From NCBI GenBank assembly GCA_001513285.1, contig LFTI01000101.1, forward strand, positions 1,309 through 65,308: a stretch of DNA of 64,000 nucleotides, in the 5' to 3' direction. The position numbers were made by a program, and so were the translations under genes. Within the stretch, counting starts at the first letter, position 1. Each line of letters opens with the position of its first letter. Below are positions 1 to 64,000 of the stretch, in pieces. This DNA is from Rikenellaceae bacterium DTU049 (lineage in GTDB: Bacteria; Bacteroidota; Bacteroidia; Bacteroidales; DTU049). The notes beneath the pieces were generated by a model that was not told where the DNA came from, made no database searches, and saw nothing but the letters and a program-made list of their open reading frames with translations.

Positions 1-1
1 A

Positions 2-211
2 GATGCTGTGACAAATTTTAAAAAAGAAAATGAGTCGCTTGGTAGAGAAATTATAGAATTAAAGAATGAATTAATGAATAAAGATAAAGAAATAATAAAT
101 ATAAAAGTATCAAAAATAATTGAAGAAAAAGGCGCTACTGACCAAGCAACTCGTCATATCAAAAAGATGATAAATCGTATTGATAAATGTATAGCAATGT
201 TAAAAGAGTAA
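2..211 (+). CDS. hypothetical coiled-coil protein, probably 5'-partial at the window edge
   Basis: ORF track 8..211 (GTG). The frame stays open back to position 2. K/E/I/L-rich heptad-like sequence directly upstream of a ZapA-like gene. Confidence 0.45.
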   Translation, partial: DAVTNFKKENESLGREIIELKNELMNKDKEIINIKVSKIIEEKGATDQATRHIKKMINRIDKCIAMLKE

Positions 212-217
212 GGTGAA

Positions 218-505
218 ATGGAGGAAACTATTAATATTAATGTTAGTTTAGGTGGCATAGCCATACCTCTAAAAGTAAATGTAAGTGATGAAGCTAATAT
301 TAGAAAAATTGTAAAAGCTCTAGATGATCAATTAACGATATACTCACGCAAATATACGGGACAAAGCCTACAAACTCTTTTATCAATGCTGCTAATAGAG
401 CAGGCTATTACTTTATCAAAATTACAACAAGAACATCTTTTTGTTGAGGAGGAATTAGGTGGTAGATTGGAGCAAATATTATCTTTATTTGATACACAAG
501 TGTGA
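218..505 (+). CDS. zapA: ZapA-like cell division protein
   Basis: 95-aa protein with ZapA-like size and layout (N-terminal beta region 'ININVSLGGIAIPLKV', C-terminal helix). It sits immediately upstream of rny, as is usual in Bacteroidota. Confidence 0.6.
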   Translation: MEETININVSLGGIAIPLKVNVSDEANIRKIVKALDDQLTIYSRKYTGQSLQTLLSMLLIEQAITLSKLQQEHLFVEEELGGRLEQILSLFDTQV

Positions 506-632
506 GTTTAATAATTTTTCACTTTACTCACCTCCCCATATTGTCATAGCATTCTAAAACTAATTTTTTTTAATTTAAAAGTTTTAAAATAAATTAAAAA
601 AATAAATTAACTAACTAAAAAAATATAAAACT

Positions 633-2174
633 ATGACAAATGTAGTGATATTGGTGATAGAAATAGCTGTAATAGCTATTGGCATAGCAGCTTGGTATTT
701 CATAATTAAGCGAAATGCTTTAAAAAAACGTGATATAATATTACAAGATGCTCAAAAACAAGCTGAAGTATTGAAACAAGAAAAAATACTCGAGGCTAAA
801 GAAAAATCTCTTCAATATAAAACAAGAGCTGAAGAGGAAATACAACAAAAAACAAAAAAACTTAATGCTTTAGAAAATAAACTATTGCAACAAGACCTCG
901 TTATCAAGCAAAAAAATGATGAGCTACAAAAGAAAATTAAAGAGTATAATCAACAAAAAGAACAATTAATCAAAGATCAAGCTTCTCTAAGTGAAAAAAT
1001 AGAAAAGACTAGCGAAACTCTAAAAGCATATCGAAATCAATTAGAAAGAATTGCTGGATTAACTGCTGAACAAGCTCGTAAAGAACTGATAGAGTCAATG
1101 AAAGAAGATGCTAGAATCCAAGTGAGAAATTATGTTAAAAATCTAGTAGATGAAGCTCGTATGCAAGCAGAAGATGAATCTAGAAAAATCATTATTGAAA
1201 CTATTCAACGTACAGCTACCGAGTATTCTTCTGAAGCTGCTGTAAGCACTTTCCCTATTTCTGGTGATGATATGAAAGGAAGAATTATCGGAAGAGATGG
1301 TAGAAATATTAAAACTTTAGAAGCTGCTACTGGAGTAGAAATAATCATTGATGATACACCAGATTTGATTGTTTTATCTTCTTTTGATCCAGTTAGGCGA
1401 GAAATAGCTAGATTATCTTTAGAAATGCTAGTGGCTGATGGCCGTATACAACCTGCTCGTATAGAAGAAGTAGTAGCTAAAGTAAAAAAACAAATCGAGC
1501 AAGAAATTATGAAAGCAGGTAAAGATACGCTCATAGATCTTGGTATCACTAATATGCATCAAGATTTGATTCGATTAATTGGTAAAATGAAATATCGTAC
1601 TTCTTTTGGACAAAATCTCCTAGCACATAGTAAAGAAGTAGCTCTGATGTGTGCTACTATGGCAGCAGAGCTTGGTCTCAATCCTAAATTGGCTAAAAGA
1701 GCTGGCTTATTGCACGATATTGGTAAGGTTCCTGATAATGAACCAGAATTACCTCATGCTATTTTAGGTATGAAATTAGCAGAAAAATATAAAGAGCATC
1801 CTGATGTTATTAATGCTATTGGTGCTCATCATGATGAAGTAGAAGCTACAACTTTATTAGCTCCAATCATTCAAATATGCGACGCTATTAGTGGTGCTAG
1901 ACCAGGTGCACGTAGAGATGTTATAGATGCATATATTACTCGTATTAAAGAGTTAGAAAATATTGCTCAAAATTATAATGGAGTCCAAAAATCTTTTGCT
2001 ATTCAAGCTGGTAGAGAAATACGTGTTATCGTTTCCGCAGATCAAATTTCTGATGCAGATGCTTTTCAATTATCTATGGACCTTAGCAAAGAAATAGAAA
2101 ATTCATTGACATACCCAGGCCAAATTAAAGTTACAGTTATTCGAGAAACAAGAGCTGTTTCTTTTGCTAAATAA
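633..2174 (+). CDS. rny: ribonuclease Y
   Basis: 513 aa with an N-terminal TM helix, a long coiled coil, a KH domain ('[15 protein letters not shown]') and an HD domain ('LLHDIGK...GAHH'). Confidence 0.95.
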
Positions 2175-2197
2175 TTTAATAATTTTTTCTAAAAAAT

Positions 2198-3304
2198 ATG
2201 AACTCTGATAAATTTATTATTAATTATAATGATTTAAAAATTGCCATAACTGATATTTTCACAACTATTGGAATGGATAAAAATGATGCAGAATTAGTAG
2301 CTGATGTGCTAGTAGAAGCTGAATTGCGTGGTATCCCATCACATGGTTTAGTGAGAGTAAAAGATTATTTAGGATTATGGCAAAAAAATAGATTAAATAT
2401 TAATGCTAAACCAAAAATTATTAAAGAAAGTTTAGCTACAGGTCTAGTAGATGGTGATAATGGTTTAGGAATGATTAGTGGTGATTTTGCTATGAATTTA
2501 GCTATATCAAAAGCTCAAAATGCAGGTTGTGGCGTTGTGGTTGTTAATAATTCGAATCATTTCGGTATAGCAGGATATTATGCTATCAAAGCTGTAAAGC
2601 ACGACATGATAGGTATAGCAATGACTAATGCTAACCCAACTGTAGCTCCCACATTCGCTAAACAGGCAATGCTTGGTACTAATCCTATTGCTTTTGCTAT
2701 GCCCACAAAAAACGAACCAATGTTTTTAGCCGATTTCGCTACTGTACCAATAGCTCGTGGTAAAGTCGAATTATTGGAAAAACAAGGCAAAACTGTCCCC
2801 GAAGGTATGCTACAAACTGCTGATGGCATCCCTACAATTGACCCATCTGTTTTGAGAAAAAAAGGAACCATTTTACCTTTAGGTGGCGATTATGAGCATG
2901 CTGGCTATAAAGGATATTGTTTAACTGCAATAGTGGATATATTGACAGCTATATTATCAGGAGCTAATTTTGGTAATTTTGTGCCTCCACAGGTTAGTTA
3001 TCTTCCAGAAAAAGATTACTATCCTGGCAAAGGATTAGGACATTTTTTTGCTGCTATCAAACTGGATGCTTTTAGACCAACTGATGAGGTAAAAAATTAT
3101 ATGGATTTATGGATTAGAACTATGAGAGCAACTACTCCCATTGACCCTAATCAGCCTGTACTTATACCTAATGATCCTGAAGTAGAAAAAACTAATTTTC
3201 ATAAAAAAAATGGTATTTCGATTTTACCAGAAGTCATAAATGAACTTAACCAAATATTAAATGAATTAAATATTCCAGTTCCTGACAAATTGTCTAATTT
3301 TTAA
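2198..3304 (+). CDS. Ldh_2 family (malate/L-lactate/sulfolactate-type) oxidoreductase
   Basis: 368 aa. The 'LRGIPSHGLVR' and 'NSNHFGIAGYY' motifs are typical of the type-2 malate/L-lactate dehydrogenase family. Confidence 0.85.
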   Translation: MNSDKFIINYNDLKIAITDIFTTIGMDKNDAELVADVLVEAELRGIPSHGLVRVKDYLGLWQKNRLNINAKPKIIKESLATGLVDGDNGLGMISGDFAMNLAISKAQNAGCGVVVVNNSNHFGIAGYYAIKAVKHDMIGIAMTNANPTVAPTFAKQAMLGTNPIAFAMPTKNEPMFLADFATVPIARGKVELLEKQGKTVPEGMLQTADGIPTIDPSVLRKKGTILPLGGDYEHAGYKGYCLTAIVDILTAILSGANFGNFVPPQVSYLPEKDYYPGKGLGHFFAAIKLDAFRPTDEVKNYMDLWIRTMRATTPIDPNQPVLIPNDPEVEKTNFHKKNGISILPEVINELNQILNELNIPVPDKLSNF

Positions 3305-3346
3305 TAAAGGCAAGAATTTTGCGATTAACTTAAAAAAAATATTTAT

Positions 3347-3907
3347 ATGAAAGAGAAAGATGTTTTGAAAAATGAAGAAAAGAACCTCGAAAATCCAGAA
3401 GAAATCAACACGGATGTTCAAGAAGAGAATAATAAAGACGAAATCCAAAAATATTTAGACGAATTAAAAAATCAAAATGATCAACTCAATGATAAATATT
3501 TGAGATTATGTGCTGAGTTTGATAATTATAAAAAAAGAACTAACAAAGAAAAACTAAACCTTATAGACACAGCTAATATGCAATTGATTATTGATCTTTT
3601 ACCAATTATCGATGATATAGAAAGAGGGCTAGAAGCAATAGAAAAAAATCAAACTTTAGACGCGATTTCTGACGCATATAAATTAATTTATCAAAAATTT
3701 TTAAATATATTGAAAAAATATGGAGTAGAGGAAATTAATCCAGTAAATGAGCCATTTGATATTGAATTACATGAGGCTATTAGTACTATAGAGGGGCCTG
3801 AAGATAAGAAAAATACTGTTGCTGAAGTTTTAATGAAAGGCTATAAATTAAATCTACAAGACCGCCCTGTGGTTTTACGTTATGCAAAAGTTGTAGTTTA
3901 TCAATAA
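3347..3907 (+). CDS. grpE: nucleotide exchange factor GrpE
   Basis: 186 aa. 'RLCAEFDNYKKRTNKE' and the C-terminal 'GYKLNLQDRPVVLRYAKVVV' are GrpE hallmarks. dnaJ lies directly downstream. Confidence 0.93.
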   Translation: MKEKDVLKNEEKNLENPEEINTDVQEENNKDEIQKYLDELKNQNDQLNDKYLRLCAEFDNYKKRTNKEKLNLIDTANMQLIIDLLPIIDDIERGLEAIEKNQTLDAISDAYKLIYQKFLNILKKYGVEEINPVNEPFDIELHEAISTIEGPEDKKNTVAEVLMKGYKLNLQDRPVVLRYAKVVVYQ

Positions 3908-3917
3908 AAATTAGATT

Positions 3918-5042
3918 GTGGCAAAGAAAGATTATTACGAAATTTTAGGTATAGATAGAAATGCTAGCGATGATGAGATAAAAAAAGCTTATCGCAAGCT
4001 AGCAATGAAATATCACCCAGATAGAAATCCAGAGGATAAAGAAGCTGAAGAAAAATTTAAAGAAATTGCTGAAGCATACGCAGTATTAGGTGATGCAGAC
4101 AAAAAGCAGAGATATGATAAATATGGTGATGCAGGAATGAGCGATGATTTTTTCAGCAATGATGACATATTCTCTAATTTAAATGATATCTTTGATGATT
4201 TTTTTGGTTTCAGAAGAAGAGGTGGAGAGGGAAATTATTATCAAACCTATACTCAAAAAGGCACTAATCTTCGTATTCGTATAAAATTGACACTAGAAGA
4301 AATACTCACAGGTGTAGAAAAAAAAGTTACATTAAATAAAAAAGTAGTTTGTCATGTTTGTGAAGGTATAGGAGCTAAATCTGAAGCCAGCATAATTACT
4401 TGTCCTACTTGCCGTGGCACTGGTAGGGTTACTCAAATTACAAATACTCTTTTCGGACGTGTGCAATCTACTAATGTTTGCCCTAATTGTAATGGTAAAG
4501 GAAAAATAGTAAAAGAAAAATGTGAACATTGCGGTGGCACTGGTCAAGAAGATTCTAAAGAAGTTGTTACTATTAAAATCCCTCCAGGTGCTCTGCAAGA
4601 TATGCAAATAACACTCAAAGGCCAAGGCAATCAAATATTATATGGCGTTCCAGGTGATTTAATAGTTCTAATAGAGGAAGAAGAACATCCATTATTTAAA
4701 AGAGATGGGTTAAATATTTTTTACGAACATTATATTTCTTATCCAGACGCAGTTTTAGGAACTGAAATCGAAATACCTATTTTAAATGGTAAAGCTACTA
4801 TTAAAATACCTCCTGGCACTCAACCAGGTAAATTGTTTAGACTGAGAAATAAAGGGTTGCCAGATATTAATTCATCTCAAAAAGGAGATTTCATTGTGAG
4901 TATAAATATTCATGTGCCTGACAAAATTACAAAAGAAGAAAAAACTTTGCTGGAAGAAATGAAAAAAATGAAAGATTTTAATGTGCAAAGACAATCATCT
5001 GGTAAATCATTATTCGAAAGATTAAAAGAATATTTTTATTAA
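3918..5042 (+). CDS. dnaJ: molecular chaperone DnaJ
   Basis: GTG start. J domain ('DYYEILGI...HPDRN'), G/F region and four CxxCxGxG zinc-finger repeats. Confidence 0.95.
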
Positions 5043-5053
5043 ACTTATTGTAT

Positions 5054-5093
5054 AAAGTTGATAAGTTGATTAGTTGAGAAGTTGATTAAAGGG
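5054..5093 (+). repeat. G/T-rich module 'aagttgataagttgattagttgagaagttgatt' (inverted counterpart of 'ctcaacttatcaactt' at 12580-12597)
   Basis: Direct comparison: the reverse complement of 12581-12597 is contained in this tract. Confidence 0.6.
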
Positions 5094-5104
5094 ATATCTA
5101 AATA

Positions 5105-5207
5105 GTAGTTTTATCAAATCATTTCCCCAGTCGATATCTTTCTTAATTCACTTAAAATCAATGATACTCAGTAATAATTTAGTTATTAATTAAACGCCTA
5201 ATTCAAT
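5105..5207 (+). repeat. intergenic repeat family A, copy 1 (internally deleted)
   Basis: 'gtagttttatcaaatcatttcc...aaaatcaatgatactca...gtaataatttagttattaattaaacgcctaattcaat' matches the 3' two-thirds of 9958..10245. Confidence 0.8.
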
Positions 5208-5211
5208 TTAT

Positions 5212-5769
5212 CTAAGTATTAATCAAGGTTATAATTACACAAACCACTCCATTAATGAAATAAAACATTGAAGACATAATATAAAATATTTTTACAGAGC
5301 CTAATCTATTAACCTGCTTGCCCGCATATACACCAATAAATAAAAATAGCAAGATAAAAATAATTGTATACAACATCGATCTATAGATATTAGCAAACAT
5401 ATAACTGACAGATAAAGCAGCTAAAAATGATTCGAAACTCAATGATAACGATATCGTAAGTACTGTCTTAAATTTATTCAAATCTACAATTAATTCACTT
5501 AGTTTGCCCTTAGCTATACTGAAATACATCCTAACAGCTAAAAATAGAAATAGAATTATACTTATTATGCCAGGATAGAAAGGTAAAGTAACCATCGTAG
5601 CCAATCCTAATTTGTAACCTAAAAAGTACATTAACATTGATACTATAGCAAAAATCAAATTCACCATTACAATTTGTGCATTTGATTTGAAAATTAATGC
5701 ATGTCGATACGATGTAGCCATTAAAAAAAATCCAAGACTGATGCTTGCTAAAATAGGAATTATGTCCAT
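5212..5769 (-). CDS. small polytopic membrane protein, possibly MntP/DUF204-like
   Basis: 185 aa with about 6 hydrophobic segments. Size and two-half architecture resemble manganese efflux pump MntP, but the first-half acidic motif is not evident. Confidence 0.4.
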   Translation of the reverse strand: MDIIPILASISLGFFLMATSYRHALIFKSNAQIVMVNLIFAIVSMLMYFLGYKLGLATMVTLPFYPGIISIILFLFLAVRMYFSIAKGKLSELIVDLNKFKTVLTISLSLSFESFLAALSVSYMFANIYRSMLYTIIFILLFLFIGVYAGKQVNRLGSVKIFYIMSSMFYFINGVVCVIITLINT

Positions 5770-5870
5770 ATTTTTTTCTTTATTTACAAAAATACTAAAA
5801 AAATAGCTTTATTTATTGATATCTTTTTTTAAATTTTGCATAATATTTTTGTTATATTACATACTAATAA

Positions 5871-6872
5871 ATGAAAATACTTATTAGTCCATTAGATTGG
5901 GGACTCGGGCATGCTACTAGGCTCATTCCTATTATTAAAAAATTATCAGATAATGGTAATGACATCATTATAGCTGGTAATGGTAAAAGCTTTGCTTTAA
6001 TCAAAAAATATTTTGATAATGCTCAATTCATCCCATTTTATTCTATTCATTTTAAATATTCTAAAAATGGCCTTAATATTTTTAATTATTTCATCATCGC
6101 TTTTCAGATAATCTGGCAAACTATTTATGAACATTTTAAACTTAAAAAATTAATAAAATTGTACAAAATAGATATCATCATTAGTGATAATCGCTACGGT
6201 TTATTTAATAAAAATGTTACTTCATATTTCATTACTCACCAGCTAAATGTAATTTTACCAAAATATTTATCTTTTGCTAATCCATTAATTAATAGTTATA
6301 TAAGGCATTATCTTAAAAAATACGATCAAATTTTGATTCCAGATTACCAAGCTTATAATGAAAGCTTAGCAGGCAAATTATCTCATCCATCTAATTATAA
6401 TAAATTACCTGTCTCATATATAGGACCTTTATCTAGATTTGATAAGTTATATATTTCAAAAAATGAAAAACAATATGATGTAGTTATATTAATTTCTGCT
6501 CCATTATCATATTGCAAATTAATTGTAAAAAAATTAAGTGATTTTGCTTCTTTGAATACCTCAGTTTCTTTTGCTATAATCTCTCCATATTTATTTGGAA
6601 TTAATCATACTAATCTAACGATTATAAATTCTCCAGATGATATCCAATGGCTATCTATAGTCTCAAACGCTAAAAATATAATTTCTACAGCAGGTTATTC
6701 TACTATAATGGATTTATTTTTAATAAATAAAAATGCTATTTTAGTTCCAGTGAAAGGACAAACTGAGCAAGAATATTTAGCTAATTATTTGAATAATAAA
6801 TATGGATTTAAAAAAGCAGACTCTTTCAATAATGCTATCGCACAAGTTTTGCAATACTGCATTGAGAAATAA
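5871..6872 (+). CDS. glycosyltransferase (GT-B, MGT/MurG-like family)
   Basis: The N-terminal 'MKILISPLDWGLGHATR' motif is typical of the GT1/GT28-like family, and the C-terminal half reads 'GYSTIMDL...PVKGQTEQEYLA'. The last codons and the stop lie inside repeat family A. Confidence 0.7.
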   Translation: MKILISPLDWGLGHATRLIPIIKKLSDNGNDIIIAGNGKSFALIKKYFDNAQFIPFYSIHFKYSKNGLNIFNYFIIAFQIIWQTIYEHFKLKKLIKLYKIDIIISDNRYGLFNKNVTSYFITHQLNVILPKYLSFANPLINSYIRHYLKKYDQILIPDYQAYNESLAGKLSHPSNYNKLPVSYIGPLSRFDKLYISKNEKQYDVVILISAPLSYCKLIVKKLSDFASLNTSVSFAIISPYLFGINHTNLTIINSPDDIQWLSIVSNAKNIISTAGYSTIMDLFLINKNAILVPVKGQTEQEYLANYLNNKYGFKKADSFNNAIAQVLQYCIEK

Positions 6873-7087
6873 TTTGCAATAAAACAAGCAAGTCGTATTG
6901 GATAGAAACGATTTTATAGGGTTTTATAATTTTAAACCCATCAAATCATTTCCCGAGCAGAGACTTTTCTTTGTGTGGCTAACAAAGAAAAATAAATTAG
7001 AATGAAATTTATTTAAAATCAATAATACTCATAAGAAATATAGCTATTAAAGTGAATAAACCAGTAATAATTTAGTTATTAATTAAA
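6866..7087 (+). repeat. intergenic repeat family A, copy 2
   Basis: 'gagaaataatttgcaataaaacaagcaagtcgtattggata...gggtttta..taaaccc...atcatttcccgagcagagacttttctttgtgtggctaacaaagaaaa...atttatttaaaatcaataatactcataagaaa...ccagtaataatttagttattaattaaa'. Confidence 0.85.
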
Positions 7088-7152
7088 AAAATTTCTTTTG
7101 AAAAATTAATAAAAATGCTTAAATTTGTAAAATTTATTTTCATAAATTAATT

Positions 7153-8289
7153 ATGGATCGTAGAGATTTTATCAAGCAAAGTTTAATTACAGGAGTAGGT
7201 GGATTTTTATTAACACAACTTCCATTTTTAAATAAATTAGAAGCTAAAAATACAATAAATAAAATCATGCAAAACGAAGAACAATTAGCCAAATATTGGG
7301 AAAATATTAATGATACTACAGTTAGATGTTTACTATGTCCTAATTATTGCGTAATAAAGGACGGACAAGTAGGTATATGCAAAGATCGCAAAAATATTGA
7401 TGGTAAATTATACAGCTTATCATATGGCAGAATAGTAGCACTTAATATCGATCCAATTGAAAAAAAACCTTTATATCATTTCTTACCTATGTCTACTATA
7501 CTATCCTTTGGTACAGCAGGTTGCAATTTTTCATGTAAAAATTGCCAAAATTGGGATATAGCTCAGGTATCTCCATTGTCTGTAAAATCTTATAATTACA
7601 CACCAGAGCAACTGATAAAAGCAGCTTTAGCACAAAATATACCATCTATAGCATTTACATACAATGAGCCTACTGTTTTTTATGAATTTATGTATGAAAC
7701 TGCACTTTTAGCTAAAAATAATGGCATCAAAACTGTTTTAGTTAGCAATGGATATATTAATCCTCAACCATTAGCTGATTTAATTCCATATTTAGACGCT
7801 GCCAATATAGATTTGAAATCATTTGACGATAATATTTATTTAAGATTAAATGGTGGTAAACTACAGCCAGTTTTAAATACTTTAAAAAATTTAAAAGAAA
7901 ATGGTGTTTGGTTAGAAATCACTAATCTAATAGTACCCACCTATACAGATGATTTGAATATGATAGAGAATATGGTGAAATGGTTGATAGATAATGGTTT
8001 CGCAGATGTACCTTTACATTTTTCAAGATTTTTCCCTGCATATAAATTATCTAATTTACCACCTACACCTGTAGAAACTATTATGGCTGCTGTCAAAATA
8101 GCTCGTGATAATGGTATGAGATATGTTTACACTGGTAATGTTTTAGACGTAAATAATGATAGTACTTTTTGCCCTCAATGCAATTCTATTTTGATAAAAC
8201 GTCAAGGTTATCATACATCTATCATAGGTTTAAATAGCGAAGGAAATTGCACGAAATGTGGTTATCATATTCCTGGTGTTTGGTCATAG
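7153..8289 (+). CDS. AmmeMemoRadiSam-system-type radical SAM enzyme with N-terminal twin-arginine signal
   Basis: 'CPNYCVIKDGQVGICKDRKN', 'DPIEKKPLYHF' and the radical SAM cluster 'CNFSCKNCQNW' match this family. The N-terminus 'MDRRDFIKQSL' plus a hydrophobic stretch is Tat-like. Confidence 0.8.
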   Translation: MDRRDFIKQSLITGVGGFLLTQLPFLNKLEAKNTINKIMQNEEQLAKYWENINDTTVRCLLCPNYCVIKDGQVGICKDRKNIDGKLYSLSYGRIVALNIDPIEKKPLYHFLPMSTILSFGTAGCNFSCKNCQNWDIAQVSPLSVKSYNYTPEQLIKAALAQNIPSIAFTYNEPTVFYEFMYETALLAKNNGIKTVLVSNGYINPQPLADLIPYLDAANIDLKSFDDNIYLRLNGGKLQPVLNTLKNLKENGVWLEITNLIVPTYTDDLNMIENMVKWLIDNGFADVPLHFSRFFPAYKLSNLPPTPVETIMAAVKIARDNGMRYVYTGNVLDVNNDSTFCPQCNSILIKRQGYHTSIIGLNSEGNCTKCGYHIPGVWS

Positions 8290-8388
8290 ACACTGTATTT
8301 TCTAAAATATAAACATTAGTATTTTTTCTATTAATTTATAATTTTAAGTTTAACTATTTTTGTAAAAAAAAGTTAAACTTAATTTTTA

Positions 8389-9831
8389 ATGGAGAAATTT
8401 TTATTTTTTATTTTACTGATGATAAGCATGGTAGCAATGTCACAAAATACGGTTATAAATAAAAATTTTGATGACAATGATTTTTTACATAGTAATGATA
8501 TTGATAGCACACTACATATGATCACCCCTTATTTTAGTGGATTAGCAAGTGAAAAAAATTATGAACTTTTGTTCGGAGTTAACTTTAAAAAAGAGTTTCA
8601 AAACAAAAATACTTTTTTCAAAATATGGACAAAACCTGAGTTTTTATTTTTTTCTTTGTATGATTACCTAGACGAATATGATTCTATCTCTCGTTTCCCT
8701 GGAGGAGAAAAAATTTATAATGAACATTACTCGTGGAATGCACCTATAGAACTAACTATGACTGTAAAAAATCATTATACTTTGTCTGTGGGTTACAGTA
8801 AATTTCATTGGGGTAATGGATATAGAGGATTGAATATATCATACGCCAGTGCCAATTATCCTTATTTGCTTCAGCGATTTACAATCAAAGGATTAGATTT
8901 TTCATGGGCTATGATGAGATGGACTAATCCATTAACAAAGCCAAACTATGATAAATATTCCATATTTCATAGTTTTTCATTTAATATCGGGCAAAAATGG
9001 CGATTTGCATTTTTCGAAAACATCATTTATCCTGCTAGAGATAGTACTCACAACAATTTTGAGTTTGTATATTTATTGCCTCACATTTTTTACAGATATA
9101 TAGATTATTCCCTTGGATCACCTTATAATTTATATTTTGGTGGGAATTTTAATTGGCGCGCTGGTAAAAATTTTCAAATCTATGGACAAGCTATTTTAGA
9201 TGATTTCATTTTCAGTGAATTTCGAAAAGACATAAAGCATAGATTACATCCTAATGATAGCAACATAGTTTATGGTAATTGGATGAATAAATATGCCATA
9301 CAAATAGGTATCAAGTGGAGAACAAATAATAATAATTTCCGCTCGAGATTAGAATTTAATGCTGTTCGCCCTTATACTTATAGTCACAAAAATCCCATTC
9401 AAAATTTCTCTAATAATGGCCAGCCTGTTGCTCATCCTTTCGGAGCCAATTTTTACGAAGCTTTGCTTGAGGCTTCACTTATCAAAAAAAATTGGCAATT
9501 TTATTTCATAAGTTTCTATAAACACATTGGCTATGACTCTACTGGTACTCATTTTGGACAAAATATTTTCCAACCTACCTTTGATGCTTATACAGGCAAT
9601 AACATTCCCGTAAACCCATTCTATAATGTTATAGGACAGGGAAATGTGGAGAGATTGATAGCTACACAGATTAATATTATGTATAAATATAAAATCAACT
9701 ATGTAGATTATATTTACTTGGGTGCTGGATTAGAATACAGATGCAGCATTAATGGAGATTATAGCAAATTAATTCCTTTTATCAGAATACAATTTAATAT
9801 TAATAATATGCATGTGTGGCATAGCTATTAG
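8389..9831 (+). CDS. putative outer-membrane beta-barrel protein (Wzi/RemB-like is only a guess)
   Basis: 480 aa with a signal peptide, an aromatic-rich alternating pattern and a C-terminal aromatic residue. 'AVRPYTYSH...QPVAHPFGANFYE' reminds me of capsule-assembly/gliding OM proteins. Confidence 0.4.
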   Translation: MEKFLFFILLMISMVAMSQNTVINKNFDDNDFLHSNDIDSTLHMITPYFSGLASEKNYELLFGVNFKKEFQNKNTFFKIWTKPEFLFFSLYDYLDEYDSISRFPGGEKIYNEHYSWNAPIELTMTVKNHYTLSVGYSKFHWGNGYRGLNISYASANYPYLLQRFTIKGLDFSWAMMRWTNPLTKPNYDKYSIFHSFSFNIGQKWRFAFFENIIYPARDSTHNNFEFVYLLPHIFYRYIDYSLGSPYNLYFGGNFNWRAGKNFQIYGQAILDDFIFSEFRKDIKHRLHPNDSNIVYGNWMNKYAIQIGIKWRTNNNNFRSRLEFNAVRPYTYSHKNPIQNFSNNGQPVAHPFGANFYEALLEASLIKKNWQFYFISFYKHIGYDSTGTHFGQNIFQPTFDAYTGNNIPVNPFYNVIGQGNVERLIATQINIMYKYKINYVDYIYLGAGLEYRCSINGDYSKLIPFIRIQFNINNMHVWHSY

Positions 9832-9957
9832 TATTTTCACAATGTAGAAATCATAATAAACTTATTGAAATATGCGTTTAGATAATAAAGTCCTTTTTGA
9901 TTTTTTGTACTAAAAAATGCCTTTACAATAATTCGTAAGTTATGGCAATACCGCATT

Positions 9958-10245
9958 GGGAAATGATTTGCAATAAAACAAGCAAGCCGTGTTGGATATA
10001 AGGGTTTACACTGTTTGAGCAAGCTAAAGCTTGCGAGTTTGTAAACCCACAGAGGTGATTGCGTAGTTTTATCAAAACATTTCCACAGCGGAGACTTTTC
10101 TTTTGTTACTTTTCTTTGTGTGGCTGACAAAGAAAAGTAATTTAAATAAAAATTTATTTAAAATCAATTATGCTCATAAGAAAAATAGCTATTATCGAGG
10201 ATGAACCAGTAATAATTTAGTTATTAATTAAACGCCTAATTCAAT
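9958..10245 (+). repeat. intergenic repeat family A, copy 3 (longest)
   Basis: Same module order as copy 2 with an expanded 'gggtttaca...tgtaaaccc' hairpin. Ends 'taataatttagttattaattaaacgcctaattcaat', like copy 1. Confidence 0.85.
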
Positions 10246-10430
10246 AAACTTACTAAGAAAAATATTAACAAAGCCAATTTAATCTATATTATTTAAGTTT
10301 TTAATTATAATATTGCTATTTTAGATAAATTAAATATGGTTTTATAACGTTTTATATGGACAAGGATTAAAATATTTTTTTTATTTAAAAATTTTTTATA
10401 ATTTAGCTATGTAAAACCGTAAAAAATTAA

Positions 10431-12107
10431 ATGGATATGAAAAATTCAAAATTTACATCAATAAATACTCAGAAGGTAGCTCTGAGTCACTATGTGAGTA
10501 ATATTACATTTATTACAATACTTTTAGCATTAATATTATTTAATGGGGTCAATAATAAATCCCATGCCCAGGCACCAGCTATTGAATGGCAAAAATGCCT
10601 CGGCGGAACATCTGAAGATATTGCATACTCCATCCAGCAGACAAGTGATGGGGGATTTATTGTGGCTGGTGAAACATTGTCCAATGATGGCGATGTGTCG
10701 GGAAATCATGGAGGTAGAGACGCTTGGGTAGTGAAACTTAACAGTTCAGGGGATATTATATGGAAAAAATGCCTCGGCGGAACTGATCATGATTTTGCAT
10801 ACTCCATCCAGCAAACAAGTGATGGGGGATTTATTGTGGCTGGTTTAACAGGGTCCAATGATGGCGATGTGTCGGGAAATCATGGAGGTAGTGATGCTTG
10901 GGTAGTTAAACTTAACAGTTCAGGGGAAATTGAATGGCAAAAATGCCTCGGCGGTACAAATTATGATTTTGCATACTCCATCCAGCAGACAAGTGATGGG
11001 GGATTTATTGTGGCTAGTATTACAGGGTCCAATGATGGTGATGTGTCGGGGAATCATGGAGGTAGTGACTATTGGGTAGTGAAACTTAACAGTTCAGGGG
11101 GTATTGAATGGCAAAAATGCCTCGGCGGTACAAATAGTGATGGCGGAATATTTAATGATTATATATACTCCATTCAGCAGACAAGTGATGGAGGATTTAT
11201 TATGGCTTGTGAAACAATGTCCAATGACGGCGATGTATCGGGGAATCATGGATCTTATGACGCTTGGGTAGTGAAACTTAATAGTTTAGGGGATATTGAA
11301 TGGCAAAAATGCCTAGGCGGTACAAATAGGGATATTGCAAACTCCATCCAGCAAACAAGTGATGGGGGATTTATTGTGGCTGGCTCTACATCTTCCAATG
11401 ACGGCGATGTGTCGGGTAATCATGGATATGGTGACGCATGGGTAGTGAAACTTAATAGTTCAGGGGATATTGAATGGCAAAAATGCCTCGGTGGAACAAA
11501 TTCGGATTGGGCATACTCCATCCAGCAGACAAATGATAGTGGATTTATTGTGGCTGGTTACACACATTCCAATAACGGCGATGTATCAGGGAATCATGGA
11601 TATTATGACTATTGGGTAGTGAAACTTAACAGTTCAGGGGATATTGAATGGCAAAAATGTATTGGCGGTACAAATTATGAGTTTGCAAACTCCATTCAGC
11701 AGACAAGTGATGGTGGATTTATTGTGGCTGGTGAAACATTGTCCAATAACGGTGATGTGTCGGGAAATCATGGATATTCTGACGCTTGGGTAGTGAAATT
11801 AACAAATGAGCCGGATAGAATAAATGAAATAGAAAATTACAATTTACTCTCAATATACCCCAATCCATTCACAGAATATGCAATAATAACTTTTGATAAT
11901 CCTAAAAATGAAAAATACAAATTGCTTATTATAGATGTTACAGGAAAGGTAGTAATGGAAATTAATGAAATTTATGGAAATACAGTGGAAATTGATGGAA
12001 GTAATTTGTCTGCTGGGGTTTATGTGTTTGAACTGACCTGCGGTCAATGCGCTTTGGCAGGCGAAGAAGGGGAGAAGTTGTTCAGGGGGAGGTTTGTGGT
12101 AGAGTAA
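10431..12107 (+). CDS. secreted repeat (probable 7-bladed propeller) protein with T9SS type-A C-terminal sorting domain
   Basis: Signal peptide, then seven about 58-aa repeats 'WQKCLGGT..D.AYSIQQTSDGGFIVAG.T.SNDGDVSGNHG..DAWVVKLNSSGDIE'. A CTD follows ('LSIYPNPFTEYAIITF...SAGVYVFEL'). Confidence 0.85.
   Translation: MDMKNSKFTSINTQKVALSHYVSNITFITILLALILFNGVNNKSHAQAPAIEWQKCLGGTSEDIAYSIQQTSDGGFIVAGETLSNDGDVSGNHGGRDAWVVKLNSSGDIIWKKCLGGTDHDFAYSIQQTSDGGFIVAGLTGSNDGDVSGNHGGSDAWVVKLNSSGEIEWQKCLGGTNYDFAYSIQQTSDGGFIVASITGSNDGDVSGNHGGSDYWVVKLNSSGGIEWQKCLGGTNSDGGIFNDYIYSIQQTSDGGFIMACETMSNDGDVSGNHGSYDAWVVKLNSLGDIEWQKCLGGTNRDIANSIQQTSDGGFIVAGSTSSNDGDVSGNHGYGDAWVVKLNSSGDIEWQKCLGGTNSDWAYSIQQTNDSGFIVAGYTHSNNGDVSGNHGYYDYWVVKLNSSGDIEWQKCIGGTNYEFANSIQQTSDGGFIVAGETLSNNGDVSGNHGYSDAWVVKLTNEPDRINEIENYNLLSIYPNPFTEYAIITFDNPKNEKYKLLIIDVTGKVVMEINEIYGNTVEIDGSNLSAGVYVFELTCGQCALAGEEGEKLFRGRFVVE
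10587..11822 (+). repeat. coding tandem repeat, 7 units (six of 174 bp, one of 192 bp)
   Basis: Unit starts ('tggcaaaaatgcct') are at 10587, 10761, 10935, 11109, 11301, 11475 and 11649. Nucleotide similarity between units is high. Confidence 0.9.
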
Positions 12108-12122
12108 ATGCTAAAAGAGGGT
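12036..12122 (+). repeat. G/A-rich module (inverted orientation of the C/T-rich intergenic repeat family) overlapping the 3' end of CDS 10431..12107
   Basis: 'gcgaagaaggggagaagttgttcagggggagg' resembles the reverse complement of 12540-12560 and 38838-38858. It is locally GC-rich in an AT-rich genome. Confidence 0.5.
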
Positions 12123-12261
12123 AATTTTATAATAATGAATTTTATTTATTATTGCACAGTTAAATATTAACCACAAATTTAACAAAGAATGCACAAAGAA
12201 CACAGAGAATGATAGAAATTAATTGTCTGAAGTGGGATTTGGGAGATTAAAGGATTTTGGG

Positions 12262-12330
12262 ATTTACCCCGTGAGATAACTAGTATTCAACTTTTAATGT
12301 ATCTTTTACTCTATATCTCATGGGGTAAAT
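12262..12330. repeat. 17-bp inverted repeat (hairpin) inside the complex intergenic region
   Basis: 'atttaccccgtgagata' (12262-12278) pairs with 'tatctcatggggtaaat' (12314-12330). 16 of 17 positions are complementary and the mismatch is a G:U position. Confidence 0.7.
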
Positions 12331-12496
12331 TTATTATTTGTGCTCATTTGTATGCATTTGTGGACAATAAATAACAACCAGCAATGTCTATAATTTCATC
12401 CACAGATTTACACAAATTAACACTGATGATTTAGCTTTTTTAGTGCATTTGTTAATTAATTTACAGCTATTATCTTACTATACTATATAAACTATT

Positions 12497-12682
12497 CAAC
12501 TCCATCACTTATCACCTATCACTAATCACTAATCACCTCTTCTCCCTCTCTTCTCGTCACCACGTCTCGCAGTCTAATCGTCTCAACTTATCAACTTTAA
12601 ATTATAATTTGTGTGCATTTGTGGATTAATAACAACAATTGTATAGTTAAATATAAACCTAAATAATTTAACCAAAATAAAC
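12497..12682 (+). repeat. C/T-rich module plus 'tgcatttgtgga' core (intergenic repeat family B/C)
   Basis: 'cttatcacct...cctcttctccctctcttctcg...gtctcgcagtct' followed by 'tgtgtgcatttgtggattaataacaacaattgtata...aaataatttaacc'. Related copies lie at 24371-24670 and 57176-57293. Confidence 0.75.
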
Positions 12683-12721
12683 GTTATAGAACTTTAAATA
12701 TAAATAATTTTAAGAAAAAAT

Positions 12722-12859
12722 AAAAAAATTTTTTTATTTAAAAAGTATTTATTAATTTTGCAAAGTCAAAAACCCTAAAAACAAAAAGATATGAAAAAAT
12801 TAGCAATTTTAGTTTTTGTAGCAATGATTGCTGTATCATTCAGCAGTTGCCAAAAAGAA
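12722..12859 (+). repeat. promoter/5'UTR/lipoprotein-signal module, copy 1 of 4
   Basis: Near-identical to 23138..23273 (about 7 substitutions by manual alignment). Contains the -7 box taattttg and encodes MKKLAILVFVAMIAVSFSSCQKE. Confidence 0.85.
12753..12760 (+). promoter_or_regulatory. Bacteroidota-type -7 promoter box (TAnnTTTG)
   Basis: 'taattttg' lies about 30 nt upstream of the ATG at 12791. Confidence 0.45.
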
Positions 12860-13229
12860 GATACCCAAACAGCTATTATAAAATGTTAAAGAAATTGGAT
12901 TTAAGGGCGTTTTACAAAGTTGCCTTTACAGAATTGAAGGAAATTGTGTTTATGGCGTTTGTTGTACCCCTGGAGCTTTTGAACAATGTCCTTGCTGTTT
13001 TCCTTGTACTCCTATTATTATTGAAGGATCATATATTACTTTAGATTGTGCAAATATATTAGAAAAATTTGGTTTTACTGTGGATGAAATATCGATATGG
13101 CAAAATGATAAAAATGCTTTAGAATGCTCTGATACCTTCATTTTAAATCATTATAATTTTTATTTACTTTTATATGAACAAGGGCTATCAAAACATCCAG
13201 ATGAAATGTTAAAAAATATGAAAAAATAA
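12791..13229 (+). pseudogene. Cys-rich lipoprotein gene disrupted by a 1-nt frameshift
   Basis: A signal peptide plus lipobox ORF (ATG 12791) stops at 12887. A 115-codon ORF with no start codon runs 12882..13229 in the adjacent frame and encodes 'CLYRIEGNCVYGVCCTPGAFEQCPCCFPCTP...'. Removing one A from the aaaa run at about 12880-12883 fuses them. Confidence 0.5.
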
Positions 13230-13236
13230 AATAATT

Positions 13237-14388
13237 ATGAAAAAATATTATATTTTATTGATTAGTATGACATTGTGCCTTTGCTATTCCTGCCAAAATA
13301 ATAAAGACATAGCAAAAATAAATTTCACAATTGATAGCTGCACTATCAGTCATCCAGATATTAAGCAAATCACTAGTAAAATTAATATCGCAATGATAGA
13401 TATTAAAAAGTGGAATGATACTACTTTTTTATTTTTGATACCAAGCAATATGAATAGCACTATATCACTATACACCTACTACTGGGATAATGGTTTTAAT
13501 TTACTAAGCAAATATGAGCTCTCTGACAGCATAAGTAATTTTTTTCTCAAAAATCAATACAATAGCATTACATTTATAAATAAAGATTCATTAATTGCTG
13601 GCGGTAATAATAACTTTGCAATTATTGATTTGAAAAAAAATGAAATCTCACCATCCTATCGACCAAACGAAAATGAATATCTACAAGCGACACAGAATCC
13701 ACTACAATGGAATAGTAAACATAAATTATTATTATCAGAATATCTGAATTACTCTAATCCAACATCAGAGCTTGGCATTGTGCAGACTGAAATAATCGCT
13801 TGCATAGATTTCTATAATAATAAACTCTATAAAATCCCAATAAAAATGATTAATGAAGAGCAAATAAAGCTTGATCCTAATTATGTATTTCATTTTTCTA
13901 CTTTTGATGATAAAATTATTGGTAAACACAGCATAAAAAATGAGTTTTTAGTTTATAATTTTAATGATAATTCAGTAAAAACTATAGAAAATGATGCATT
14001 AGCAAATTTCAATAAAAAATTCACAAATAAAGAGAAGGAACGATTAGAAAAATTACAAAAACAGCTCGGACTATATGATTTTCGTTTGAATGAATTTGCA
14101 AATAATTATATACAAAAAGCTATCGTGTGCGATCAAACTAATGGTAATATTATCATAGCTTACTTAGATCCAGTGCCTCAGGATGGTAAAGATGATAAAA
14201 AACCTCCAATTTCTTATAGAGCTAAAACATTTTTAATTTTTGATAAAGATTTTAATTTGTTAGGAGAAATAAAAACTGATGTTGATAATTTCACACCATC
14301 AATGTTTTTTAGCATAGACAATAATATTTTCTTGATAGAGATTTGTTTTAATAAATTAAATATTAAAAGAATTTCCTATGAATCCTAA
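13237..14388 (+). CDS. hypothetical lipoprotein
   Basis: 383 aa. Signal peptide with lipobox ('LCLCYSC'). I recognise no family. Confidence 0.6.
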   Translation: MKKYYILLISMTLCLCYSCQNNKDIAKINFTIDSCTISHPDIKQITSKINIAMIDIKKWNDTTFLFLIPSNMNSTISLYTYYWDNGFNLLSKYELSDSISNFFLKNQYNSITFINKDSLIAGGNNNFAIIDLKKNEISPSYRPNENEYLQATQNPLQWNSKHKLLLSEYLNYSNPTSELGIVQTEIIACIDFYNNKLYKIPIKMINEEQIKLDPNYVFHFSTFDDKIIGKHSIKNEFLVYNFNDNSVKTIENDALANFNKKFTNKEKERLEKLQKQLGLYDFRLNEFANNYIQKAIVCDQTNGNIIIAYLDPVPQDGKDDKKPPISYRAKTFLIFDKDFNLLGEIKTDVDNFTPSMFFSIDNNIFLIEICFNKLNIKRISYES

Positions 14389-14806
14389 AAGATTTCTTTT
14401 ACTATTTTGTTTAATATTAATAATTTTCATAGTTAGTAGTTGCAGAGAAAAATATCCTGATGAAAAGCTCATAAATGAATATGTGGCTATAAATAAAGAT
14501 AAATTTAATAATGAAAATACTTTTTACCTATTATCTATGCGAGAAACTCCACTTTCTTGTGCTAATAAACTCATACAGTTTGATCCAGATAAAGTGATAA
14601 AGCGAATATCTGACTCACTGAAAAATGAAAAAATATTTTTACTCACTGATGAATTTATATATTTCTACTTAGACACTATACATGCAGGAAGTGTAAAAAT
14701 AATCATAGATTCTAGCTATGTATTAGACCAATACAGACTGCCACATTCAGCACATTTATTTTATTTTAAAAATGGGAAAATTAAAAATTGGCAAATAGCA
14801 TTATAG
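14378..14806 (+). CDS. hypothetical lipoprotein
   Basis: 142 aa. Lipobox 'IVSSC'. The start overlaps the upstream stop by 11 nt, which suggests translational coupling. Confidence 0.6.
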   Translation: MNPKRFLLLFCLILIIFIVSSCREKYPDEKLINEYVAINKDKFNNENTFYLLSMRETPLSCANKLIQFDPDKVIKRISDSLKNEKIFLLTDEFIYFYLDTIHAGSVKIIIDSSYVLDQYRLPHSAHLFYFKNGKIKNWQIAL

Positions 14807-14975
14807 TAATGCTATGCCTCAACAATCATTGAAGCCTTTGTCCAATTTCAAACAATTTTTTTTCAACTAATAATTCTTGGCGAACACAAGCCAATCTAAC
14901 TGTAGGAAAGATAGGCATTGTTAATATACCAAATGGCACTTATTTGTCATCAGCGTTAACAACTTACTCTAATTT

Positions 14976-15233
14976 ATGCCCATAACTACTGGCGAGGTAT
15001 TTCGCACAGATTGCCCATCTGCAAACTCTACTTATTGGCGTATGTTTAGAGGTGGTTCTGAAATAGCAAGATTTTATAATCTATCCACAGACTATAACTT
15101 ACGAATTGAGACATATTCTAAGGGGGGTAATATATTATTAAATCCCGCACAGATAACACGAATGATTATAACAGATGGAAATTTCCCAAGTACTCAACAA
15201 GGTTATGTTGGAATATATAGAAATTTAATCTAA
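14976..15233 (+). pseudogene. 5' fragment of a paralog of the tail-fibre-like gene 16946..20776
   Basis: 14991..15212 aligns with 17198..17419 with 11 substitutions and no indels (manual alignment). The fragment has no signal peptide, and homology ends abruptly at 'GYVGI'. Confidence 0.7.
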
Positions 15234-15305
15234 AAAATATTTTTATTTGTTAGTATTTTTATTTCAAAAATTTTATTTAATTTAGTAAGATTAAAATTTT
15301 ATAAT

Positions 15306-16820
15306 ATGAAAAAACAAAAATTTGCATTATTTATTTTATTTATTTCTTTTATGTTAGTATTTGGAAAATGTACTATTGCCCAAAACAATCCTGACCTCAA
15401 ACGTACCTGGCATTGGTATTTTGGAAAAGGCGCAGGTATTGATTTTAGCAGTGGCCAGGCAGTTGCTGATACTAATAGTAAAAGTTGGACAGTTAGGAAA
15501 ACTGCTGTAATGTCTGATACAGCAGGAAATTTTTTATTTTATGTTGCTGGTGAAGTTATTCCAGGGGTAAGCAATTATATGCATGTGTGGAATAAAAATC
15601 ATAATATTATGCAAAATGGAGAGTATATATTACCAAATAAATATCCAGAGCCTATGAATGGTGCTGTTATTATACCCAAACCGGGCAGTGATAATTTTTA
15701 CTACATTTTTACTGTAGATGACTGTTTTAATTCCTATGCCGATGGTTTTCGTTATTCTATTGTTGATATGAGTGCAAATGGGGGATTGGGTGAAGTTACT
15801 GAAAAAAGAATATTAATCCGTGACAATGTTGCTGAAATATTAGGGGCAATTAAACATTCAAATAATACTGATTACTGGGTAATAGTTCATGAATTATATA
15901 CAAATAAATTTCTTGCTTATCTTATAACAAATGGAGGAATTTCCACAAATCCTATAATTACAAATATTGGATATTGGTCAAATAGTAATATTTATAATTC
16001 TTATAATAGTAAGGGACAAGAAATAATTTTTAGTCTAAATGGGGAAAAAATAGGAATCTCTCTTTGTAATGACTATCAAAATACAGGAGATATTGACACA
16101 TTAGAATTATATAATTTTGATAGAACAACAGGCATCCTATCAAATAGAATATGCTTACCAGCTGATACTCTTATTCATTGTTTTTGTTTTTCCCCTAATA
16201 ACTCTAAACTATATATTGAATCTGGAGATATTACGGATAAAGTTCATCAATATGATTTAACTATTAATACTCCTGAGGCTATTTTAAACTCAAAAACATT
16301 AATTAAAGTAATTACGAATGCAAATAATAATGAATTCAATCAATCTTTTCAAATAGGACCTGATGGGAAAATATATGGTAGTTGTGAAATTACTGATATG
16401 TTAACAGTTATTGAAAATCCTAATGAACCCGGTTTATTATGTAATTATACCCCAAATGTTTTTTCTCTTAATGGTAAATATCCTTGTTGGGGATTTCCTA
16501 ATATAATTCAAAGTTATTATGATAATAGTATTACTAATGTTACAAATTTATTTTCTGATAATATTAAATTCCAGATTTATCCTAATCCATGCGAAGATTA
16601 CATTATTGTGCAAAATACAAATAATAATATTTATATTGATGGAATAAAAAATAATAATTTTAATTTCAAAATATATAACATATATGGTAAGTTATCAAAA
16701 GAAGGAATAACAAAAATTGGTGAAGAAATTAATGTAAGTAGCCTATCTCCTGGAATATATTTATTCCAGATATATATATCAAACACACAAATTATTAATT
16801 TTAAATTTTTAAAACTGTAA
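15306..16820 (+). CDS. secreted protein with T9SS C-terminal sorting domain
   Basis: 504 aa with a signal peptide. The N-terminal 'WHWYFGKGAGIDFSSG...MSDTAGNFLFYVAGE...VWNKNHNIMQNG' motif is common in Bacteroidota surface proteins. The CTD reads 'FQIYPNPCEDYIIV...SPGIYLFQI'. Confidence 0.75.
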   Translation: MKKQKFALFILFISFMLVFGKCTIAQNNPDLKRTWHWYFGKGAGIDFSSGQAVADTNSKSWTVRKTAVMSDTAGNFLFYVAGEVIPGVSNYMHVWNKNHNIMQNGEYILPNKYPEPMNGAVIIPKPGSDNFYYIFTVDDCFNSYADGFRYSIVDMSANGGLGEVTEKRILIRDNVAEILGAIKHSNNTDYWVIVHELYTNKFLAYLITNGGISTNPIITNIGYWSNSNIYNSYNSKGQEIIFSLNGEKIGISLCNDYQNTGDIDTLELYNFDRTTGILSNRICLPADTLIHCFCFSPNNSKLYIESGDITDKVHQYDLTINTPEAILNSKTLIKVITNANNNEFNQSFQIGPDGKIYGSCEITDMLTVIENPNEPGLLCNYTPNVFSLNGKYPCWGFPNIIQSYYDNSITNVTNLFSDNIKFQIYPNPCEDYIIVQNTNNNIYIDGIKNNNFNFKIYNIYGKLSKEGITKIGEEINVSSLSPGIYLFQIYISNTQIINFKFLKL

Positions 16821-16945
16821 AAAGATTTAATAAGAACTGATCATCCCGTTTTTAAAGGATTTTCTTCTCTCCTAATAAAAAAGCAGAAGGAAGTGATTAG
16901 TTTCCTCTCACTAATTAATCAGGAAACATATTAAAAATAATATTT

Positions 16946-19900
16946 ATGAAACAAAAAATTATTATTGCCTTTGTAGCATCGGTGATGCTACTGGCACAGC
17001 AACAAATTAATGCTCAACAATGGATCACAATGGGTAATTCTCAGAATCGATTTGCCCAACCCAGGAATACTGGAAACCAAGATAGTTGGATTCGCAGCAT
17101 TGGTGTCGGTTATTTTGATGGTGGTTACACAAATTCCTTTTTGCATGTTAATACCACTAATATGATATTACCGCATAATAGTAGCATCGCATCGTTAGGC
17201 GAAGTATTTCGCACAGATTGTCCATCTTCAAACTCTACTTACTGGCGTATGTTTAGAGGTGGTTTTGAAATAGCGAGATTATATAATCTATCCACAGACT
17301 ATAACTTGCGTATTGAGACATATTCTAAGGGGGGTAATATATTATTAAATCCCGCACAGATAACACGAATGATTATAACAGATGGAAATTCCCCAAGTAC
17401 TCAACAAGGTTATGTGGGTATAGGAGAAAATTTTTTAACACCACAATCATTACTTCACTTAAACGATGATCTTGCTGGCATAGCCAGTCCACATTCTACA
17501 TATTTGCAGATTACAAATTCAGGGACTACATCAAGCACAGGCAATACTTTAACAGATGGTTTCAAAGTTGGCATCACTCCTGATGGCACAGCTGAGCTGC
17601 GACAGCAGGAAATTAAACCGATAAATATATATACAAATAATACTCAACGAATGATAATAACAAACGATGCTACTACTGGCGAACCACGTGTGGGGATTGG
17701 AGGTTCTAATTTAACAACTCCACGTGCATATTTGCATATAGGTGATAATGCATGGCCAACCACGGGGTATCGGACATGGATGAACAAAGGTGTTTATATA
17801 CATTCCGGTTTAAATGAACAAAATCATGATAACATGTATATTGGGCTTAGATTTCTACCAGAACCTCCCCATGGCCGCACAGACGCAATTATTAACTGGG
17901 GAAATAACCCCATAGCTACCGCTGAACAAGACCGTCTGAGATTCGTATTTACAGCACCACCTGCATTGGGTCTTGTTGCAAGTTCTAACGATGGCCTTGA
18001 AGTAGCCCGCATGGTTAGTAATGGAAATCATGGTTTCGTGGGTATTGGTGATTTCTGGACACCAGATATTGAGCCAATAAATCAGTTAGATGTTAGAGGA
18101 AATACGGTAGTAGGAACCTCTTATGCAGGTTTAGTTACAGCACCCACAAATGGCATGTTAGTTCAGGGTTTTACAGGGATAGGTCCAACTTTTTCATCCG
18201 CTTATCATCCCAATCGTCAACTTGAAGTTTTTGATGCTAATGCTCCGCAATTACGATTAACACGGACCATTACTCATATTACACGCTATACAGACTTTGA
18301 AACCACTCCATATGGAAATCTTCGCATTAATCCAAGTGATACTGGATTGCTTCCACTTAATGGTAAAGTAGGCGTCAATCTTGCCAGTGGATTAGAACCC
18401 AAAAATACATTGGAGATAACTTCAGGTCCAACATCGCCATCACCAAGCGGTCTTCGATTTACAAATCTAACATGGTCATCACAAACAGTTCCAAATGGAG
18501 GTAATAATGGCGTTCTCACTGTTGATGCTGATGGTGATGTAATTTATGTGCAAGCACCAACAGGAACAGGTTTTGGACAAGCATGTAGTGCTATAGGTAA
18601 TCCTGGACAACTTACGCAAGATATTGAAGTTCCTACTAATACATTTAATTTTGTATTTACCAATAATCAAAATCAACTAGCTACACAAAATAATATAGGT
18701 ATCGGTTTACCAAATGCTAATTGTAATCCTATTGCAAAATTAGATGTATTACAACACTCAACTGACTCTGCTACTATTGGAATAAATGTTATTAATAATG
18801 ATCCAGGAAATGTATTTTATTTGGGTTCACCTCATGCGGGAGCATCTATTGGTATTTTATCAGAGGTTAATGGTATTAATACTACTGAAAATTCAATAAA
18901 TATTGCAGGTGGTTTTATTTCCAGTGGTGCTGATATTAATATATCTGGATTTTTTGAAACACCACATTTTTATGGCAATTATTATTTAAAAAATTTTGCT
19001 ATATATGTTCCTAGAGATAGAGGTAAAATACAATTTGGTGGTTCTACTTATAATAATGTCCCATATTTGTTAACTGTTTTTGGGGAGGCAGCAAAACCTG
19101 CTGGTGCTACATGGATTAATTTCTCTGATTCTTTATTTAAAACAAATATAATACCTTATAAAGATGGTTTAGATATCGTAAGAAAGATAAACCCTGTTTC
19201 TTTTAATTATAAAAAATTATTAGGAGTTTCTGAAAACAGACGATATGTTGGTACAATTGCACAAGAACTTGCTCAAATAGCACCTTATATGGTAGATACA
19301 GTAATGATGGTAATTGATAGCATTGATACAACAAAAAAGCCTGTTCTTACTTTAAATTCAGATCCATTTTTCTATTTGTCTATTAATGCCATAAAGGAGT
19401 TAGACAGCATTGTATCACAAATACAACGTCCACCATTACCTCCACAACTAATAGACCCTGCAAATGAAGCAACAGAAGCGTCACCTATTCCCGAATTTCA
19501 ATGGCATCATTCTTTTAGTGCTTTTGGTTACTATTTATATGTATCGACAACACCTGATACCAGCGGGCTCGTTTGTATCATTAATACTACTGATACAGTA
19601 GCTACAATATTAGGAATTGGCAAACGCGAAATTACAAGTGTAAATGAACAACAAACTCAACAAATACCTGTTCAAAGAGAGGAAATAGGTAGGCTAAATT
19701 GTGGCAATACTTATTACTGGTGGGTTAAAGCATATAATCAATATGGATACAGCAGCCCATCAGAGACATGGGATTTTACAACCGCACTACTACCCGAGCC
19801 ACCACTATTATCCTTACCTGCTAATGGCACTACTGATATAGAACAAGATTCTGTAGTTTTATCATGGCACTCACCCCAAGGTGCAGCTTATTATGTGGTA

Positions 19901-20776
19901 TATCTATCAACAACTCCTGATGAAACCGGTAGATTAATGAGTAGCGTTGCAGTAGCAGATACTTCTTATATATTTTATAACCTTGAATATGGAACAACTT
20001 ACTACTGGTGGGTTGTAGCTTTCAATGAATATAAATGTGAAAGTGGAAAATCGGAGGTAAATAATTTCACCACTGAACCACAGCCATTAAAATTTTCTGA
20101 ACCTATTCTTTCTGATGAGAATTTTAAAACAAATGTGACACCTTATACTGATGCACTATCAAAAACATTGCAATTACAAGGTACGTATTTTTATTGGGAT
20201 TTAGAAAATTTCCCTGCTTTAAAGGATAGTTCTCGTCAAATAGGTCTAATAGCACAGGATGTCGTGCCTGTTATTCCTGAGGTAGTATTTACTGATACAC
20301 AGGGATACAAATATATTGACTATAATCGCATCGTTCCTGTGCTGATAGAAGCAGTAAAAGAATTGAACGCAAAAGTAGATGCTCTGCAAGCAATAGTAAA
20401 TGCCTGTTGTGATACTATGTACACAAAAACAAACCAGAATACTGATGGACAAATTAATGATTTACAAATTAATGATTTACAACGAACAATTTATTATATT
20501 GAATTAACAAGTAATATTATTGTGCTTGAACAGAACGTTCCTAATCCTTTCAAGGAAAGTACCATTATTAACTACATTATTCCTGATGATGTCGGCTTTG
20601 CTCAAATTATCTTCTCTGATTACAGCGGTAAAGTTTTAAGAATTGTTGATATAAAAGAAAAAGGTCCAGGACAGTTGCATGTCTTTGCACCAAACCTGAG
20701 CAATGGCACCTATATTTATTCACTTATTATTGATGGCAAAGTTGTGGAAACAAAGAAAATGGTAAAAATGGAATAA
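16946..20776 (+). CDS. phage-tail-fibre-like surface protein with two S74-type intramolecular chaperone domains, two FN3-like modules and a T9SS CTD
   Basis: 1276 aa with a signal peptide. It has recurrent 'RM.IT..G.VGIG...P...LH' fibre-type repeats, two 'SD..FKTN..PY...L...GLIAQ(D/E)' domains and the CTD 'LEQNVPNPFKESTIINY...NGTYIYSLI'. Confidence 0.8.
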   Translation: MKQKIIIAFVASVMLLAQQQINAQQWITMGNSQNRFAQPRNTGNQDSWIRSIGVGYFDGGYTNSFLHVNTTNMILPHNSSIASLGEVFRTDCPSSNSTYWRMFRGGFEIARLYNLSTDYNLRIETYSKGGNILLNPAQITRMIITDGNSPSTQQGYVGIGENFLTPQSLLHLNDDLAGIASPHSTYLQITNSGTTSSTGNTLTDGFKVGITPDGTAELRQQEIKPINIYTNNTQRMIITNDATTGEPRVGIGGSNLTTPRAYLHIGDNAWPTTGYRTWMNKGVYIHSGLNEQNHDNMYIGLRFLPEPPHGRTDAIINWGNNPIATAEQDRLRFVFTAPPALGLVASSNDGLEVARMVSNGNHGFVGIGDFWTPDIEPINQLDVRGNTVVGTSYAGLVTAPTNGMLVQGFTGIGPTFSSAYHPNRQLEVFDANAPQLRLTRTITHITRYTDFETTPYGNLRINPSDTGLLPLNGKVGVNLASGLEPKNTLEITSGPTSPSPSGLRFTNLTWSSQTVPNGGNNGVLTVDADGDVIYVQAPTGTGFGQACSAIGNPGQLTQDIEVPTNTFNFVFTNNQNQLATQNNIGIGLPNANCNPIAKLDVLQHSTDSATIGINVINNDPGNVFYLGSPHAGASIGILSEVNGINTTENSINIAGGFISSGADINISGFFETPHFYGNYYLKNFAIYVPRDRGKIQFGGSTYNNVPYLLTVFGEAAKPAGATWINFSDSLFKTNIIPYKDGLDIVRKINPVSFNYKKLLGVSENRRYVGTIAQELAQIAPYMVDTVMMVIDSIDTTKKPVLTLNSDPFFYLSINAIKELDSIVSQIQRPPLPPQLIDPANEATEASPIPEFQWHHSFSAFGYYLYVSTTPDTSGLVCIINTTDTVATILGIGKREITSVNEQQTQQIPVQREEIGRLNCGNTYYWWVKAYNQYGYSSPSETWDFTTALLPEPPLLSLPANGTTDIEQDSVVLSWHSPQGAAYYVVYLSTTPDETGRLMSSVAVADTSYIFYNLEYGTTYYWWVVAFNEYKCESGKSEVNNFTTEPQPLKFSEPILSDENFKTNVTPYTDALSKTLQLQGTYFYWDLENFPALKDSSRQIGLIAQDVVPVIPEVVFTDTQGYKYIDYNRIVPVLIEAVKELNAKVDALQAIVNACCDTMYTKTNQNTDGQINDLQINDLQRTIYYIELTSNIIVLEQNVPNPFKESTIINYIIPDDVGFAQIIFSDYSGKVLRIVDIKEKGPGQLHVFAPNLSNGTYIYSLIIDGKVVETKKMVKME
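19121..19425 (+). other. endosialidase-chaperone (peptidase S74)-like domain 1, internal
   Basis: 'FSDSLFKTNIIPYKDGLDIVRKINPVSFNYKK...YVGTIAQELAQIAPYMV...INAIKELDSIV'. Confidence 0.65.
20108..20412 (+). other. endosialidase-chaperone (peptidase S74)-like domain 2
   Basis: 'LSDENFKTNVTPYTDALSKTLQLQGTYFYWD...QIGLIAQDVVPVIPEVV...YIDYNRIVPVLIEAVKELNAKVDAL'. Confidence 0.75.
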
Positions 20777-20798
20777 TTATCAGTTCTTTGATAAGTTT

Positions 20799-20834
20799 AA
20801 AAAGGGATTATGATAAAACATAATCCCTTTTTAA
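20799..20834 (+). terminator. intrinsic terminator-like hairpin
   Basis: 'aaagggattatg-ataaaa-cataatcccttt' followed by tt, 23 nt after the stop of 16946..20776. Confidence 0.6.
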
Positions 20835-20899
20835 AAGTTTTCTCTAAAAAATATTTTTATCAACTTAATTTGTGAATTTAAAATTCACTTTTTTTTTTT

Positions 20900-20976
20900 A
20901 TATTTCCCCTTTTTTCTTTCACACTTTTAAAATTATTTCAGCATATCTAGAGATTAGAAGAGGTAATTTTAAAATT
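20900..20976 (+). pseudogene. short relic of a paralog of membrane-protein gene 22584..22991
   Basis: 'cacttttaaaattatttcagcatatctagagattagaagaggtaattttaaaatt' parallels 22695..22760, which encodes '...LAYLEIKRGNFKI'. Confidence 0.5.
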
Positions 20977-21153
20977 ATTATTTTACAATAATCAAAATTC
21001 ATTTGTCGTTATTAAAAAAAATTAAAAGAGGTAAAGAACTAAATGTTTTAAAAAATTTAAAATTTTTCAATTAATAAAGGTATTAAATTAAACATTTTAT
21101 CTGCTGTTTTAATTTTATATGGAGCATGTGAATAAATAAAATAATCAATAATT

Positions 21154-21471
21154 ATGAAAACAATAAAGTTTTTCCCAATCATCATTATGTTGATATTTTT
21201 ATCAACTAGTTGCATTACTACATCTGTGGCAGACATTCAAAGTAAATCTGATAATATCATTAAAATTTATACTACTAAATTACCAGAAGAGGATTATATA
21301 GAGGTTAAGTATATTTCAGCTAGTGGTTCTATATTTAGCAGTCCTGAAAGATTACTCTATAAACTATCATTAAGAGCTAAAAAAGAAGGTGGAGATGCAA
21401 TTATAGATGTAAAATATAGCTCAGTATTTTGGTGGCCTGAAGTATCTGGCATAGTTATTAAATTCAAATGA
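21154..21471 (+). CDS. hypothetical small lipoprotein
   Basis: 105 aa. Lipobox 'LSTSC'. Confidence 0.55.
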   Translation: MKTIKFFPIIIMLIFLSTSCITTSVADIQSKSDNIIKIYTTKLPEEDYIEVKYISASGSIFSSPERLLYKLSLRAKKEGGDAIIDVKYSSVFWWPEVSGIVIKFK

Positions 21472-21537
21472 AATTTTGTAAATCTATAATATATTTAACC
21501 TAAGCTGTTTAAATATAAGGAATCATCATATAAAAAA

Positions 21538-21665
21538 GAAAAAAATTTTTTTATCTCAAAACAATTACTAATTTTGAACCATCAAAACTCTAAAAAATTA
21601 AAAGATATTAAAAAATTAGTAATTTTAGTTTTTGCAGTAATGATAGATGACATCTCTTGTGAATA
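21538..21665 (+). repeat. promoter/5'UTR/lipoprotein-signal module, copy 2 of 4 (decayed)
   Basis: Same layout as 12722..12859, but the start codon reads ata and the signal-peptide frame ends after about 20 codons. The OMP gene begins 35 nt downstream. Confidence 0.7.
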
Positions 21666-21699
21666 AACATTAATATGGCATTTTTAAAAATATATAATT

Positions 21700-22500
21700 A
21701 TGAATACAACCAAATTTTTCATCATTTCCTTAACGGCATTTTTTCTGTTAATTAATAATCTAAAAGCTCAATCCGATACTACAAAATGGTTAGACAATAA
21801 TCAAATAAAATTTTCTCTTACTACAGCAGTAATAGAAAATATTGGTATAGACTATTATAATCTAAATTGTCAGCTATTAAGATCATATCCTATGCCTGGT
21901 GTAGAAGCTACAGCCAGCTATTATTTGCATTTAAACAAAGGCTGGGGACTTAATTTCGGTATCGGTGGTGGCATAGCTTTTTACGACCTACATTTCGAAA
22001 TGGAATTACCTGATGATGCTTATGCACCTTATTTTGACTCTACTAATACAGCTACTACAAAATTTAATAAATCTAATATTACTCAAAAATATTTGACTAT
22101 TCCTATATCTATACAGAAATCATTTCGTTTTCCTAATAATAAAAATACTTTCCATATTTTAGAAGCTGGAGCTAGAGTTAGTTTTTTATTTAAAAATCAT
22201 ACAGAAATTGTAGAAACCTATCCTACTAGTGCTACTGAAAATGCTACATTGTTCACTGCAGATTTTAGAAATCCTAACAAAATAAAAGGTAGTGTCTATT
22301 TCAAATATGGTATTCAAGAAATTCTAAAAAATCAAAATACTTTTCAGTGTAATATAATTCTTCATTATTCACCAGCTGAGCCTACTTTTGGTTCTTATGA
22401 GTTCACACAAATAGACAATAGTTATGCCATGTTATCTCAAAAAATTAATTATATCGGACTAGAATTTGTCTATGGGCTCACATTATCTAAAAATAAATAA
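21700..22500 (+). CDS. putative outer-membrane beta-barrel protein
   Basis: 266 aa with a signal peptide ending 'LKAQ'. Alternating hydrophobic strands, G/Y/F-rich. Confidence 0.5.
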   Translation: MNTTKFFIISLTAFFLLINNLKAQSDTTKWLDNNQIKFSLTTAVIENIGIDYYNLNCQLLRSYPMPGVEATASYYLHLNKGWGLNFGIGGGIAFYDLHFEMELPDDAYAPYFDSTNTATTKFNKSNITQKYLTIPISIQKSFRFPNNKNTFHILEAGARVSFLFKNHTEIVETYPTSATENATLFTADFRNPNKIKGSVYFKYGIQEILKNQNTFQCNIILHYSPAEPTFGSYEFTQIDNSYAMLSQKINYIGLEFVYGLTLSKNK

Positions 22501-22519
22501 TGAAGTCATAATTAGTTGA

Positions 22520-22596
22520 AAATTTTTTTATTTAAAAAGTAATTACTAATTTGGCACCGTCGAAAGTCAAAAAACAAAAAGATATGAAAAAATTAG
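22520..22596 (+). repeat. promoter/5'UTR module, copy 3 of 4 (only the first 4 codons are shared)
   Basis: 'aaaatttttttatttaaaaagtaattactaatttggcaccgtcgaaagtcaaaaaacaaaaagatATGAAAAAATTAG'. Confidence 0.7.
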
Positions 22597-22991
22597 ATAA
22601 ATACGATTGGCAAGAAATCATTTTTGTGGCAATTTTTATAATTACTGCTACTTTAGGTAGAAATGATATAAGCTTTGGTAAAATAATAACTATTTTCTAT
22701 TTCCCACTTTTAATAATATTTTTAGCATATCTAGAGATTAAAAGAGGTAATTTCAAAATTGATAGTGTATGGGCAGTGTTTACCTTATTTTATAAATCAT
22801 TTTATTTAACAGCTATGTTTTTCATTATGAGTAAATATCCTGGTTATCAGATTATGGCAGTTTCAGCTTCGATAGTAACTATTCTATATATAATATTGAC
22901 ATATTTTGTTAAAAAGAATAATAATCTAGCTATCAGAGCAGTGATATATTATCTTGTTTTTGGACTATTCTTGTCTCCCATTTATTATTAA
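22584..22991 (+). CDS. hypothetical 4-TM membrane protein
   Basis: I prefer the ATG at 22584 (MKKLDKY...), which matches the repeated leader module, over the TTG at 22551 in the ORF track. Confidence 0.55.
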   Translation: MKKLDKYDWQEIIFVAIFIITATLGRNDISFGKIITIFYFPLLIIFLAYLEIKRGNFKIDSVWAVFTLFYKSFYLTAMFFIMSKYPGYQIMAVSASIVTILYIILTYFVKKNNNLAIRAVIYYLVFGLFLSPIYY

Positions 22992-23137
22992 AGTAATATA
23001 CAGCTTAGATGTGGTGGAATATGTAATGTAAAAACAGCATTTTTTCATATAAAAGTTCACAAAAATTACAATTATATTAATAATATTTTTAAAAGAAACA
23101 AATAATTACTAATTGAAAAATATATAATATTTAAAGA

Positions 23138-23273
23138 AAAAATTTTTTTATTTAAAAAGTATTTAGTAATTTTGCAACGTCAAAAACCCTAAAAACAAAA
23201 AAATATGAAAAAATTAGCAATTTTAGTATTTGTAGCAATGATAGCTGTTTCATTCAGCAGTTGCCAAAAAGAA
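23138..23273 (+). repeat. promoter/5'UTR/lipoprotein-signal module, copy 4 of 4
   Basis: See 12722..12859. It drives the intact lipoprotein gene 23205..23678. Confidence 0.85.
23167..23174 (+). promoter_or_regulatory. Bacteroidota-type -7 promoter box (TAnnTTTG)
   Basis: 'taattttg' lies 30 nt upstream of the ATG at 23205. Confidence 0.45.
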
Positions 23274-23678
23274 AAACCACAAAGTGTAGCAGAAAAATTT
23301 TTATCAGCCTACGTAAAAGCAGATTTCGAAACTGCTAAAACAGTTACTTCAGGTGATGCTTTAGAGCAAATTAATCAAATCAGTAATATGGTTAGTTCAT
23401 ATCCTGAATTCTTCCCTACAGATGCAAGTTATGAAAATCTTAATTGTCAAGAAATCGAAAACAAAGTAAAATGTACTTTTACCATGGTTCAAAATTCTGA
23501 AAAATTTGATGGTAACTATGTAGAACTAGAAAAAATAGATGGTAAATGGATGGTTACTACTTTAGGTTATGAAGGAGAAGAACTTCCAGAAATGACTGAA
23601 GAAGAGACTATGACCGATTCTACTGCTATGCAAAGCGATTCAGCAGCAATGGCTGAAACTCAACCAGTTACTGAATAA
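23205..23678 (+). CDS. lipoprotein, DUF4878-like
   Basis: 157 aa. Lipobox 'FSSC'. 'VAEKFLSAYVKADFETAKTV' is the characteristic opening of DUF4878-type proteins. Acidic C-terminal tail. Confidence 0.6.
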   Translation: MKKLAILVFVAMIAVSFSSCQKEKPQSVAEKFLSAYVKADFETAKTVTSGDALEQINQISNMVSSYPEFFPTDASYENLNCQEIENKVKCTFTMVQNSEKFDGNYVELEKIDGKWMVTTLGYEGEELPEMTEEETMTDSTAMQSDSAAMAETQPVTE

Positions 23679-23715
23679 TATTAAAAACCTAATAAACAAC
23701 TAAACTACAAATTAA

Positions 23716-24174
23716 ATGAAAAAATTATTAGTAATCACCTTAGCAATAGTTTCATTAGTATTCGTACAATGTAAAAAAGCTAATACACCAGAGCAAGTAA
23801 CTGAAAAATTCATTTCAGCTATTCAACAAGACGATTTTGAAGTAGCTAAATCATTAGCAGACAGTACAGCATTAGAAATTTTAAATATGATTGAAAGTTT
23901 AGTTACTCAAATGGGAGAAACTGTTACAAAAAATGATTCTATTGTTCCTGATGTTAAAGACATCATATGCGAAGATATGGACATCAAAGATATGAAAAAA
24001 TGTACTTATACTTCTCAAGGTACACAAAACTATGTAGAGCTAAAGAAAATCGAAAATGAATGGAAAGTTGTAAACTTCCCTAAAGAAGGTTTTAATGAAC
24101 CTTTACCTGAGCCTTCAATGGAAATAACCGAAGTACCTGACACTACTACTACAGACTCTATAGTAGCACAATAA
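23716..24174 (+). CDS. lipoprotein, DUF4878-like (tandem paralog)
   Basis: 152 aa. 'VTEKFISAIQQDDFEVAKSL', and 'YVELKKIENEWKV' parallels 'YVELEKIDGKWMV' of the upstream gene. Confidence 0.6.
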   Translation: MKKLLVITLAIVSLVFVQCKKANTPEQVTEKFISAIQQDDFEVAKSLADSTALEILNMIESLVTQMGETVTKNDSIVPDVKDIICEDMDIKDMKKCTYTSQGTQNYVELKKIENEWKVVNFPKEGFNEPLPEPSMEITEVPDTTTTDSIVAQ

Positions 24175-24193
24175 TTCTAATTAAAAAATTTTT

Positions 24194-24228
24194 AAAAAGG
24201 GCAATATTTTATTGCCCTTTTTTTATTT
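24194..24228 (+). terminator. intrinsic terminator
   Basis: 'aaaaagggcaat-atttt-attgccctttttttattt' is a GC-containing stem followed by a T-run. Confidence 0.75.
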
Positions 24229-24370
24229 ATTTGAATATTAATTTATAATTTACCTATATTAAATCCTTTAATAAATCCATAATATTTTGGATTTAAATGT
24301 ATTATAATTAGCTACATATTTAAACAAATAGTTGATGAGTTTAAGTGTTTATAAGCTAATTAGAAAAAAC

Positions 24371-24670
24371 TAACCTTTTCCTCACACAGTCTCCTTGTCT
24401 CCTACTCTCCCACTCTCCCCATAACTATTTCTTTGTCATACCCTGGCCTAAAGGTCATGATTAATAACCTTTTTTGTACTTATTTGTGTGAATTTGTGGA
24501 CTAATTTATAATTAATATTTTACTAAACTCCTTATAACTTTTTACTTATCACCTCTTCACCCACTCTCCGAGTCTCGCAGTCTCCCAATCTCCTCATCTC
24601 TTTGCCTCCCTGTCTCCTTGTCACCCCCTCTCCCAGTCTCCCCATCACCCACTCTCTCCTACTCTATCAC
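24371..24670 (+). repeat. about 300-bp strongly C/T-rich composite repeat (two C/T modules flanking a 'tgaatttgtggac' core)
   Basis: 'ccttttcctcacacagtctccttgtctcctactctcccactctcccc' ... 'cttatcacctcttcacccactctccgagtctcgcagtctcccaatctcc...ctctcccagtctccccatcaccc'. It ends exactly at the rfbB stop codon (24671). Confidence 0.8.
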
Positions 24671-25657
24671 CTACATTTTTGCTATATACCAATCAATTGT
24701 TTTAGATAATCCTTCAATAAAATCAGTTTTAGGTTGCCAACCGAGCTCTTTTCTAATCTTTGTACTATCAATAGCATAGCGCAGATCATGTCCTAGTCTA
24801 TCTTTTACAAAAGTTATTAATTTTTCACTATATCCTACTGGTCTATTAAGTTTCTCATCCATAATTTTGCAAATCAATTTCACTAGATCAATATTTCGCC
24901 ATTCATTATTACCACCGATATTATATGATTCGCCAATAACACCTTTTAGCCAAACAAGTTCTAGAGCTTCACAATGATCATCTACATACAACCAATCTCT
25001 AATATTAATACCTTGTCCGTAAACAGGCAATGGTTTTTCATGATAAATATTACTAATTATTACTGGTAAAAGTTTCTCTGGATATTGATTAGGACCATAA
25101 TTATTAGAACAATTTGTAACAATAGTAGGCAAGCCATATGTATGGAAATAAGCTTTAACGAAATGATCGCTTGATGCTTTAGATGCAGAATAAGGGCTGC
25201 GAGGAGAATATGGCGTTTGCTCTGTGAAATATCCTTGCTCTCCTAAAGAACCATATACCTCGTCAGTAGAAATATGTATAAACCGTCTATTATCAAAATC
25301 TCCATCCCAAACAGTTTTAGCTGCATTAAGTAAATTCACAGTTCCTATCACATTTGTATATACAAAATCCATTGGATTTACAATAGATCTATCTACATGA
25401 CTCTCTGCAGCTAAATGAAAAACTGCAACGGGATTATATTTTTTAAAAATTTCAAAAATAGCATCGAAGTCTACAATATCCACTTTGATAAAACTATAAT
25501 TAGGTTCGTTTGCTACCTCTTTTACATTATCTAAATCTCCAGCATAGGTTAATTTATCCAAATTAATAATATGATAATTAGGATATTTTTTTACTAATCT
25601 ACAAACGAGATGAGATCCTATGAATCCTGCACCTCCTGTTACTATAATATTATCCAC
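24671..25657 (-). CDS. rfbB: dTDP-glucose 4,6-dehydratase
   Basis: 328 aa, GTG start. 'VTGGAGFIGSH', 'YSASKASSDH' and 'NCSNNYGPNQYPEKLLP'. Confidence 0.92.
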   Translation of the reverse strand: MDNIIVTGGAGFIGSHLVCRLVKKYPNYHIINLDKLTYAGDLDNVKEVANEPNYSFIKVDIVDFDAIFEIFKKYNPVAVFHLAAESHVDRSIVNPMDFVYTNVIGTVNLLNAAKTVWDGDFDNRRFIHISTDEVYGSLGEQGYFTEQTPYSPRSPYSASKASSDHFVKAYFHTYGLPTIVTNCSNNYGPNQYPEKLLPVIISNIYHEKPLPVYGQGINIRDWLYVDDHCEALELVWLKGVIGESYNIGGNNEWRNIDLVKLICKIMDEKLNRPVGYSEKLITFVKDRLGHDLRYAIDSTKIRKELGWQPKTDFIEGLSKTIDWYIAKM

Positions 25658-26679
25658 GGTTTTATATATTTTTTATAATTATTATACCATTGCCAGCTAT
25701 GCACTAGCATATCTTCTAAATTATATTTAGGTGAAAATTTTAATAAATCTTTCATTTTACTATTATCAGTATAAATAGCAGAAATATCTCCTTTTCTCCT
25801 AGCTCCAAATCTATATGGCACTTTTTGTTCAACGACTTTTTCGAAAGTATTTATTAGCTCCAGCACTGTATATCCTTTACCTAATCCCACATTAATAACT
25901 TCATAATTAGAATTAATCTTATTATTAAATAAACTATCCAAAGCAGCCACATGTGCCTCTGCTAAATCTTCTACATGAATATAATCTCTTAGAGGAGTAC
26001 CATCCACAGTTTGATAATCTTTGCCAAATATAGTGAGCTCTGGTATAGTATTATCTACACTTTGCCACAAATAAGGCAAAAGTCCTTTTGATTTTATAGT
26101 AGGTATTTCTCCAATTATTATATCAGGATGTGCTCCTATTGGATTAAAATAACGCAAAGAAATAACTTTCATTATATTATATGCATTAGCATAATTTTTT
26201 AATATATATTCACTCATCTGCTTTGTATGACCATATGGGCTAGCAGGTTCTTTAAGAGGAGAATTTTCATTAACAGGTATATAATCAGGCTCACCATATA
26301 CAGTGCACGATGATGAAAATATAAAATAAGGAATTTTGTTTTGATTTACATAATCTAATAAATGAAGTAGTATGGGAATGTTATTATTATAATATAAAGC
26401 TGGATCTTCATACGATTCTTCTACAAATTTATATGCAGCTAAATGAATTATCGCTTCTATAGGTTCTTTTATTTTCATTAATTCTTTAAAAGCCCTATCA
26501 TCAGACAAATCTATCTGATACAAAGGAATATTTGTAGCAAAATAATCTTCTAAATTTTTATGAATGATAGGATGAGATCTAGAGAAATTATCTACATTTA
26601 CAACCTTGTATCCATGTTTTAATAATGCAGCTATCACATGAGAGCCAATATATCCAGCTCCTCCAGTTACTAAAATCAT
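25642..26679 (-). CDS. galE: UDP-glucose 4-epimerase
   Basis: 'VTGGAGYIGSH', 'YGHTKQMSE', 'RYFNPIGAH' and 'RDYIHVEDLA'. I prefer the ATG at 26679 (MILVTGG...) over the TTG at 26700. Overlaps the rfbB start by 16 nt. Confidence 0.9.
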   Translation of the reverse strand: MILVTGGAGYIGSHVIAALLKHGYKVVNVDNFSRSHPIIHKNLEDYFATNIPLYQIDLSDDRAFKELMKIKEPIEAIIHLAAYKFVEESYEDPALYYNNNIPILLHLLDYVNQNKIPYFIFSSSCTVYGEPDYIPVNENSPLKEPASPYGHTKQMSEYILKNYANAYNIMKVISLRYFNPIGAHPDIIIGEIPTIKSKGLLPYLWQSVDNTIPELTIFGKDYQTVDGTPLRDYIHVEDLAEAHVAALDSLFNNKINSNYEVINVGLGKGYTVLELINTFEKVVEQKVPYRFGARRKGDISAIYTDNSKMKDLLKFSPKYNLEDMLVHSWQWYNNYKKYIKPWIIL

Positions 26680-26749
26680 AATAACTAAAATTTTATGCAA
26701 ATTTCGATATTTTTTTTAATTTTGTCGTTAATAATAAAAAAAATATGTT

Positions 26750-27616
26750 ATGGAAAAATCAGAATTAGTTTTAAAGCCCGATGGTAGTGTATATCATTTA
26801 GCATTATTCCCTCATGAGATTGCAGATACTATTATTCTAGTGGGTGATCCAGAACGTTCAGAATGGGTATCTAGTTTTTTTGATACTATCGAGGTGAGTA
26901 GGCATAATAGAGAAATAATTAGCTATACTGGATATTACAAAAATAAACGTTTCACAGTGATAAGCACTGGTATGGGAACTGATAATATAGATATTGTAGT
27001 TAATGAACTGGATGCTCTGGCAAATATAGATCTAGAAAAAAGAGAAATAAAAAAAGAACATAAAAGTTTAAATTTAATACGTATAGGTACATCTGGTGCT
27101 CTACATAGCAAAATAGATGTCAATAGTGTGGTAATATCTGAAATGGCTTTAGGTATGGATGGACTTTTACATTATTATAAACATGACACATCTATGCGTA
27201 AAGTAGATTTTGAAAAAAACATTTTGCAAAAAGTAAATTGGCCAGATACTCTACCTAGACCATATGTAGTAAAATGTGATAGAGAGTTATACAATAAATT
27301 ATATAATGATAATTTTCATTCAGGCGTTACTGTAACTGCTAGTGGTTTTTATGGTCCACAAGGTAGAGTTTTGAGATTGCCCCTAGCATATCCAGAGTTA
27401 ATAAATCAATTTGAAAATTTTGAATATCAAGGGCATATATTAGCAAATTTTGAAATGGAAACTTCTGCATTATTTGGATTAGCTAAACTGATGGGACACA
27501 AAGCATGTACAGTTTGTGTAGCTATTGCTAATAGAGTAACAAAGGATTTCACCGATGATTATTCTCAAGCAATAAAAAATTTAGTATTGCATGTATTAAA
27601 TAGTTTAGCAAAATAA
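26750..27616 (+). CDS. nucleoside phosphorylase (PNP/UDP family 1)
   Basis: 288 aa. 'VGDPERS', 'STGMGTDNIDIVVNEL', 'RIGTSGAL' and 'EMETSALF'. Confidence 0.8.
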   Translation: MEKSELVLKPDGSVYHLALFPHEIADTIILVGDPERSEWVSSFFDTIEVSRHNREIISYTGYYKNKRFTVISTGMGTDNIDIVVNELDALANIDLEKREIKKEHKSLNLIRIGTSGALHSKIDVNSVVISEMALGMDGLLHYYKHDTSMRKVDFEKNILQKVNWPDTLPRPYVVKCDRELYNKLYNDNFHSGVTVTASGFYGPQGRVLRLPLAYPELINQFENFEYQGHILANFEMETSALFGLAKLMGHKACTVCVAIANRVTKDFTDDYSQAIKNLVLHVLNSLAK

Positions 27617-27628
27617 TAATAATTAAAA

Positions 27629-28096
27629 ATGGAAAAAATAAAGACTTTTTGTATTTTATTTTTTTTAAATCTAGTTGTATCTGCTAGTATCCTAGCTAAT
27701 AATAATTTAGATAATAAAATTAATTATGAAATTTTTTATGAGGGCAAGGATACCATATATTATACAACTGGCGAGTATAGAATAAATAGAATAAAAAGTA
27801 TTAGGCATGCATATTTAATATATCTATCTAATTCTACAACGGACATTTTATATACTTTAGTAAGTCCTAAATATAATTTTAGATTCCCAGAAAAGCTAAA
27901 AGAAGGTGAGACATACCTTATGCAAATAATGTATTTTGTTCCTACACAAAAATATGCAAAATACGTTGGTGATAAATTTATAACGAAATTTACAATATTG
28001 GATAAAAATGTTAGAATTTCTAGAAGAAATCTATGGGGCACAATAATCATATCACCTAATGTATTAGATAAATATTATAGAAAGATCATTTTTTAG
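27629..28096 (+). CDS. hypothetical secreted protein
   Basis: 155 aa with an N-terminal signal peptide. I recognise no family. Confidence 0.5.
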   Translation: MEKIKTFCILFFLNLVVSASILANNNLDNKINYEIFYEGKDTIYYTTGEYRINRIKSIRHAYLIYLSNSTTDILYTLVSPKYNFRFPEKLKEGETYLMQIMYFVPTQKYAKYVGDKFITKFTILDKNVRISRRNLWGTIIISPNVLDKYYRKIIF

Positions 28097-28126
28097 GGCC
28101 AGAAGTTTTTAAAGAAGCAAATAATT

Positions 28127-29038
28127 ATGAATAAAATATTAAATAATTACAGAATACAAATATTATTTATTGTAATTAGTGCGATTTCAAATAATATTTT
28201 TTCACAAAAAAATTTAATTTATAATGGTAGCTTCGAAGAATATTATAGCTGTCCATGCAATCTAAATGATGTAGATACAATACCCTGTATAGGGTGGTGG
28301 TCTCCTAATGATGCTACACCTGATTATTTTAATAAGTGCTGGATAGAACTTCGTCACTCTAATTATTGTTCGCACGATTACATGTATTTAGCAAGTTATA
28401 TGCCCAAAACGGGAAATGGTTATATGGGGTTAAGATTGATTGGAGAGGAAAATTTCTGGATGGAGCACATACAAAGTAAACTCATAGAGCCACTAGAAGC
28501 AGGTAAACAATATAAAGTGAGTTTTTGGGTGAAATTAGCTTATAAATATGGTGATTACGCTGCATATAATATTGGTCTTTATTTCTCAAAAGATTCAGAT
28601 ATTGTAGGTAAAAAATATAATGTTTCTAGCTATGTGAGGTACATGACACCAGAGTTACGAGCACATATTAAAAATCCAGATGGCAATTTCATAACAGATA
28701 CAAATTGGGTAGAGATAAGTGGTATCTATACTGCACAAGGTGGTGAGCAATACGTTACAATAGGAATGTTTTGGGATGATACACCTGCCGTAGTTGAAGC
28801 TTATGAAAAATACAAAAATAAAAATACTTGACATAATAAAAAGCTTTTGAGCAAAGCAATAAAAAATAATTTATTAATAGAAAATTCCTATATTAAAGAT
28901 TATAAAATATTTGAAGAAGAATTAGGATATGAATACTATCGTTCTTATAGTCCTTATTATTATCGCTATTGGGATAGAGAAAAAAAGAACCTATATTATC
29001 TCATAGACGATGTGAGTGTAATAGAGCTAAATGAGTAA
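28127..29038 (+). pseudogene. secreted protein gene interrupted by one in-frame TGA (28829..28831)
   Basis: ORFs 28127..28831 and 28847..29038 are in the same frame. The first carries the family's N-terminal motif ('NLIYNGSFEEYYSCP...TPDYFNKC') and the second carries its usual C-terminal end ('YYLIDDVSVIEL'). Confidence 0.6.
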
Positions 29039-29179
29039 AAATATTCATTATTGTACTTAACAAAAATATTTTTTATGCACACAACTAAGTAGGTAAAAAA
29101 TATCCCAAATTCATATATTTCTCTATAAAATTCCCCAAATTATTAATTTTTTATTAAGAATCTATCATTTACAATTAAA

Positions 29180-30508
29180 TTATCTAAATAATCTAATGAC
29201 ATCATTGAGATTAGCATAGACTACAAGAGCTAAAAGTAATATTAGCCCTACATATTGAGCAGCTATTAAAAATTTCTCAGATGGTTTGCGACGGGTAATC
29301 ATTTCTACTAATACAAATAAAATATGTCCTCCATCTAAGCCTGGAATAGGAATAATATTCAATACAGCCAACATTATAGACAAAAATGCAGTTAAATTCC
29401 AGAACACTAACCAATCCCATTGACCTGGAAAGATTTTACCCATTGTTATAAAACCACCCAATCCTTCATATCCTTTTACATCTTTTGAGAATATTAATTT
29501 TAATTGTTTCACATATGAAGTCAATACTTCCCAAGTTCTACTAAATCCCTTAGGTATTGATTGCCAAAATGTATATTTAAAAGATTGTATTTCAAAAAAT
29601 TTAGATAAATCTGATACAGGTATTACACCGATAACACCAGTAGAAGGCACATTTACATTTAGGGCTACAGTATCATTATTTCTCAAAACCCAAAGAGTAA
29701 CTTCTTGATTTTTATATTTTTGTAATAATGCCTTAATATCTGAAAAATAAGGTACAAAGGAATCTCGAATACCTATAATATGATCTCCTTTTTGTAAACC
29801 AGCCTCCGCCGCAGCACTATTAGTGGCAACAGAATCAATAATAAAAGGGAAACGAGGTAAAAAATATTGTATAGGTTCATCTTGTTTTATCAGTTTATTC
29901 AAAAAATCAGGAGGTATAGCTATAGATACTGTACTATCGCCACGTTGTACTACAATAGTATTTCCTTTCTCTAAAAGTAATGTAGGTATAATTTCTGTAA
30001 AGGAATTAACTGGATGCTCATCGATAGCAATGACTAAATCGCCGTTTTTCATTCCTAATGCTTGAAAAGTGCTATCAACAGCTAATCCATATTTTAATGA
30101 TGAATTAGGTAAATATTGCTCACCTACATTCCATAAAATGAAAATATTGATAATTATGGCCAAAATGACATTCATAAGGACACCACCGAATAATATCAGG
30201 AAACGTTGCCAGGCTTTTTTACTTCTAAATTCCCACGGTTGAGGTTCTTTCTTTAAGTGTTCAGTGTCCATGCTTTCATCTACCATACCAGCTATCTTAG
30301 TATAACCTCCTAATGGTATCCATCCGATGCCGTATTCAGTTCCTTTATAATTAAATTTTAATAAGCTAAATTTATAATCAAAAAAGATATAAAACTTTTC
30401 TACTTTTACTTTAAAAATTTTTGCAAATAAAAAATGTCCAAATTCATGTACTAAGACTAAGATGCTTAGTGAAAAAAGTAATTGAAGGATTTTAATCAAA
30501 ACTACCAT
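29180..30508 (-). CDS. rseP: RIP metalloprotease RseP (site-2 protease)
   Basis: 442 aa. 'HEFGHF' zinc motif, PDZ region and C-terminal 'PIPGLDGGH'. dxr is immediately upstream. Confidence 0.92.
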   Translation of the reverse strand: MVVLIKILQLLFSLSILVLVHEFGHFLFAKIFKVKVEKFYIFFDYKFSLLKFNYKGTEYGIGWIPLGGYTKIAGMVDESMDTEHLKKEPQPWEFRSKKAWQRFLILFGGVLMNVILAIIINIFILWNVGEQYLPNSSLKYGLAVDSTFQALGMKNGDLVIAIDEHPVNSFTEIIPTLLLEKGNTIVVQRGDSTVSIAIPPDFLNKLIKQDEPIQYFLPRFPFIIDSVATNSAAAEAGLQKGDHIIGIRDSFVPYFSDIKALLQKYKNQEVTLWVLRNNDTVALNVNVPSTGVIGVIPVSDLSKFFEIQSFKYTFWQSIPKGFSRTWEVLTSYVKQLKLIFSKDVKGYEGLGGFITMGKIFPGQWDWLVFWNLTAFLSIMLAVLNIIPIPGLDGGHILFVLVEMITRRKPSEKFLIAAQYVGLILLLALVVYANLNDVIRLFR

Positions 30509-30512
30509 AAGT

Positions 30513-31685
30513 TTAAATTATTTGTTTAATGATTTCTTTTGTTTTTCGTCTAACTTCTGCATCAATATTTATCAATTGTTCTAAATCTGATATAGGAGCA
30601 TGATTAACTGTTTCTAATGTTTTCACTATTACTTGATACATCATATTAAATTTAATTTCATTATTTAAAAAAGCCCTCACAGCGACTTCATTAGCAGCAT
30701 TAAGAGCACATGGCATTATGCCACCTACTTTCAGAGTATCATAAGCTAATTGTAAATGTGGGAAAAGCGTCAGATTTGGTTTTTCGAAAGTAAGAGAATG
30801 TAGCTCAATAAAATCTGGAGTAGCAATATTAGTAGGCAATCTGTAAGGATAAGTAAGAGAATACAAAATAGGTATTCTCATATCTGGGATTGCCAACTGT
30901 GCTTTTATAGAGCCATCTACAAAGGCAATCATAGAATGTATTATAGACTCTGGATGTATCACAACATCAATATTGTTGGGATTAATGCCAAAGAGCCAAT
31001 GAGCTTCTATCACTTCGAAACCTTTATTCATCATAGTAGCAGAATCGATAGTAATTTTATCTCCCATTTGCCAACTTGGATGAGAGAGAGCCTCATCAAT
31101 AGTTATAGAATCGAAATCTTCTGCATTACGATTTTTAAAAGGTCCACCAGAGGCTGTTAAAATAAGTTTACTCACAGTATTTAAATTTTCACCTTGCAAA
31201 CATTGAAATATTGCAGAGTGCTCACTATCTATAGGCACTAAAGAAGCATTATTAGTTTTAATAGCTTTAAATACCAGTTCTCCAGCAACGACTAAGGCTT
31301 CTTTAGTAGCTAATGCCATTCTTTTACCTGCTTTAGCTGCTCTCAATGTTGGTTGCAAACCAGCAAATCCAACCAAAGCTATTACTAGCTCGTCAATGTT
31401 TTCACTTTCAGCTATATGATTGATAGATTCTGCTCCAGCAAATACTTTAATATCAGTATCTTTTAACGATTCTTTTAGAGTTAAATATAAAGATTCGTTA
31501 TTGATAACTACAGTATTAGGATGATATTCTAATGCTTGTTTGATGAGTAGATCTACATTATCATTGGCAGTTAGTGCTTCTACACTGAATACATCAGGAA
31601 ACATTCTAACAAGGTCTAGAGTTTGTCTACCAATAGAGCCAGTAGAGCCTAATATCGCTAAACGTATCTTTTCACTCATTGCCAA
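30513..31685 (-). CDS. dxr: 1-deoxy-D-xylulose-5-phosphate reductoisomerase
   Basis: 390 aa. 'ILGSTGSIG', 'PIDSEHSAIFQCL' and 'HPSWQMG.KITIDSATMMNKG'. Confidence 0.95.
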   Translation of the reverse strand: MAMSEKIRLAILGSTGSIGRQTLDLVRMFPDVFSVEALTANDNVDLLIKQALEYHPNTVVINNESLYLTLKESLKDTDIKVFAGAESINHIAESENIDELVIALVGFAGLQPTLRAAKAGKRMALATKEALVVAGELVFKAIKTNNASLVPIDSEHSAIFQCLQGENLNTVSKLILTASGGPFKNRNAEDFDSITIDEALSHPSWQMGDKITIDSATMMNKGFEVIEAHWLFGINPNNIDVVIHPESIIHSMIAFVDGSIKAQLAIPDMRIPILYSLTYPYRLPTNIATPDFIELHSLTFEKPNLTLFPHLQLAYDTLKVGGIMPCALNAANEVAVRAFLNNEIKFNMMYQVIVKTLETVNHAPISDLEQLINIDAEVRRKTKEIIKQII

Positions 31686-32437
31686 AAGTTTTCTGGATTT
31701 ACAGCATCACCATTTAAAAATACCGATATTTCTAGAAATGAACTTGTAGGCTTTGCTACACCTATGATTTCATTAGTTTTCACATTAGTACCTATACCTA
31801 CATTGACTTTGTCTAAATTTTTATATATTGAAATCATATTATTTTTATGTTGTATGATTACTTGCTTGGCATTAAGACTAGAAATGTAACTAGTATCTAT
31901 CACAATTCCGTCATTCATAGCTTTAATGTTTTCAGAGGCTTTTGTAAGTAATCTGATAGATTTAGGAGATGGATTTTCATTAAATTTTTTTGTTATTTGA
32001 ATATTACTCAGAGGTAAAGATAATTTAATTTTATTTAAATTCAAATTTTCGGGATTATAATAAAATGCTCTTAAAGTTTTATTGTAATTAGTATCTAATG
32101 TAATCAATAGAGTATGTAAATTTGTATAATAAACCTCTCTTTGTTCTAAAATATCAACAAGGCTATCAGTTTTTTTGGCTAAATTATATGCCATTTCTTT
32201 TTCTTTGATATCACCATAGCCAGGTATATATTGCCTGAGAGGTGTATATGCTATTAAAAAAATAGTTAAAACAATCAATATTAGTATAAATAAGGCTAGA
32301 AATAATAAAAACCTCAGTCTAGTCAAATAAATAGAAAATATGACCTCTAAATTATCTATTCTACGTAAAATCAATAAATATGGATGTCTAAAATTTCTAA
32401 ATAATTGCTTTGGAGTAAATTTAAAATATTTTTTCAC
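31676..32437 (-). CDS. membrane-anchored M23/LytM-domain protein (catalytic motifs not evident)
   Basis: 253 aa with an N-terminal TM segment. The C-terminal 'GIVIDTSY...VIIQHKNNMISIYKNL.KV.V..G..V...EIIG' has LytM-fold topology. Confidence 0.55.
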   Translation of the reverse strand: MKKYFKFTPKQLFRNFRHPYLLILRRIDNLEVIFSIYLTRLRFLLFLALFILILIVLTIFLIAYTPLRQYIPGYGDIKEKEMAYNLAKKTDSLVDILEQREVYYTNLHTLLITLDTNYNKTLRAFYYNPENLNLNKIKLSLPLSNIQITKKFNENPSPKSIRLLTKASENIKAMNDGIVIDTSYISSLNAKQVIIQHKNNMISIYKNLDKVNVGIGTNVKTNEIIGVAKPTSSFLEISVFLNGDAVNPENFWQ

Positions 32438-32526
32438 TATTAGAGCTTACTTTTTTAATTTGCAAATTTCGTAAAAATAAATTAAACCATAATATAAAAT
32501 CTATTTGCTTATTAATAATTTTTTTA

Positions 32527-32534
32527 TAATTTTG
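32527..32534 (+). promoter_or_regulatory. Bacteroidota-type -7 promoter box (TAnnTTTG) for the tRNA
   Basis: 'taattttg' ends 11 nt before tRNA position 1. Confidence 0.5.
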
Positions 32535-32545
32535 CAAAATAAAAA

Positions 32546-32619
32546 GGCTCCGTAGCTCAATTGAATAGAGCATCTGACTACGGATCAGAAGGTTGTGGGT
32601 TTGAGTCCCTCCGGAGTCA
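32546..32619 (+). tRNA. tRNA-Arg (anticodon ACG)
   Basis: Manual cloverleaf. Acceptor ggctccg/cggagtc (one G:U), D stem gctc/gagc, anticodon stem tctga/tcaga with loop c-t-ACG-g-a, 5-nt variable loop, T stem gtggg/ccctc (one U:U) and discriminator A. No encoded CCA. Confidence 0.85.
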
Positions 32620-32625
32620 TTAAAA

Positions 32626-32668
32626 AAACGGTGATTAATTTATTAAGTGTTAAAATTAATCACCGTTT
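32626..32668. terminator. bidirectional terminator hairpin
   Basis: Perfect 15-bp inverted repeat 'aaacggtgattaatt'/'aattaatcaccgttt' with A-run and T-run flanks. It lies between the tRNA (+) and the convergent YitT-family gene (-). Confidence 0.75.
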
Positions 32669-32692
32669 AGTATATTATAAAGAATATAATAT

Positions 32693-33589
32693 CTAATTTG
32701 TGATCACAGCATCATCTATATTTTTAAATCCTTGGCCTATAACCTCACTAGCATTTACTACAGTCATGAAAGCTTGTGGATCTATTTGTCTAATATAACT
32801 TTTCAGCATTTCTACTTCTCTACGATTAACAACGGTCATTATCATTTGTTTATCATTACCAGAGTATAAACCTTTTATAGGAATTAAATTGCCACTCCTG
32901 TCTAAATCTAAAAGAATTTTATTTTTTATTTCTTCAGTTTTATCAGATATAATTAAACAAGCTTTTTCGTAACTTACACCTTCAATTAGCATATCTACAA
33001 CTCTACCTGTGAGATAAATTATTATCCAAGAATAGAAAGGAATACGCCAATCCTCAAAAGCTATAAAACCTGCTAAAACAATTATAGAATCAACAATGAT
33101 TAACAATTGTCCCACTGGAATACGAGTATATTTATTTAATATCATAGCAATGATATCTGTACCACCTGATGTTGCTTTAGATTTGAATATTAAACCTAAT
33201 CCAATACCTAATATTATTCCTCCAAAAATAGCAGATACTAGTGGATCATCTTTTAATAATGGTTCATAACCCCAAGTAAACTCTAATAGTGAAATCCATC
33301 CAGACAATGATAATGAACCAACTATGGTTTTTATGCCAAATTTAGCACCTAATATTTTCATTCCTATTAATATCAATGGTATGTCTATGCTTAACCCTGT
33401 AATACCTATAGGAAAATTAAATAAATGGTGTAAAATAATAGATATACCATAAACTCCTCCTGGAGCAAATTTATATGGAGAAATAAACATTACAAAGCCT
33501 ACTGCCATGATAAATGTTCCCAGTAAGATATAACTATATGCTTTAAACCATTCTTTTGAAAATAACTTCTCTTTAGTAACGTATGCCAT
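32693..33589 (-). CDS. YitT family membrane protein (DUF2179 C-terminal domain)
   Basis: 298 aa. Polytopic N-terminal part ('GGVYGISIIL', 'SGGTDIIAMIL') plus a soluble C-terminal domain. Confidence 0.8.
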   Translation of the reverse strand: MAYVTKEKLFSKEWFKAYSYILLGTFIMAVGFVMFISPYKFAPGGVYGISIILHHLFNFPIGITGLSIDIPLILIGMKILGAKFGIKTIVGSLSLSGWISLLEFTWGYEPLLKDDPLVSAIFGGIILGIGLGLIFKSKATSGGTDIIAMILNKYTRIPVGQLLIIVDSIIVLAGFIAFEDWRIPFYSWIIIYLTGRVVDMLIEGVSYEKACLIISDKTEEIKNKILLDLDRSGNLIPIKGLYSGNDKQMIMTVVNRREVEMLKSYIRQIDPQAFMTVVNASEVIGQGFKNIDDAVITN

Positions 33590-33675
33590 TTTTTAAAATT
33601 TTTTGCAAAATTAATCATTTAGAAGGAGATATAAGAAACTAATAAGAAAATCATTCTTAAAATACTAATATTTTT

Positions 33676-33683
33676 TATATTTG
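33676..33683 (+). promoter_or_regulatory. Bacteroidota-type -7 promoter box (TAnnTTTG)
   Basis: 'tatatttg' lies about 40 nt upstream of the ATG at 33724. Confidence 0.4.
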
Positions 33684-33723
33684 CAAATCAATATTCTGCT
33701 CATAAACTACAAAATTGTGAAAA

Positions 33724-36600
33724 ATGAAAAAATGTTTTTATTTTCTTATAATATTTATTATTACAAATAATTTTTTAATAGCACAGATAGACTGGAATAA
33801 CAGAGAAGCAAATTTATATGCTAAACATTATTTATCCAAGCTCAGCTGGGATGAAAAGATAGCACAGTTGATATTTCAAGGAATCAGAATAAATTCAAAT
33901 GATACAAAAACATTTAAAAGATTTAAAGATCAATTAGATACATTATGCCCAGGTGGAATAATTTTACTAAAAATGAATTCACAAGATTATGAAAAACTAA
34001 GAAATATTACAGATAAATGTGATAAACCACCTATAATATTCTCAATGGATGGAGAATGGGGATTAGGTATGAGATTTACAAATTTCAAATCGTTACCAAG
34101 ATTTATGACAATAAGTGCTACAGGTAATGATAGTTTATTTTATCATTATGGGAATATCATTGGTAAACATTTCTCATTAGCTTCGATACCTATTAATTTC
34201 ACTCCTATTTTAGATATAAATGATGAGCCACTTAATCCAGTTATTGGCACTAGAGCAATATCAGATGAGCCATTAGAAGTAATGACAAGAGCTGAATTAT
34301 TTATTGATGGACTAAATGAATATAAAGTGTTACCTGTCATTAAACATTTCCCTGGTCATGGTAATACTACTACTGATTCACATTATAATTTGCCATTCCT
34401 AAATATGCCTATAGATGTTTTCGAATCTAAACATCTTTTACCTTTCACATATTTCATTAATAAAGATGTTCCTTTTTTAATGGTCGGACACCTTAGCTAT
34501 CCAGCATATACTCATGATAGCCTGCCAGCCACTGTCAATCCTATAATTACTAAAAATTTATTGCGAGATACATTACATTTTAATGGATTAGTATTTTCTG
34601 ATGCTCTAAATATGAAAGCTTTAGCTCAGCTGCCATATGACTCTATGATAATAAAAGCACTACAATCAGGTATTGATATTCTCCTTTTACCAGATAATCC
34701 ATACAGAGTGGTTTCTATTATTAAAAAAGCTGTTAAAGAAAAAAAAATTGATTCATTAGAAATAGAAAATAAAGTTAAAAAAATTTTAATAGCAAAATAC
34801 TTTATTATTAACGAATTTCCACTAAATAATTATAAACATTATCTAACTGATAAATATGTAAATTTATACAATAATGAAATAGACAGTTTATCTCAAATTA
34901 TATACTCAAAAGCTATAACTTTATTAAAAAATGATAATGCCCTTCCTCTCAAATATGATTATGGCAAAGTAGCTATGCTAAATATTGTAAATAATAAACC
35001 ACCTTATGTAGACTCAATATGGTCTAGATATTTCTATTTCGATAATTATTCGCTCAGAGATACTACATTATTAAAAAATAACTTAAATAATTATGATTTA
35101 TTCATAGTAAATTTATTCGTCGGCTCTATGAATAGCAACAATGGTAGAGATAGCCTAACAATTGACTGGTTAGAAAAATTATCTAATAGACATAAAATAA
35201 TCTTAAATATCATAGGACAACCCTTTATCTTAGCTAAATTTAAAAATCCTGACAATTTCACTGCCATCACAACTACCTACGACATTGATTCAATAGCAAT
35301 CTCAATGTTAGCAGAAAAATTAGTTGGTAATAGCCCTTTCGAGGGTAAACTACCAATAGCAATAAATGAAAATTTCTATAAAGGGCTAGGACTACATACA
35401 AATATTTTATCTAATATTATCAAATTTAATAATCCTCCATTAGGTAATATTACTGCTGTAGATGATATAATGCAGCAAGCTTTACTAGATAGTACCTTCC
35501 CTGGTGCAGTAGTATTGGCTATCAAAGACAAACAAATTATTTATTACAAAACATTTGGCAAAGAAACATACGATACCCAAGCAACAAAAATAAATAGATA
35601 TACAATTTTTGATTTGGCTTCACTCACAAAACCATTAGCTACTACCCTTGCAATTATGAAATTATATGAAGAAGGTAAAATAGATTTGCAAGCTCCGATT
35701 TATAAATATATTCCAGAATTACATAATACAAAAATTGGGAAAATTAAAATAGATCGTATTATGACACATTCTGCTGGCCTTCCACCATTTATCAATTTTT
35801 TTGAAATTTATAATCCTACAAAATATCCAGAATTATACTCTAAAATTCCTAATACGAATTATTATCAAGTAGCAGATAATATATTTGTTAATAAAGCCAT
35901 AAAAGATAGCATTATTAATTACCTAAAGACAAACATTACTCCTAATCCCAATATAGGAGTTGTATATTCCGATATTGGTTTTATATTACTGAAATTTGCT
36001 ATCGAGAATATTACTAAAATGGGATTAGATGAATATATAAATGAAAATTTTTATAAACCATTAAATATTAAAAGATTATGCTATGTACCATTAAATAAAT
36101 ATGATAAAAAAGAAATAGCACCTACAGAATATGACAGCATATATAGAAAACAACTTATATGGGGACATGTGCATGATGGTAATGCAGCATTATTAGGAGG
36201 TATTTCTGGTCATGCTGGCCTCTTTGGTAATGCAGAATCAATAGCAATAATACTACAAATGCTATTAGATAATGGTGAATATGGAGGCGTAAAATTATTG
36301 AAACCAGAAACAATACAAAAATTCACATCTGTATATTTTGATAAAAATAGAAGAGGATTAGGTTTTGATAAACCTGCATTAAATAATAAAGAAAGTCCTG
36401 CATGTGAATTAGCTTCACCATATAGCTATGGACATTATGGATTTACTGGTACAATGTTTTGGGTGGACCCACAATATGATTTAATATACGTATTTTTATC
36501 AAACAGAGTATATCCAACTGCTAAAAATACAAAAATCTCTAAAAATTCTATTAGAACAAAAGTACAACAAGCCATTTACCAAGTAATAATAAATAATTAG
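33724..36600 (+). CDS. fusion protein: GH3 beta-N-acetylhexosaminidase-like N-terminal domain plus serine hydrolase/beta-lactamase-family C-terminal domain
   Basis: 958 aa with a signal peptide. GH3 signature 'KHFPGHGNTTTDSH'. C-terminal half has SxxK 'ASLTKPLAT' and 'HSAGL'. Confidence 0.85.
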   Translation: MKKCFYFLIIFIITNNFLIAQIDWNNREANLYAKHYLSKLSWDEKIAQLIFQGIRINSNDTKTFKRFKDQLDTLCPGGIILLKMNSQDYEKLRNITDKCDKPPIIFSMDGEWGLGMRFTNFKSLPRFMTISATGNDSLFYHYGNIIGKHFSLASIPINFTPILDINDEPLNPVIGTRAISDEPLEVMTRAELFIDGLNEYKVLPVIKHFPGHGNTTTDSHYNLPFLNMPIDVFESKHLLPFTYFINKDVPFLMVGHLSYPAYTHDSLPATVNPIITKNLLRDTLHFNGLVFSDALNMKALAQLPYDSMIIKALQSGIDILLLPDNPYRVVSIIKKAVKEKKIDSLEIENKVKKILIAKYFIINEFPLNNYKHYLTDKYVNLYNNEIDSLSQIIYSKAITLLKNDNALPLKYDYGKVAMLNIVNNKPPYVDSIWSRYFYFDNYSLRDTTLLKNNLNNYDLFIVNLFVGSMNSNNGRDSLTIDWLEKLSNRHKIILNIIGQPFILAKFKNPDNFTAITTTYDIDSIAISMLAEKLVGNSPFEGKLPIAINENFYKGLGLHTNILSNIIKFNNPPLGNITAVDDIMQQALLDSTFPGAVVLAIKDKQIIYYKTFGKETYDTQATKINRYTIFDLASLTKPLATTLAIMKLYEEGKIDLQAPIYKYIPELHNTKIGKIKIDRIMTHSAGLPPFINFFEIYNPTKYPELYSKIPNTNYYQVADNIFVNKAIKDSIINYLKTNITPNPNIGVVYSDIGFILLKFAIENITKMGLDEYINENFYKPLNIKRLCYVPLNKYDKKEIAPTEYDSIYRKQLIWGHVHDGNAALLGGISGHAGLFGNAESIAIILQMLLDNGEYGGVKLLKPETIQKFTSVYFDKNRRGLGFDKPALNNKESPACELASPYSYGHYGFTGTMFWVDPQYDLIYVFLSNRVYPTAKNTKISKNSIRTKVQQAIYQVIINN

Positions 36601-36670
36601 GGCGAAAGATTTAAGCGGAGGGGAAAAGGTAGTTAACATTTTTATGTTATACTTTAAATATTGTAAATAG
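36601..36670 (+). repeat. G/A-rich module (inverted C/T-rich family) followed by a 'ttaacatttttatgttatac' segment
   Basis: The reverse complement of 'gggcgaaagatttaagcggaggggaaaaggtagttaac' resembles 24368-24390 'taaccttttcctc...'. It starts at the base after the stop of 33724..36600. Confidence 0.5.
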
Positions 36671-37059
36671 TCTCAAACTCAGGATATTTATATGATAATT
36701 ACGAGAAAAATATTTGCTCAGCATTATTTTTATGCTTCGATAATAATTAATTAAAATGTTTTTTAAATATTCGTAACTTAGTCTATTTTGTCTTTTTTTA
36801 AAAATCAATTTGTATTTTATTATTGTTTGGCTAAATATTAAAATTATTTATCTACAATATATATTTTTTGGCTAATTGTCAATAACTTAATTTGGTTTTT
36901 CTTAAAAAGTTTTGTATTTTTGAATATAGAAATTAAAAAAACTGAGGAATACGTGAGGAAATTATGAAAACAGAGGAAATATGAAAACACAAGAGAAAAT
37001 TAGCGTAGATTTTGAGATTAAAAATATGAAAAAATATTAACAAACAAAAATAAAATATT

Positions 37060-37764
37060 ATGAAAGAACCAATTGAATTAATTGATAATTTAAAGCATTA
37101 TCCATTAGGTGAAGCAAAATTAGAAAAAATTGACGATAAATTAATTGTTTCTAATCTCACTGATAGTGGAATTGATGGAATCGCAATTAATACAGAAGGT
37201 ATTAATGTATGGGAGTTAACATTTAATGCATTTGAAATAGGTAAAAATAATACCTTTAGCCTATCACATTTTGCTACTGACAAAAATAATAGGTTAAAGA
37301 TAATTGCGCAACAATCAATTTATTATGATGAAAACACAAATAAAATTAATTTTGCATTTAATAGTAATTTATTATCAGATAAAGTATTATTAGTTGGCAA
37401 AAACAAAGGTGAAATTATATTTATTGGAGAATATTTAACTCCGAGAAATGACTTTGTTTGTGTTCCCTGGTGGCCAATTATAGCTGCTGCCGTATATATT
37501 ATAGAAAGGGTTGACTATGAATACATATCAACCACTGATAGTGAAGGAAATACTACAGTCACACGAAAAATTTCGTGGAATCCAAAAGAATCAACTACTT
37601 TTCAAACAGGCAAAGATATCGAATTTGAAGCTGATGAACTTTTACTTTATTCAAAACTATACTATCCAAAAGGTAGTGAAGACAACATTGATAAAATCAA
37701 AGAAATTCAAATAACAGCACGTAATTATAAAAAAATAGAAATTTTAAATGAAAAAGGTTGTTAA
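37060..37764 (+). CDS. hypothetical protein (one central hydrophobic segment)
   Basis: 234 aa, no signal peptide. Hydrophobic 'VCVPWWPIIAAAVYII'. I recognise no family. Confidence 0.5.
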   Translation: MKEPIELIDNLKHYPLGEAKLEKIDDKLIVSNLTDSGIDGIAINTEGINVWELTFNAFEIGKNNTFSLSHFATDKNNRLKIIAQQSIYYDENTNKINFAFNSNLLSDKVLLVGKNKGEIIFIGEYLTPRNDFVCVPWWPIIAAAVYIIERVDYEYISTTDSEGNTTVTRKISWNPKESTTFQTGKDIEFEADELLLYSKLYYPKGSEDNIDKIKEIQITARNYKKIEILNEKGC

Positions 37765-38422
37765 TTATCTTCAATTTTTTTTTATAGTTTCATTTTTTTT
37801 ATTTTCTGCCTGTAAAAGTCCTTCTGACAATAAAATTCTCAAAGCTGGTAGAGAATGGACTTATTCAGCAGTTGATTATGACAAATTAGGTAATGTCAAT
37901 GACAGTTTAACACTGATTTTAAAAGTAGATAGCAGTGGGAAGAAGAATTTTTTTAATCAAACAACAATTATTTGGGATTATAAAAGAAATGGTAAAGTAA
38001 TAGAATCAGAAATTTCAGCTGCTGATGAGGAAAATAACCAAATAAGTATTCATCCGCCAAGAAAATTATTTTTAAGTTTTACAGAAATATTACCTTTTCC
38101 TGCATCAGGTAATCCAGGATATTTAACCTATGAAAGTAGAGGAGAATTGCATGTAATAAAATATAAAGATTACAAAGATGGTATACTTGAAGGTAAAATA
38201 ATTACTCGATATTTACACGCAGTTGATACAACCATCTATAATTTTGCAAATAAAAATTATAGATGTTGGATTTTAGAAGGTGAGAATACTAATTATATAG
38301 AAGAATTAGGACAGTTTAAATGTAAATATTTATTTAATGAAGAATTAGGTTTTGTTAATTTGACATACTACAAACCAGACAGTTCATTCGTTGTAATTGA
38401 ATTGAAATCTATTAATTTTTAG
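37748..38422 (+). CDS. hypothetical lipoprotein
   Basis: 224 aa. Lipobox 'LFSAC'. The start overlaps the upstream gene by 17 nt. Confidence 0.55.
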   Translation: MKKVVNYLQFFFIVSFFLFSACKSPSDNKILKAGREWTYSAVDYDKLGNVNDSLTLILKVDSSGKKNFFNQTTIIWDYKRNGKVIESEISAADEENNQISIHPPRKLFLSFTEILPFPASGNPGYLTYESRGELHVIKYKDYKDGILEGKIITRYLHAVDTTIYNFANKNYRCWILEGENTNYIEELGQFKCKYLFNEELGFVNLTYYKPDSSFVVIELKSINF

Positions 38423-38511
38423 ATTATTGACAACATATAACATGTGGTATATTTTATTGCCGAGTTAGAGGGAATGTGAAGGATTATAACCCGCACTAAA
38501 GTCAACATATC

Positions 38512-38796
38512 TTGACAGGAAAATACTTCGCAATCGGCAACAAAAAACAAGTAAAGCGTTGTCTATATAGTGTCAAGATAGTTGAGAGCAAAATAAATGA
38601 TTTCAAGACGTGGTTGAGTAGATTTCACGGAGTAGCTACGAAGTACTTGCAAAGCTACTTAATGTGGTTTGTGATAGTGAATAAGTACTTAAAAGAATTG
38701 ATAGATCCAGACATTGGGAGACTGCTAAACTTGTCCTCGCACGACAGATGGGCGTGGGACAAGTATAGAGAGATAGTTAGTCAAAGATATTATTAA
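38512..38796 (+). pseudogene. 5'-truncated IS1595-like transposase remnant (C-terminal about 90 aa only)
   Basis: 'FHGVATKYLQSYLMWFVIVNKYL...GRLLNLSSHDRWAWDKY' aligns with the C-terminus of 48822..49829 ('FRGVATKYLTNYIMWFVVRGKYL...GRLLNLAASDRRAWERY'). Confidence 0.75.
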
Positions 38797-38825
38797 CATA
38801 CTGTAAAGTATATCAAAAATTTGTT

Positions 38826-38925
38826 ATTTCACCCCCTCACCCTATATCTCCCCTTCTCCTTTTATTTCTCCTCTCTTCTTTCCATTTAATATCTCTGGTT
38901 TTATTTAATTTTTACATTTTTATAC
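38826..38925 (+). repeat. C/T-rich module plus 'tttttacatttttatac' segment (same-orientation homolog of 49905..49982)
   Basis: 'caccccctcaccctatatctccccttctcctttt...ttatttaatttttacatttttatac' versus 'cccattcccctaccccacttctccttattc...cttattaacattttttacatatttttatac'. Confidence 0.65.
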
Positions 38926-39016
38926 TAATTTTTCAAACAATTGAGTTTATTCTCAAAAAAATATTAAATGTTCGATTTTAGATTAATTTTTGAATTTTCA
39001 TTTTGATTTTTCATTG

Positions 39017-39024
39017 TATTTTTG
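39017..39024 (+). promoter_or_regulatory. Bacteroidota-type -7 promoter box (TAnnTTTG) for guaB
   Basis: 'tatttttg' lies 16 nt upstream of the ATG at 39041, inside the longer TTG-started ORF of the track. Confidence 0.45.
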
Positions 39025-39040
39025 CATAAATTTATTAGTT

Positions 39041-40504
39041 ATGAATGAAAATAAAATATTAGATGAAGGGATAACTTTTGATGATGTTTTGCTAGTGCCT
39101 GCATATAGTGAGGTTTTACCTCGAGAGGTCGATACTAGCACTTATTTGACAAGAGATATAAAGTTAAATATTCCTTTACTGTCAGCTGCAATGGATACTG
39201 TTACCGAAGCTAAAATGGCTATTGCTATGGCTCAGGAGGGTGGCATTGGTGTTATACACAAAAATTTATCTATTGAGGATCAAGCTCTCGAAGTGAAAAA
39301 GGTAAAACGTGCTGAAAACGGCATGATTATAGATCCTATAACTATTTTTGCCAATAATACTGTAGGTGATGCATTGAAAATAATGTCTGAAAATCACATA
39401 GGTGGCATTCCTGTCGTTGATGCTAATCGTAAATTAATTGGTATAGTAACTAATAGAGATTTACGCTTCGAAAACAACTATTCTAAACCTATCTTTGAAG
39501 TTATGACTAAAGACAATTTAATTACTGTTAATGAATTTACTGATTTTAATACTGCTGAGGCAATTTTGCAAAAATATAAAATCGAAAAATTGCCTGTTAT
39601 AGATAAAAATGGAGTTTTAATAGGCTTGATCACTTATAAGGATATTATGAAACTACGCGAGAGACCTAATTCTTGTAAAGATGATTTAGGTAGATTACGT
39701 GTAGCTGCTGCTGTAGGGATAACTACTAATACTTTAGAAAGAGTGGAAGCCTTGTTATCTGTTAATGCTGATGCTATCGTAGTAGATACTGCTCATGGAC
39801 AATCGGCTAAGGTCTTGGAAACTATTAAAAAAATCAAATCTACTTTTAAAAATATTCAATTAATAGCTGGTAATATAGCTACTGCTGATGGCGCACAAGC
39901 ATTAGCAGATGCTGGTGCTGATGGTGTGAAAGTAGGTATTGGACCAGGTTCTATTTGTACTACTAGGGTAATCGCAGGTGTAGGTGTCCCTCAATTATCA
40001 GCTATTATGTTTGTAGCTTCAGTTTTGAAAGATAAAGGAATTCCTATTATTGCTGATGGTGGCATTAGATATACTGGTGATATAGTTAAAGCTTTAGCCG
40101 CAGGTGCCAGCAGTGTGATGATAGGTAGTCTCTTTGCTGGTGTAGATGAGGCACCAGGTGAAACTATTATTTTAGAAGGTCGTAAATATAAAGTTTATAG
40201 AGGTATGGGAAGTATAGAAGCTATGCAGCAAGGCTCCAAAGATAGATACTTTCAAGATATGGAAGAAGATATTAAAAAACTGGTCCCAGAAGGTATCGTT
40301 GGTAGAGTCCCATATAAAGGCAATCTATCAGAAGTTGTCTACCAAATGATTGGTGGACTGAGATCAGGCATGGGCTACTGCGGCGCCAAAACTATTAAAA
40401 ATCTTAGACAAGCTAAATTTATTCATATCTCTAATGCTGGCATTACCGAGTCACACCCTCATGACGTTACTATCATCAGAGAAGCCCCTAATTATTCTAG
40501 GTAA
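39041..40504 (+). CDS. guaB: IMP dehydrogenase
   Basis: '[16 protein letters not shown]', tandem CBS domains and the catalytic loop '[11 protein letters not shown]'. The ATG at 39041 is preferred over the TTG at 38990. Confidence 0.95.
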
Positions 40505-40522
40505 TTAAAAAATTATTATATT

Positions 40523-42511
40523 ATGAAAAAATATTTAAGTATTGCAATTTTATCAGTTTTATTGTCCTTAACATTATTTGGACAAAATGATAAAACATTA
40601 TTAGTGATCGAAAATCAAAATGTTCCCGTTTCAGAATTTTTAGATATTTATACTAAAAATAACAAAAATGTAGACTACTCTAAAGCTAGTATCGATGAAT
40701 ATCTGGATTTGTTTATTAATTACAAACTCAAATTAATGGAAATTCAACGTTTAAGATTAGATACGCAAAAAAATTTCATCAATGAATTTCAAAAATACAG
40801 AGACCAGTTAGCTCAATCTTATTTAATTGATAAAAATACTGTAGATAAACTTTTAAATGAAGCTTATACTAGAATGCAAAATGATGTGAGAGTAAGTCAT
40901 ATTTTGGTTAAACTCTCTCCCTATGCTAATCCTAAAGATACTCTAAAAGCTTATAATAAAGCTTTAGAAATAAGAAAAAAATTACTCAATGGTACTGATT
41001 TTGCTAAATTAGCTATTGAAATGAGTGATGATAATAGTGCTAGAGATCAAAATACACCTGATGGTAGATTGATATCTGGTAATGGCGGTGATTTAGGATA
41101 TTTTAATGTTTTTAACATGTTGTATGAATTTGAAACTGCTGCTTACAATTTAAATGTAGGTGAAATATCTCTCCCAGTAAGAACTCCAGTAGGTTATCAT
41201 ATTATCAAATTGACTGAAAAGCATCCAGCTATATATAGATTTAAAATTGCTCATATTCTATTAATGTATCCTCCTAATGCAACTGCTCAAGATAAAGAAT
41301 CTATTAAAGCTAAATCTGATAGCATTTATAAAGAAATTTTGAATGGTGCAGACTTTGCTGAGTTAGCAAATCTACATAGTGATGATAAAGGTTCTGCTAA
41401 TAAAGGTGGTGAATTGCCTTGGCTCACTCCTTTTAGGTTAGTACCTTCTTTTGTACAACCTATTTACAATCATAAACCTGGTGATTATATTCCTCCTGTA
41501 GAAACTTTCTATGGCTTGCATATTATTAAATTGATAGATAAGCAATCTCCACCTGAATTTGCTGCTGTGAAACAAGAATTATTAACAAAATTATATAAAG
41601 ACCCTCGATATCTATTAGCTCAGAAAAAAATAGCTGATAGCCTAAAACAGGTTTATAAAATTCAATATGATAAAAAATTGCTCGTAAATATTGCTAAATC
41701 TATTAATAAAGATTCTCTTTTAAAACGCTCTTTTAATGAATCTCAAATCCCCAATTTAGACAATATTTTAGTTAAAATCGATGATAATTCTATTTATATT
41801 AAAGATTTCGCTAATTATATCAAGAAAAATCAAAGCTTATTTACCAATACTGATGATATTCAAATATTTGTTAATAAAATGTTTGATAATTTCCTAAATG
41901 ATAAAATATTAGAAATAGAAAAAGAAAATTTAGAAAATAAGAATCCTAAATTTGCTGCACAAATTAATGATTATAAAGAAGGAATTTTAATTTTTAATCT
42001 AATGGATCAAAATATATGGAGTAAAGCTATGAAGGATACTGCTGGCTTAAAAGCATATTATGAAACTATAAAAAATAAATATTTAACTGATGAAAAAGCT
42101 AAAATCGGCATTTTCAAAACTAATGATGCTAAAATTTCTCAAAAAGTTCAAAAAAATTTACAAAAAAATATTAAAAATTCTCAATATAATCCAAACTTAA
42201 TTTTATCTAAAATTAACAAAAAAAATAATGTAGTAAGTTATGATTCTATGGTCATAGAAACTGAAAAATTAGCTGATATTGGTTTAGAAAAAAATGTAAA
42301 TGCAATATTCTCAAAAGGAAATAATAATTCTTACGAAATATATTGGTTACAAGATATCATTGCACCACAACCTAAAAGCTTAGATGAAGTAAGAGGCTTA
42401 GTAATATCTGAATATCAGACGTATTTAGAAAAACAATGGATAAATGAACTGAGAAATAGATACCATTGGCAAGTGAATGAGGAAGTTCTAAAATCTTTAT
42501 ATAAAAATTAA
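40523..42511 (+). CDS. periplasmic peptidylprolyl isomerase (parvulin/PpiC domains, SurA/PpiD-like)
   Basis: 662 aa with a signal peptide and two parvulin domains ('VSHILV...GGDLGYF', 'IAHILL...GGELPW'). Confidence 0.8.
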   Translation: MKKYLSIAILSVLLSLTLFGQNDKTLLVIENQNVPVSEFLDIYTKNNKNVDYSKASIDEYLDLFINYKLKLMEIQRLRLDTQKNFINEFQKYRDQLAQSYLIDKNTVDKLLNEAYTRMQNDVRVSHILVKLSPYANPKDTLKAYNKALEIRKKLLNGTDFAKLAIEMSDDNSARDQNTPDGRLISGNGGDLGYFNVFNMLYEFETAAYNLNVGEISLPVRTPVGYHIIKLTEKHPAIYRFKIAHILLMYPPNATAQDKESIKAKSDSIYKEILNGADFAELANLHSDDKGSANKGGELPWLTPFRLVPSFVQPIYNHKPGDYIPPVETFYGLHIIKLIDKQSPPEFAAVKQELLTKLYKDPRYLLAQKKIADSLKQVYKIQYDKKLLVNIAKSINKDSLLKRSFNESQIPNLDNILVKIDDNSIYIKDFANYIKKNQSLFTNTDDIQIFVNKMFDNFLNDKILEIEKENLENKNPKFAAQINDYKEGILIFNLMDQNIWSKAMKDTAGLKAYYETIKNKYLTDEKAKIGIFKTNDAKISQKVQKNLQKNIKNSQYNPNLILSKINKKNNVVSYDSMVIETEKLADIGLEKNVNAIFSKGNNNSYEIYWLQDIIAPQPKSLDEVRGLVISEYQTYLEKQWINELRNRYHWQVNEEVLKSLYKN

Positions 42512-42513
42512 TA

Positions 42514-43878
42514 ATGAGAAAAATATTTTTACTTACATTTTTTATATTTTTCTTTTCATCTATTCTGCTTTGTCAGAGTACACCACCTCAAATCATAGAT
42601 AAGATTATAGCTATTGTAGGCAATAAGATTATATTAAAAAGTGAGGTAGATATGCAAATACAACAATTATTGATATCTGGTACTCTAGATAATACTATAA
42701 AAACTGACGAAATACAATGCGAAATATTAGAAGATATGCTTTTGCAGAAACTTCTTCTGATGCAAGCAGAGATAGATTCTGTGGAAGTCTCTGATGACCA
42801 AATAAATAATGAGTTAGATAGAAGGATTAGATATTTCACCTCGATGTTTGGAAATGTTCAAGAATTAGAAAAATATTATAAAAAAAGTATTCTAGAACTC
42901 AAAGAAGAACTTCGTGAACCACTAAAAGATCAATTACTAATAACTACTATGCACGATAAACTCTTATCTAATGTTACAGTGACGCCTAGTGAAGTGGAAA
43001 AATATTATAAAAAAATGCCATCAGATTCTATACCTATCATCCCCGCACAATGGGAAATAGGTGTCATAGCTATAACACCTTCTCTTACTCAAGAAGAAAA
43101 CATTATGTTAATTTCAAAATTACAAGATATAAAAAAAAGAATTACTAATGTATCTGATTTCGAGGTGATGGCTAGGCTATATAGCGAAGATCCTGCTACA
43201 GCCAAAAATGGTGGCGAGACAGGCTATTTTACTAAAGGAGTTATGGAGCCTACATTTGAAAATGCTGCTTTTTCTCTAACAAAACCAGGTGAAGTGTCTC
43301 CAATTATCGAAACTTCATATGGTTACCATATTCTGCAATTAATTGATAGAAAAGGTGAGCAAGTAAATGTGAGACATATATTAGTGCGCAAACAACCATC
43401 AAATAATGCTATTCAGATAGCTAAACAAAAAGCAGACAGTATTTATAATTTATTAATTAAAAATGAAATAAATTTTGCTGATGCATCAAAAAAATTCTCT
43501 AAGCTCGAAGGAGATTTAACACAAGGCGGAATGATTTTATCAGCTAATGGAGGCTTTACCCTAACAAGTAATGATATCGACCCCAAATATTTACCTATAT
43601 TAGATACAATGAAAAATTCAAAATTTTCAAAACCTTTTCTATATATGGAAAACGATGGCACGCCTACATACAGAATATTATGGTTGAAAAATTATGTACC
43701 ACCTCACAAAGCTTCTCTGAAAACAGATTATTACTTGATACAACTAAAAGCACTAGAAGAGAAAAAAAATCAAGCTTTAGCTAAATGGGCAAATGAGAGA
43801 TTGCAAGAAGTTTATGTGAAAATAGATGAAGATTATCAAGGCTGCGATTTTAAATATCCATGGATAAAAAAACATTAA
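42514..43878 (+). CDS. SurA-like periplasmic chaperone / peptidylprolyl isomerase
   Basis: 454 aa with a signal peptide, a SurA N-terminal-like domain ('IIAIVGNKIILKSEVD') and a parvulin domain ('GGETGYF...GYHILQL'). Confidence 0.8.
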   Translation: MRKIFLLTFFIFFFSSILLCQSTPPQIIDKIIAIVGNKIILKSEVDMQIQQLLISGTLDNTIKTDEIQCEILEDMLLQKLLLMQAEIDSVEVSDDQINNELDRRIRYFTSMFGNVQELEKYYKKSILELKEELREPLKDQLLITTMHDKLLSNVTVTPSEVEKYYKKMPSDSIPIIPAQWEIGVIAITPSLTQEENIMLISKLQDIKKRITNVSDFEVMARLYSEDPATAKNGGETGYFTKGVMEPTFENAAFSLTKPGEVSPIIETSYGYHILQLIDRKGEQVNVRHILVRKQPSNNAIQIAKQKADSIYNLLIKNEINFADASKKFSKLEGDLTQGGMILSANGGFTLTSNDIDPKYLPILDTMKNSKFSKPFLYMENDGTPTYRILWLKNYVPPHKASLKTDYYLIQLKALEEKKNQALAKWANERLQEVYVKIDEDYQGCDFKYPWIKKH

Positions 43879-43881
43879 CTT

Positions 43882-44874
43882 ATGAAATTTAATAGTGATA
43901 CTGAAGCTGCTAAAAGTTTAGTAGAATTTTACGAGAATTTAAAACATGAAACTGCCAAAGTGATTGTAGGCCAAGAAGATGTGATAGATAAACTTTTGAT
44001 TTCCCTATTCACACAAAACCATGCTTTATTAATAGGTGTACCTGGACTAGCCAAAACACTTTTGATAACGACAATTTCACAAATTTTAGGATTATCTTTT
44101 AATAGGATACAATTTACACCAGATTTGATGCCTTCAGACATTCTAGGTACAGAAATCCTTGATGAGCATAAAAATTTTCATTTTATTAAAGGACCAATTT
44201 TTGCAAATATTATTTTAGCAGATGAAATCAATAGAACACCACCTAAAACACAATCTGCACTTTTAGAAGCTATGCAAGAGAGATCAGTATCTATTGCTGG
44301 TAATACTTTCGAATTAGATCGTCCTTTTTTTGTATTAGCTACTCAGAATCCTATTGAACAAGAAGGTACATATCCTTTGCCAGAAGCTCAACTAGATAGA
44401 TTCATGTTTTCTATTTGGCTAGATTATCCAACTATTAATGAGGAGATAGAAATTGTGAAAAGGACAACTTTCGTGGATATGCCTACTGTGAATAATATTA
44501 TTGATAAAGAAACTCTGCTAGAATATCAAAAATTAGTAAGAAAAATTAATGTCCCAGATCATGTTTATGAATTTGCAGTGCAGATAACAGCAAAAACTCG
44601 TCCTGTATATTCAGATTCTCATCCAATGGCAAAAGAATATGTTGCTTGGGGCGGTGGTCCTAGATCTAGTCAATTTATGATTTTAGGTGCTAAATGTCAT
44701 GCATTACTTAGTGGTAAATTTGCACCAGATAATGAAGATGTGAAAGCTGTGGCTGATAGTGTTTTTAGACATAGATTAGTCCTTAACTATAGAGCAGAAG
44801 CAGAGGGAATAAATACTATTGATATTATACACGAAATCATTAAAGATATAGAAAAAAATAATTTTAAAAAATAA
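43882..44874 (+). CDS. MoxR-family AAA+ ATPase
   Basis: 330 aa. Walker A 'GVPGLAKT', Walker B 'ILADEINR' and 'ATQNPIEQEGTYPLPEAQLDRF'. Confidence 0.9.
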   Translation: MKFNSDTEAAKSLVEFYENLKHETAKVIVGQEDVIDKLLISLFTQNHALLIGVPGLAKTLLITTISQILGLSFNRIQFTPDLMPSDILGTEILDEHKNFHFIKGPIFANIILADEINRTPPKTQSALLEAMQERSVSIAGNTFELDRPFFVLATQNPIEQEGTYPLPEAQLDRFMFSIWLDYPTINEEIEIVKRTTFVDMPTVNNIIDKETLLEYQKLVRKINVPDHVYEFAVQITAKTRPVYSDSHPMAKEYVAWGGGPRSSQFMILGAKCHALLSGKFAPDNEDVKAVADSVFRHRLVLNYRAEAEGINTIDIIHEIIKDIEKNNFKK

Positions 44875-44917
44875 TTGAGATAAGCATTTATTCTCGAATA
44901 GATTTAATCCTGTAGGT

Positions 44918-44946
44918 GGGTAATAATTTGCAATAAAACAAGCAAT
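44918..44946 (+). repeat. intergenic repeat family A, copy 4 (5' module only)
   Basis: 'gggtaataatttgcaataaaacaagcaat' versus 'gggaaatgatttgcaataaaacaagcaag' at 9958. Confidence 0.7.
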
Positions 44947-44950
44947 ACAC

Positions 44951-45595
44951 TTAATTTATTTTTACAAAAGGATTGTTAGACTTCTCATGTCCGATGCTAG
45001 TAGGATTACCATGCCCAGGATATACTTTCACCTCATCAGGTAATTTATAAAGTTTATTTTTAATACTATTTACTAATGCATCCCAATCTCCTGTTATGAA
45101 ATCTGTTCTGCCTACACTTTCATAAAATAATACATCACCTGTAAATATTATTTTTTCATCAGAAAAATAATAACATAAAGACCCATCAGCATGTCCTGGC
45201 GTTTCATAAACTAAAATATCAAAATCTCCGATTTTAATATTTCCTTCATTGATAAATTTTATTTTATCTTTAGCAAGTATCTCTACTTGTTCCATACCAA
45301 ATTGATCTGCTACATCCACTATGCTCTCATAGAGCTGATATCCAGCCTCAGACATCAGAATTTCAATATTGTATTTTTGATACAAATTACTTATACCTAT
45401 CGCATGATCTATATGAGGATGCGTGATTAAACAAGCTTTTACATTCAAATGCTCTATAGTTAAATAATTTTGCAATGTTTCCCACTCTTCATCAGAATAA
45501 TATCCTGCATCTATCAATAAAGCATCATTGTTTTCATTACTAATGATATAATTATTTACCGTGAAAGGATTGCAAACAAATAATTTTAGTTTCAT
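44951..45595 (-). CDS. MBL-fold metallo-hydrolase (glyoxalase II-like)
   Basis: 214 aa. 'THPHIDHAIG' (HxHxDH) and 'TPGHADGS'. Confidence 0.85.
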   Translation of the reverse strand: MKLKLFVCNPFTVNNYIISNENNDALLIDAGYYSDEEWETLQNYLTIEHLNVKACLITHPHIDHAIGISNLYQKYNIEILMSEAGYQLYESIVDVADQFGMEQVEILAKDKIKFINEGNIKIGDFDILVYETPGHADGSLCYYFSDEKIIFTGDVLFYESVGRTDFITGDWDALVNSIKNKLYKLPDEVKVYPGHGNPTSIGHEKSNNPFVKIN

Positions 45596-45628
45596 ATTTT
45601 GAAAATTTATAATTTGATTACTTATTAA

Positions 45629-46753
45629 TTAAAATTCGACATACTTGAGTTCACCATCTTTATTAGAAAATACTACTTTTTTAACATTTTTGGGTAAATA
45701 ATAAATATATCCTTTTTGCAATATTTTTAGAGTATCTTCATAAATTATATTTTTACCCGAAGCATTTGTAATAGTTATTTGACAGGGCATAGCTTTGCGA
45801 GCAGGCAAAGTACGTTGAGAAATTTTATAATTTTCAATTTTAGGATTTTTATTTAATGGAGTAATTTTTAAATAATAATTATTATCAACTTTATCAGATA
45901 TCTCAGAAGAAAAACCTGTAAATGAATCAAAAGAGAACAAAAAAATGTTTTCTTCATCATTTTTATTAGGTAAAACATTTATCGAATAATGATAATTAGT
46001 TTTTGACACATTTCCAATAAAATATGATAGATAAAATTTATATAAATTTTTAATTTCATTAATCATTTTATTAAATGTAGCATCATCATAAGCTATCTCT
46101 GGTATACCACCTATTAAATCATAATAATATCCTTTTAATAAATAAATATCATCGGCAAGATCTTTAGCTATGTCATAATCAGATTTGGGAACCAATTTAG
46201 TTTCATATAAAGTTTTAATACGTTTAATAGAATCAATAGTAATTAATTGATTTATAGTATCAGTTTTTTCTATATATTGATCAGTTATAAAAAACTTAAA
46301 TAAATCGGATGATGTATCATCTATATTAGTATTTAGTATTGTTTTATTAATAATTTCTTTTTCATAACATGAATTATCATCATTAATATTCAGTAAACCA
46401 TTATCCAAAAAATGAAATTTAATATTGTTTCTACTTGCAGCATTAGAAAATTTCATGAAAAAAGTAGCACTAGTATCTGGTACTAACTCATTGGATATAT
46501 CAAGATTATTGATAAAAAAACGCGATGATTTATGAGAAATAATAGGTATATTGCCAAAAAATTCATTTGTAAATTCAGAATATATTCCAGGGATAGAATC
46601 TACCTTGTAAACATCAATATTTATCGTTAACGAATTTTGAGGTAAATTAATTTCTACAAAATTATAATCTTCAAAATCATCAACGTTTTGATAAATTTTA
46701 TATGATGAACAAGCAGTGAGAAAAATAAATATGCAAAGTGGAAGTATTTTCAT
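45629..46753 (-). CDS. hypothetical lipoprotein
   Basis: 374 aa. Lipobox 'FLTAC'. No family assigned with confidence. Confidence 0.55.
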   Translation of the reverse strand: MKILPLCIFIFLTACSSYKIYQNVDDFEDYNFVEINLPQNSLTINIDVYKVDSIPGIYSEFTNEFFGNIPIISHKSSRFFINNLDISNELVPDTSATFFMKFSNAASRNNIKFHFLDNGLLNINDDNSCYEKEIINKTILNTNIDDTSSDLFKFFITDQYIEKTDTINQLITIDSIKRIKTLYETKLVPKSDYDIAKDLADDIYLLKGYYYDLIGGIPEIAYDDATFNKMINEIKNLYKFYLSYFIGNVSKTNYHYSINVLPNKNDEENIFLFSFDSFTGFSSEISDKVDNNYYLKITPLNKNPKIENYKISQRTLPARKAMPCQITITNASGKNIIYEDTLKILQKGYIYYLPKNVKKVVFSNKDGELKYVEF

Positions 46754-46930
46754 AAAAAATATTTATTTACAAAAATACAAAAATATTAATTTACTTTATA
46801 TATTAAATTACATAAATTGTCAATAAAAATATTTAATAAAACATAATATTATCGCAATTATTATAAATGTTAAATTAATAGAAACAAAATTTGAATAACA
46901 ATGAATAGTTTAATATAAAATTATTTTTAT

Positions 46931-46938
46931 TATTTTTG
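46931..46938 (+). promoter_or_regulatory. Bacteroidota-type -7 promoter box (TAnnTTTG)
   Basis: 'tatttttg' lies 17 nt upstream of the ATG at 46956. Confidence 0.4.
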
Positions 46939-46955
46939 AACTTGAAAAATCAACT

Positions 46956-48746
46956 ATGTTTAAGAATATTAAAAAACATAAATTTGACTGGGCACAATTT
47001 AAATGGGTTAGAATAGGATATAAAGCTCTAATCAAACAAGCTATAATACCTGCGATTATAATTGGAGCAATCTCTGGATTAGCAGCAGTTTTATTAAAAA
47101 ATGGAGTATATAATCTTACGGCATGGGTACATAGTTTAACTCAAACGGGGCATTTGTCCTTATTATATTTCTTTTTACCAATTATTGGTATTGTATTGAC
47201 AGTGATTTTTACTAATAAAATTATAAAAGAAAAACTAGATCACGGAGTTACCCGAGTGTTAAAAGCTGTAAGTAAAAATAAAGGAGACATTCGCCCACAC
47301 AATATATATTCTAATATAGTAGCTTGCGTAATAACAGCTTCTTTTGGAGGATCCATTGGTATGGAAGGACCAATAGTTACTACTGGTGCAGCTATTGGCT
47401 CAAATACAGCAAAATTTTTTGATTATCCCCATAAATACAAACTACTTTTTATCTGCGCAGGTATGTCATCAGCAATAGCTGCAATTTTTAAAGCACCTAT
47501 TGCTGGGTTAATATTTTCTATAGAAGTATTAGCAATAGATTTAAGTGCAGGATTTCTAATACCAGTGCTACTTAGCTGCGTTACAGGCACTATAGTAGCC
47601 ACATTTTTTCTTGGACAAAAAGCAGAATTTTATTTTGCTGTTTTTACTAATTACAACTATTCAAATACATTATTTTTTATCTTACTAGGTATCTTCGTTG
47701 GCCTACTTTCAGTATACTTTTTACGTACTTATTCTTTTATAGAGAAATCATTAGTAAAAATCAAGAAAAAAACCTTAAGAATATTAATTGGTGGAGGACT
47801 ATTAGGATTATTAATATATTTATTCCCTCCTCTCTATGGCGAAGGATATAATAATATGGAAATAATTCTTAGCGGTAATATAGAGCAATTGTTTTCTAAC
47901 TCTATTATTTATCCATATTTCAACTCTGAAATTGGTTTTTTGATTTTATTAATTATTTTATTTTTCATGAAAGTAATAGCAACAGCTTTGACAACAGGAG
48001 CAGGAGGAGTAGGTGGTGTTTTTGCTCCAGCATTATTTACTGGTGCAGTAGGCGGAACAGCATTCGCCATTTTAATGAATATTCTCTTTAATACGAGCTT
48101 AAATGTAAGTAATTTCACTCTTGTAGGTATGGCTGGTGTAATGGCAGGCGTAATACAAACACCTCTTGCTGCGATATTTTTAATAGCTGAACTCACTGGA
48201 GGATATAATCTATTTATACCTCTTATAATAACTGCTACTATTTCCTACGCAACAACTAGATTAGTAGAACCATATTCTATATACACCAAATCTCTAGCCG
48301 AAAGCGGAGAATTATTGACACATGATAAAGAAAAAAATGTTTTTACTCTTTTAGATAAAAATGATTTAATCGAAACAGAATTTGTAACATTAAATATTAA
48401 TCAAAAATTATCAGACCTCATAGAAGCTATTAAAATATGCAATAGAAATGTCTTTCCAGTTTTGAATGATGATAATAACTTAGTAGGATTAATATATTTC
48501 AAAGATATTAAAAATATCATTTTTGACAAACAAGACTACGATAAAATTAGTATTTCTGAATTGATGAAAGAACCAGAAATTGTAATTGATATAAATGAAT
48601 CTCTAGACTCTATAGTAGAAAAAGTAAGAATGCAAAATATATGGAATATTCCAGTGGTAGATCATGGTAAATATGTTGGTTTCATATCGAAGTCATCACT
48701 TTTATCAGCATATCAAGAAGTTTTTGATACATTTACATTTGAATAA
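46956..48746 (+). CDS. ClC-family chloride channel/antiporter with C-terminal CBS pair
   Basis: 596 aa. 'GGSIGMEGP' and 'GGVGGVFAP' selectivity-filter motifs, plus tandem CBS domains at the C-terminus. Confidence 0.9.
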   Translation: MFKNIKKHKFDWAQFKWVRIGYKALIKQAIIPAIIIGAISGLAAVLLKNGVYNLTAWVHSLTQTGHLSLLYFFLPIIGIVLTVIFTNKIIKEKLDHGVTRVLKAVSKNKGDIRPHNIYSNIVACVITASFGGSIGMEGPIVTTGAAIGSNTAKFFDYPHKYKLLFICAGMSSAIAAIFKAPIAGLIFSIEVLAIDLSAGFLIPVLLSCVTGTIVATFFLGQKAEFYFAVFTNYNYSNTLFFILLGIFVGLLSVYFLRTYSFIEKSLVKIKKKTLRILIGGGLLGLLIYLFPPLYGEGYNNMEIILSGNIEQLFSNSIIYPYFNSEIGFLILLIILFFMKVIATALTTGAGGVGGVFAPALFTGAVGGTAFAILMNILFNTSLNVSNFTLVGMAGVMAGVIQTPLAAIFLIAELTGGYNLFIPLIITATISYATTRLVEPYSIYTKSLAESGELLTHDKEKNVFTLLDKNDLIETEFVTLNINQKLSDLIEAIKICNRNVFPVLNDDNNLVGLIYFKDIKNIIFDKQDYDKISISELMKEPEIVIDINESLDSIVEKVRMQNIWNIPVVDHGKYVGFISKSSLLSAYQEVFDTFTFE

Positions 48747-48821
48747 AAATATAAATAAGAGAATATTAGGGTTTATAAAATTTTTTCAAAATTTTATAAA
48801 TAAGGAATTGAAATAAAATAT

Positions 48822-49829
48822 TTAAATGTTATAGATTAAATATGTTTTTGACATCAAAGCACTGTACCGCTCCCATGCCCGCCTATCCGACGCCGCCAAA
48901 TTCAGCAACCTCCCTGTATCTTCTATAATCTTCTCCGCCAAATACTTACCTCTCACTACAAACCACATTATGTAGTTTGTCAAATACTTTGTCGCCACTC
49001 CTCGAAACTTATAATATATCCAGCCAACAAAATCTGTTATCTTCTTATGAATAGTTGATACACTGTATATACCATCTTTCTTCTTTTTCTTAGAAGATAT
49101 CTCTTTGTGTTTGATGTGCTCAGCATTAACTGTTTTGAAAGCTTTTTTATCGCTGCCGCATACCACTGAATTCTCAGATATCCTATATTTTAGAAAATCT
49201 GATATGTGTTCAGCCTGAACTCGTTTATCTTCTAATTTTTTGAACAAAATATTTCCACTTCTATCTGTGGCAGCTATTATTGCTACTTTCTCTGGCTTCT
49301 TTTTCGTTAGCTTTTTTAATTCTTTCTTGTCTCGTCTCTTTTTACCTTTTTCAGAATAATTCATTAGAAGCTCCTCTAATTCTACTATTCCAAAGAAATT
49401 AATATTGTCTTCAAAAGATTGCAAAGCACAGAGAATTCTATGTCGCCAAAAGAAACTCGTTGTGAGGCTAATATTCACAATTCTTGCACATTCTCTCAAG
49501 CTCATTCCTGCACTCATACATTTGATATATTCGAGCATTTTGCCCTTTTCATGAACCCCATACATAAAAGTGCCAGTGGTAACTCTAAATTGTCTTCCAC
49601 AGTTTTTGCAACGGTAATTTTGAACTCCACTTTGCAAACCGTTTTTAATTACATGGCTGCTATTGCAATCTGGACAAAGTACACCAGTAGACATAGCTTT
49701 GATCTCTTGATAATCTACGACATCTTTGCCTTCTTCGATCATTTGATCATAAAGATTGTCGTAAAACTCGCGTGTACCTTCCTTAGTAAGGGTAAATATT
49801 TTAGTAGGGTTTTCAAATATTTTATCCAT
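48822..49829 (-). CDS. IS1595-like transposase
   Basis: Zn-ribbon 'CPDCNSSH...YRCKNCGRQF', HTH 'MSLRECARIVNISLTTSFFWRHRI' and a DDE-type core ('GIVELEEL', 'VVCGSDKKAF', 'ITDFVGW'). The ATG at 49829 is preferred because a -7 box lies between it and the track start at 49871. Confidence 0.8.
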   Translation of the reverse strand: MDKIFENPTKIFTLTKEGTREFYDNLYDQMIEEGKDVVDYQEIKAMSTGVLCPDCNSSHVIKNGLQSGVQNYRCKNCGRQFRVTTGTFMYGVHEKGKMLEYIKCMSAGMSLRECARIVNISLTTSFFWRHRILCALQSFEDNINFFGIVELEELLMNYSEKGKKRRDKKELKKLTKKKPEKVAIIAATDRSGNILFKKLEDKRVQAEHISDFLKYRISENSVVCGSDKKAFKTVNAEHIKHKEISSKKKKKDGIYSVSTIHKKITDFVGWIYYKFRGVATKYLTNYIMWFVVRGKYLAEKIIEDTGRLLNLAASDRRAWERYSALMSKTYLIYNI

Positions 49830-49845
49830 AAAAATAATTTTTTTG

Positions 49846-49853
49846 CAAATATA
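49846..49853 (-). promoter_or_regulatory. Bacteroidota-type -7 promoter box (TAnnTTTG) for the transposase
   Basis: The minus strand reads 'tatatttg' 16 nt upstream of the ATG at 49829. Confidence 0.4.
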
Positions 49854-50028
49854 TGAATTTTTATTATACAAAAAACTTGATTTTTAATAACATGAAAATA
49901 TTACCATACCCATTCCCCTACCCCACTTCTCCTTATTCTTATCCCCAACCTCTTATTAACATTTTTTACATATTTTTATACTTTTTGATTTTTTATTTAC
50001 TTTTGCATTAACAATTAAATTTACAATT

Positions 50029-52428
50029 GTGGCTAAAAAAAGTAGTGAAAAAAAACAAAGCAGTAATAAATCTACTGGTAATAACAAATCAAAAAATCAA
50101 TCTGAGTATACTCTCAAAGGAAATAATTTAGTAATTGTTGAATCACCTGCTAAAGCTAAAACTATTGAAAAATATTTAGGTAATGATTTTACTGTATTAT
50201 CTAGTTTTGGTCATATTAGAGATTTACCTAAGGGCGAGCTTGGAGTTAATGTAGATAAAGATTTCGAGCCTAAATATATTGTTATTAAAGGTAAAGAAAA
50301 GGTTATTAATCAACTAAGTGCTGCAAGTAAACAAAGTGAAATTGTTTGGTTAGCTACTGATGAAGATAGAGAAGGAGAAGCCATCAGTTGGCATCTTGCT
50401 GAGACTTTAGAAATTCCTGAGAAGAAGCTAAGACGAATTACTTTTCATGAAATTACTAAGTCTGCTATTGAAGAAGCTATTAAAAATCCTAGAAACATTG
50501 ACTACAATCTAGTTAATGCACAGCAGGCTCGTCGTATTTTAGATCGTTTAGTTGGTTATGAATTATCTCCTATACTTTGGAAAAAAATTGCAAAAAATTT
50601 ATCTGCTGGTAGAGTGCAATCTGTGGGCTTGAGATTAATAGTAGAAAGAGATAGAGAAATAGAAGGATTCGTTTCTGATGAATCATATAAAGTATCTGGT
50701 AAATTTAATTTGATAGACAAGCCAGATATTTTATTGTCTGCTGAGCTAAATCATCAATTTAAAAAGGAAAAAGAAGCTTTAGACTTTTTAGAACAATCTA
50801 AAAATGCTATCTTTACTATCTCAGATATAGAGCAGCGTCCAGCTAAGCGTACTCCTCCTCCTCCATTTATCACTTCTACTCTACAGCAGGAAGCAGCTAA
50901 GCAAATAGGTCTCTCAGTTTCACAAACTATGCGTTTAGCTCAGGAGTTATATGAGTCTGGTCTCATTACCTATATGAGAACTGATAGTGTAACTCTTAGT
51001 AATTTTGCTCTTAATGCTGCTAAAGAATTCATCAATTCTAACTATGGAGAGAAATATTATAAAAGAAGACAATATAAAACTAAATCTAAAGGAGCTCAAG
51101 AAGCCCATGAAGCTATTCGTCCAACTGATTTATCTAAACCTACTATTGATGCTTCTGGACAAATCAAAAGACTTTATGAACTTATATGGCGTCGAACTAT
51201 TGCTTCGCAAATGGCAGAGGCAGAATTTATCCGTGCTACTATCACCATAGCTTCTAATGTCAATAAATATCTATTTTTAGCTAAAAGTGAAACTCTTACT
51301 TTTGATGGTTATCTGAAAATTTATCAAGAAAAAGATAATGTAGAAGATGATGAAGATACTCAAGCTGCTTCTAAAATCGATATCTCTCTCTTTAAAGTTG
51401 GTGATCAATTAAACTATAAAGAAATATCAGCCAAGCAAAGTTTCACTAATCCACCATATCATTATAATGAAGCTGCTCTTGTTAAAAAATTAGAAGAGTT
51501 AGGTATAGGGCGTCCTTCTACTTATGCTACCATTATTACTACTATTCAGCAAAGAGATTATGTAGAGAAAAAAACTATTCCTGCTCAGGAAAGAAATATT
51601 AAAATTTTCACTTTAGATAATTCTAAAAAAATTAAAATTACTGAAAAAAAAGAAAAATTCGGCGGTGAAAAGCAAAAATTGATCTCTACTGAATTAGGTA
51701 GGGTAGTAACTGATTTTCTTATTAAATATTTCGCAGATATTATGGATTATAACTTTACAGCAGAGATAGAAGAACGTTTCGATAAAATAGCTGCTGGTGA
51801 TGAACAGTGGCAAAAAATGCTTGCTGATTTTTATAAAAATTTTCATCCAAAGGTTGAAGATGTTACACAAACTTCGGATAAGCAACATATCTCTAAACTA
51901 TTAGGTGTAGATCCTAAAACAAATAAAAATGTTTATATTACTTACACTAAATATGGCATGGCTTTACAATTAGGCGATTATACTGACAATGAAAAGCCTA
52001 TTTATGTCTCTATTAGCAAAAAACAAAAAGTAGATTTTAATGAAATAACTTTAGAAGAAGCTTTGAAATATTTGGAATTGCCTAAAGAACTTGGTGAATA
52101 TGAAGGTGATAAAGTCATAGTAAATGTCGGCCGCTATGGCCCTTATGTTTTGTATAAAAATAAATTTTATTCTATCAAAAATCTAGATAAACCTCTGGCT
52201 GATTTTACATTAGATGAAGCTATTAAAATAATTTCTCAACCCAATGGTCTTATTAAAACTATTTCAGAAAAACCATTGATACAAATTTTTGTAGGACGTT
52301 ATGGTCCTTACATTAAAACTGAAGATGGTAATGTGCCTATTCCTAAAGATGTATCTATAGATAATATCTCAGAAAATGACGTCAAAGAGCTAATAGAAAA
52401 ACACAAAGCTAAAAAGTCAAAAAAATGA
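50029..52428 (+). CDS. topA: DNA topoisomerase I
   Basis: 799 aa, GTG start. TOPRIM 'LVIVESPAKAKTIEKYLG', 'ATDEDREGEAISWH' and the active-site region 'ITYMRTDS'. Confidence 0.95.
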   Translation: MAKKSSEKKQSSNKSTGNNKSKNQSEYTLKGNNLVIVESPAKAKTIEKYLGNDFTVLSSFGHIRDLPKGELGVNVDKDFEPKYIVIKGKEKVINQLSAASKQSEIVWLATDEDREGEAISWHLAETLEIPEKKLRRITFHEITKSAIEEAIKNPRNIDYNLVNAQQARRILDRLVGYELSPILWKKIAKNLSAGRVQSVGLRLIVERDREIEGFVSDESYKVSGKFNLIDKPDILLSAELNHQFKKEKEALDFLEQSKNAIFTISDIEQRPAKRTPPPPFITSTLQQEAAKQIGLSVSQTMRLAQELYESGLITYMRTDSVTLSNFALNAAKEFINSNYGEKYYKRRQYKTKSKGAQEAHEAIRPTDLSKPTIDASGQIKRLYELIWRRTIASQMAEAEFIRATITIASNVNKYLFLAKSETLTFDGYLKIYQEKDNVEDDEDTQAASKIDISLFKVGDQLNYKEISAKQSFTNPPYHYNEAALVKKLEELGIGRPSTYATIITTIQQRDYVEKKTIPAQERNIKIFTLDNSKKIKITEKKEKFGGEKQKLISTELGRVVTDFLIKYFADIMDYNFTAEIEERFDKIAAGDEQWQKMLADFYKNFHPKVEDVTQTSDKQHISKLLGVDPKTNKNVYITYTKYGMALQLGDYTDNEKPIYVSISKKQKVDFNEITLEEALKYLELPKELGEYEGDKVIVNVGRYGPYVLYKNKFYSIKNLDKPLADFTLDEAIKIISQPNGLIKTISEKPLIQIFVGRYGPYIKTEDGNVPIPKDVSIDNISENDVKELIEKHKAKKSKK

Positions 52429-53576
52429 AAGAAATATCAAATTTTTTCGATTCTTTTTCATTAAATCATAGTATTTACAAAAATTCTCAATTATATAGTA
52501 ACGTTATAAATTTACAAAAAAATGAAAATATTCCTTCAGATATCAATACTATAGCTCTTATCAATTTTTCTATCAATAATGACAGAGAAAAATTTATTAC
52601 AAGTTTAATAAAGCTCAGATCTTATTTATATTCATATAGCAATATAGATAAAGTTCAAATATTAGATTGTGGCTCTTTCATTAATAGTGTAAATGCTAAA
52701 GATAGCATTGATGGATTAGCATATGTATTATCAGATTTAATAACTACAGGCATAGTACCGATTATTATTAGCGATGATAGATCTGTTATTTTAGCAATTC
52801 ATAAAGCTTATGAGCATATAAAACGTTATTATAATTTAGCTTTTATTTTACCATTTATAGATATAAATAATGAGAATTTATGGGAAAAATCTAAAGATTT
52901 ATTACCTTGGCATGATTATATTTTTAGGAATAATTTACTTTTAAACACTGCAACTTTCATCGGATATCAAAGCTATCTGACAGATGGTGATGCACTACAA
53001 TGGGTTGAAAATAATTTTTTTGATTTATTGAGATTAGGTGATATTCGCGAAAATATAAAATCTGCAGAACCATATATTAGAAATTCTGATATTATTTGCA
53101 TAGACATGAATGTTATGAAAAAATCTGAGGCTCCTGCTACTATGCTTGCACTTCCTAATGGATTGTATGCTGAGGAACTTTGTCAATTATCATATTATGC
53201 TGGTATGTCTGATAAATCATCAGTTTTTACTTTTTATAATTACAATCCAGACAAGGATTTAGAAGATCAAACTATGCAGCTTATTGCTCAGGCTTTATGG
53301 TATATAGCAGAAGGTGTTTCTCTACGAGTAAAAGATTATCCTTTTACTCCCAAAACGCAAATGCTCAAATATACTGTTATCATGGATTCTCCTGTAAATG
53401 AATTAATTTTTTACAGAAGTACTCGCTCAGATAGATGGTGGATAGAGCTACCCATAAAAAATACTACTCATATACAACGTCATACTCTCATTCCTTGTCT
53501 ATATGAAGATTATCTAGCAGCTCTACAAAATAAAATTCCTTTAATTTTTTGGAATGCAATAAAGAAAAAAGCTTAA
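52425..53576 (+). CDS. arginase/formiminoglutamase-fold family protein with degenerate metal-ligand motifs
   Basis: 383 aa with an ATGA overlap with the topA stop. 'PIIISDDRSVIL' sits where the family has GGDHS, and 'ICIDMNVMKKSEAP' sits where it has DxDxxDP. Confidence 0.5.
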   Translation: MKEISNFFDSFSLNHSIYKNSQLYSNVINLQKNENIPSDINTIALINFSINNDREKFITSLIKLRSYLYSYSNIDKVQILDCGSFINSVNAKDSIDGLAYVLSDLITTGIVPIIISDDRSVILAIHKAYEHIKRYYNLAFILPFIDINNENLWEKSKDLLPWHDYIFRNNLLLNTATFIGYQSYLTDGDALQWVENNFFDLLRLGDIRENIKSAEPYIRNSDIICIDMNVMKKSEAPATMLALPNGLYAEELCQLSYYAGMSDKSSVFTFYNYNPDKDLEDQTMQLIAQALWYIAEGVSLRVKDYPFTPKTQMLKYTVIMDSPVNELIFYRSTRSDRWWIELPIKNTTHIQRHTLIPCLYEDYLAALQNKIPLIFWNAIKKKA

Positions 53577-53670
53577 AAGAATCAATTTTTATCGAATTAT
53601 AATTTTATAATTTGAACATTATTTTAAAATATTTTTAAATACATTTCTTTGTTATAAGCAATAATTAAAC

Positions 53671-53678
53671 TAATTTTG
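53671..53678 (+). promoter_or_regulatory. Bacteroidota-type -7 promoter box (TAnnTTTG) for parC
   Basis: 'taattttg' ends 8 nt before the ATG at 53687, which implies a very short leader. Confidence 0.45.
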
Positions 53679-53686
53679 CACTTACT

Positions 53687-56287
53687 ATGGAAGGTGAAGA
53701 ATTAGATAAAAAACAAGAAGAAACAAAATCAAAGACACCACTAAAAACTATTTCTGGAATGTATGAAAACTGGTATTTAGATTATGCCAGTTATGTGATT
53801 TTAGAAAGAGCAATACCACACATACGTGATGGACTAAAACCTGTACAACGTCGTATTTTGCACTCTATGTATGAGCTAGAGGATGGTAGATATAATAAAG
53901 TAGCCAATATCATTGGAAATACTATGAAATATCATCCTCATGGCGATGCCAGTATAGGTGATGCACTTGTACAATTAGGTCAAAAGGAATTATTGATAGA
54001 TACACAGGGTAATTGGGGAAATATTTTGACTGGTGATACTGCTGCTGCTCCACGATATATAGAGGCTAGATTGTCTAAATTGGCACTAGAGACTGCTTTT
54101 AATCCTAAAATTACTCCTTGGAAAATTTCTTATGATGGCAGAAATAAAGAACCTATTTATTTACCCATCAAGTTCCCTTTATTATTAATACAAGGTATAG
54201 AAGGTATAGCAGTTAGTTTACAAGTTCGCATATTACCTCATAATTTCAATGAAGTTTTGGATGCTTGTATTTCTTATTTAAAAGGTGAATCTTTTACTTT
54301 ATACCCAGATTTCCCTTCTGGAGGCTTGATAGACGTTACTAACTATAATGATGGTCAAAAAAAAGGACAAATTATTTCTCGTGCTAGATTAGAAATACTT
54401 GATAATAAAACTATTGTAATTCGTGAAATTCCCTACGGAGTTACTACAGGCCAGCTTATAGATTCTATAGTAGATGCTACTAATAGAGGCCATTTAAAAA
54501 TTAAAAAAATAGAAGATAATACTGCTTCTGAGGTCGAGATAACTCTGATATTATCACCAGACGTTACTCCAGACCAGACTATTGATGCATTATATGCTTT
54601 CACTAAGTGTGAGATCAAAATCTCTACTAATTGTGTGGTAATAGATGATAACACACCTGTCTTTTTATCTATTAGCGAACTTTTAAAGGAAACTACTGAT
54701 AATATTGTTAGCTTTATAAAAGAAAGTTTAGAAGTCGAAAGGCAAGAATTATTAGAAAAATTACTCTTTGCTAGTTTAGAAAAAATATTTATTGAAAATC
54801 ATATCTACCAGGATATAGAAGAGTGTGAAACATGGGAAGATGTTATAAATACTATTGATAAAGGATTAGAGCCTTTTAAAAATCAATTTTATCGTCCAAT
54901 CACCCGTGATGACATTATTAAATTAACTGAAATTAAAATCAAACGTATTTCTAAATATGATGCTTTTAAAGCTGATGAGATAATGATTAAACTACAAAAA
55001 CAACTCGACGTTGTAAATGCAAATCTTAACAACCTTATTCAATACTCTATAGAACATTTTAAATATTTGAAAAATACTTACGGAAAAAATTTTACACGCC
55101 GCACTGAGATTAGAACTTTTGGTAGTATAGAAAAAGATAAAGTAGCTGCACCTAATCAAAAAATTTATGTCAATCGTGCTGAAGGCTTCGTAGGTACTAG
55201 CCTTAAAAAAGATGAATATCTTTTCGACTGTTCTACTCTGAGTAATTTAATTGTTTTCAAAGATGATGGCACTTTTAAAGTTATTAAAGTAGATGACAAA
55301 GTCTTTGTAGGTGAAAATATAATTCACGTAGCTATCTATGATCCTAATGACTCTAGAACTACCTATAATGTTTTGTATAGAGATGGTAGTAGTGGTGGAG
55401 TGTATGCCAAAAGATTTTTTGTGAAAAGTATCATTAGAGATAAAGAATACTTCTATACTCGTGGTACTCCAAACTCTAAAGTTCTTTATTTCAAAGCAAA
55501 TCAAAATGGAGAAGCAGAAATTTTAACTATACATCTAGTGCCACGACCAAGAATGAAAAATTTAACTATTGATTTTAATTTCAAAGATATCCCTATTAAA
55601 AATCGTTCTACTGTTGGCTATTTAGTTACTAGAAAATTAATTAGACATATTTCTGTCAAGCAGCAAGGCATTCAAACATTAAAAGGTATTTCTTACTATT
55701 TTGATGATGAAACTCTTCGTATTAATAAAGAAGGAAAAGGTAGAGACTTAGGAGAATTTCTTGATGATGATTATTTAATAATTATATACAAAAATGGTTA
55801 TTATCGCATATCCAAACCTAATGAGAGCTTATTCATCGATTCTAATTATTTAATTATCAAAAAATTTTCTATTCAATCTTTATATACAGTCATTTATCGT
55901 AATATTGACCAAAAATCTCAACATATTAAACGTTTCATCCCAGATTTCACCATAGATAGAAATATTTATTTTTTACCAGAAGATAATAATTGTGAAATTT
56001 TATTCTTTACTAAAGAGTGGCTCTGCGACATACAAATAAACTACAGCAATAAATCCAAGGAGATTCTTAAACTCGATCAACAATTTCCCATTAATTCTTT
56101 GAAAGCAAAAGGCAAAAAAATTAGTAATAGCAAAATTAAAAATGTAGAAATTACAAATATTCAAGAACCTAACGAAGATTGGTTAAAAAATATTTTCCCC
56201 GATGATGACAATAATGAAACTGCAGATAATGATAGTGATGATTTAGATATAGAATTAGATACAGGACAGATAATTTTGCCTTTATAA
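53687..56287 (+). CDS. parC: DNA topoisomerase IV subunit A
   Basis: 866 aa. 'YASYVILERAIPHIRDGLKPVQRRIL', 'HPHGD' and catalytic 'AAPRYIEARL'. Size and divergent C-terminal domain are typical of Bacteroidota ParC rather than GyrA. Confidence 0.85.
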   Translation: MEGEELDKKQEETKSKTPLKTISGMYENWYLDYASYVILERAIPHIRDGLKPVQRRILHSMYELEDGRYNKVANIIGNTMKYHPHGDASIGDALVQLGQKELLIDTQGNWGNILTGDTAAAPRYIEARLSKLALETAFNPKITPWKISYDGRNKEPIYLPIKFPLLLIQGIEGIAVSLQVRILPHNFNEVLDACISYLKGESFTLYPDFPSGGLIDVTNYNDGQKKGQIISRARLEILDNKTIVIREIPYGVTTGQLIDSIVDATNRGHLKIKKIEDNTASEVEITLILSPDVTPDQTIDALYAFTKCEIKISTNCVVIDDNTPVFLSISELLKETTDNIVSFIKESLEVERQELLEKLLFASLEKIFIENHIYQDIEECETWEDVINTIDKGLEPFKNQFYRPITRDDIIKLTEIKIKRISKYDAFKADEIMIKLQKQLDVVNANLNNLIQYSIEHFKYLKNTYGKNFTRRTEIRTFGSIEKDKVAAPNQKIYVNRAEGFVGTSLKKDEYLFDCSTLSNLIVFKDDGTFKVIKVDDKVFVGENIIHVAIYDPNDSRTTYNVLYRDGSSGGVYAKRFFVKSIIRDKEYFYTRGTPNSKVLYFKANQNGEAEILTIHLVPRPRMKNLTIDFNFKDIPIKNRSTVGYLVTRKLIRHISVKQQGIQTLKGISYYFDDETLRINKEGKGRDLGEFLDDDYLIIIYKNGYYRISKPNESLFIDSNYLIIKKFSIQSLYTVIYRNIDQKSQHIKRFIPDFTIDRNIYFLPEDNNCEILFFTKEWLCDIQINYSNKSKEILKLDQQFPINSLKAKGKKISNSKIKNVEITNIQEPNEDWLKNIFPDDDNNETADNDSDDLDIELDTGQIILPL

Positions 56288-56301
56288 ATAATTTTTATAG
56301 T

Positions 56302-56309
56302 TAATTTTG
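56302..56309 (+). promoter_or_regulatory. Bacteroidota-type -7 promoter box (TAnnTTTG)
   Basis: 'taattttg' lies 22 nt upstream of the ATG at 56332. Confidence 0.4.
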
Positions 56310-56331
56310 TAAACTTTTGATAAGGCAAAAC

Positions 56332-57153
56332 ATGGAAATAGAGATCAAACCACCATCCAAATGGCATTTTTTTGATATTAAAGAACTAATTTATTACAAA
56401 GACACATTATATTTTTTGACGTGGAAAGATATTAAAATCAAATACAAACAAGCCGTTTTAGGTTTTCTATGGGCTTTTTTGCAACCTATAGCTATGACTG
56501 CTGTTTTTGTATTATTTAATCTCGCAGTTAATGTCTCATTAGGAGACATTAATATACCATATCCACTTTTTGTTCTTTCTGGTGTAATGCTATGGAATCT
56601 ATTTGGTAATGCCATCACTGCTACATCTAATAGCGTTGTAAATAATTCAAATATTTTAAAAAAAATTTATTTCCCTAGAATATTTTTCCCTATGAGCTCA
56701 CTTTTAGTTAGTTTATTTGATTTTTTTATAACTTTATTAATTTACATTCCAGTAATGATATATTATAATGTTTTTCCTAATTGGCAGATAATTTATATTT
56801 TACCAGTTTGCATTATATTAGTTTCTTTATTAGTTTTAGGTATAGGCTCATTCTTTGGCGCATTAAACGTAAAATATAGAGATGTCAAATATATAATACC
56901 ATTTTTAGTGCAATTATTATTTTTTATCTCTCCAGTATTTTATTCTAATAATCAAATAGAACTTCCCTGGTTACAAACTTTATATTATTTAAATCCGATG
57001 ACAGGAATTATAGAATTATTTCGATTTGGACTTTTTAGTACACCTATAAATAATTTTGGATTAATCCTTAGTATAATAATTTCCTTATCATTATTTGTTA
57101 TAGGTTTATATTATTTTAGAAAAACAGAATATTTTTTCGCAGATATATCATAG
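56332..57153 (+). CDS. ABC-2 type (Wzm/TagG-like) polysaccharide exporter permease
   Basis: 'DIKIKYKQAVLGFLWAFLQP' is the ABC-2 signature opening, with 6 TM segments. The ATG at 56332 is preferred over the TTG at 56317. Confidence 0.8.
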   Translation: MEIEIKPPSKWHFFDIKELIYYKDTLYFLTWKDIKIKYKQAVLGFLWAFLQPIAMTAVFVLFNLAVNVSLGDINIPYPLFVLSGVMLWNLFGNAITATSNSVVNNSNILKKIYFPRIFFPMSSLLVSLFDFFITLLIYIPVMIYYNVFPNWQIIYILPVCIILVSLLVLGIGSFFGALNVKYRDVKYIIPFLVQLLFFISPVFYSNNQIELPWLQTLYYLNPMTGIIELFRFGLFSTPINNFGLILSIIISLSLFVIGLYYFRKTEYFFADIS

Positions 57154-57175
57154 TTGTTAATTGATTGTATAGTTT

Positions 57176-57293
57176 TTCCCCATATCCACTCCTGTATTGA
57201 TTTTTTCTTTGTTCTTTTTGATCATTTGTGTGCATTTGTGGACTAATAAATAACAATTGTATACTTTAAATAATTTACCCACAATAAACTTTT
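57176..57293 (+). repeat. short C/T-rich module plus 'tgcatttgtggac' core (intergenic repeat family B/C)
   Basis: 'ccccatatccactcctg...tttgtgtgcatttgtggactaataaataacaattgtatactttaaataatttaccc' closely parallels 12608..12682. Confidence 0.75.
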
Positions 57294-57374
57294 TAAAACC
57301 TAATTTAATTAATTATTGACTCATCATTCACATTATTTTATGCAAATAATTTTTATTATTTCATAATTTTCTAT

Positions 57375-57382
57375 TATTTTTG
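57375..57382 (+). promoter_or_regulatory. Bacteroidota-type -7 promoter box (TAnnTTTG)
   Basis: 'tatttttg' lies 21 nt upstream of the ATG at 57404. Confidence 0.4.
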
Positions 57383-57403
57383 CAAAAAATTACTGAAATA
57401 ATT

Positions 57404-57847
57404 ATGAAATATAATTTTTTAATTTTATTTATTCTTACAATATGTTTCATTGGATGTAAGAAAAATAATAATATCTCTTCAGATATTGTCAATAATCCTG
57501 CTAGTATAGAAAATAATAAAATATCTACTTCTAATGCTGTTATTAAATTTGAAACTATAGAGCATGATTTTGGCGATATTATGGAAGGTGAAAAAGTCTC
57601 ATATTCTTTCAAATTTAATAATGTAGGAAAAGATGATTTAGTAATTACTACAGTTTCTACTACATGTGGATGTACAGTAACTGATTTCCCCAAAGATCCT
57701 CTTAAACCTGGAGAAAGTGGCACTATAGAGGTAACATTTAATTCTAGTGGTAGATCAGGTAAACAAGTAAAAGTAATTACTGTCGCTACTAATGCTAATC
57801 CAAGTATGTCACAGCTCACTATTAAAGCCAATGTAAGAAAACCATAA
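57404..57847 (+). CDS. DUF1573 domain lipoprotein
   Basis: Lipobox 'FIGC'. 'FETIEHDFGDIMEGEKVSYSFKFNNVGKDDLVITTVSTTCGCT' is the DUF1573 signature. The ATG at 57404 is preferred over the TTG at 57380. Confidence 0.85.
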   Translation: MKYNFLILFILTICFIGCKKNNNISSDIVNNPASIENNKISTSNAVIKFETIEHDFGDIMEGEKVSYSFKFNNVGKDDLVITTVSTTCGCTVTDFPKDPLKPGESGTIEVTFNSSGRSGKQVKVITVATNANPSMSQLTIKANVRKP

Positions 57848-57858
57848 AAAAATATATT

Positions 57859-58188
57859 ATGAATTTATTAAACATCGTCCTTTACGCTCAACCAACGGGC
57901 GCTCAGAATGCACAAGGTAGCATGTGGTCTACTTTAATTATGATTGTCCTTTTAATTCTTATCTTTTGGCTATTTTTTATACGCCCCCAATCTAAAAGGA
58001 ATAAAGAAATGCAAAAGTTTAGAGACAATCTGAAAAAAGGAGATCATATAGTAACTATCGGTGGCATTCATGGCAAAATAACTGATATTGATGGTAATAC
58101 AGTAATTATAGAAACAGAAGGTCAAGGTAAATTGCGTATTGAGAAATCTTCAATTCAACAATACGCTAATACTAATAGAGAATCTTAA
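57859..58188 (+). CDS. yajC: preprotein translocase subunit YajC
   Basis: 109 aa with a single TM segment. 'FFIRPQSKRNKEMQKFRDNLKKGDHIVTIGGIHGKI'. Confidence 0.9.
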   Translation: MNLLNIVLYAQPTGAQNAQGSMWSTLIMIVLLILIFWLFFIRPQSKRNKEMQKFRDNLKKGDHIVTIGGIHGKITDIDGNTVIIETEGQGKLRIEKSSIQQYANTNRES

Positions 58189-58210
58189 TCATTGTTGTTA
58201 AACTTATATT

Positions 58211-58265
58211 TTTAATGAACCCAATGAATAATTAGATTTATTTCTTTCATGTTGGGTTCATTAAA
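58211..58265 (+). terminator. long-loop hairpin downstream of yajC (possible terminator)
   Basis: 'tttaatgaacccaa' (58211-58224) is complementary to 'ttgggttcattaaa' (58252-58265), followed by a T-rich run. Confidence 0.45.
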
Positions 58266-58304
58266 ATTTTTTTAAAAAATCATGTCTTTTATTTTTATTA
58301 AAAT

Positions 58305-59144
58305 ATGAAAATCGATTTTAATAGTGCTCTTTTTGCTATAATAGCAACTATTGTAATCTGGTTTTTTTTTAGATTATCTATTCCACAGAATATTAACATA
58401 CCAATAAATATTTCTATTGACTTAACTGATAATTTAAGTATAGATACTAATACTACTGGCACTTTTAGAGGTGAAGGGTATTTATTTTTACTAAATAATA
58501 AAATTTTTAAAGATACCTTTTATATTGTTATTAATAATTATATAAAAAATGAAAAAGATGACACTATTACTTATATCATTTCTAAAAACAACATCATTTC
58601 TAAAATTAATACAGACTATTTGAATAATTTGAATATTAATTTGGTAAATTTGAATATTGATAGTTTAATATTTGATAGGTTAAACATTGTAGAAAAAGAT
58701 TTACAAATACAACCTAATTATAAAATTAATTTGAGTGATAATTACGATGTAGCTAATGTAAAAGTGTCCCCTTCTAAAGTGAAAGTATTATTGAAAAAAA
58801 CTGAAGCTGACACCATTAATGTTTTAAATACTGAGCTATTTTATATTGATAATCTAAACAAGAAATCTGATACAGTCTCACTATCAAATTTACCTGAACA
58901 AGTTAAATTTAAAAAACCTATTAATAAAGTAATCGTTAACTACGATATCGTAAAATACTATGATACGACCTTTTCATTTCTTTATGATCAGAACAATTAT
59001 ACTTTTAATATATCAACCAAAGAACCTATTTCAAAAAATCAATTTCGAATTATTAATCGTAACGATTCTATAATACTAGAGCCAAATTCTGAAATTAAAA
59101 ATAAAATTATAAAAATTCAACCTCTCTCCTATCCTATCAAGTAA
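58305..59144 (+). CDS. YbbR-like domain-containing protein
   Basis: 279 aa with an N-terminal TM segment. The yajC-X-coaE position is the conserved place of YbbR-like proteins in Bacteroidota. Sequence-level support is weak. Confidence 0.5.
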   Translation: MKIDFNSALFAIIATIVIWFFFRLSIPQNINIPINISIDLTDNLSIDTNTTGTFRGEGYLFLLNNKIFKDTFYIVINNYIKNEKDDTITYIISKNNIISKINTDYLNNLNINLVNLNIDSLIFDRLNIVEKDLQIQPNYKINLSDNYDVANVKVSPSKVKVLLKKTEADTINVLNTELFYIDNLNKKSDTVSLSNLPEQVKFKKPINKVIVNYDIVKYYDTTFSFLYDQNNYTFNISTKEPISKNQFRIINRNDSIILEPNSEIKNKIIKIQPLSYPIK

Positions 59145-59154
59145 TTTATTAATT

Positions 59155-59745
59155 ATGAATAAATGTATTATTGGGATAACTGGAAATATAGGAAGTGGTA
59201 AAAGTACTTTTGCTAGGTGGTTTAGTGATTTAGATTGTTGCGTAATAGATTTAGATTCTACTGCTAAAACGTTGTATTTCCATGATATTTTTAGACAAAA
59301 TGTAATTGATATTTTAGGTATAGATCCTCTAGATGGTGATAAATTAAAAACTACAGAAATTTCTGATATTATTTATTCTCATGATGATAAATTTAATAAA
59401 TTAACACAATTATTTTCTCAATTTCTTCCATCTATAATTAATAAAACCATAAACACTTGCAATAAAAATTATATTATTATTGATGCTGCTTTATTATTTG
59501 AATATGAATTAGACAAAATATGTGATATTACTATATGTATCTATGCCCCACTGGATGTACGATATGAAAGAATCAAAACATCTAGAAATAATATTTTTGA
59601 TTACGATAGATTTATTCAAATAGATAGCCATCAGCTGCCAAATGATTTTAAATGCGAAAAAGCAGATTTTTGCGTGAAAAATATTTCTGATATAGAACAT
59701 TTAAGAAATGAATTCTTAAAAATTTCTAAAAATATAATAAAATAA
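59155..59745 (+). CDS. coaE: dephospho-CoA kinase
   Basis: 196 aa. P-loop 'GITGNIGSGKST' and 'IIIDAALLFE'. Confidence 0.88.
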   Translation: MNKCIIGITGNIGSGKSTFARWFSDLDCCVIDLDSTAKTLYFHDIFRQNVIDILGIDPLDGDKLKTTEISDIIYSHDDKFNKLTQLFSQFLPSIINKTINTCNKNYIIIDAALLFEYELDKICDITICIYAPLDVRYERIKTSRNNIFDYDRFIQIDSHQLPNDFKCEKADFCVKNISDIEHLRNEFLKISKNIIK

Positions 59746-59774
59746 AATTAATAATATTGATAATATTTTTTCTA

Positions 59775-60773
59775 ATGGATTATTATAAAATATTGAAAAT
59801 AAATAGATTATTAAAAAATGAAAGATTAAAAATATTAGGCTTTAGTATTTTATATTTGCTGCGTCGTAGACATCTAAATATTTTTTTAGATCCAGTATTA
59901 AATTGTAATTTTAGGTGTGTAATGTGTTATTTCAGTGATCCAGATTTTAAGCCCGATAAAGATAAATTTAAAATAGAGGATATAGATTTTATAGCAAACA
60001 ATTTTTTTAATTATGCTATCAGAGTTCAGATAGGATGTGCAGCAGAACCCACTTTATTTCCACATAATGAAAAGATAATTCAAGAAGCAAAAAAACATCA
60101 TGTGCCTTATGTATCTCTCACTACCAATGCTTCTGTGTTGAATTATGAAAAAATAAAACAATATTTTACTGCTGGACTTGATGAAATAATAATTTCAATG
60201 CATGGTTGCTCAAAAGAAATTTATGAATCAATGATGCCTAGAGCTAAAATTGAGCACTTACATCAAGTTCTTAGTGATATTTCAGAATTAAAAAAAACAT
60301 ATCCATCCGTTAGGTTAAGATTAAATTTTACTATCAATCCAGATAATGTAGATGATCTTAAAAATATAAAATCGTATTTAGATAATTATAACATTGACAT
60401 ATTACAAATTCGCCCAATACGTAGATTAGGTAATACAGCTTATAGAGATTTTAATATCAAAAAAATTCAACCAAAATATTCTCAAATAATTGAATGGATC
60501 GAGCAAGAATGCTTAAATAAAGGTATTATTACATTAATTACTAAAGAACTTCCAGACGAAAAATTATATAGAAATAAAATAGATATTGCTAATTATACAT
60601 ATTTTTACATATCACCTAAACAAATCAAGGAACTACCTAAAAATAAATTTTCTTATTATAAGCATTCAAGAAAAAATGGTATTTATAAAAGAATCTTCCA
60701 AGATATTTTTACAAAAAAAGATGATATATATCAGTCAGATGTAAGTTTTGGCAATTATGATGTTAAAATTTAA
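59775..60773 (+). CDS. radical SAM protein, unknown specificity
   Basis: 'CNFRCVMCYF' CxxxCxxC cluster motif. No obvious SPASM or B12 domain. The ATG at 59775 is preferred over the TTG at 59757. Confidence 0.7.
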   Translation: MDYYKILKINRLLKNERLKILGFSILYLLRRRHLNIFLDPVLNCNFRCVMCYFSDPDFKPDKDKFKIEDIDFIANNFFNYAIRVQIGCAAEPTLFPHNEKIIQEAKKHHVPYVSLTTNASVLNYEKIKQYFTAGLDEIIISMHGCSKEIYESMMPRAKIEHLHQVLSDISELKKTYPSVRLRLNFTINPDNVDDLKNIKSYLDNYNIDILQIRPIRRLGNTAYRDFNIKKIQPKYSQIIEWIEQECLNKGIITLITKELPDEKLYRNKIDIANYTYFYISPKQIKELPKNKFSYYKHSRKNGIYKRIFQDIFTKKDDIYQSDVSFGNYDVKI

Positions 60774-60815
60774 GTTTTTTATAAATTTTTGAAATAAAAA
60801 TTCAAAAAATTTTTT

Positions 60816-60823
60816 TAATTTTG
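60816..60823 (+). promoter_or_regulatory. Bacteroidota-type -7 promoter box (TAnnTTTG)
   Basis: 'taattttg' lies 20 nt upstream of the ATG at 60844. Confidence 0.4.
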
Positions 60824-60843
60824 TATATTAAATAAAAAAAATT

Positions 60844-62886
60844 ATGCGAAAACTATTTATATCTCTGTTATTACTATTTTCAGTGCAATTATTTAGTGCA
60901 CCAATTAGTAAAAATATTGCTTATAAAATTGCGGAATATTATTTGCAATTAATAGATAAAAGCACAGAAAAAATTGTAGTTACTGAAGCTAATTTACCAA
61001 AATGGTTAGCAATTACTGATGAATTATATGTTTTTGAAAGTAATAATGCCTATGTAATAATATCTGGTGATGATGCTGCTGTGCCTATATTGGCATATTC
61101 GGATGAAGGTACATTCTCTAATAAAGATAGCATATGCCCAGGTGTAACTATTTTTTTGACACAATATAAAACTCAGATCAAAAATATTAGACTAAATAAT
61201 CTATCTGCTACAAATGAAATCAAAGCACAATGGGATGCTTTGATTAATAAAAACTACAAATCTAGAACTCAAGTAGGACCATTATTATATGCTAACTGGA
61301 ATCAGGATTGCGGTTATAATGCACTTTGCCCCGCAGATCCAGATGGACCATGTGGACACGTTTATGCTGGATGTGTAGCTACAGCTATGGCTATGAATAT
61401 GTTTTATTATAGATATCCCACCAATCCTACAGGTTTTGTTATTCATTATACACAAGGGTATGGTACATTAACAGTTAATTTGAATCAACAAACTTATGAT
61501 TATGATAAAATGCCCAGTGCTATTATAGATTCTAGCTATGAGATTGCCAAATTAATTTATCATTGTGGTGTAGCCGTTAAAATGGGATATAGTCCTGATG
61601 GCTCTGGAGCTCAATTAAGTACTGCTGCAAGTAAAATGAAAAATAATTTTGGTTATAATTCTAACTTAAGTCTTAAATATCGTGATGGATATTTAGATAA
61701 TGAATGGGCTACAATGCTTAAAGAACAACTAGATCAGAAAATAATTCTACAATATGCTGCTTTTAACGAAAATAGTGGGCATGCATTCATATGTGATGGA
61801 TATTCAGATAATGATTATTTTCATTTCAATTGGGGATGGAGTGGGTATTATAATGGATTTTTTTACATTAATAACTTAAATCCTGGATATAATTTTGAAT
61901 ATGGACATCAAGCTATTTTTGATTGTTATCCCGTATCCACAAACTATTCATGCTCAAATAATGTATTAACAAGTCATGAAGGTTCTATAACATCTAGTGC
62001 ACCAAATTTATCTAATTATGAAAATAATATGAATTGCACATGGCTAATAAATATTCCTGATACTTTAGCTAGAATTACTTTAACATTTAGATATTTCTCT
62101 ACATTGGCTGGTGATACTTTATATATCTACAATGGTAATGATGATAATGGGCAAATATTATACAAATTTTCTGGCGACAATGTACCAACAACATTAGATA
62201 TTTATCATAATCCAATTTTTATAAAATTTGTATCTGATAGCGTAGACACAGAAAAAGGTTTTTTGATAGATTATCATGGTAAACCAGCTGATTTTTGCAA
62301 AATTTTGACCATATATAATAATCCCACCGAAATTGTTTTATCCGATGGAAGTGGCTCCCATAATTATAGACCAAATTCAAGCTGTAGATGGTTCATAAAT
62401 AATAATGAAGGCTCAATATATAATTATAATCCTACTCTATTTGACCTTTCTTTTGGTGACACACTTAAAATTTATGAAAGAATCAATAGCACAGATGTTT
62501 TGCTATATAATTTTCATAAAAATAATCAAGCTCATTCATTCTCTTCTAATGCATCTAGAGTAATATTTTATTTTATTACAGACGATACATATCAAGCAGA
62601 TGGTTTTGAATTTACTATTAGTAAACAAATGTCTATAACAAACTATCAAGATTATGAAGATCTAAAATATTCTATTATTGATGATAATTTATATATATGG
62701 ATAAATTCCAATCTCGATAATGATATTACTTTATACTCACTTTCTGGTCAAGAAATTTATCATATTTCATCATCAGCTAATAATGATAAACCCATTATAG
62801 TTCCCTTTAATTATAGCAGTGGTATATATTTTCTCAAACAACAAAATAGCCAAAAAACTAATCTATTTAAAATTGCCAAATTTTAA
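60844..62886 (+). CDS. C10 (streptopain/SpeB-like) cysteine peptidase with two CUB-like domains and a T9SS CTD
   Basis: Signal peptide and an inhibitor-like prodomain. Catalytic region 'WNQDCGYNALCP...YAGCVATAMA' and 'SGHAFICDGY...FHFNWGWSG'. Two modules of about 110 aa show the CUB pattern ('NCTWLINIP...ITLTF.YF...GDTLYIYNG...GFLIDY'). CTD 'SSGIYFLKQ'. Confidence 0.8.
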   Translation: MRKLFISLLLLFSVQLFSAPISKNIAYKIAEYYLQLIDKSTEKIVVTEANLPKWLAITDELYVFESNNAYVIISGDDAAVPILAYSDEGTFSNKDSICPGVTIFLTQYKTQIKNIRLNNLSATNEIKAQWDALINKNYKSRTQVGPLLYANWNQDCGYNALCPADPDGPCGHVYAGCVATAMAMNMFYYRYPTNPTGFVIHYTQGYGTLTVNLNQQTYDYDKMPSAIIDSSYEIAKLIYHCGVAVKMGYSPDGSGAQLSTAASKMKNNFGYNSNLSLKYRDGYLDNEWATMLKEQLDQKIILQYAAFNENSGHAFICDGYSDNDYFHFNWGWSGYYNGFFYINNLNPGYNFEYGHQAIFDCYPVSTNYSCSNNVLTSHEGSITSSAPNLSNYENNMNCTWLINIPDTLARITLTFRYFSTLAGDTLYIYNGNDDNGQILYKFSGDNVPTTLDIYHNPIFIKFVSDSVDTEKGFLIDYHGKPADFCKILTIYNNPTEIVLSDGSGSHNYRPNSSCRWFINNNEGSIYNYNPTLFDLSFGDTLKIYERINSTDVLLYNFHKNNQAHSFSSNASRVIFYFITDDTYQADGFEFTISKQMSITNYQDYEDLKYSIIDDNLYIWINSNLDNDITLYSLSGQEIYHISSSANNDKPIIVPFNYSSGIYFLKQQNSQKTNLFKIAKF

Positions 62887-62902
62887 TTTTATATTTTTTA
62901 CT

Positions 62903-63184
62903 ATGAGAGACCCAGTACCATTAAGTGAAATGCTAAGAAAGACTTTAGTTAATTATAGAGTTGAAAAAAAATATGTAATATCTATTATTAAAAATAACTG
63001 GGAAGAATTGGTAGGGAGCTATATAGCGGAGCAAACTTTATCGTTAGATATCCGTAAACGTATTTTATATATCAATATTAAATCTGGAGTAATAAAATAT
63101 GAATTATCACTGCAGAGTGAGGAATTAATGAAACGCATAAATGATTTATTTCCTTATCCCGTAATAAATCAAATAGTTGTTTAG
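62903..63184 (+). CDS. DUF721 (DciA-like) domain protein
   Basis: 'PLSEMLRKTL...IIKNNWEELVG..IAEQT....IRKRILYINIKSGVIKYELS' fits DUF721. The ATG at 62903 is preferred because the track start at 62819 overlaps the upstream gene. Confidence 0.6.
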   Translation: MRDPVPLSEMLRKTLVNYRVEKKYVISIIKNNWEELVGSYIAEQTLSLDIRKRILYINIKSGVIKYELSLQSEELMKRINDLFPYPVINQIVV

Positions 63185-63265
63185 TAAAAATTTTTTGTAA
63201 AGATTTTACAATAGAATATCCTTTATAAATTTACATTAGAAAATGATAAAAATATTAAATTACAT

Positions 63266-63820
63266 TTAAATTTCTTTGACATTCTCTAAAATTCTATCCA
63301 CTTGATTTGGAAATCTTCGTTTTAATGCATCTTTGACAAAAAACAATACAGGTATCCTTTGTTTTTTTCCTAAATCAAAAGCAGCTGAGCATGTATGCCA
63401 TCTATTCAAAGTTAAATGATAAAATCCTATTAATTTATACACTCTAATAGGATATAAATGACATGAGATTGGTTTATAAAACTCAATTAATCCCTCTGTA
63501 AATAATTTCTCGAAGATACAAATAGTGCAGTTATTTTCTACAATAGCGTATGCGCAGTCTCCAGTATCTTTTAGTGGAGTAACTATGTCACTTTGGATGT
63601 CCAACTCGTAAACACCTGTTGCATCTATAGATTTTTTACCTCCAGCATCTAAAAAGTCATAATATTTTTCAATATTTTCTTCTAACCAGGTAACTTCTTC
63701 TTTTTCTATAGGTGCACCTGCTTCACCTTCTACACAACATATACCATGACATTTGTTTAAATCACAAGCAAAATATGATGTGAATAACTCATTATCAATG
63801 ATTAAATTATCAATTATCAT
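63266..63820 (-). CDS. DUF3109-like Cys-rich protein
   Basis: 184 aa. 'FACDLNKCHGICCVEGEAGAP' and further conserved Cys residues. Bacteroidota-typical family by recollection. Confidence 0.5.
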   Translation of the reverse strand: MIIDNLIIDNELFTSYFACDLNKCHGICCVEGEAGAPIEKEEVTWLEENIEKYYDFLDAGGKKSIDATGVYELDIQSDIVTPLKDTGDCAYAIVENNCTICIFEKLFTEGLIEFYKPISCHLYPIRVYKLIGFYHLTLNRWHTCSAAFDLGKKQRIPVLFFVKDALKRRFPNQVDRILENVKEI

Positions 63821-63825
63821 ATAAA

Positions 63826-64000
63826 TTATTCAGGATTTGGTCGCCCTAGTGGTTTGCCATGCTTCCATAAATAGTCTAGCTCTTCTTCTTCTTTTTTCTG
63901 ATTAGCTAAAAAATCTTTATCATCTAATATATCTAGATTAGGTTGTCCTGCATTCACCCATGCAGTGTACCAAAAAGAGGCAACATCTAATACCGATTTT
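63826..64000 (-). CDS. C-terminal part of a gene running off the window (possibly zinc-dependent phospholipase C / S1-P1-like family)
   Basis: The reverse-strand translation ends '...VASFWYTAWVNAGQPNLDILDDKDFLANQKKEEEELDYLWKHGKPLGRPNPE*'. The 'WYTAW..AGQP' ending is a weak recollection of that family. Confidence 0.3.
   Translation of the reverse strand, partial: KSVLDVASFWYTAWVNAGQPNLDILDDKDFLANQKKEEEELDYLWKHGKPLGRPNPE

What the first reader, a model, noticed from the sequence alone, without database searches (positions are those of the whole stretch)
5105..10245. Modular intergenic repeat (family A) in direct orientation, punctuating successive gene blocks
Copies lie at 5105-5207, 6866-7087, 9958-10245 and 44918-44946, all on the + strand orientation and each just downstream of a + strand gene (dnaJ, glycosyltransferase, OM barrel gene, moxR). 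The full element has ordered modules. Module (i) is 'gg.aat.atttgcaataaaacaagcaag.cgt.ttggata'. Module (ii) is a gggttt...aaaccc hairpin whose length differs between copies while pairing is kept. Module (iii) is 'agttttatcaaa.catttcc.cag'. Module (iv) is the hairpin 'ttctttgt-gtggct.-acaaagaa'. Module (v) is 'atttatttaaaatcaat.at.ctcataagaaa' followed by 'ccagtaataatttagttattaattaaacgcctaattcaat'. Copies differ by whole-module deletions. Copies 1-3 bracket two 2-gene blocks (5212-6872 and 7153-9831). The element could be a structured 3'-UTR or small RNA family, a REP/BIME-like element, or a recombination site.
Basis: seen in the sequence. Interest (0 to 1): 0.55.

Follow-up and report, generated by a model that had tools for sequence, protein, structure and literature searches.

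The report
Mosaic MITE family in uncultured Bacteroidales
The repeat is real. It is a small, non-coding "jumping" DNA element (a MITE) with a palindromic cargo, present in one intact and three broken copies here, and it is an ordinary kind of selfish repeat rather than a demonstrated regulatory RNA or gene-cassette site.

Summary
The four copies exist at the stated coordinates and are far beyond chance.

- The fullest copy (c3) is larger than reported. It spans 9866-10243 and is bounded by about 27-38-nt terminal inverted repeats (TGAAWTAGGCGTTTA...) and a 10-bp direct duplication (ATAAACTTAT/ATAAACTTAC).
- Module (i) pairs with module (iii), forming a roughly 140-nt imperfect palindrome.

More than 100 copies occur in related Bacteroidales MAGs and digester metagenomes.

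- **Solitary copies.** These are TIR-flanked, sit in either orientation relative to neighbouring genes, and carry target-site duplications (permutation p = 0.0008). Insertion sites differ between close relatives. The window itself holds the empty site of a copy present in a strain whose adjacent gene is 97.6% identical.
- **Array copies.** The same roughly 215-nt cargo, without the TIR shell, separates orphan Rhs toxin/immunity cassettes in co-oriented arrays.

There is no Rfam match, no significant covariation, no G·U strand bias and no canonical terminator. Loop flips and perfect palindromic apexes point to DNA-level hairpins.

The two "bracketed blocks" are contiguous in relatives that lack c2 and c3, so they are not cassettes.

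Verdict: this is a new, mosaic MITE family. c3 is intact, and c1, c2 and c4 are dead fragments. No parent transposase was found.

The parts
9856..9865 (.). Left target-site duplication of c3 (ATAAACTTAT)
   Evidence: Direct repeat of 10244-10253, matching at 9 of 10 positions. Across 19 TIR-flanked copies the flanks match at a mean of 6.0 of 10 against 4.9 for mismatched pairs, permutation p = 0.00075.
9866..10243 (+). c3: the complete 378-bp element, made of left TIR/shell, palindromic core, tail hairpin and right shell/TIR
   Evidence: Terminal inverted repeats. 84-87% identical over 380-400 nt to copies L018, L037 and L165. nhmmer E = 1e-121 against a model built from 10 full copies that include c3 itself, so this match is circular.
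9866..9950 (+).
   Evidence: module TIRL, 26 hits in the fetched loci.
9951..10091 (+). Core: a roughly 140-nt imperfect palindrome. The 5' arm is module i, the apex hairpin at 10003-10049 is module ii, and the 3' arm is module iii
   Evidence: MFE -65.8 kcal/mol, z = -5.1 on the + strand and z = -6.4 on the - strand. 94% of cells are paired across 43 copies against 35-49% in slid controls.
10096..10140 (+). Tail: a 14-nt tandem duplication plus a 12-bp hairpin, ACTTTTCTTTGT-GTGGCTG-ACAAAGAAAAGT (module iv)
   Evidence: (I23). Mean pairwise identity among solitary copies is 97.5%.
10153..10243 (+). Right shell and right TIR (module v)
   Evidence: module TIRR, 18 hits.
10244..10253 (.). Right target-site duplication of c3 (ATAAACTTAC)
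6855..7087 (+). c2: a dead copy. The left shell is missing, the apex is the short variant GGGTTTTATAATTTTAAACCC (6919-6939), the tail is single (hairpin 6967-6989), and the right TIR is cut about 15 nt short. It supplies the last 5 codons and the stop of the glycosyltransferase gene
   Evidence: Absent at the orthologous GT-rSAM spacer of L168 and L169, where homology to the window stops at 6853/6854 and resumes at 7116/7057.
5105..5205 (+). c1: a remnant consisting of the core 3' arm (5105-5130), a decayed tail and the right shell/TIR (5145-5205). It is joined on its left to a fragment of another repeat module (5089-5113)
   Evidence: Full copies lie at the same position beside the mntP 3' end in L168 (6000-6340) and L170 (6021-6298). 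L169 has none, and its homology to the window starts at 5207.
44872..44946 (+). c4: a remnant consisting of a degenerate left TIR (44872-44890), a short shell and the core 5' arm (44917-44946)
10372..10381 (.). Empty target site (AATATTTTTT) of a different family copy that is inserted here in a close relative (L165 1143-1522)
   Evidence: Both flanks of the L165 copy align to uninterrupted sequence in the window and in L166. The adjacent gene is 97.6% identical, whereas the L165 element is only 87% identical to c3.

Best explanation
Family A is a non-autonomous transposable element, a MITE of about 380 bp, found in a lineage of uncultured AT-rich Bacteroidales from anaerobic digesters.

**Anatomy.** A shell carrying terminal inverted repeats (TGAAWTAGGCGTTTA...) encloses a roughly 215-nt cargo. 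The cargo is a 140-nt imperfect palindrome followed by a 12-bp hairpin.

**Mechanism (inferred).** A transposase supplied in trans binds the TIRs and integrates the element with 10-bp staggered cuts, mostly into AT-rich intergenic DNA and in either orientation. Copies then decay through deletions between the hairpin arms and through short-homology recombination with other repeat modules.

**State of the window copies.** Only c3 is intact. c1, c2 and c4 are immobile fragments.

**What is shown and what is inferred.**
- Shown: TIRs, TSDs, many copies, insertion-site polymorphism and mosaic decay.
- Inferred: the transposition mechanism and the staggered cut.
- Not found: the transposase.

**Side effects seen.** c2 rewrites the C-terminus of a gene, and copies sit at synteny breakpoints. 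These fit passive consequences of a selfish repeat.
For: - **TIRs.** Found at both ends of c3 and of many copies elsewhere.
- **TSDs.** The 10-bp flanking direct repeats match 10/10 in L100, 9/10 in c3, L018 and L159, and 8/10 in L115. The mean is 6.0 against 4.9 in controls, p = 0.00075. The alternative that the TIR simply extends outward scores 4.9, the same as control.
- **Variable cargo.** The same TIRs enclose unrelated cargos of 161-456 bp.
- **Copy number.** Of 165 exact motif hits, 112 carry the family signature, giving 84 distinct sequences, in 6 MAGs and many metagenome contigs. Many lie at contig ends.
- **Orientation.** No orientation bias for solitary copies: 11 co-oriented against 7 opposite.
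- **Insertion polymorphism.** The window and L166 hold the empty site of the L165 copy. c2 and c3 are absent at orthologous sites in L168, L169 and L159, while those genomes carry copies elsewhere.
- **DNA-level hairpin signatures.** The apex loop is flipped (GCAAGC-TAAA-GCTTGC against GCAAGC-TTTA-GCTTGC). Apex replacements are perfect palindromes, complementary even through the loop: GGGGTTTAAAATTTTAAACCCC and GTAGGGGCGTATAATTATACGCCCCTAC. Precise deletions occur between the arms (CCGCATT|TCCCCAGCGG).
- **Non-coding.** Copies differ by indels of 20-115 nt, and the only ORF there has no Pfam hit.
Against: - No autonomous IS with these TIRs was found in the roughly 1.3 Mb fetched or in the window. 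The only recurrent transposase, of the IS1595 family, does not share the TIRs.
- About half of the copies have no convincing TSD.
- The cargo is better conserved than the TIRs (tail 97.5% against TIRs 78-84%). That is unexpected for purely neutral cargo, although gene conversion from the many array copies could explain it.
- The cargo also occurs without TIRs in at least 4 other left contexts, with a sharp edge at CCGC, and this model does not explain how it got there.
Confidence: 0.72

Rival explanations
1. The core and tail form a functional structured RNA or cis-acting transcript element, such as a 3'-UTR stabiliser, an insulator/terminator or a small RNA. Under this reading the TIR shell is only one of its vehicles.
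For: - Folding is very stable (z = -5.1).
- The tail and core are more conserved than the surrounding shell.
- In Rhs arrays the unit is strictly co-oriented with the genes: 47 of 47 units flanked on both sides by same-strand genes. It is followed by a conserved promoter-like segment and a start codon.
- Three different hairpins occupy the apex position.
Against: - No Rfam family matches.
- Covariation is not above the controls.
- Mismatches are as often A·C (21) as G·U (14), so neither strand is favoured. The - strand folds equally well.
- There is no hairpin-plus-U-tract terminator on either strand and no promoter enrichment.
- The apical helix is broken in 17 of 37 long copies.
- 25 copies replace the whole 3' arm with an unrelated GC-rich insert.
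- Solitary copies lie in both orientations.
- Perfect palindromes running through the loop are not something RNA selection would produce.
Confidence: 0.12
2. The core is a site for site-specific recombination that assembles gene cassettes, an integron-attC-like or rAID-1-like system.
For: - It is an imperfect palindrome with a variable apex, like attC.
- In other loci the unit punctuates co-oriented arrays of orphan Rhs toxin/immunity cassettes.
- Bacteroidales rAID-1 clusters are reported to have repetitive intergenic sequences 'reminiscent of integrons' (bioRxiv 10.1101/471110).
- Window copies lie at synteny breakpoints.
Against: - No tyrosine recombinase appears among 703 ORFs of the family loci, judged by recurrence clustering and a crude XerC/D box search.
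- There is no GTTRRRY-type core site.
- The arrays lie downstream of full-length rhs genes, and identical cassettes are followed by different neighbours without an intervening core. This fits homologous recombination through the conserved Rhs coding sequence.
- The window's bracketed blocks are syntenic in relatives without the elements.
Confidence: 0.07
3. The copies never transposed. On this view they are relics of segmental duplications and homologous or illegitimate recombination among intergenic repeats.
For: - Mosaicism is extensive and junctions fall at short homologies, for example TAGTTTTAT at the left edge of c1.
- The cargo occurs in several fixed flanking contexts.
- Many copies lack clear TSDs.
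Against: - TIRs are combined with statistically supported 10-bp TSDs.
- There is a clean filled/empty site pair with homologous flanks on both sides.
- The same TIRs surround unrelated cargos.
Confidence: 0.09

Closest known systems
Bacterial MITEs in general (e.g. Correia elements of Neisseria, RUP of S. pneumoniae, MITEAba12)
   Same: Small, non-coding and multi-copy. Has TIRs and target-site duplications, lies mostly in intergenic DNA, shows insertion polymorphism between strains, is able to fold as a long hairpin, and sometimes alters neighbouring genes.
   Different: No sequence relationship is known and the parent IS has not been identified. The 10-bp TSD and the TGAAWTAGGCGTTTA termini are not ones I can assign to a named IS family. 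The cargo is shared with non-MITE contexts (Rhs arrays).
BrickBuilt MITE of Porphyromonas gingivalis (Klein et al. 2015, PMC4596501; abstract read)
   Same: It is a composite, modular, strictly intergenic MITE from the same order. It has leader and tail subunits with small inverted-repeat ends, a variable internal part and about 19 copies per genome.
   Different: The interior of BrickBuilt is a 23-nt minisatellite, whereas here it is a 140-nt palindrome plus a hairpin. Sequence similarity was not tested. BrickBuilt has promoter activity shown experimentally, and nothing comparable is shown here.
BOX elements of S. pneumoniae, and REP/BIME of enterobacteria (from general knowledge)
   Same: Modular intergenic repeats whose copies differ by the presence, absence or number of whole modules, and which have stem-loop potential.
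   Different: BOX and REP elements lack this TIR-plus-TSD anatomy. REPs are 20-40-nt palindromes mobilised by RAYT transposases, and no RAYT was seen here.
Rhs orphan toxin/immunity arrays (e.g. Koskiniemi et al. 2014, PMC3967940, listed) and Bacteroidales rAID-1 clusters (bioRxiv 10.1101/471110)
   Same: In related contigs the cargo lies between co-oriented orphan Rhs C-terminal toxin and immunity cassettes downstream of full-length rhs genes. rAID-1 clusters likewise have repetitive intergenic sequences.
   Different: The window copies are not in such an array. No XerD-like recombinase was found. The classical Rhs orphan literature, as far as I know, does not describe a conserved structured spacer of about 215 nt.

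Membership tests
MITE | Short (under about 600 bp) and without coding capacity | tested here: met
   The full copy is 378 bp. Copies differ by indels of 20-115 nt. The only ORF there (9837-10130, - strand) has no Pfam hit.
MITE | Terminal inverted repeats | tested here: met
   9851-9888 against 10221-10258, 79% complementary over 38 nt. The conserved TGAAWTAGGCGTTTA motif is at both ends of many copies.
MITE | Target-site duplication of fixed length | tested here: met
   10-bp flanking repeats, with 5 of 19 copies matching at 8 or more of 10 positions. Mean 6.0 against 4.9, permutation p = 0.00075. Older copies have lost the duplication.
MITE | Multiple dispersed copies with insertion-site polymorphism | tested here: met
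   More than 100 copies. A filled/empty pair between L165 and the window/L166. Copies lie at different sites in L159, L168, L169 and L170.
MITE | A cognate autonomous IS sharing the TIRs | tested here: inconclusive
   None was found in the window or in the roughly 1.3 Mb of fetched loci.
REP/BIME | 20-40-nt imperfect palindromes, often in alternating orientation, associated with a RAYT (TnpA_REP) gene | tested here: not met
   The unit is about 380 bp with TIRs and a TSD. The copies in the window are all direct. No RAYT-like ORF is among the recurrent protein clusters, although that search was not exhaustive.
Integron attC / rAID-1 intergenic repeat | An adjacent tyrosine recombinase (IntI or XerD-like) | tested here: not met
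   No recurrent recombinase cluster and no XerC/D box motifs in 703 ORFs. This is a crude test, and many arrays are cut off by contig ends.
Integron attC / rAID-1 intergenic repeat | Bracketed genes behave as cassettes that are variably present as units | tested here: not met
   mntP-GT-rSAM-OMP is contiguous in L168 and L169, which lack c2 and c3. In the arrays, cassette neighbours change without an intervening core.
Integron attC / rAID-1 intergenic repeat | Sequence match to the published rAID-1 intergenic motif | not testable with these tools
   The motif is given only in a figure (Fig. S4 of 10.1101/471110), and the figure is not held.
Structured non-coding RNA family | Match to a curated covariance model | tested here: not met
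   Rfam 15 was searched at gathering and at E-value thresholds on the window and 19 loci. Only tRNAs and chance miRNA-hairpin matches far below their cut-offs were returned.
Structured non-coding RNA family | Compensatory base changes above background, and a G·U rather than A·C bias on one strand | tested here: not met
   2 pairs have double changes against 0.7 expected (54 of 500 shuffles). The covariation score is below the shuffled mean. There are 14 G·U against 21 A·C mismatches. Power is low because the copies are 86% identical on average.
Structured non-coding RNA family | Defined transcript ends or expression | not testable with these tools
   No transcriptome data are available. The consensus scan finds no terminator in the element.

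The most novel reading that the evidence does not exclude
The roughly 215-nt palindrome-plus-hairpin cargo is not inert. On this reading it is a functional module, either an insulator/processing site plus a portable promoter or a homology arm. It organises and keeps expressed the orphan Rhs toxin/immunity cassettes of this Bacteroidales lineage. That would amount to a recombinase-independent, integron-like cassette system whose spacer has also been picked up by a MITE shell and scattered around the genome. This would explain why the cargo is more conserved than the TIRs that move it.
Probability: 0.15. Interest if true: 0.6.

Novelty: new member of a known kind. Interest (0 to 1): 0.35.

Why it matters
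For annotation, it explains a set of conspicuous intergenic repeats in an uncultured digester Bacteroidales. It also explains why MAG assemblies of this lineage break at them, why one gene has a lineage-specific C-terminus, and why local synteny differs between sister species.

It adds a well-delimited MITE family, with known TIR, TSD length and cargo, to a phylum where few have been described.

The link between the MITE cargo and the spacers of Rhs orphan toxin/immunity arrays is the only part that could be of wider interest. If the cargo proves functional, it would bear on how polymorphic-toxin islands are built and expressed.

Tried and rejected
- **Known RNA families.** Rfam was searched at two thresholds on the window and 19 loci, with no relevant hit.
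- **Coding.** The - strand ORF 9837-10130 has no Pfam hit, and the copies differ by indels.
- **Covariation.** I saw apparent compensatory changes by eye (c2 CTGC/GCAG, L029, L063). The formal count left only 2 double changes, which is not above the controls, and several of the by-eye cases were register shifts.
- **Guide-RNA idea.** I tested whether the variable 13-nt stretch after AAGCAAGC is complementary to the 5' flank. There are only 4-5 haplotypes and no consistent complementarity with the flank, so I rejected this.
- **Core as its own nested TIR-MITE or IS200/IS605-like element.** The core has no TSD. Its 3' flank is constant (AGAC...). The two hairpins are unlike each other, and there is no conserved target tetranucleotide. 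Rejected.
- **DGR template/variable repeat** (considered because c2 overlaps a gene's 3' end). The differences are not adenine-specific and there are far too many copies. Rejected.
- **Intron in rhs.** The element does sit between Rhs core fragments in arrays, but it also occurs in unrelated intergenic contexts and lacks intron features. Not pursued.
- **IS1595-family transposase as parent.** It is recurrent in 15 loci and present at 48822-49829, but it shares no TIRs.
- **Other collections.** Plasmid, phage and viral collections gave no match.
- **False positive.** A candidate extra TIR pair at 63169-63623 was a false positive.


Full report
**Observation.**

The repeat is real. Module motifs occur 2-3 times in the 64-kb window against 0.00-0.02 expected from dinucleotide shuffles. 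Rfam finds nothing there.

**True extent and anatomy.**

A public-genome scan with a 19-mer from module (i) returned family members in six Bacteroidales MAGs, many at contig ends.

Self-comparison shows that 9851-9888 is the inverted complement of 10221-10258 (79% over 38 nt). A conserved terminal motif, TGAAWTAGGCGTTTA, sits at both ends of many copies.

c3 proper is 9866-10243. It is flanked by ATAAACTTAT and ATAAACTTAC.

Inside, module (i) pairs with module (iii), with module (ii) at the apex. Together they form a roughly 140-nt imperfect palindrome (9951-10091), followed by the 12-bp tail hairpin (module iv). Both strands fold far better than shuffles (z = -5.1 and -6.4).

**Census.**

A metagenome scan added 80 loci, mostly from anaerobic digesters and activated sludge. 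Of 165 exact motif hits, 112 carry the family signature, giving 84 distinct sequences.

Mapping nine modules over all loci gave these hit counts:

| Module | Hits |
|---|---|
| core 5' arm | 160 |
| tail | 146 |
| core 3' arm | 128 |
| long apex | 99 |
| promoter-like segment | 82 |
| Rhs-linked left module | 32 |
| left TIR shell | 26 |
| GC-rich replacement of the 3' arm | 25 |
| right TIR shell | 18 |

Two contexts emerge.

- **Solitary copies.** These are wrapped in the TIR shell and lie next to housekeeping genes. This is the form seen in the window.
- **Array copies.** The same roughly 215-nt cargo occurs without TIRs in co-oriented arrays. Each unit is followed by a conserved promoter-like stretch and by the ATG of an orphan Rhs C-terminal fragment (MKIHYHSDHLGS... 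or MxTAKELDNETSYTYFGARYYD...), then by small signal-peptide ORFs. Pfam confirms RHS repeats, toxin domains (Peptidase_M23, Ntox44, DUF4056) and a DUF4348 immunity-like protein.

**Mobility.**

- **Target-site duplications.** Across 19 dereplicated TIR-flanked elements, the 10 nt outside the two termini match each other at a mean of 6.0 of 10 positions. Mismatched pairs score 4.9 (permutation p = 0.00075). Matches are 10/10 in L100, 9/10 in c3, L018 and L159, and 8/10 in L115. Treating the flanks as an extension of the TIR scores 4.9, the same as control.
- **Variable cargo.** The same TIRs enclose unrelated cargos of 161-456 bp.
- **Orientation.** Among 21 distinct solitary sites, the upstream gene is co-oriented in 11 and opposite in 7 (no ORF was called upstream at the other 3), which is no bias. 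The all-direct arrangement in the window is therefore not a family property.
- **Filled and empty sites.** In L165, whose T9SS gene is 97.6% identical to the window's, a different copy (87% identical to c3) is inserted in the gene's upstream region. The window and L166 carry the uninterrupted site, with homologous flanks on both sides.
- **Orthologous sites in relatives.** In L168 and L169 (GT 89% and 86% identical at the protein level), the order mntP-GT-rSAM-OMP is kept, but the GT-rSAM spacer holds other repeats instead of c2. Homology to the window stops at 6853/6854 and resumes at 7116/7057.
- **c3 in relatives.** c3 and the T9SS gene are absent downstream of the OMP gene in L159, L168 and L169. 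Those genomes carry family copies at other sites.
- **c1 in relatives.** A full copy lies at c1's position beside the mntP 3' end in L168 and L170, but not in L169.

**RNA test.**

On 43 distinct copies, 94% of cells in my proposed structure are paired, against 35-49% when partners are slid. Only 2 pairs show a change on both sides (0.7 expected, 54 of 500 shuffles), and the covariation score is below the shuffled mean. Mismatches are A·C 21 times and G·U 14 times, so neither strand is favoured. The apical helix is broken in 17 of 37 long copies. In 25 copies the whole 3' arm is replaced by a GC-rich multi-hairpin insert. No hairpin-plus-U terminator and no excess of promoter-like sites is found.

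Several sequence features are hallmarks of DNA hairpins or cruciforms and replication slippage, not of RNA selection (read directly):

- a flipped apex loop (TAAA against TTTA);
- apex replacements that are perfect palindromes even through the would-be loop;
- precise deletions between the two arms.

The copies are too similar (86% mean column identity) for the covariation test to be powerful, so an RNA role is unsupported rather than excluded.

**Cassette and recombination test.**

The two bracketed blocks are contiguous in relatives that lack c2 and c3, so they are not cassettes.

In the sister species L159/L160 (rSAM 90% identical), homology to the window runs only over 7081-9828 and 13222-14797. 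The breakpoints therefore coincide with the right end of c2 and the left end of c3. This fits repeats acting as passive substrates or markers of rearrangement.

In the Rhs arrays, identical cassettes have different neighbours without an intervening core, and the arrays follow full-length rhs genes. That matches the established model of orphan formation by homologous recombination in the conserved Rhs coding region. No recombinase was found among 703 ORFs, by recurrence clustering and a crude XerC/D motif search. Bacteroidales rAID-1 clusters do have integron-like intergenic repeats and a XerD-like recombinase (bioRxiv 10.1101/471110). Their motif is available only as a figure, so it could not be compared.

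**Conclusion.**

Family A is a new mosaic MITE family. c3 is an intact copy with TIRs and a TSD. c2 lacks the left shell, has a short apex and a clipped right TIR, and donates the last five codons and the stop of the glycosyltransferase gene. c1 consists of the 3' arm, a decayed tail and the right shell, fused through a 9-nt homology to another repeat module. c4 consists of a degenerate left TIR and the 5' arm. c1, c2 and c4 are all dead fragments.

The transposase is unknown. An IS1595-family gene is recurrent and present at 48822-49829, but it does not share the TIRs. There are no matches in the plasmid, phage or viral collections.

The closest described analogue in the same order is the composite BrickBuilt MITE of P. 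gingivalis (PMC4596501).

**What remains unexplained.**

- The cargo's tail hairpin is 97.5% identical among solitary copies, while the TIRs are 78-84% identical. The 5' arm's 98% is inflated because every locus was fetched with an exact word from it.
- The cargo has a sharp left edge at CCGC in at least five different left contexts, with no TSD of its own.

Gene conversion from the abundant array copies is the simplest account. A real function of the cargo in Rhs orphan arrays is the most novel reading still open (about 15%).

Noticed in passing
related loci, e.g. L081 5600-12910 (-), L108 285-6389 (-), L126, L079 1924-6237, L113: Co-oriented arrays of orphan Rhs C-terminal toxin fragments plus immunity-like ORFs. 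Each unit is separated by the family-A cargo (core plus tail) and a conserved promoter-like segment that supplies the ATG. The toxin domains include Peptidase_M23, Ntox44 and DUF4056.
   Followed up: partly
L034 788-903, L061, L075, L038, L092, L130, L140 and others (25 copies): A GC-rich insert of about 115 nt with several hairpins (..CCCTGTCAGGCTTTGCCTGACACCCCTTCGGAGAAGGGG..) replaces the 3' arm of the core in a subfamily. It has no Rfam match.
   Followed up: partly
window 6855-6872: The glycosyltransferase gene takes its last five codons and its stop (..YCIEK*) from repeat copy c2. Orthologues in L168 and L169 end ..VLQQ* and ..VLQQQK*.
   Followed up: yes
window 6873-7152 compared with L168 7990-8204 and L169 3156-3573: The GT-rSAM spacer is a repeat hot spot. 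It holds family A in the window, a CATTTGTGTGCATTTGTG-type repeat in L168, and a CATCACTTAT minisatellite of about 270 nt in L169.
   Followed up: partly
window 10602-11789: Six to seven tandem 174-nt (58-aa) repeats lie inside the T9SS-sorted protein gene 10431-12107.
   Followed up: no
window 12697-12869, 21532-21649, 22513-22627, 23111-23283: A repeated unit of promoter, 5'-UTR and signal peptide, with a perfect Bacteroidetes -7 box (TAATTTTG), lies in front of paralogous small lipoprotein-like genes.
   Followed up: no
window 12517-12584 and 24370-24664; also L159 12630-12700 and L168 10870-10950 (reverse complement): C/T-rich short-period repeats (GTCTCC/CTCTCC type) recur in the intergenic DNA of this lineage. 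They are another repeat family.
   Followed up: no
window 12343, 12604, 24479, 57221: The CATTTGTGTGCATTTGTGGAC repeat family. It is also found inside a 456-bp MITE that has the same TIRs as family A (L128 4602-5057).
   Followed up: no
window 48822-49829 (-); 50-nt inverted match 38623-38672 / 48958-49007: An IS1595-family transposase gene (Pfam DDE_Tnp_IS1595). Homologues occur in 15 of the fetched loci, so it is multi-copy in this lineage. Its ends do not resemble the family-A TIRs.
   Followed up: partly
window 5056-5090: Short-period AAGTTGAT-type repeats lie immediately left of c1. The reverse complement of a similar tract lies in the L128 MITE cargo.
   Followed up: no
window 9829-13221: This 3.4-kb stretch (c3, the T9SS repeat-protein gene and repeat-rich spacer) is absent between the OMP gene and the next conserved gene in L159, L168 and L169. 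The T9SS gene has a different left neighbour (sucD) in L165.
   Followed up: partly

Follow-up and report, generated by a model that had tools for sequence, protein, structure and literature searches.

The window considered here, that is, the whole stretch of DNA that was analysed (64,000 nucleotides of Rikenellaceae bacterium DTU049), contains several copies of one short segment, each in front of a different gene. The question raised by this locus is how the same predicted promoter, leader and lipoprotein signal peptide came to head genes with unrelated bodies, and what kind of recombination could be responsible. A preliminary description of the window had proposed that a module present four times is recombined onto different gene bodies as a unit of both expression and export.

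The host is an uncultured Bacteroidales lineage of anaerobic digesters. The window is 100% identical to GCA_012727615.1 (contig JAAYGS010000120.1), many metagenome contigs from biogas reactors and anaerobic digesters match it at 99.7-100%, and related Bacteroidales MAGs show 83-97% identity to it; the comparisons throughout were made with short-read metagenome assemblies and MAGs. The module copies belong to a strain-variable accessory island, bounded on one side by the radical-SAM/481-aa gene pair and on the other by two paired epimerase genes, in a chromosomal context of housekeeping genes, namely, those for DnaJ, GrpE, Dxr and topoisomerase.

Module copies and the genes that they head

Copy 1 (12722-12869, + strand) comprises an A7T7 tract, the -7 box TAATTTTG at 12753-12760, an A-rich leader, the ATG at 12791 and the coding sequence of a signal peptide up to the third residue after the lipobox cysteine (CQKE). 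Copy 4 (23111-23283, + strand) comprises a beta-type upstream flank, the same -7 box TAATTTTG at 23167-23174, the leader, the ATG at 23205 and the signal peptide, again up to CQKE. The 23-aa lipoprotein signal peptide MKKLAILVFVAMIAVSFSSCQKE is common to both, as had been stated. The positions first given for the unit, 12722-12859 and 23138-23273, are confirmed, while the count of about seven substitutions between them is replaced by 6 substitutions and a 2-nt length difference in the 5' A-run; the longer alignment of 12697-12869 with 23111-23283 shows 87% identity over 173 nt. Copy 3 (22512-22596, + strand), with the -7 box variant TAATTTGG at 22547-22554, is 82-84% identical to copy 4 over 62-78 nt and, in agreement with the shortened copy described near 22520-22596, shares the promoter, the leader and ATGAAAAAATTAG, and nothing further. 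Copy 2 (21538-21665, + strand) is a relic with a closed signal-peptide frame and an intact -7 box TAATTTTG at 21569-21576; it had been recognised as decayed, and its start codon reads ATT, not ATA as was then reported.

An nhmmer model made from eight module sequences and run against the 64-kb window recovered three copies with E-values of 6e-19 to 4e-17, relic copy 2 with 1e-07 and a weak module-like copy at 10370-10444 (+ strand, E=0.011), and no further copy in the 64 kb; all five lie within 10.3-23.3 kb. The count of four copies thus stands, with a weak fifth that had been missed. This fifth copy, located directly 5' of a gene for a 558-aa T9SS repeat protein, may be a distant relative of the module or merely a similar promoter. 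A degenerate 34-nt promoter pattern gave 3 matches against 0.00 expected and, together with the nhmmer E-values, places the match of the module far beyond chance. Every copy is located on the + strand as a direct repeat heading a transcription unit, and each retains its own -7 box. The 3' ends of the module differ among copies (ATG+0, +11, +13, +69-78 and about +220), and the widely reused part is the promoter and leader of ~75 nt, ending at the ATG or at most 13 nt from it.

The module is best described, as predicted from its motifs, as a putative Bacteroidota sigma-A type promoter followed by an unstructured A-rich leader. The -7 box TAATTTTG, which ends 30 nt 5' of the ATG in copies 1 and 4, fits the Bacteroides -7 consensus TAnnTTTG (PMC4747536). 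This motif occurs 16-40 nt upstream of 13/46 genes of the window, a frequency far above that expected from its background density (1.17 per kb per strand), so the position of the -7 box in the module is typical of the promoters of this genome. The -33 position of the module reads TTTATTT. It thus carries TTTA in place of TTTG, reportedly the consensus of the -33 element in the work of Bayley et al. from 2000. In the leader, GTCAAAA(A)CCCTAAAAACAAAAA.AT, no significant structure was detected (RNA fold z-scores of 0.17, -1.09 and 1.13), and an Rfam search of the leader matched no family; a structured RNA or riboswitch was accordingly rejected. The T7 tract is present in nearly all copies across strains, and the A/T tract lengths barely vary between strains, so that slipped-strand phase variation at these tracts is not supported.

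The signal peptide MKKLAILVFVAMIAVSFSSC, read by eye from the sequence, consists of the n-region MKK, an h-region and the lipobox FSS|C, and lipoprotein processing and surface export are predicted for the proteins that it heads. The surface-export signal of Bacteroidota (LES) is C-X-K-(D/E)2-X (PMC5080379). The sequence CQKEDT of the Cys-rich protein fits it, and CQKEKP or CQKENP of the DUF protein, with a single acidic residue, fits it in part; of the LES residues, CQKE alone lies inside the shared module. The signal peptide is found on two gene families and one relic: when 5.8 billion protein clusters were searched by word index, with a reconstructed full-length protein as the query, it occurred on the Cys-rich and DUF families and on no others.

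The gene following copy 1 is a pseudogene. Its 5' part is a truncated 32-aa ORF, MKKLAILVFVAMIAVSFSSCQKEDTQTAIIKC* (12791-12889, + strand, stop at 12887-12889), and the body of the Cys-rich lipoprotein continues out of frame at 12882-13229 (+ strand), 99% identical to P0001, the intact allele of 146 aa from another lineage, which reads ...TAIINNVKEIGF... at this place. The frame was broken by the loss of 2 nt near 12878-12884, ATAAATAATG -> ATAAAATG relative to P0001. This deletion was found in every contig examined at the site with this lineage's version of the locus, the gene being intact in another lineage; the 99% identity of the body indicates that inactivation was recent. For copy 1, phase variation and programmed frameshifting were both rejected, since the deletion is outside any simple repeat. 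Copy 4 heads the gene of a 157-aa lipoprotein (23205-23678, + strand), weakly similar to DUF4864/DUF4878, followed by a 152-aa tandem paralogue without a module (23716-24174, + strand). The two proteins are 36% identical over the full length, diverged signal peptides included, so that the DUF family, and here the DUF lipoprotein gene, is probably where the signal-peptide part of the module originally belongs.

The Cys-rich and DUF genes have the 69-nt signal-peptide coding stretch in common, and their homology stops abruptly behind it: BLASTP of the mature proteins gave E=0.09, with CQKE alone aligned. Homology is not continued into the mature proteins, hence these genes are not ordinary paralogs, and the unrelatedness of the mature parts that had been described is borne out. 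The in-frame junction of copy 1 falls in AGTTGC.AAAAAGAA, a short coding stretch common to both lipoprotein genes. Remote homologues of the Cys-rich protein (30-41% identity) were found when 1.84 billion representative proteins were searched in full with HMMER; of those aligned, the majority possess a different signal peptide of their own, with C-[E/Q/K]-K-E after it, and two are without the lipobox cysteine at that position. Since the remote homologues are already lipoproteins, the module at the Cys-rich gene represents a replacement of the 5' end that confers no new export. The proposed module of expression and export thus holds as a promoter and leader on different bodies, and the export part does not: the signal peptide occurs on two families and a relic, both families being lipoproteins already.

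Counting the window and related contigs together, five unrelated genes are preceded by the promoter and leader. They encode the Cys-rich lipoprotein, the weakly DUF4878-like lipoprotein, a multi-TM protein, a TRL-family lipoprotein and a GIY-YIG-like protein, and no similarity was found among their bodies. The multi-TM protein (135 aa, 22584-22991, + strand) is headed by copy 3. No significant Pfam match was obtained for the Cys-rich, multi-TM or 23205 proteins, and the preliminary naming of the bodies needs adjustment accordingly: the DUF4878 match is sub-threshold, the '4-TM' protein has 4-5 hydrophobic segments, and the Cys-rich gene is broken. The TRL-family lipoprotein has its own signal peptide, and the module homology stops at ATGAAAAAATT (L006, L012, L030); the TRL-linked copy is about 92-97% identical to copy 4. 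In the more distant genome L037, the module in front of the cytoplasmic GIY-YIG-like protein is 92.6% identical to copy 4 over 81 nt, its homology stops exactly at the ATG, and the gene flanking it is 78% identical.

Relic copy 2 is followed by the gene of a 266-aa outer-membrane protein of the OMP_b-brl_2 type with its own SPI-type signal peptide (21700-22500, + strand). The relic ends 35 nt upstream of the start at 21700, with the -7 box 123 nt upstream, and was found in 21/21 loci covering the position, in three sequence variants, with the -7 box intact in the copies examined; judging by this spacing, it probably serves as the promoter of the OMP gene. Repeat comparison also revealed the 5'-part relic of a second multi-TM gene copy (20911-20985, + strand), which retains its own module in related contigs (L027, 13449-13670).

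Metagenome scans that skipped the known bodies gave 0 matches and then 1 (L037); an exact promoter match was required, so diverged copies would have been missed. A strict promoter pattern matched exactly at 1-2 sites per related GTDB genome. The few strict sites per genome and the few new bodies indicate a small family confined to the island, and a genome-wide promoter family was rejected on these counts and on the lack of nhmmer matches in the window outside 10.3-23.3 kb.

Rearrangement of the island among related strains

Comparison with related genomes revealed both presence/absence differences and reassortment exactly at the module. The commoner arrangement of the island (L027-L036) contains five modules in 6 kb: a module with the Cys-rich lipoprotein gene; a relic module with a relic multi-TM fragment, 5' of the gene of a 105-aa lipoprotein; a relic module with a relic signal peptide, 5' of the OMP266 gene; a module with the multi-TM gene; and a module with the DUF lipoprotein gene, followed by its paralogue. 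In one contig (L007), position 22596 of the window is joined to 23139, copies 3 and 4 are fused and the multi-TM gene is lost; the crossover lies inside AAAATTTTTTTATTTAAAAAGTA, a 23-nt stretch common to the two copies. Where related contigs differ in structure, the breaks lie at the module, several of them at the A/T tract on its 5' edge.

A second repeated sequence probably takes part in these changes. Pieces of a MITE-like element, designated J, with terminal inverted repeats of roughly 26 nt, occupy 12112-12697 (+ strand), and its right terminal repeat ...AAACGTTATAGAAC (12679-12692, + strand), with about 30 nt, makes up the upstream flank of copy 1. This alpha flank, i.e., the right end of J and about 30 nt, differs in sequence from the beta flank. 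J was also found without the module, its right ends then adjoining unrelated sequence, and beta-type module copies are entirely without J.

Flanks and bodies occur in several combinations. The Cys-rich body has the alpha flank in the window and L023 and the beta flank in L017, L022, L025 and L026; the DUF body has the beta flank in the window and most contigs and the alpha flank in L006 and L016; the TRL body has the beta flank in L006 and the alpha flank in L012 and L030; and the GIY-YIG-like gene has the alpha flank in L037. The TRL cassette was found in three different slots: 5' of the DUF gene in the order beta-module-TRL-179aa-J-alpha-module-DUF (L006), 3' of the OMP266 gene (L012), and between the radical-SAM and 471-aa genes in the order J-alpha-module-TRL-179aa-J (L030). 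The forms in L006 and L030 are circular permutations of one unit, and at the equivalent site without the TRL cassette in L029 (a 200-nt segment) the left end of J is present. J is probably a second portable homology in the cassette rearrangements.

Exchange of sequence between copies is also seen at the level of single sites. Among 20 distinct haplotypes, no fixed difference separates modules linked to the Cys-rich gene from those linked to the DUF gene; of 27 variable columns, 10 are polymorphisms common to the two groups, and all four gametes occur in 23/78 informative site pairs. Different strains have the 3-nt variant ATACTA, which gives the AIL variant of the signal peptide, on one or the other of the two paralogues. 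When near-identical strains are compared, no patch varies more than the module (98.6% vs 100%), and across species no patch is better conserved (94-97%, against 83-93% for the DUF body).

Comparison with known systems

Machinery for the movement of DNA was looked for in the window and its surroundings. According to Pfam annotations, no tyrosine or serine recombinase is encoded in the 64-kb window or the listed neighbouring genes; no integrase was found in either, and no attC-like structured repeat was seen. The sole transposase is of the IS1595 DDE type (48822-49871), 25 kb away. Inverted repeats flanking the modules gave AT-rich matches of low complementarity and none that were convincing, and the module itself has no terminal inverted repeats. 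Accordingly, an invertible promoter was rejected for lack of credible flanking repeats, and a dedicated recombinase or integron for lack of one in the window or the listed neighbours; a phage origin was discarded because neither the module nor J had an exact match in the viral contigs of IMG/VR.

The closest catalogued relatives are putative mobile promoters, defined by Matus-Garcia, Nijveen and van Passel (2012) as sequences of at least 80% identity over at least 50 nt upstream of non-homologous genes; they are found in one genome and its relatives, outside recognised mobile elements, and their movement is unexplained (PMC3575422). The module shows such upstream identity (at least 80% over at least 50 nt) in front of non-paralogous coding sequences. 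Its shared stretch extends from -95 to -1, with the -7 box and the whole leader, and in two genes continues into the coding region, so that the survey of putative mobile promoters would filter it out as paralogy (PMC3575422). Unlike the catalogued cases, the module is accompanied by population data that show the exchange of sequence between copies and their use in crossovers.

Among bacterial surface-protein families, the ospE/ospF/elp (erp) genes of Borrelia burgdorferi, headed by the upstream homology box (UHB), reportedly combine a conserved upstream box with a lipoprotein leader, according to the work of Marconi from 1996 and of Akins from 1999, both in the reference list of PMC10016077. 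Their mature regions are said to be unrelated in some cases, recombination among the copies has reportedly been inferred, and the genes are said to occupy equivalent loci on multicopy cp32 prophage plasmids. The module resembles them as an upstream box and leader peptide joined to unrelated mature parts and differs from them in that a single island of the chromosome contains its copies, as direct repeats in tandem. In the vsp/vpma loci of Mycoplasma (and in vsa and vlp), the 5' UTR and signal peptide are conserved, the mature parts diverge and the recombination sites are located in the 5' UTR (PMC2268961). Similarly, the UTR and the 23-aa signal peptide are common to two clustered genes and one relic in the present locus. 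In the Mycoplasma loci, a tyrosine recombinase (Xer1, Mbr or HvsR) is encoded next to the genes, inversions take place and only one promoter is active (PMC2268961), whereas at the module no recombinase was found, the copies are co-oriented and each has its own promoter.

Invertible promoters and shufflons of Bacteroidales have inverted repeats on either side and are flipped by dedicated recombinases (PMC4747536, PMC8748976). They belong to the same order, and in them, as is predicted for the module, rearrangement of a TAnnTTTG promoter rewires the expression of surface proteins, but no such repeats or enzymes were found at the module. Promoter-bearing MITEs, such as Correia elements, ERIC and REPIN, are dispersed short repeats able to supply promoters (PMC3575422); the MITE-like J abuts the alpha-type copies, yet, unlike these elements, the module has neither terminal repeats nor constant ends, and J and the module also occur separately. 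Integron cassettes are promoterless and depend on IntI, attI and attC, in contrast to the units described here, for which no integrase was found and each of which has its own promoter. Thus, the module cannot be classed with the invertible promoters of Bacteroidales, with integrons or with MITEs. The literature searched contained no Bacteroidota example of such 5' module sharing, in line with the preliminary statement for this phylum; for bacteria in general the sharing is not undescribed, in view of the analogues in PMC3575422 and PMC2268961 and of the Borrelia genes.

Origin of the module and its meaning

The reading that we consider probable is that the module is the locally duplicated 5' end of a surface-lipoprotein gene, homogenised by gene conversion and used as a portable homology by general recombination. 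The 5' end native to the lipoprotein gene of the DUF family would have been copied onto neighbouring transcription units by local segmental duplication, with junctions at microhomologies, namely, ATGAAAAAA..., common in an AT-rich genome, and the S-C-x-K-E coding stretch. Selection would have retained the working junctions, which either coincide with or adjoin the ATG, as in the multi-TM, TRL and GIY-YIG-like genes, or preserve the frame within the S-C-x-K-E stretch between two genes that were lipoprotein genes already, and copies out of frame would decay to bare promoters, as presumably happened 5' of the OMP gene. Gene conversion would maintain the likeness of the copies. The module copies and J would then provide portable homology for recombination of the RecA type, leading to the deletion, insertion and relocation of cassettes, which may move between module-headed slots, plausibly via excised circles. 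The direction of copying and the dependence on RecA are what we infer from the arrangement of the locus.

The distribution of J bears on two other readings. J and the module could together make up a system of cassette exchange, either independent of a recombinase or with an enzyme encoded elsewhere, in which cassettes of the form [J]-module-gene(s) leave as circles and reintegrate at any copy of the module or J, each bringing its promoter and leader with it, and the unit spreads horizontally among digester Bacteroidales. This is rather unlikely in our estimation; if true, the exchange would resemble an integron without an integrase and would be a source of accessory genes for surface and defence functions. 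J and the module could also be a MITE-like, promoter-delivering mobile unit, served by a trans-acting transposase and spread horizontally among related Bacteroidales. The alpha flank being the right end of J, with its terminal inverted repeats, the occurrence of J-alpha-module in front of four bodies (Cys, DUF, TRL and GIY-YIG-like), the IS1595-type transposase within the window, and the L037 module, about 92% identical to that of the window next to a gene at 78%, agree with such a unit, and conservation of the module above that of the adjacent coding sequence could reflect the spread of a mobile unit and not a constrained local duplication. However, the 3' ends of the module are variable, terminal repeats are lacking, beta copies exist without J and J without the module, the junctions exactly at the ATG are unlike transposition products, and neither sequence was found on viral contigs, which makes this unit unlikely.

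A dedicated site-specific system, similar to that of Mycoplasma vsp/vpma/vsa or to an integron, with a core site in the 5' UTR or A/T tract, would equally yield the conserved 5' UTR and signal peptide before divergent mature parts (PMC2268961) and the cassette-like TRL unit in three slots, and breakpoints at the A/T tract would also be expected from a mechanism that prefers a site. We regard it as quite improbable: a recombinase is missing from the window and the listed neighbours, inversion switching is impossible with all copies direct repeats on one strand, the -7 box of each copy leaves no single expression site, convincing flanking inverted repeats are absent, and gene conversion accounts better than exchange at a single core site for the shared polymorphisms, which are patchy over the full length of the module. 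Ordinary diverged paralogues or convergent promoters, kept alike by purifying selection and without exchange between copies, could account for the generic A/T tracts with TAnnTTTG that look weakly like the module at 10376, 15255, 24223 and 32504, and for the greater conservation of the module than of coding sequence between species. This reading is already largely refuted, and very improbable, given the 87-94% identity over 146-173 nt followed by abrupt loss, the unrelated mature proteins, the absence of fixed differences with 10 shared polymorphisms and four-gamete failures, and the reassortment of flank types and bodies between genomes. Chimeric assembly at AT-rich sequence of low complexity is hardly credible. 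The data come entirely from short-read assemblies of metagenomes, the module is where some contigs stop (L006) and the L007 deletion is in one contig, yet the arrangement of the window is reproduced at 99.7-100% in many independent samples and assemblers (NCBI, ENA, JGI), identical stretches between copies reach at most about 23-40 nt, below the usual assembly k-mers, and the alpha-DUF (L006, L016) and beta-Cys (L017, L022, L025, L026) variants recur independently.

The duplicated 5' end is thus a clear case of promoter reuse and no new molecular machine or kind of system. Reuse of promoters has been catalogued in bacteria, with their movement mostly unexplained, and the present locus gives natural before and after states across dozens of strains, namely, a deletion between copies, one cassette in three slots, the reassortment of flanks and bodies, and signatures of gene conversion. 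Taken together, these states suggest that short regulatory repeats were the substrate of ordinary homologous recombination. For Bacteroidota, they mean that a promoter, a leader and a lipoprotein signal can act as one evolutionary unit, which is useful for the annotation of MAGs, and the module suggests a compact, naturally portable expression and export tag for the engineering of Bacteroidales.

Intergenic repeats and stem-loops

Besides the module, a repeated promoter and A-rich leader joined in some copies by a lipoprotein signal peptide, the window contains intergenic elements of several kinds. The MITE-like element 'J', 236-435 nt in length, has imperfect terminal inverted repeats of ~26 nt, GGTTCTATAACGTTTTGAGTGGGTAA / TTTACCCACAATAAACGTTATAGAACC, and contains CATTTGTGTGCATTTGTGGA motifs. 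Sequences of this element are located in the window at 12112-12697, 57221-57303, 24340-24385 (minus strand) and 10338-10370, and in related contigs at L027 5365-5686 and 6411-6646, L030 6624-7058 and L037 1107-1540. J flanks cassettes, gene units of the strain-variable island, and forms the alpha-type flank, one of the two types of upstream flank of the module. J elements are adjoined by C/T-rich low-complexity tracts with the units tcacc, ctccc and gtctc, found in both orientations (window 12490-12590 and 24380-24680; L017 5300-5390, inverted).

A second dispersed intergenic repeat, 'K', with the hairpin CTTTTCTTTGTGTGGCTGACAAAGAAAAG within it, is represented at window positions 6963-7087 and 10092-10232 and at L037 2726-2796, with 88-94% identity across sites and genomes.

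The stem-loop at 12265-12325, ccccgtgagata ... tatctcatgggg, is located in non-coding DNA upstream of module copy 1; its loop is ~36 nt long, and no Rfam family was matched. The Rfam match to DapZ at 24153-24227 is below threshold (37.9 bits vs the gathering score of 56), overlaps a terminator-like hairpin 3' of the gene at 23716, and is probably due to chance.

Cys-rich lipoprotein family

The gene at 12791-13229 belongs to a family of ~145-aa Cys-rich lipoproteins, including the intact allele P0001 and proteins P0016-P0036, with no match in Pfam. In an alignment of 15 sequences, residues C45, C59, C67, C73, W104, Y122 and P137 are invariant, and H136, which belongs to the HP in a C-terminal HPD motif, is nearly so. 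Among the examined contigs of this lineage, the gene is usually located 3' of a radical-SAM gene and a gene for a 471-481-aa protein; the window and some strains carry an insertion of other DNA that separates it from these neighbours.

Duplications and variable cargo of the island

The 5' part of the gene for a 1276-aa Peptidase_S74-domain protein is duplicated (14991-15226 vs 17198-17433, 93% identical) and the copy is left as an 85-aa ORF fragment, which adds to the signs that segments of the island have been duplicated. A T9SS-sorted 558-aa protein, encoded at 10431-12107, is composed of six tandem repeats of 174 nt (58-aa units). The block 9828-12720, including its gene, is missing in strains L017, L022, L025 and L026.

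Different cargo is carried by the island in other strains, for example a gene for an N6/N4 DNA methyltransferase together with two small ORFs, inserted immediately upstream of module copy 1 (L021 100-2110); a GIY-YIG-like gene headed by the module (L037 1639-2496); and a glycosyltransferase cluster in place of the right half of the island (L035 5353-11864). The island locus behaves like an integration hot spot.

Follow-up and report, generated by a model that had tools for sequence, protein, structure and literature searches.

Among bacterial fibres, the MAT ('mosaic adhesive trimeric') fibres of Bdellovibrio carry a signal peptide, an invariant N-terminal domain believed to attach to some element of the cell surface, and a self-cleaving C-terminal S74 domain; for Bd3182 of Bdellovibrio bacteriovorus, a MAT fibre of the S74 subgroup, self-cleavage at S782 has been shown (PMC10769870). 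In MYRF/MrfA the S74 domain is internal and acts as a self-cleaving release switch, so that a functional trimer on the N-terminal side comes apart from a targeting or anchoring part on the C-terminal side (PMC3828593). Our literature search gave no paper connecting S74 with the T9SS, and no described T9SS cargo in which an autoproteolytic trimerisation domain comes just before the C-terminal sorting domain (CTD). Here we describe a gene in a 64,000-nucleotide window of the genome of Rikenellaceae bacterium DTU049, an uncultured member of the Bacteroidales, the whole stretch of DNA analysed, whose product is probably a T9SS-exported, S74-bearing trimeric cell-surface fibre.

The ORF (16946..20776, +) encodes 1276 aa, exactly as the initial annotation of this DNA described, and the four types of element said to be combined in it (signal peptide, fibre-like region, two S74 domains and CTD) are each present and significant. 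The full order is signal peptide, conserved N-terminal domain, beta-rich region, first S74 domain (S74#1), two FN3 domains, second S74 domain (S74#2), helix, Cys-Cys pair, linker and CTD. By inspection of the translation, residues 1-23 (16946..17014, +) make up a Sec signal peptide, MKQK-IIIAFVASVMLLA-QQQINA/QQW (predicted cut at the slash), with the n, h and c regions of a Sec/SPase I signal and with no lipobox Cys; the signal peptides of the homologues finish in A-Q, and Q25 is an invariant column of the family alignment. The conserved N-terminal domain that follows (GEVFRTDCP...WRMFRGG; residues ~24-140; 17015..17365, +), with G85, E86, F88, R89, T90, P93 and W100 invariant, is a candidate cell-proximal docking domain.

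The beta-rich fibre part spans about 600-700 aa ahead of S74#1, most of it a Gly/Asn/Thr-rich beta region (residues 141-601; 17366..18748, +) with five VGIG...P...L.[VI] motifs. About 550 aa of fibre-type repeats had been annotated here: the motif stands, [VI]G[IV][GN]...P...L.[VIL] occurring at residues 157, 249, 365, 475 and 584 (shuffle mean 0.014), but a continuous short-period repeat does not, the region consisting instead of five modules of ~100 aa. The motifs look like the capping-loop motif of MAT fibres, V-G-G/N-π-x-x-P-x-x-x-L (PMC10769870). A family-hallmark all-beta domain (residues ~205-385; DNMY[IV]GL...DAIINWGNNP...DRLRFVFT...GLE[VI]ARM) contains invariant columns, and AF2 pLDDT values of 80-94 within the beta region are confined to it. 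The AF2 model of the N-terminal part is poor (mean pLDDT 58), so that the fibre reading leans mainly on family context; compared with BFVD, this model matched phage tail fibres and S74 proteins (36 matches at E≤1e-3, best 5e-8, TM-scores 0.1-0.17), and its top PDB match was the fibre beta-helix of Bdellovibrio Bd3182. Collagen triple-helix repeats (PF01391) are found in some relatives (P0027, P0028, P0033, P0038 and P0040), which points to a trimeric fibre. Were S74#1 to cut, the stretch ahead of it (residues 602-726; 18749..19123, +), with AF2 pLDDT below 50 and an identity to homologues of 0.27, would be left as the tip at the C-terminal end of the mature fibre. The higher G+C content noted in the fibre region (about 17.4-18.6 kb) was borne out (0.39 at 17-18 kb, versus an ORF mean of 0.29). 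Of the two causes offered for it, foreign origin is not supported and amino-acid bias holds: the surplus lies at codon positions 1 and 2 (GC2 0.48 versus 0.30), with a native GC3 (0.23 versus 0.185±0.043).

Both S74 domains are well supported. Pfam PF13884 (Peptidase_S74) matches the protein in two stretches with 89.7 bits (cut-off 22), and local jackhmmer placed the copies at residues 726-834 and 1055-1149, in agreement with the annotated positions 19121-19425 and 20108-20412. S74#1, an intramolecular chaperone domain modelled by AF2 with high confidence, covers residues 727-835 (19124..19450, +), and S74#2, the best-conserved part of the protein (identity 0.47), covers residues 1056-1153 (20111..20404, +) and ends in a long helix (residues 427-462 of the modelled segment). 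Both open with S-D-x-x-x-K, a Ser/Lys(+5) catalytic dyad (S727/K732 and S1056/K1061). The two copies share only ~25% identity, and yet S-D-x-x-x-K is present in both of them in 28/28 double-S74 homologues; at overall identities of 25-45%, the dyad Ser and Lys are invariant in these proteins and kept in nearly all single-S74 relatives. A profile of both copies matches solved S74 structures: the 8jov tail fibre (2e-13), the phage S16 long tail fibre 6f45 (2.4e-12), the MYRF ICA domain 7dc3 (3.3e-11), the GA-1 neck appendage 3gud (6.5e-5) and T5 pb1 (8hqz). The 3gud chain starts with SDERHK and aligns with the Ser of SDxxxK, that is, S727 and S1056; assuming that this chain is the released domain, this Ser would be the residue that forms its N-terminus.

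Between the S74 copies lie a Pro-rich linker, two FN3-like domains and a short linker (19451..20110, +). The annotated pair of FN3-like modules is upheld: Pfam fn3 matches residues 963-1028 (E 7.8e-7), titin FN3 domains are matched in PDB, and AF2 gives two confident beta-sandwiches (~835-946 and ~954-1043) that retrieve tandem FN3 structures in Foldseek (E down to 5e-13). Conservation is lowest here, with an identity of 0.12-0.17 and an occupancy of 0.46-0.61. Past S74#2, at the end of its helix, stands the pair Cys1154-Cys1155 (20405..20410, +); a Cys pair (CC or C-x7-9-C) follows the last S74 in 46/57 family members having S74 and CTD. A disordered Asn/Gln/Thr-rich linker (residues 1156-1193; 20411..20524, +; AF2 pLDDT 33-42) leads to a type A T9SS CTD (residues 1194-1276; 20525..20776, +, stop codon included) with invariant columns L1194, Q1196, N1197, P1199, N1200, P1201 and F1202. 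Taken singly, this CTD falls under the curated cut-offs (PF18962 19.1-20.5 bits versus 27; TIGR04183 20.7 versus 23), but PF18962 matches 25/25 aligned family C-termini (best E 2.4e-8) and AF2 yields a C-terminal beta-sandwich (pLDDT ~90-95), which vindicates the sorting domain originally proposed. Genes nearby encode above-threshold CTDs. Surface-anchored T9SS cargo typically has spacers of FN3 or Ig type and a flexible linker ahead of its CTD.

Directly upstream, a partner gene (15306..16820, +) encodes a secreted protein of 504 aa that combines an N-terminal domain of ~400 aa, uncharacterised and only weakly suggestive of a beta-propeller, with a type A T9SS CTD that is above threshold (PF18962 33.5 bits, TIGR04183 36.7 bits); a PDB profile search with this protein matched the CTD and nothing else. 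By tblastn and phmmer the partner was located upstream of the fibre gene in ~19 loci, and homologues with 38-40% identity stand directly upstream of distant fibre homologues. The presence of the N-terminal domain is associated with that of the partner gene (11/1 versus 3/5, Fisher p=0.018, in a test that ignores kinship). The partner does not serve fibres exclusively, since its family has at least 568 members, far above the 75 matches for the fibre family in the same kind of search. No terminator was found between the two genes; the strong, terminator-like hairpin (17-bp stem, then a T-rich run; 20796..20835, +) lies 20 nt past the fibre stop codon. Further upstream, an 85-aa ORF (14976..15233, +) contains a 236-nt copy (14991-15226), 93% identical and ending sharply, of fibre codons ~85-163, and a hand count from the alignment makes about 8 of its ~12 differences in the core synonymous; it is present in 4/4 assemblies listed, out of 17 contigs with the gene. 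This ORF is probably what is left of a paralogous fibre gene, and the layout would then be fibre-partner-fibre; elsewhere, fibre/partner arrays stand in tandem (L010, L012 and L018). The ~500-aa T9SS cargo gene directly upstream, and the Cys pair past the last S74 in most relatives, are new here; the initial annotation mentions neither of them, nor the fibre-gene fragment.

We propose that Sec export would come first, after which the S74 domains would set three chains in register, with the C-terminal part of the trimer perhaps locked by the Cys pair, and the CTDs would carry the assembly across via the SprA/Sov translocon. The Ser-Lys dyads would next cut immediately N-terminal of S727 and S1056, shedding S74#1-FN3-FN3 (about 37 kDa) and S74#2-helix-CTD (about 25 kDa); the mature fibre would then comprise residues ~24-726 (about 75 kDa). 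The chances that both sites undergo autocleavage are about even. If the dyads cut after export, the cargo itself would, at least partly, remove the secretion tag, rather than PorU alone. The conserved N-terminal domain would most likely keep the mature fibre on the cell; the likeliest holder would be the ~500-aa T9SS cargo whose gene lies directly upstream and would be co-transcribed, although such docking is a tentative suggestion that we rate on balance as improbable. That a cut at S74#2 would detach the CTD, and one at S74#1 free the C-terminal third, had been pointed out in the initial annotation and does follow from the architecture; the ensuing puzzle of how secretion and autoprocessing are ordered is genuine, and the literature searched gives no answer. 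Folding of T9SS cargo is believed to take place in the periplasm, prior to recruitment (PMC10202324); if S74 cleavage followed such folding, the fibre would lose its CTD ahead of export, and the model therefore requires either that cleavage be delayed or that the association be non-covalent while transport lasts. In addition, S74#2 cannot be a classical beta-helix chaperone, because in the AF2 model FN3, not a beta-helix, precedes it.

The S74-then-CTD order, otherwise self-defeating if folding and cleavage are both periplasmic (PMC10202324), would make sense if the S74 domains were trimerisation and registration modules only, releasing nothing, with the fibre covalently attached to A-LPS via its C-terminus; the coiled coil and FN3 domains would then be a cell-proximal stalk and the N-terminal region the distal tip. 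The layout of the AF2 model, with FN3 spacers and a flexible pre-CTD linker, fits typical surface-anchored T9SS cargo, and upstream of S74#2 there is no beta-helix in need of a chaperone. We nevertheless consider this arrangement rather unlikely: the invariance of Ser and Lys, in double- and single-S74 proteins alike, is hard to explain without catalysis, and the N-terminal half is better conserved than the region ahead of S74#1, which suits an anchoring N-domain over a variable tip. Moreover, to our knowledge, every SDxxxK S74 system that has been tested self-cleaves (endoNF, MrfA/MYRF and Bd3182).

The architecture is a recurrent and widespread family, not a one-off: among 74 further proteins retrieved, 28 carry two S74 domains, nearly all S74 domains have a CTD after them, and the genomic loci found are all Bacteroidota MAGs (36/36). 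A homologue (P0043) is also carried by Brumimicrobium aurantiacum, which is in culture. The inter-S74 spacer is modular: it may hold one to three FN3 domains or a second stretch of fibre, 165-447 aa long (P0011, P0014, P0017, P0056, P0027, P0028 and P0033), or be missing, with the S74 domains directly in tandem (P0012, P0031 and P0040); both dyads are retained whatever the spacer. This modularity, with both dyads always kept, would also suit a polyprotein in which the N-terminal fibre and the S74#1-FN3-FN3 trimer are both functional products exported by one CTD, the second product being a second complete fibre in other relatives. We find this improbable, as the poorly conserved FN3 region resembles a spacer rather than a payload, and directly tandem S74-S74 proteins would free nothing between the sites. 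A minimal protein made up of signal peptide, S74 and CTD was seen on an IMG/VR contig that also bears a portal-like gene.

The fibre gene is chromosomal and cellular, outside any prophage. It is flanked by lipoprotein-like ORFs, T9SS cargo, sugar epimerases, RNase Y, DnaJ, IMPDH and topoisomerases, with one transposase-like ORF ~28 kb away; this gene context is unchanged in 4/4 assemblies listed, among 17 contigs with the gene, and a scan of 2.9 million viral contigs gave no relative of the N-terminal part (~700 aa). The housekeeping flanks, the native GC3, the stable context, the Bacteroidota-MAG loci and the lack of a viral-contig relative all speak for this origin. That a phage or prophage tail fibre, or a tailocin/eCIS fibre, stands in the window by chance is very improbable indeed: relatives are named 'tail fiber domain-containing protein' in the sources, S74 matches many PHROG tail-fibre families (searched for L045), the BFVD matches are phage tail fibres and the minimal protein shares a contig with a portal-like gene, but among the ORFs scanned Pfam gave no family characteristic of phage structure or replication, the flanks, GC3 and viral-contig scan speak for the cell, and a Sec signal peptide and T9SS CTD would be useless to a virion protein assembled in the cytoplasm.

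Compared with the characterised systems, the protein shows both similarities and differences: (i) With ordinary type A T9SS cargo (for example gingipains and F. johnsoniae ChiA) it shares the Sec signal peptide, the ~80-aa beta-sandwich CTD with N-x-P-N-P-F and the flexible pre-CTD linker, whereas in described cargo the PorU sortase takes off the CTD. (ii) With MYRF/MrfA it shares an internal S74 domain (the ICA domain, matched in 7dc3), but these proteins are eukaryotic, with a single S74, a C-terminal transmembrane ER anchor and a released DNA-binding domain. (iii) With the phage chaperone domains (endoNF of K1F, GA-1 gp12, T5 pb1 and S16 gp37; PF13884) it has in common the fold and sequence family of S74, a domain that starts with the Ser-Lys dyad and ends in a helical bundle; in phages the domain is always C-terminal, works in the cytoplasm and is shed ahead of virion assembly, whereas here S74 is internal and duplicated in a Sec/T9SS-exported cell protein, with a secretion signal after it. 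(iv) The MAT fibres are the closest characterised system, being likewise chromosomal and bacterial rather than viral, of about 1000 aa, with several paralogues per genome, and sharing the layout of a signal peptide followed by a conserved beta-rich N-terminal domain, a long beta-rich fibre, S74 with SDxxxK and a recurrent VG..P...L capping-loop-type motif, although the VG-to-P spacing is 8-11 residues here versus 4 in MAT. In MAT fibres S74 ends the protein, whereas here more protein follows each S74, in the last case helix, Cys pair, linker and T9SS CTD; there are two S74 domains per chain with FN3 between them, a conserved upstream partner gene, another phylum and another route of outer-membrane export. 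By analogy, the gene product appears to be the Bacteroidota counterpart of the S74-type MAT fibres of Bdellovibrio.

The fibre gene (16946–20776, plus strand; 1276 aa) encodes two copies of the putatively self-cleaving Peptidase_S74 chaperone domain. Neither of them forms the C-terminus of the precursor: the first is internal, and beyond the second the chain runs on for another 120 residues, among them a T9SS C-terminal sorting domain (CTD). The initial annotation had placed the two copies at 19121–19425 and 20108–20412, and the ranges found by local jackhmmer (residues 726–834 for S74#1 and 1055–1149 for S74#2; E about 1e-36 for both) coincide exactly with these; in Pfam, PF13884 matches in two stretches with 89.7 bits, above the curated cut-off of 22. 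Both copies open with S-D-x-x-x-K (S727…K732 and S1056…K1061), and in the S74 alignments (A3 and A4) the Ser-Asp dipeptide, which the initial annotation named as the putative cleavage site, is invariant in both domains, as is the Lys. To our knowledge, the S74 domain self-cleaves in every S74 system tested to date. A profile containing both copies from several relatives matches the solved structures of a tail fibre (8jov, 2e-13), the long tail fibre of phage S16 (6f45, 2.4e-12), the MYRF ICA domain (7dc3, 3.3e-11) and a domain of the GA-1 neck appendage protein (3gud, 6.5e-5), and likewise T5 pb1 (8hqz); PDB searches with single copies gave weak matches, and the two-copy profile was needed. 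In the alignment, the Ser of the motif falls on the first residue of the 3gud chain, which opens with SDERHK, so that S727 and S1056 would be the positions that become new N-termini after cleavage, if this chain is, as we assume, the released domain. In endoNF the catalytic dyad is formed by S911 and K916, with the Lys five residues after the Ser, and trimerisation is the trigger (PMC3828593). In the AF2 models, S74#1 follows a fibre-like region modelled at low confidence, and S74#2 is directly preceded by an FN3 domain and not by a beta-helix.

By inspection, the protein starts with a Sec signal peptide, as had been proposed: the N-terminus (MKQK-IIIAFVASVMLLA-QQQINA/QQW) has n, h and c regions within residues 1–23 and no lipobox. 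The homologues have equivalent N-termini with a signal ending in A-Q, and Q25 is an invariant column; Gln at or just after the cleavage site is usual in SPase I substrates of Bacteroidota. The AF2 model of residues 700–1276, built with 46 aligned relatives (mean pLDDT 83), shows in succession S74#1 ending in a helix, two beta-sandwich domains (residues ~835–946 and ~954–1043), S74#2 ending in a helix of ~36 residues, a disordered stretch (residues ~1157–1188, pLDDT 33–42) and a C-terminal beta-sandwich of six strands (segment residues 506–575, pLDDT about 90–95). The two domains between the S74 copies are indeed FN3-like: tandem FN3 structures in the PDB are matched with E down to 5e-13 (Foldseek), and fn3 scores 29.7 bits in Pfam. 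Taken alone, the sorting domain of the window protein falls below the cut-offs of both PF18962 (Por_Secre_tail; 19.1–20.5 bits against 27) and TIGR04183 (NCBIfam; 20.7 bits against 23), with E between 3e-4 and 2e-3. The CTD is nonetheless probably real, because PF18962 matches all 25 aligned homologous C-termini (best E 2.4e-8), with which it shares up to 65% identity; L1194, Q1196, N1197, P1199, N1200, P1201, F1202, G1228, G1254 and Y1258 are invariant. Elsewhere in the window, CTDs are carried by the ORFs at 10431–12107 (45 bits), 15306–16820 (33.5–36.7 bits) and 60844–62886 (23 bits); no gene for the T9SS machinery (SprA, PorV, PorU, GldKLMN) was noticed among the scanned ORFs of the window. 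The finding itself is real, and the reading given by the initial annotation is supported.

This architecture is not singular, and the protein belongs to a sizeable Bacteroidota family that is annotated and functionally uncharacterised. A word-indexed protein search returned 75 proteins (including one identical, truncated copy), nearly all of which come from uncultured Bacteroidota; those that have been given a name are called 'tail fiber domain-containing protein' or 'T9SS C-terminal target domain-containing protein'. Exhaustive HMMER with the N-terminal 701 residues found 1097 cluster representatives at E≤1e-3 (443 at E≤1e-10), and in 185,579 species genomes a pattern scan gave 36 loci, all in Bacteroidota MAGs (Bacteroidales, Flavobacteriales and Chitinophagales). 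The same scan over 2.9 million viral contigs returned no relative of the N-terminal part, its matches being just S74 plus CTD or CTD only. One such locus (L045 7701–8636, IMG/VR UViG 2731639221_000005) encodes a minimal cassette of 311 aa, with a signal peptide, ~80 aa, an S74 domain (SDARAK), a helix and a T9SS CTD. As the contig carries a portal-like gene too (phrog_64), this may be T9SS cargo borne by a phage, or else a stretch of bacterial DNA that has been misclassified as viral.

Two S74 domains are present in 28 of the 74 other proteins, separated by one to three FN3 domains or by a second fibre segment of 165–447 aa, or else nearly adjacent (a gap of 3–5 aa in the relatives P0012, P0031 and P0040), and a CTD follows nearly all of the relatives' S74 domains. 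The S-D-x-x-x-K motif is kept in both copies of the 28 double-S74 relatives and in nearly all single-S74 relatives. Since the copies of a single protein share only ~25% identity whereas second copies from different proteins share 40–60%, the duplication is old and selection has maintained both dyads. This bears on the main rival explanation, by which the S74 domains merely trimerise the chains and PorU anchors the fibre by its C-terminus: the FN3-plus-linker arrangement would suit such a 'stalk', but the invariance of both dyads would then go unexplained. Self-cleavage before S727 and S1056, the reading that we prefer, would give products of about 75, 37 and 25 kDa. The helix after the last S74 domain ends in a pair of Cys residues in 46 of the 57 relatives with S74 and CTD (CC in 27, C-x7-9-C in 19), a feature absent from the initial annotation; in the window protein it is C1154-C1155 (20405–20410). 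The pair may form an interchain disulfide knot in a parallel trimer of the shed S74-CTD part. A parallel may be the C-terminal cysteine annulus of the P22 tailspike, which is reported to take part in auto-chaperone function (PMC3357383).

The ~550 aa of fibre-type repeats claimed for the N-terminal part are borne out in part: there are five motif-bearing modules, but these are units of ~100 aa and not a short-period repeat. The motif [VI]G[IV][GN]-x(3-10)-P-x(3-4)-L-x-[VIL] occurs at residues 157, 249, 365, 475 and 584, spaced by ~100 aa, against a mean of 0.014 occurrences in shuffled sequence, and the region is composed of 11% Gly, 10% Asn, 10% Thr and 1.4% Lys. The AF2 model of residues 26–730 is poor (mean pLDDT 58), with the exception of an all-beta domain at ~205–385 (pLDDT 80–94), which holds the most conserved motifs of the family (DNMY[IV]GL, DAIINWGNNP, DRLRFVFT and GLE[VI]ARM). 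Against the PDB, Foldseek finds nothing for this model at E≤1e-3, the top match being a weak one to the beta-helix of Bdellovibrio Bd3182 (2.7e-3); against BFVD it finds 36 matches at E≤1e-3 (best 5e-8), with TM-scores of just 0.1–0.17, and those with names are mostly phage tail fibres or S74 proteins. The collagen triple-helix repeats (PF01391) of some relatives are consistent with obligate trimers.

The rise in G+C noted for the fibre region is real (0.41 against an ORF mean of 0.29), but the foreign origin offered as one explanation for it is not supported, as GC3 deviates by no more than about 1 SD from that of the window's genes (0.23 against 0.185±0.043). The other explanation, amino-acid bias, accounts for the rise, because the excess is in codon positions 1 and 2 (GC2 0.48 in the fibre region against 0.30) and GC3 is near that of the window genes. 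In the first 150 codons of the gene (16946–17395), a stretch that includes a duplicated segment of 236 nt, GC3 is raised to 0.31 against 0.185±0.043, the rest of the gene being near the genomic value; gene conversion between paralogues is a possibility here.

The window is part of a low-G+C bacterial chromosome, with genes for RNase Y, DnaJ, IMPDH, SurA-like PPIases, topoisomerase I and GyrA/ParC as well as several T9SS cargo genes. In all four assemblies shown (one being the MAG GCA_012727615.1), among 17 contigs with the gene, an identical fibre gene has the same neighbours. A prophage context is rejected, given this shared chromosomal setting and neighbours that are housekeeping and secreted-protein genes, with no phage morphogenesis module around the fibre gene in the window. 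The only mobile-element-like gene noticed in the window is an ISXO2-like (IS1595 family) transposase ORF at 48822–49871 (minus strand), ~28 kb from the fibre gene, with a raised GC3 of 0.33. Two of the other cargo genes have features of their own. The one at 10431–12107 (558 aa) has six tandem repeats of 174 nt (58 aa), 64–90% identical to the reference copy and weakly resembling SBBP/delta-60 beta-propeller repeats, and shows the highest G+C (0.40) and GC skew of the window. The one at 60844–62886 encodes a streptopain-like C10 peptidase with an I69 inhibitor prodomain, CUB domains and a T9SS CTD, and a similar C10-CTD gene (15063–17699 in locus L005) adjoins the fibre homologue P0003. Upstream of several secreted-protein genes around the fibre locus sit short AT-rich intergenic direct repeats of 69–76% identity (12716–12833 and 21532–21649; also 10413–10454, 21025–21066 and 21584–21625), which could reflect a promoter or leader that these genes have in common, or could match by chance. 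Scanning for sigma-70 promoters yielded no useful information, as is to be expected in Bacteroidota.

Directly upstream of the fibre gene lies a partner gene (15306–16820, plus strand) encoding a type A T9SS cargo of 504 aa with a CTD above threshold. Homologues of it (38–40% identity) hold the same upstream position beside fibre homologues that are themselves ~40% identical, and in ~19 fetched loci a partner homologue lies directly upstream of the fibre gene, often with gaps of 0–30 nt (for instance L005 8500–9927 and L007 6462–7994, with further cases within L008–L041). Some loci contain tandem arrays, in the orders partner-partner-fibre, fibre-partner-fibre and partner-fragment-partner-fibre. 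No terminator-like site was found between the two genes of the window, and a hairpin with a 17-bp stem and a T-rich tail lies 3' of the fibre gene at 20796–20835. The presence of the partner is associated with that of the N-terminal domain in the fibre (11/1 against 3/5; Fisher p=0.018, with no correction for phylogeny). At least 568 proteins make up the partner family. In its first ~400 residues there is no Pfam domain and, by profile search, no PDB relative, the PDB match being to the CTD alone and those to beta-propellers insignificant (E about 0.7); NCBIfam likewise finds nothing beyond the CTD. Further upstream, an ORF of 85 aa (14976–15233) repeats fibre codons ~85–163 with 93% identity (repeat 14991–15226 against 17198–17433). 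Each of the four assemblies shown has it, and by a hand count from the alignment most of its differences are synonymous. Since tandem partner and fibre arrays occur elsewhere, it is best read as a paralogue remnant, probably of an upstream fibre gene. Both the partner gene and this fragment had been missed by the initial annotation.

How could such a protein be exported and cut? On the current view, the C-terminal signal of T9SS cargo stays in place until it is cleaved off at the cell surface by the PorU sortase. For the window protein, the order of the domains, the intact dyads, their conservation across the family, the chromosomal origin and the pairing of the two genes are established. In the mechanism that we propose, the S74 domains would trimerise the fibre chains, the CTD would direct their export by the T9SS, and the mature fibre would be retained via its N-domain, possibly on the partner. 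Because periplasmic folding has been proposed to precede the recruitment of T9SS cargo (PMC10202324), either cleavage would be delayed past export or the cut trimer would travel as a non-covalent complex. A more ambitious reading, which we think unlikely, is that the unit of S74, coiled coil, Cys pair, linker and CTD constitutes a self-removing export module for trimeric T9SS cargo. It would imply that: (i) the cassette assembles the cargo into trimers and takes these across the translocon; (ii) it is then cut off autocatalytically, giving PorU-independent maturation and release; (iii) the freed fibre is held by its N-domain on the co-transcribed cargo of ~500 aa, itself anchored by its CTD, in a two-gene surface-fibre system; and (iv) double-S74 proteins are polyproteins, delivering two trimeric products per single secretion signal.

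The question reaches beyond this locus, as at least several hundred proteins place an S74 domain directly upstream of a T9SS signal, counting the 443 representatives found at E≤1e-10 with the N-terminal region alone. If cleavage is held back until after export, the family would reveal a way of timing an S74 domain; if instead the T9SS exports an already-cut, non-covalent trimer, this would inform on the size and state of T9SS substrates. The partner gene points to a candidate surface receptor for such fibres.

A full-text search of the literature found no paper on S74 domains in T9SS cargo, nor on S74 proteins of Bacteroidota, and two papers that name both the T9SS and tail fibres deal with T9SS cargo encoded by phages and with BACON proteins, and not with S74. 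The closest known system is that of Bdellovibrio, with 21 chromosomal 'MAT' fibres (Caulton et al., PMC10769870), each composed of a signal peptide, an invariant beta-rich N-domain of ~130 aa, thought to bind a still unidentified element of the cell surface, and a long trimeric fibre. Thirteen of them end in a C-terminal S74 domain with SDxxxK, and self-cleavage of Bd3182 has been shown at S782 (PMC10769870). The window protein has the same layout, from signal peptide through conserved N-domain and putative fibre to S74; in sequence or fold, the one link is the weak Foldseek match to the Bd3182 beta-helix (E 2.7e-3). The capping-loop motif of the MAT fibres, V-G-G/N-π-x-x-P-x-x-x-L (PMC10769870), is related to the one found five times here (0.014 by chance), although the spacing here differs from the published consensus. 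In contrast to the MAT fibres, the S74 domains of the window protein are internal and duplicated, and the last of them is followed by a T9SS CTD. Our proposed mechanism would carry the Bdellovibrio finding, that phage-type trimeric fibres serve bacteria as adhesins of their own surface, into a second phylum with another route of secretion. The fibre protein itself is a combination of S74 fibres and T9SS cargo, within known kinds.

Follow-up and report, generated by a model that had tools for sequence, protein, structure and literature searches.

How did two genes for hypothetical proteins come to lie between two housekeeping genes, next to a broken transposase gene? This question is raised by a 2.3-kb islet in the window, the whole stretch of 64,000 nt of DNA that was analyzed. 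The two genes are called A and B herein. The first-pass annotation read them as possible cargo of a decayed element derived from an insertion sequence (IS), and took a G-rich and a C-rich module for the termini of that element. The cargo reading proved essentially right: both genes are enclosed by the ends of an IS1595-family element that has decayed. The role given to the modules and the route by which the cargo arrived were revised.

Anatomy of the islet

The left housekeeping flank is a GH3/beta-lactamase fusion gene (33724-36600; PF00933, E 1.7e-59; PF00144, E 1.5e-41), and the right flank is guaB, encoding IMP dehydrogenase (39041-40504; PF00478, E 5e-164). These genes and all features between them are given on the + strand. 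The stop codon TAG of the fusion gene (36598-36600) is directly abutted by a G/A-rich tract (36601-36633) just outside the left end of the IS core. The left inverted repeat (IRL, 36634-36658) and the following 7 nt, up to 36665, are the final IS-derived sequence before the cassette. The cassette opens with an AT-rich leader of 18-20% GC (36666-37059), followed by gene A (37060-37764; a beta-rich protein of 234 aa in which a hydrophobic NWW... segment is central) and gene B (37748-38422; a 224-aa lipoprotein). Positions 38423-38538 cover the native 3' tail of B together with the junction of cassette and IS on the right. The transposase remnant (38539-38796, codons ~246-330 of 330), the right inverted repeat (IRR, 38802-38826) and, outside the right end of the IS core, a C/T-rich tract (38827-38925) complete the islet. 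The order inside it is IRL, leader, A, B, remnant and IRR. Every open reading frame and flanking gene of the first-pass annotation was found where it had been placed. An Rfam search of 36000-39500 gave no meaningful match, and none for the leader.

The truncated IS1595-like transposase was borne out. The mechanically called ORF at 38512-38796 matches NF033547 (IS1595 transposase) with an E value of 3.8e-9, and 86 of its codons are of true homology. They correspond to residues 244-329 of an intact 330-aa transposase on the metagenome contig L070, with 94% identity; this C-terminal quarter is all that survives. A tblastn search for further transposase remnants found none beyond residues 244-329. 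The intact L070 transposase matches PF12762 (E 1e-10).

The longest inverted repeat of the islet pairs 36634-36674 with 38786-38826 (41 nt, 73% complementary) and is significant. Consensus sequences of the IS ends were drawn from 80 IS copies. The IRL differs from the 25-nt consensus by one mismatch, with 0 chance matches expected, and the IRR differs from the 21-nt consensus by one mismatch at 38806-38826 and is part of the inverted-repeat arm 38786-38826. Each was found once in the window. The G-rich and C-rich modules do mark both ends in opposed orientation, as expected of termini, but the true terminal inverted repeats, TAACATTTTTATGTTATAcTTTAAA and AAGTATAtCAAAAATTTGTTA, are AT-rich, 25 nt long and located on the inner side of the modules. 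These termini can be aligned as inverted repeats. Judged from its sequence, the framing element is an old IS1595-family insertion sequence, with a DDE transposase of the N-terminal zinc ribbon type and with terminal inverted repeats; the 8-bp, usually AT-rich target-site duplication of the family (PMC12561309) was not found here.

A second IRR upstream of the leader and a second IRL downstream of B were looked for, and neither was found. A compound transposon was rejected, because the islet holds a single IRL and a single IRR and no two flanking IS copies. The islet may nevertheless descend from an ancestral composite that was later reduced by deletions.

The A-B gene pair

Genes A and B overlap by 17 nt (37748-37764 shared), as first annotated, and the lipoprotein nature of B is confirmed by a signal peptide and the lipobox LFSAC. 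The one hydrophobic segment ascribed to A was found as a stretch at residues 133-151, but its Kyte-Doolittle mean of 1.49 is borderline and below the threshold for a membrane helix.

Sequence searches of Pfam, NCBIfam and PDB with A and B found no family. The earlier view that neither protein could be assigned was nevertheless revised: A was placed in an unannotated family of ~235-aa proteins with 117 clusters of relatives, and B is predicted to be YmcC/LolA-like. Giant proteins share the N-terminal motif of the A family, and a type IX secretion (T9SS) sorting domain is present in at least one of them. The structure model of A is poor (pLDDT 53.6), and a fold search with this model gave no significant match. 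The model of B is moderately confident (pLDDT 70.8) and its fold matches, including LolA and YmcC, have TM scores of 0.3-0.56. The best of them are BF2203 (PDB 3fzx) and BDI_3050 (PDB 4fvs), YmcC-like Bacteroidales lipoproteins related to the LolA/LolB superfamily, with Foldseek E values of 8e-6 to 2e-5 and TM scores of 0.47-0.56. Similarly to BF2203 and BDI_3050, B would be an exported or lipidated open beta-barrel of ~210-230 aa; however, sequence identity to these two proteins is ~12%, and profile searches give no sequence-level link. The A-B module may be envelope-associated. A role in anti-phage defense or as phage proteins was considered and set aside on the absence of family matches: PADLOC gave no match to A or B at E <= 0.1, and PHROG gave two matches only, with E about 0.06.

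The pair is also found outside any IS. In locus L007, where the neighbors are tsaD and a DHO dehydrogenase gene, A is decayed and B is intact. Locus L098 holds both genes with the same 17-nt overlap, at 30% identity for A and 28% for B (E 1.5e-13; profile E 9.5e-21), and an IS is absent nearby. Because a locus of only ~30% identity keeps the 17-nt overlap without a nearby IS, A and B are, as far as sequence comparison can tell, a genuine translationally coupled pair. Of the other copies, those in L011 and L001-L006 are joined to IS-derived sequence, and those in L007 and L098 are IS-free. The alignment search for the A family returned at least 8 proteins among the matches listed, and the co-occurrence of A and B rests on few loci.

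The same site and the same cassette in relatives

The contig L070 shares the GH3-fusion and guaB flanks and both tracts with the window, but contains an intact 330-codon IS1595-family transposase gene and neither A nor B. Window positions 33709-36665 align with L070 1-2957 at 98.5% identity on the GH3 fusion side, and 38539-41784 align with L070 3736-6987 at 95.8% identity on the guaB side. Homology stops at 36665 on the left. Where L070 has 778 bp of the IS (5' UTR and codons 1-245), the window has 1,873 bp (36666-38538) with the leader, A, B and the tail. In L012, L013 and L014, an intact IS likewise lies directly 3' of the GH3 gene, with A and B absent. The G-rich tract at 36601-36633 has orthologs beside the intact IS in L070, L011 and L013, and the C/T-rich tract at 38827-38925 has orthologs upstream of guaB in L070, L030 and L044. 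The proposal that a unit bearing the modules as termini had brought in the cargo is contradicted by these relatives, in which the same tracts surround an IS without A-B. An intact IS free of cargo occupies this site in L070 and L012-L014, and the cargo very probably took the place of the interior of an IS already resident there. Neither result named in the first-pass annotation as refuting its reading was obtained: relatives have the transposase here but not the two genes, and the termini pair as inverted repeats.

Both cassette junctions recur. The independent MAG L011 has the same B-to-remnant junction as the window, although it carries a run of N within the critical region. Six assemblies, L001-L006, join the leader to the IRL at the base seen in the window; in these the junction follows a CTP_transf_like gene, and at that site L030 and L044 have an intact IS. 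The comparators are metagenome assemblies or MAGs throughout, in which joins across the 1.1-kb repeat can be chimeric. At the IS-free locus L007, homology to the 3' tail of B is detectable by BLAST to 38468 and tentatively to ~38550.

The target-site duplication expected at 36601 and 38925 was absent by direct reading, and other candidate boundaries showed none either. No 8-bp duplication was found outside any G-run or C-run, and among 28 dereplicated copies, cognate flanks scored no better than non-cognate flanks for direct repeats. The search was anchored at G/C runs or at any position; the any-position version was saturated and uninformative. Insertion age and flank shuffling are possible causes of this absence. 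Because no duplications occur at any candidate boundary, there is no direct sign of the unit ever transposing. The cassette is known from two genomic contexts, GH3 with guaB and the CTP_transf_like site; both are occupied by an IS in other strains, a duplication is visible at neither, and recombination therefore fits as well as transposition. The left homology arm usable for recombination is ~33 bp.

Altogether, the islet is very probably a resident IS1595-family IS whose interior was replaced by the A-B segment while both terminal inverted repeats were kept. The IS, with a ~1.1-kb core and a 330-aa zinc-ribbon DDE transposase, would have resided for long in the GH3-fusion/guaB spacer of an uncultured Bacteroidales clade. 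In the window lineage, its 778-bp interior (5' UTR and first ~245 codons) would have been swapped for a 1,873-bp chromosomal segment comprising the leader and the translationally coupled A-B unit. The left junction would have formed directly after the IRL, and the right junction would have connected the native 3' tail of B to transposase codon ~246, tentatively through an AACAAAA(A/G)ACA microhomology. The product, a cassette that lacks the transposase but keeps its two terminal inverted repeats, would have the structure of a decayed transporter IS or of a mobile insertion cassette. It may then have spread among IS-occupied sites, through recombination of one IS copy with another or through mobilization in trans by intact copies.

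End tracts, alternative origins and known systems

The C-rich tract at 38827-38925 contains 28 C and 2 G within its first 78 nt, and strong negative GC skew is seen at 38800-38999. The first-pass annotation reported the same module at 49905-49982, as the right end of the intact IS, of which the window has just one. This element (48774-49903, - strand; ends approximate, read by eye) belongs to the IS1595 family but to a different subgroup; its transposase gene (48822-49829 or 49871) encodes a protein with 47% amino-acid identity to that of L070. The adjoining tract (49904-49982) has 28 C and 0 G on the + strand and is G-rich on the IS coding strand. Recurrence is upheld in composition but not in sequence (alignment score 43 vs 25.8 +/- 4.0 for mononucleotide shuffles). 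The match between modules was also revised: the tract is on the transposase-5' side of a minus-strand IS and is therefore the counterpart of the G-rich module at 36601, not of the C-rich module at 38826.

At the ends of this IS group, the tracts measure ~30-80 nt and are alike in composition but not in sequence. Read outward, C-rich and G-poor DNA lies beside about three quarters of 74 independent ends. The median count in the first 78 nt outward is 17 C and 3 G at these 74 ends, and a C/G ratio of at least 3 is reached at 76% of them vs 2.3% of 1,111 control windows. Enrichment for C residues 11-12 nt apart is weak (z about 2.9).

Several explanations of the tracts were tried and rejected. 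They are not sequence repeats: alignments are weak, there is no conservation across 80 copies, and the 17-mer TTTTTACATTTTTATAC is not over-represented (2 matches vs 0.38 expected; 5 of 100 shuffles reach 2). Stacked 8-bp target duplications were dismissed on the absence of an 8-nt periodicity. The G tract is not an inverted repeat of its own C tract, as a hairpin target would be, since pairing a G tract with the C tract of its own copy gave no better result than pairing it with that of another copy (p = 0.97). A search for unoccupied sites with a G tract followed by a C tract had thresholds that were too permissive, and its matches were mostly coding purine-rich stretches. The window tracts at 12.0-12.7 kb and 24.3-24.7 kb, considered as solo IS ends, are part of a different composite MITE-like element.

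The tracts bear on an alternative in which the whole 2.3 kb, both modules included, is one transposable unit with termini at 36601 and 38925 that imported the two genes. It draws on two sets of IS copies whose sites are otherwise different but which have 57-67 nt of C-rich tract in common before diverging, and on a GGGG(C)T motif that resembles the IS1016-type terminus GGGGCTGTACTAGA (PMC12561309) and, in most copies, lies 6-15 nt beyond the conserved core. In addition, the lone unoccupied site found (window 63185-63240, compared with L042 and L055) shows extra DNA on both sides of the IS core in L042, although this site is too diverged to delimit the inserted unit exactly. However, the tracts of L070 enclose a cargo-free intact IS, so that the cargo arrived separately. 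Most sites have tract sequences with no relation to each other (median extension score of 5, 2,674 pairs), left and right tracts of one copy resemble each other no more than those of different copies, the G tract is missing altogether from the intact copies L041, L074 and L085, and the duplications are lacking at 36601/38925 as well as beyond the G-runs and C-runs. With this evidence, a single transposable unit is improbable.

Replacement of the IS interior was weighed against two further accounts. If A and B were native to the GH3/guaB spacer, and an IS had inserted beside them and later decayed, their behavior as an ordinary chromosomal operon in L007 and L098 would be accounted for; yet in five independent relatives that have the GH3 gene, A-B is absent from this position and its place is taken by an intact IS or other genes, L070 contradicts the account directly, and the pair in L007 sits between tsaD and the DHO dehydrogenase gene. 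The genes are inside the element, not beside it, because the IRL is upstream of the leader and the IRR is downstream of the remnant, and a native origin is highly improbable. An assembly chimera of reads from different IS copies is suggested by flank combinations that vary by contig (GH3 with guaB, GH3 with other flanks, CTP with guaB, and L083), which misjoins across a 1.1-kb repeat can cause. Such a chimera can hardly have produced the islet, whose IS-derived stretches of 32 bp on the left and ~290 bp on the right are too short to confuse assemblers, whose junctions recur in six assemblies (IRL-leader) and in L011 (B-remnant), and whose outer flanks are both collinear with L070.

The replaced IS interior was compared with known systems. 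Passenger-carrying IS, or transporter IS (tIS), are documented in the IS1595 family (preprint 10.1101/2021.05.26.445724), and tIS and mobile insertion cassettes (MICs) are defined in PMC3129680. The tIS are attributed to Siguier, Gagnevin and Chandler 2009, as reported in PMC3129680 and the same preprint; MIC231, derived from IS231, is an MIC example from De Palmenaer et al. 2004, as reported in PMC3129680. As in a tIS, passengers unrelated to transposition lie between IS1595-family terminal inverted repeats in the islet. However, a tIS retains a functional transposase, whereas the passengers of the islet replaced three quarters of the gene, leaving 86 codons and a non-autonomous element outside the tIS definition; a target duplication is also not visible. 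The islet has the structure of an MIC, in which IS inverted repeats bracket passengers, a functional transposase is absent, and mobilization in trans by the cognate IS is possible in principle. It differs in its 86-codon transposase remnant, by which its origin through internal replacement can be traced, and MIC231 belongs to another IS family and another host phylum. ISApl4 of the IS1016 subgroup has a DDE transposase of the same family, and the GGGGCT... motif beside many of the IS copies resembles its terminal repeat GGGGCTGTACTAGA (PMC12561309). ISApl4 is 712 bp long, with perfect 14-bp inverted repeats and clear 8-bp AT-rich direct repeats (PMC12561309), whereas the element of the islet has a ~1.1-kb core, an N-terminal zinc ribbon, AT-rich palindromic inverted repeats, long G-rich and C-rich flanking tracts, and no detectable direct repeats.

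The tracts were also compared with Rho-utilization (rut) sites. Outward transcripts of the tracts would be C-rich and G-poor, and the tracts are, like rut sites, defined by composition and ~30-80 nt long; the predicted transcripts agree with the C-rich, G-poor composition over ~70-80 nt that is expected of rut. Two differences stand beside these likenesses: the weak enrichment of the C spacing, and the fact that, to our knowledge, rut sites are not a standard feature of IS ends. The tracts may act as orientation-specific, Rho-utilization-like insulators or have another composition-dependent role at the ends of this IS group. A broader proposal is that the ends of this Bacteroidales IS1595 group are of an undescribed kind and carry tracts constrained in composition and free in sequence, outwardly C-rich and G-poor, as Rho-utilization-like insulators, or another strand-specific signal, against IS-borne transcription into neighboring genes, and that the A-B islet is a newborn mobile insertion cassette able to move an envelope module between such sites. 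This proposal in its entirety is unlikely.

The capture of cargo by the islet is a known kind of event, and the finding is ordinary except for one unexplained feature in the flanking DNA. Current concepts are unchanged, because passenger-carrying and transposase-less IS derivatives are already known. The islet offers a clean case of the conversion of an insertion sequence into a gene carrier, since related genomes allow the precursor (an intact IS at the site), the donor-type locus (IS-free A-B) and the product (cargo flanked by intact IS ends) each to be recovered. Two hypothetical proteins turn out to be a conserved, translationally coupled pair whose characterization is worthwhile. The ends of the IS group have strand-asymmetric G/C tracts, a reproducible and unexplained feature. 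Should the tracts insulate transcription, this would matter for the tolerance of a high IS load in the compact, AT-rich genomes of Bacteroidales.

Islet organization and terminal inverted repeats

The islet lies between the GH3/beta-lactamase fusion gene (33724-36600) and guaB (39041-40504). The window has a GC content of 29% and is most closely related to MAGs and metagenome contigs of uncultured Bacteroidales. A G/A-rich tract (36601-36633) starts at the first base after the fusion-gene stop codon and is followed by a leader of 18-20% GC. ORF A (37060-37764) and ORF B (37748-38422) overlap by 17 nt. A 94-codon ORF (38512-38796) has a profile match (NF033547, E 3.8e-9) to the C-terminal end of IS1595 transposases, and a C/T-rich tract (38827-38925) separates this remnant from guaB. 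An intact IS1595-family transposase gene was found on the minus strand at 48822-49871. Each islet feature of the first-pass annotation was recovered in place by sequence, ORF and profile checks.

The G-rich and C-rich modules had been proposed as the element termini. The conserved core common to 80 intact IS copies from many contexts (L016-L095), however, starts with TAACATTTTTATGTTATAGTTTAAA and ends with AAGTATAACAAAAATTTGTTA. Each of these is found a single time in the window, at 36634-36658 and 38806-38826, respectively, with one mismatch in each case and zero occurrences expected by chance. The conserved ends are at these positions instead of in the modules. They pair as the longest inverted repeat of the islet (41 nt, 73% complementary), and each contains a small palindrome. 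Because both core ends were located on either side of the genes, A and B lie between the left and right terminal inverted repeats (IRL and IRR) of a single IS copy.

An unoccupied counterpart of the IS insertion in two comparison assemblies, L042 and L055, was observed at window 63185-63240, between two ORFs, one of 121 aa and a convergent one of 184 aa. Relative to the window, L042 has an extra stretch of about 19 nt (GGGGGAATTAACAGTAAGAT), the IS, and about 100 nt.

The same site in relatives

Comparators came from two scans, one of species-representative genomes for the GH3 fusion protein and the other of metagenome contigs for the transposase; all are metagenome assemblies or MAGs. In the comparator L070, the left flank corresponds to window 33709-36665 (98.5% identity) and the right flank to window 38539-41784 (95.8%). 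Since these shared flanks enclose an intact 330-aa transposase gene with neither A nor B, the difference is a substitution inside the IS: 778 bp (the 5' UTR with about 245 codons) have given way to a cassette of 1,873 bp (36666-38538). Transposase residues 244-329 survive in the window with 94% identity to L070, and no other part is left. An intact IS directly downstream of the GH3 gene was also found in L012, L013, and L014. L015, with a GH3 gene 83% identical, has no IS, no A-B, and other genes downstream.

The two genes had been read as possible cargo of a decayed IS. Their location between IRL and IRR agrees with that reading; however, arrival together with the termini does not fit the intact cargo-free IS at the same site in L070. 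The alignments argue that the cargo entered a resident IS and did not come with the termini. Faulty assembly is an unlikely source of the islet, because the islet holds little IS-derived sequence (just 32 bp plus about 290 bp) and its junctions recur in independent assemblies.

The flank combinations of the same IS vary among comparators: GH3 with guaB, GH3 with other sequence, CTP_transf_like with guaB, and an L018-type left flank with guaB (L083, L030/L044, L070, L012/L016/L017/L020). This variation suggests frequent IS-mediated rearrangement, or may come from chimeric metagenome joins.

The A-B gene pair

Neither A nor B matched Pfam, NCBIfam, PADLOC, or PHROG families or PDB sequences. The first-pass annotation could assign neither protein to a family. 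A has 117 relatives by exhaustive profile search (49 at E <= 1e-10; mostly 225-255 aa), and B has fold matches. The relatives of A have in common the motif L.VSN.g.SG.DG at the N-terminus, a hydrophobic NWW... stretch in the middle (borderline in A, Kyte-Doolittle 1.49), and a conserved C-terminus. The N-terminal segment of A (about residues 10-55, L.VSNiGSSGqDGV) repeats 4-8 times in giant proteins of 600-3100 aa, including P0051, P0057, P0063, P0073, and P0081; this repeat is covered by no Pfam model, and P0057 also carries, at its C-terminus, a sorting domain for type IX secretion. The structure model of A was poor (pLDDT 53.6), and the fold search returned no match. B carries a lipobox, and the best fold matches of its model (pLDDT 70.8) are YmcC-like and LolA-superfamily open barrels, 3fzx and 4fvs, both Bacteroidales proteins, with a TM of about 0.5. 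An envelope-associated role of A-B may be proposed.

Assemblies L001-L006, in which A is 90% identical, carry the same junction of IRL and leader, together with the leader, A, and B, 3' of a CTP_transf_like gene that has a G-rich tract of its own. An intact IS occupies the same CTP_transf_like site in L030 and L044, with guaB on the opposite side. L011, an independent MAG, shares the junction of B with the transposase remnant, with an N run in the critical region. The pair is IS-free in L007-L009 (B 71% identical), where it is located between tsaD and a DHO dehydrogenase gene, with A as a frameshifted remnant and B intact. L098, also without an IS, has homologues of A (30% identity) and, next in order, of B (28% identity over 233 aa, E 1.5e-13; profile E 9.5e-21); the two genes overlap by 17 nt, as in the window. 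Only A is represented by a homologue in L096 and L100, and only B in L010.

Given the IS-free loci, including L098 with the same overlap, A-B is a real coupled two-gene unit that is older than its capture. The right junction may have formed at AACAAAA(A/G)ACA microhomology between the native tail of B and the transposase gene; this step is tentative, since BLAST-level homology to L007 ends at 38468.

Several other features were observed in these sequences. The leader holds a short imperfect duplication at 36970-37004 (gaggaaattatgaaaaca / gaggaaatatgaaaaca), which is missing in the L001-type leader and is the sole interruption of homology between both leaders. In L007 (2610-4513), two genes, one for an MvaI/BcnI-type restriction enzyme and one methyltransferase-like, are inserted in the interval from B to the DHO dehydrogenase gene; strain L008 lacks this insertion. 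The distant A-family homologue of L096 (1-8738) has no B-like partner; the TraG coupling protein, HTH_17, WYL, and resolvase genes around it give the region the look of a conjugative element. In the window, a unit of 174 nt (58 codons) is repeated in tandem six to seven times at 10580-11790, with copies 81-97% alike, and the array presumably encodes a repeat-domain protein. L001 contains a 1.49-kb direct duplication (9593-11078 / 12224-13709, 98.7% identical; SIMPL gene and MITE parts) flanking another IS1595-family copy. L004, otherwise identical, is without it; the duplication came about by recombination between repeats or is an artefact of assembly.

Biased tracts and the class of the element

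The first-pass annotation had placed one and the same module at 38826-38925 and 49905-49982. The alignment is weak and the shared 17-mer is not significant, which rules out the tracts as sequence repeats. The second IS belongs to another subgroup (47% amino-acid identity to the L070 transposase), and its tract (49904-49982) sits on the 5' side of this minus-strand IS.

The biased tracts are a genuine characteristic of this IS group as a class. Across 28 dereplicated copies, the 30-40 nt nearest the core, read outward at either end, show C of 0.28-0.38 and G of 0.01-0.05, against backgrounds of 0.14 and 0.155. Over 78 nt outward, the medians are C 17 and G 3 (median C/G 5.0), and C/G reaches at least 3 in 76% of 74 ends versus 2.3% of controls. 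About 70% of ends carry, 5-15 nt beyond the core, a GGGG/CCCC run, and the compositional bias continues past it. This run resembles the IS1016-type terminus GGGGCTGTACTAGA (PMC12561309).

The tract sequences are unrelated at most sites, and they do not form site-specific inverted repeats. In two groups, 57-67 nt of tract are common to copies at different sites. At orthologous occupied sites, the tracts align at only 45-70% with large indels, against 85-100% for the adjoining flanks. Neither 8-nt periodicity in the tracts nor target duplications outside them were found, and the C spacing of 11-12 nt is weak (z about 2.9). Rho-utilisation (rut) sites are C-rich and G-poor. The tracts read outward have a similar composition, and an insulating or Rho-related role may be hypothesized.

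Composite MITE-like intergenic elements, whose C-rich and G-rich tracts have no relation to the IS1595 ends, were observed at window 11980-12700 and 24360-24690, L002 9500-10160, and L013 256-555, and as five copies of about 310 bp in L001. They consist of short "word" repeats (CATTTGTG.., CACAAAG.., TCTCC.., CACTAAT..) and are delimited by GGTTCTATAACGTTTGT... / ...ACAATAAACGTTATAGAAC.

Passenger-carrying transporter IS (tIS) are reported to occur in only two families, IS1595 and IS66 (preprint 10.1101/2021.05.26.445724), and transposase-less cassettes between IS ends (mobile insertion cassettes, MICs) are an established category (PMC3129680). A tIS requires an intact transposase, which the islet does not have. 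In structure the islet corresponds to a MIC, and it is a candidate for mobility. With one IRL and one IRR only, it does not qualify as a composite transposon. The islet is a decayed IS1595 element with passengers, and such elements are already known. The first-pass interpretation was right in substance; corrected here are where the termini lie, in which order the events took place, and what the second IS is. The analysis yields, as by-products, a conserved gene pair without a known family and a compositional signature at the ends of an IS group.
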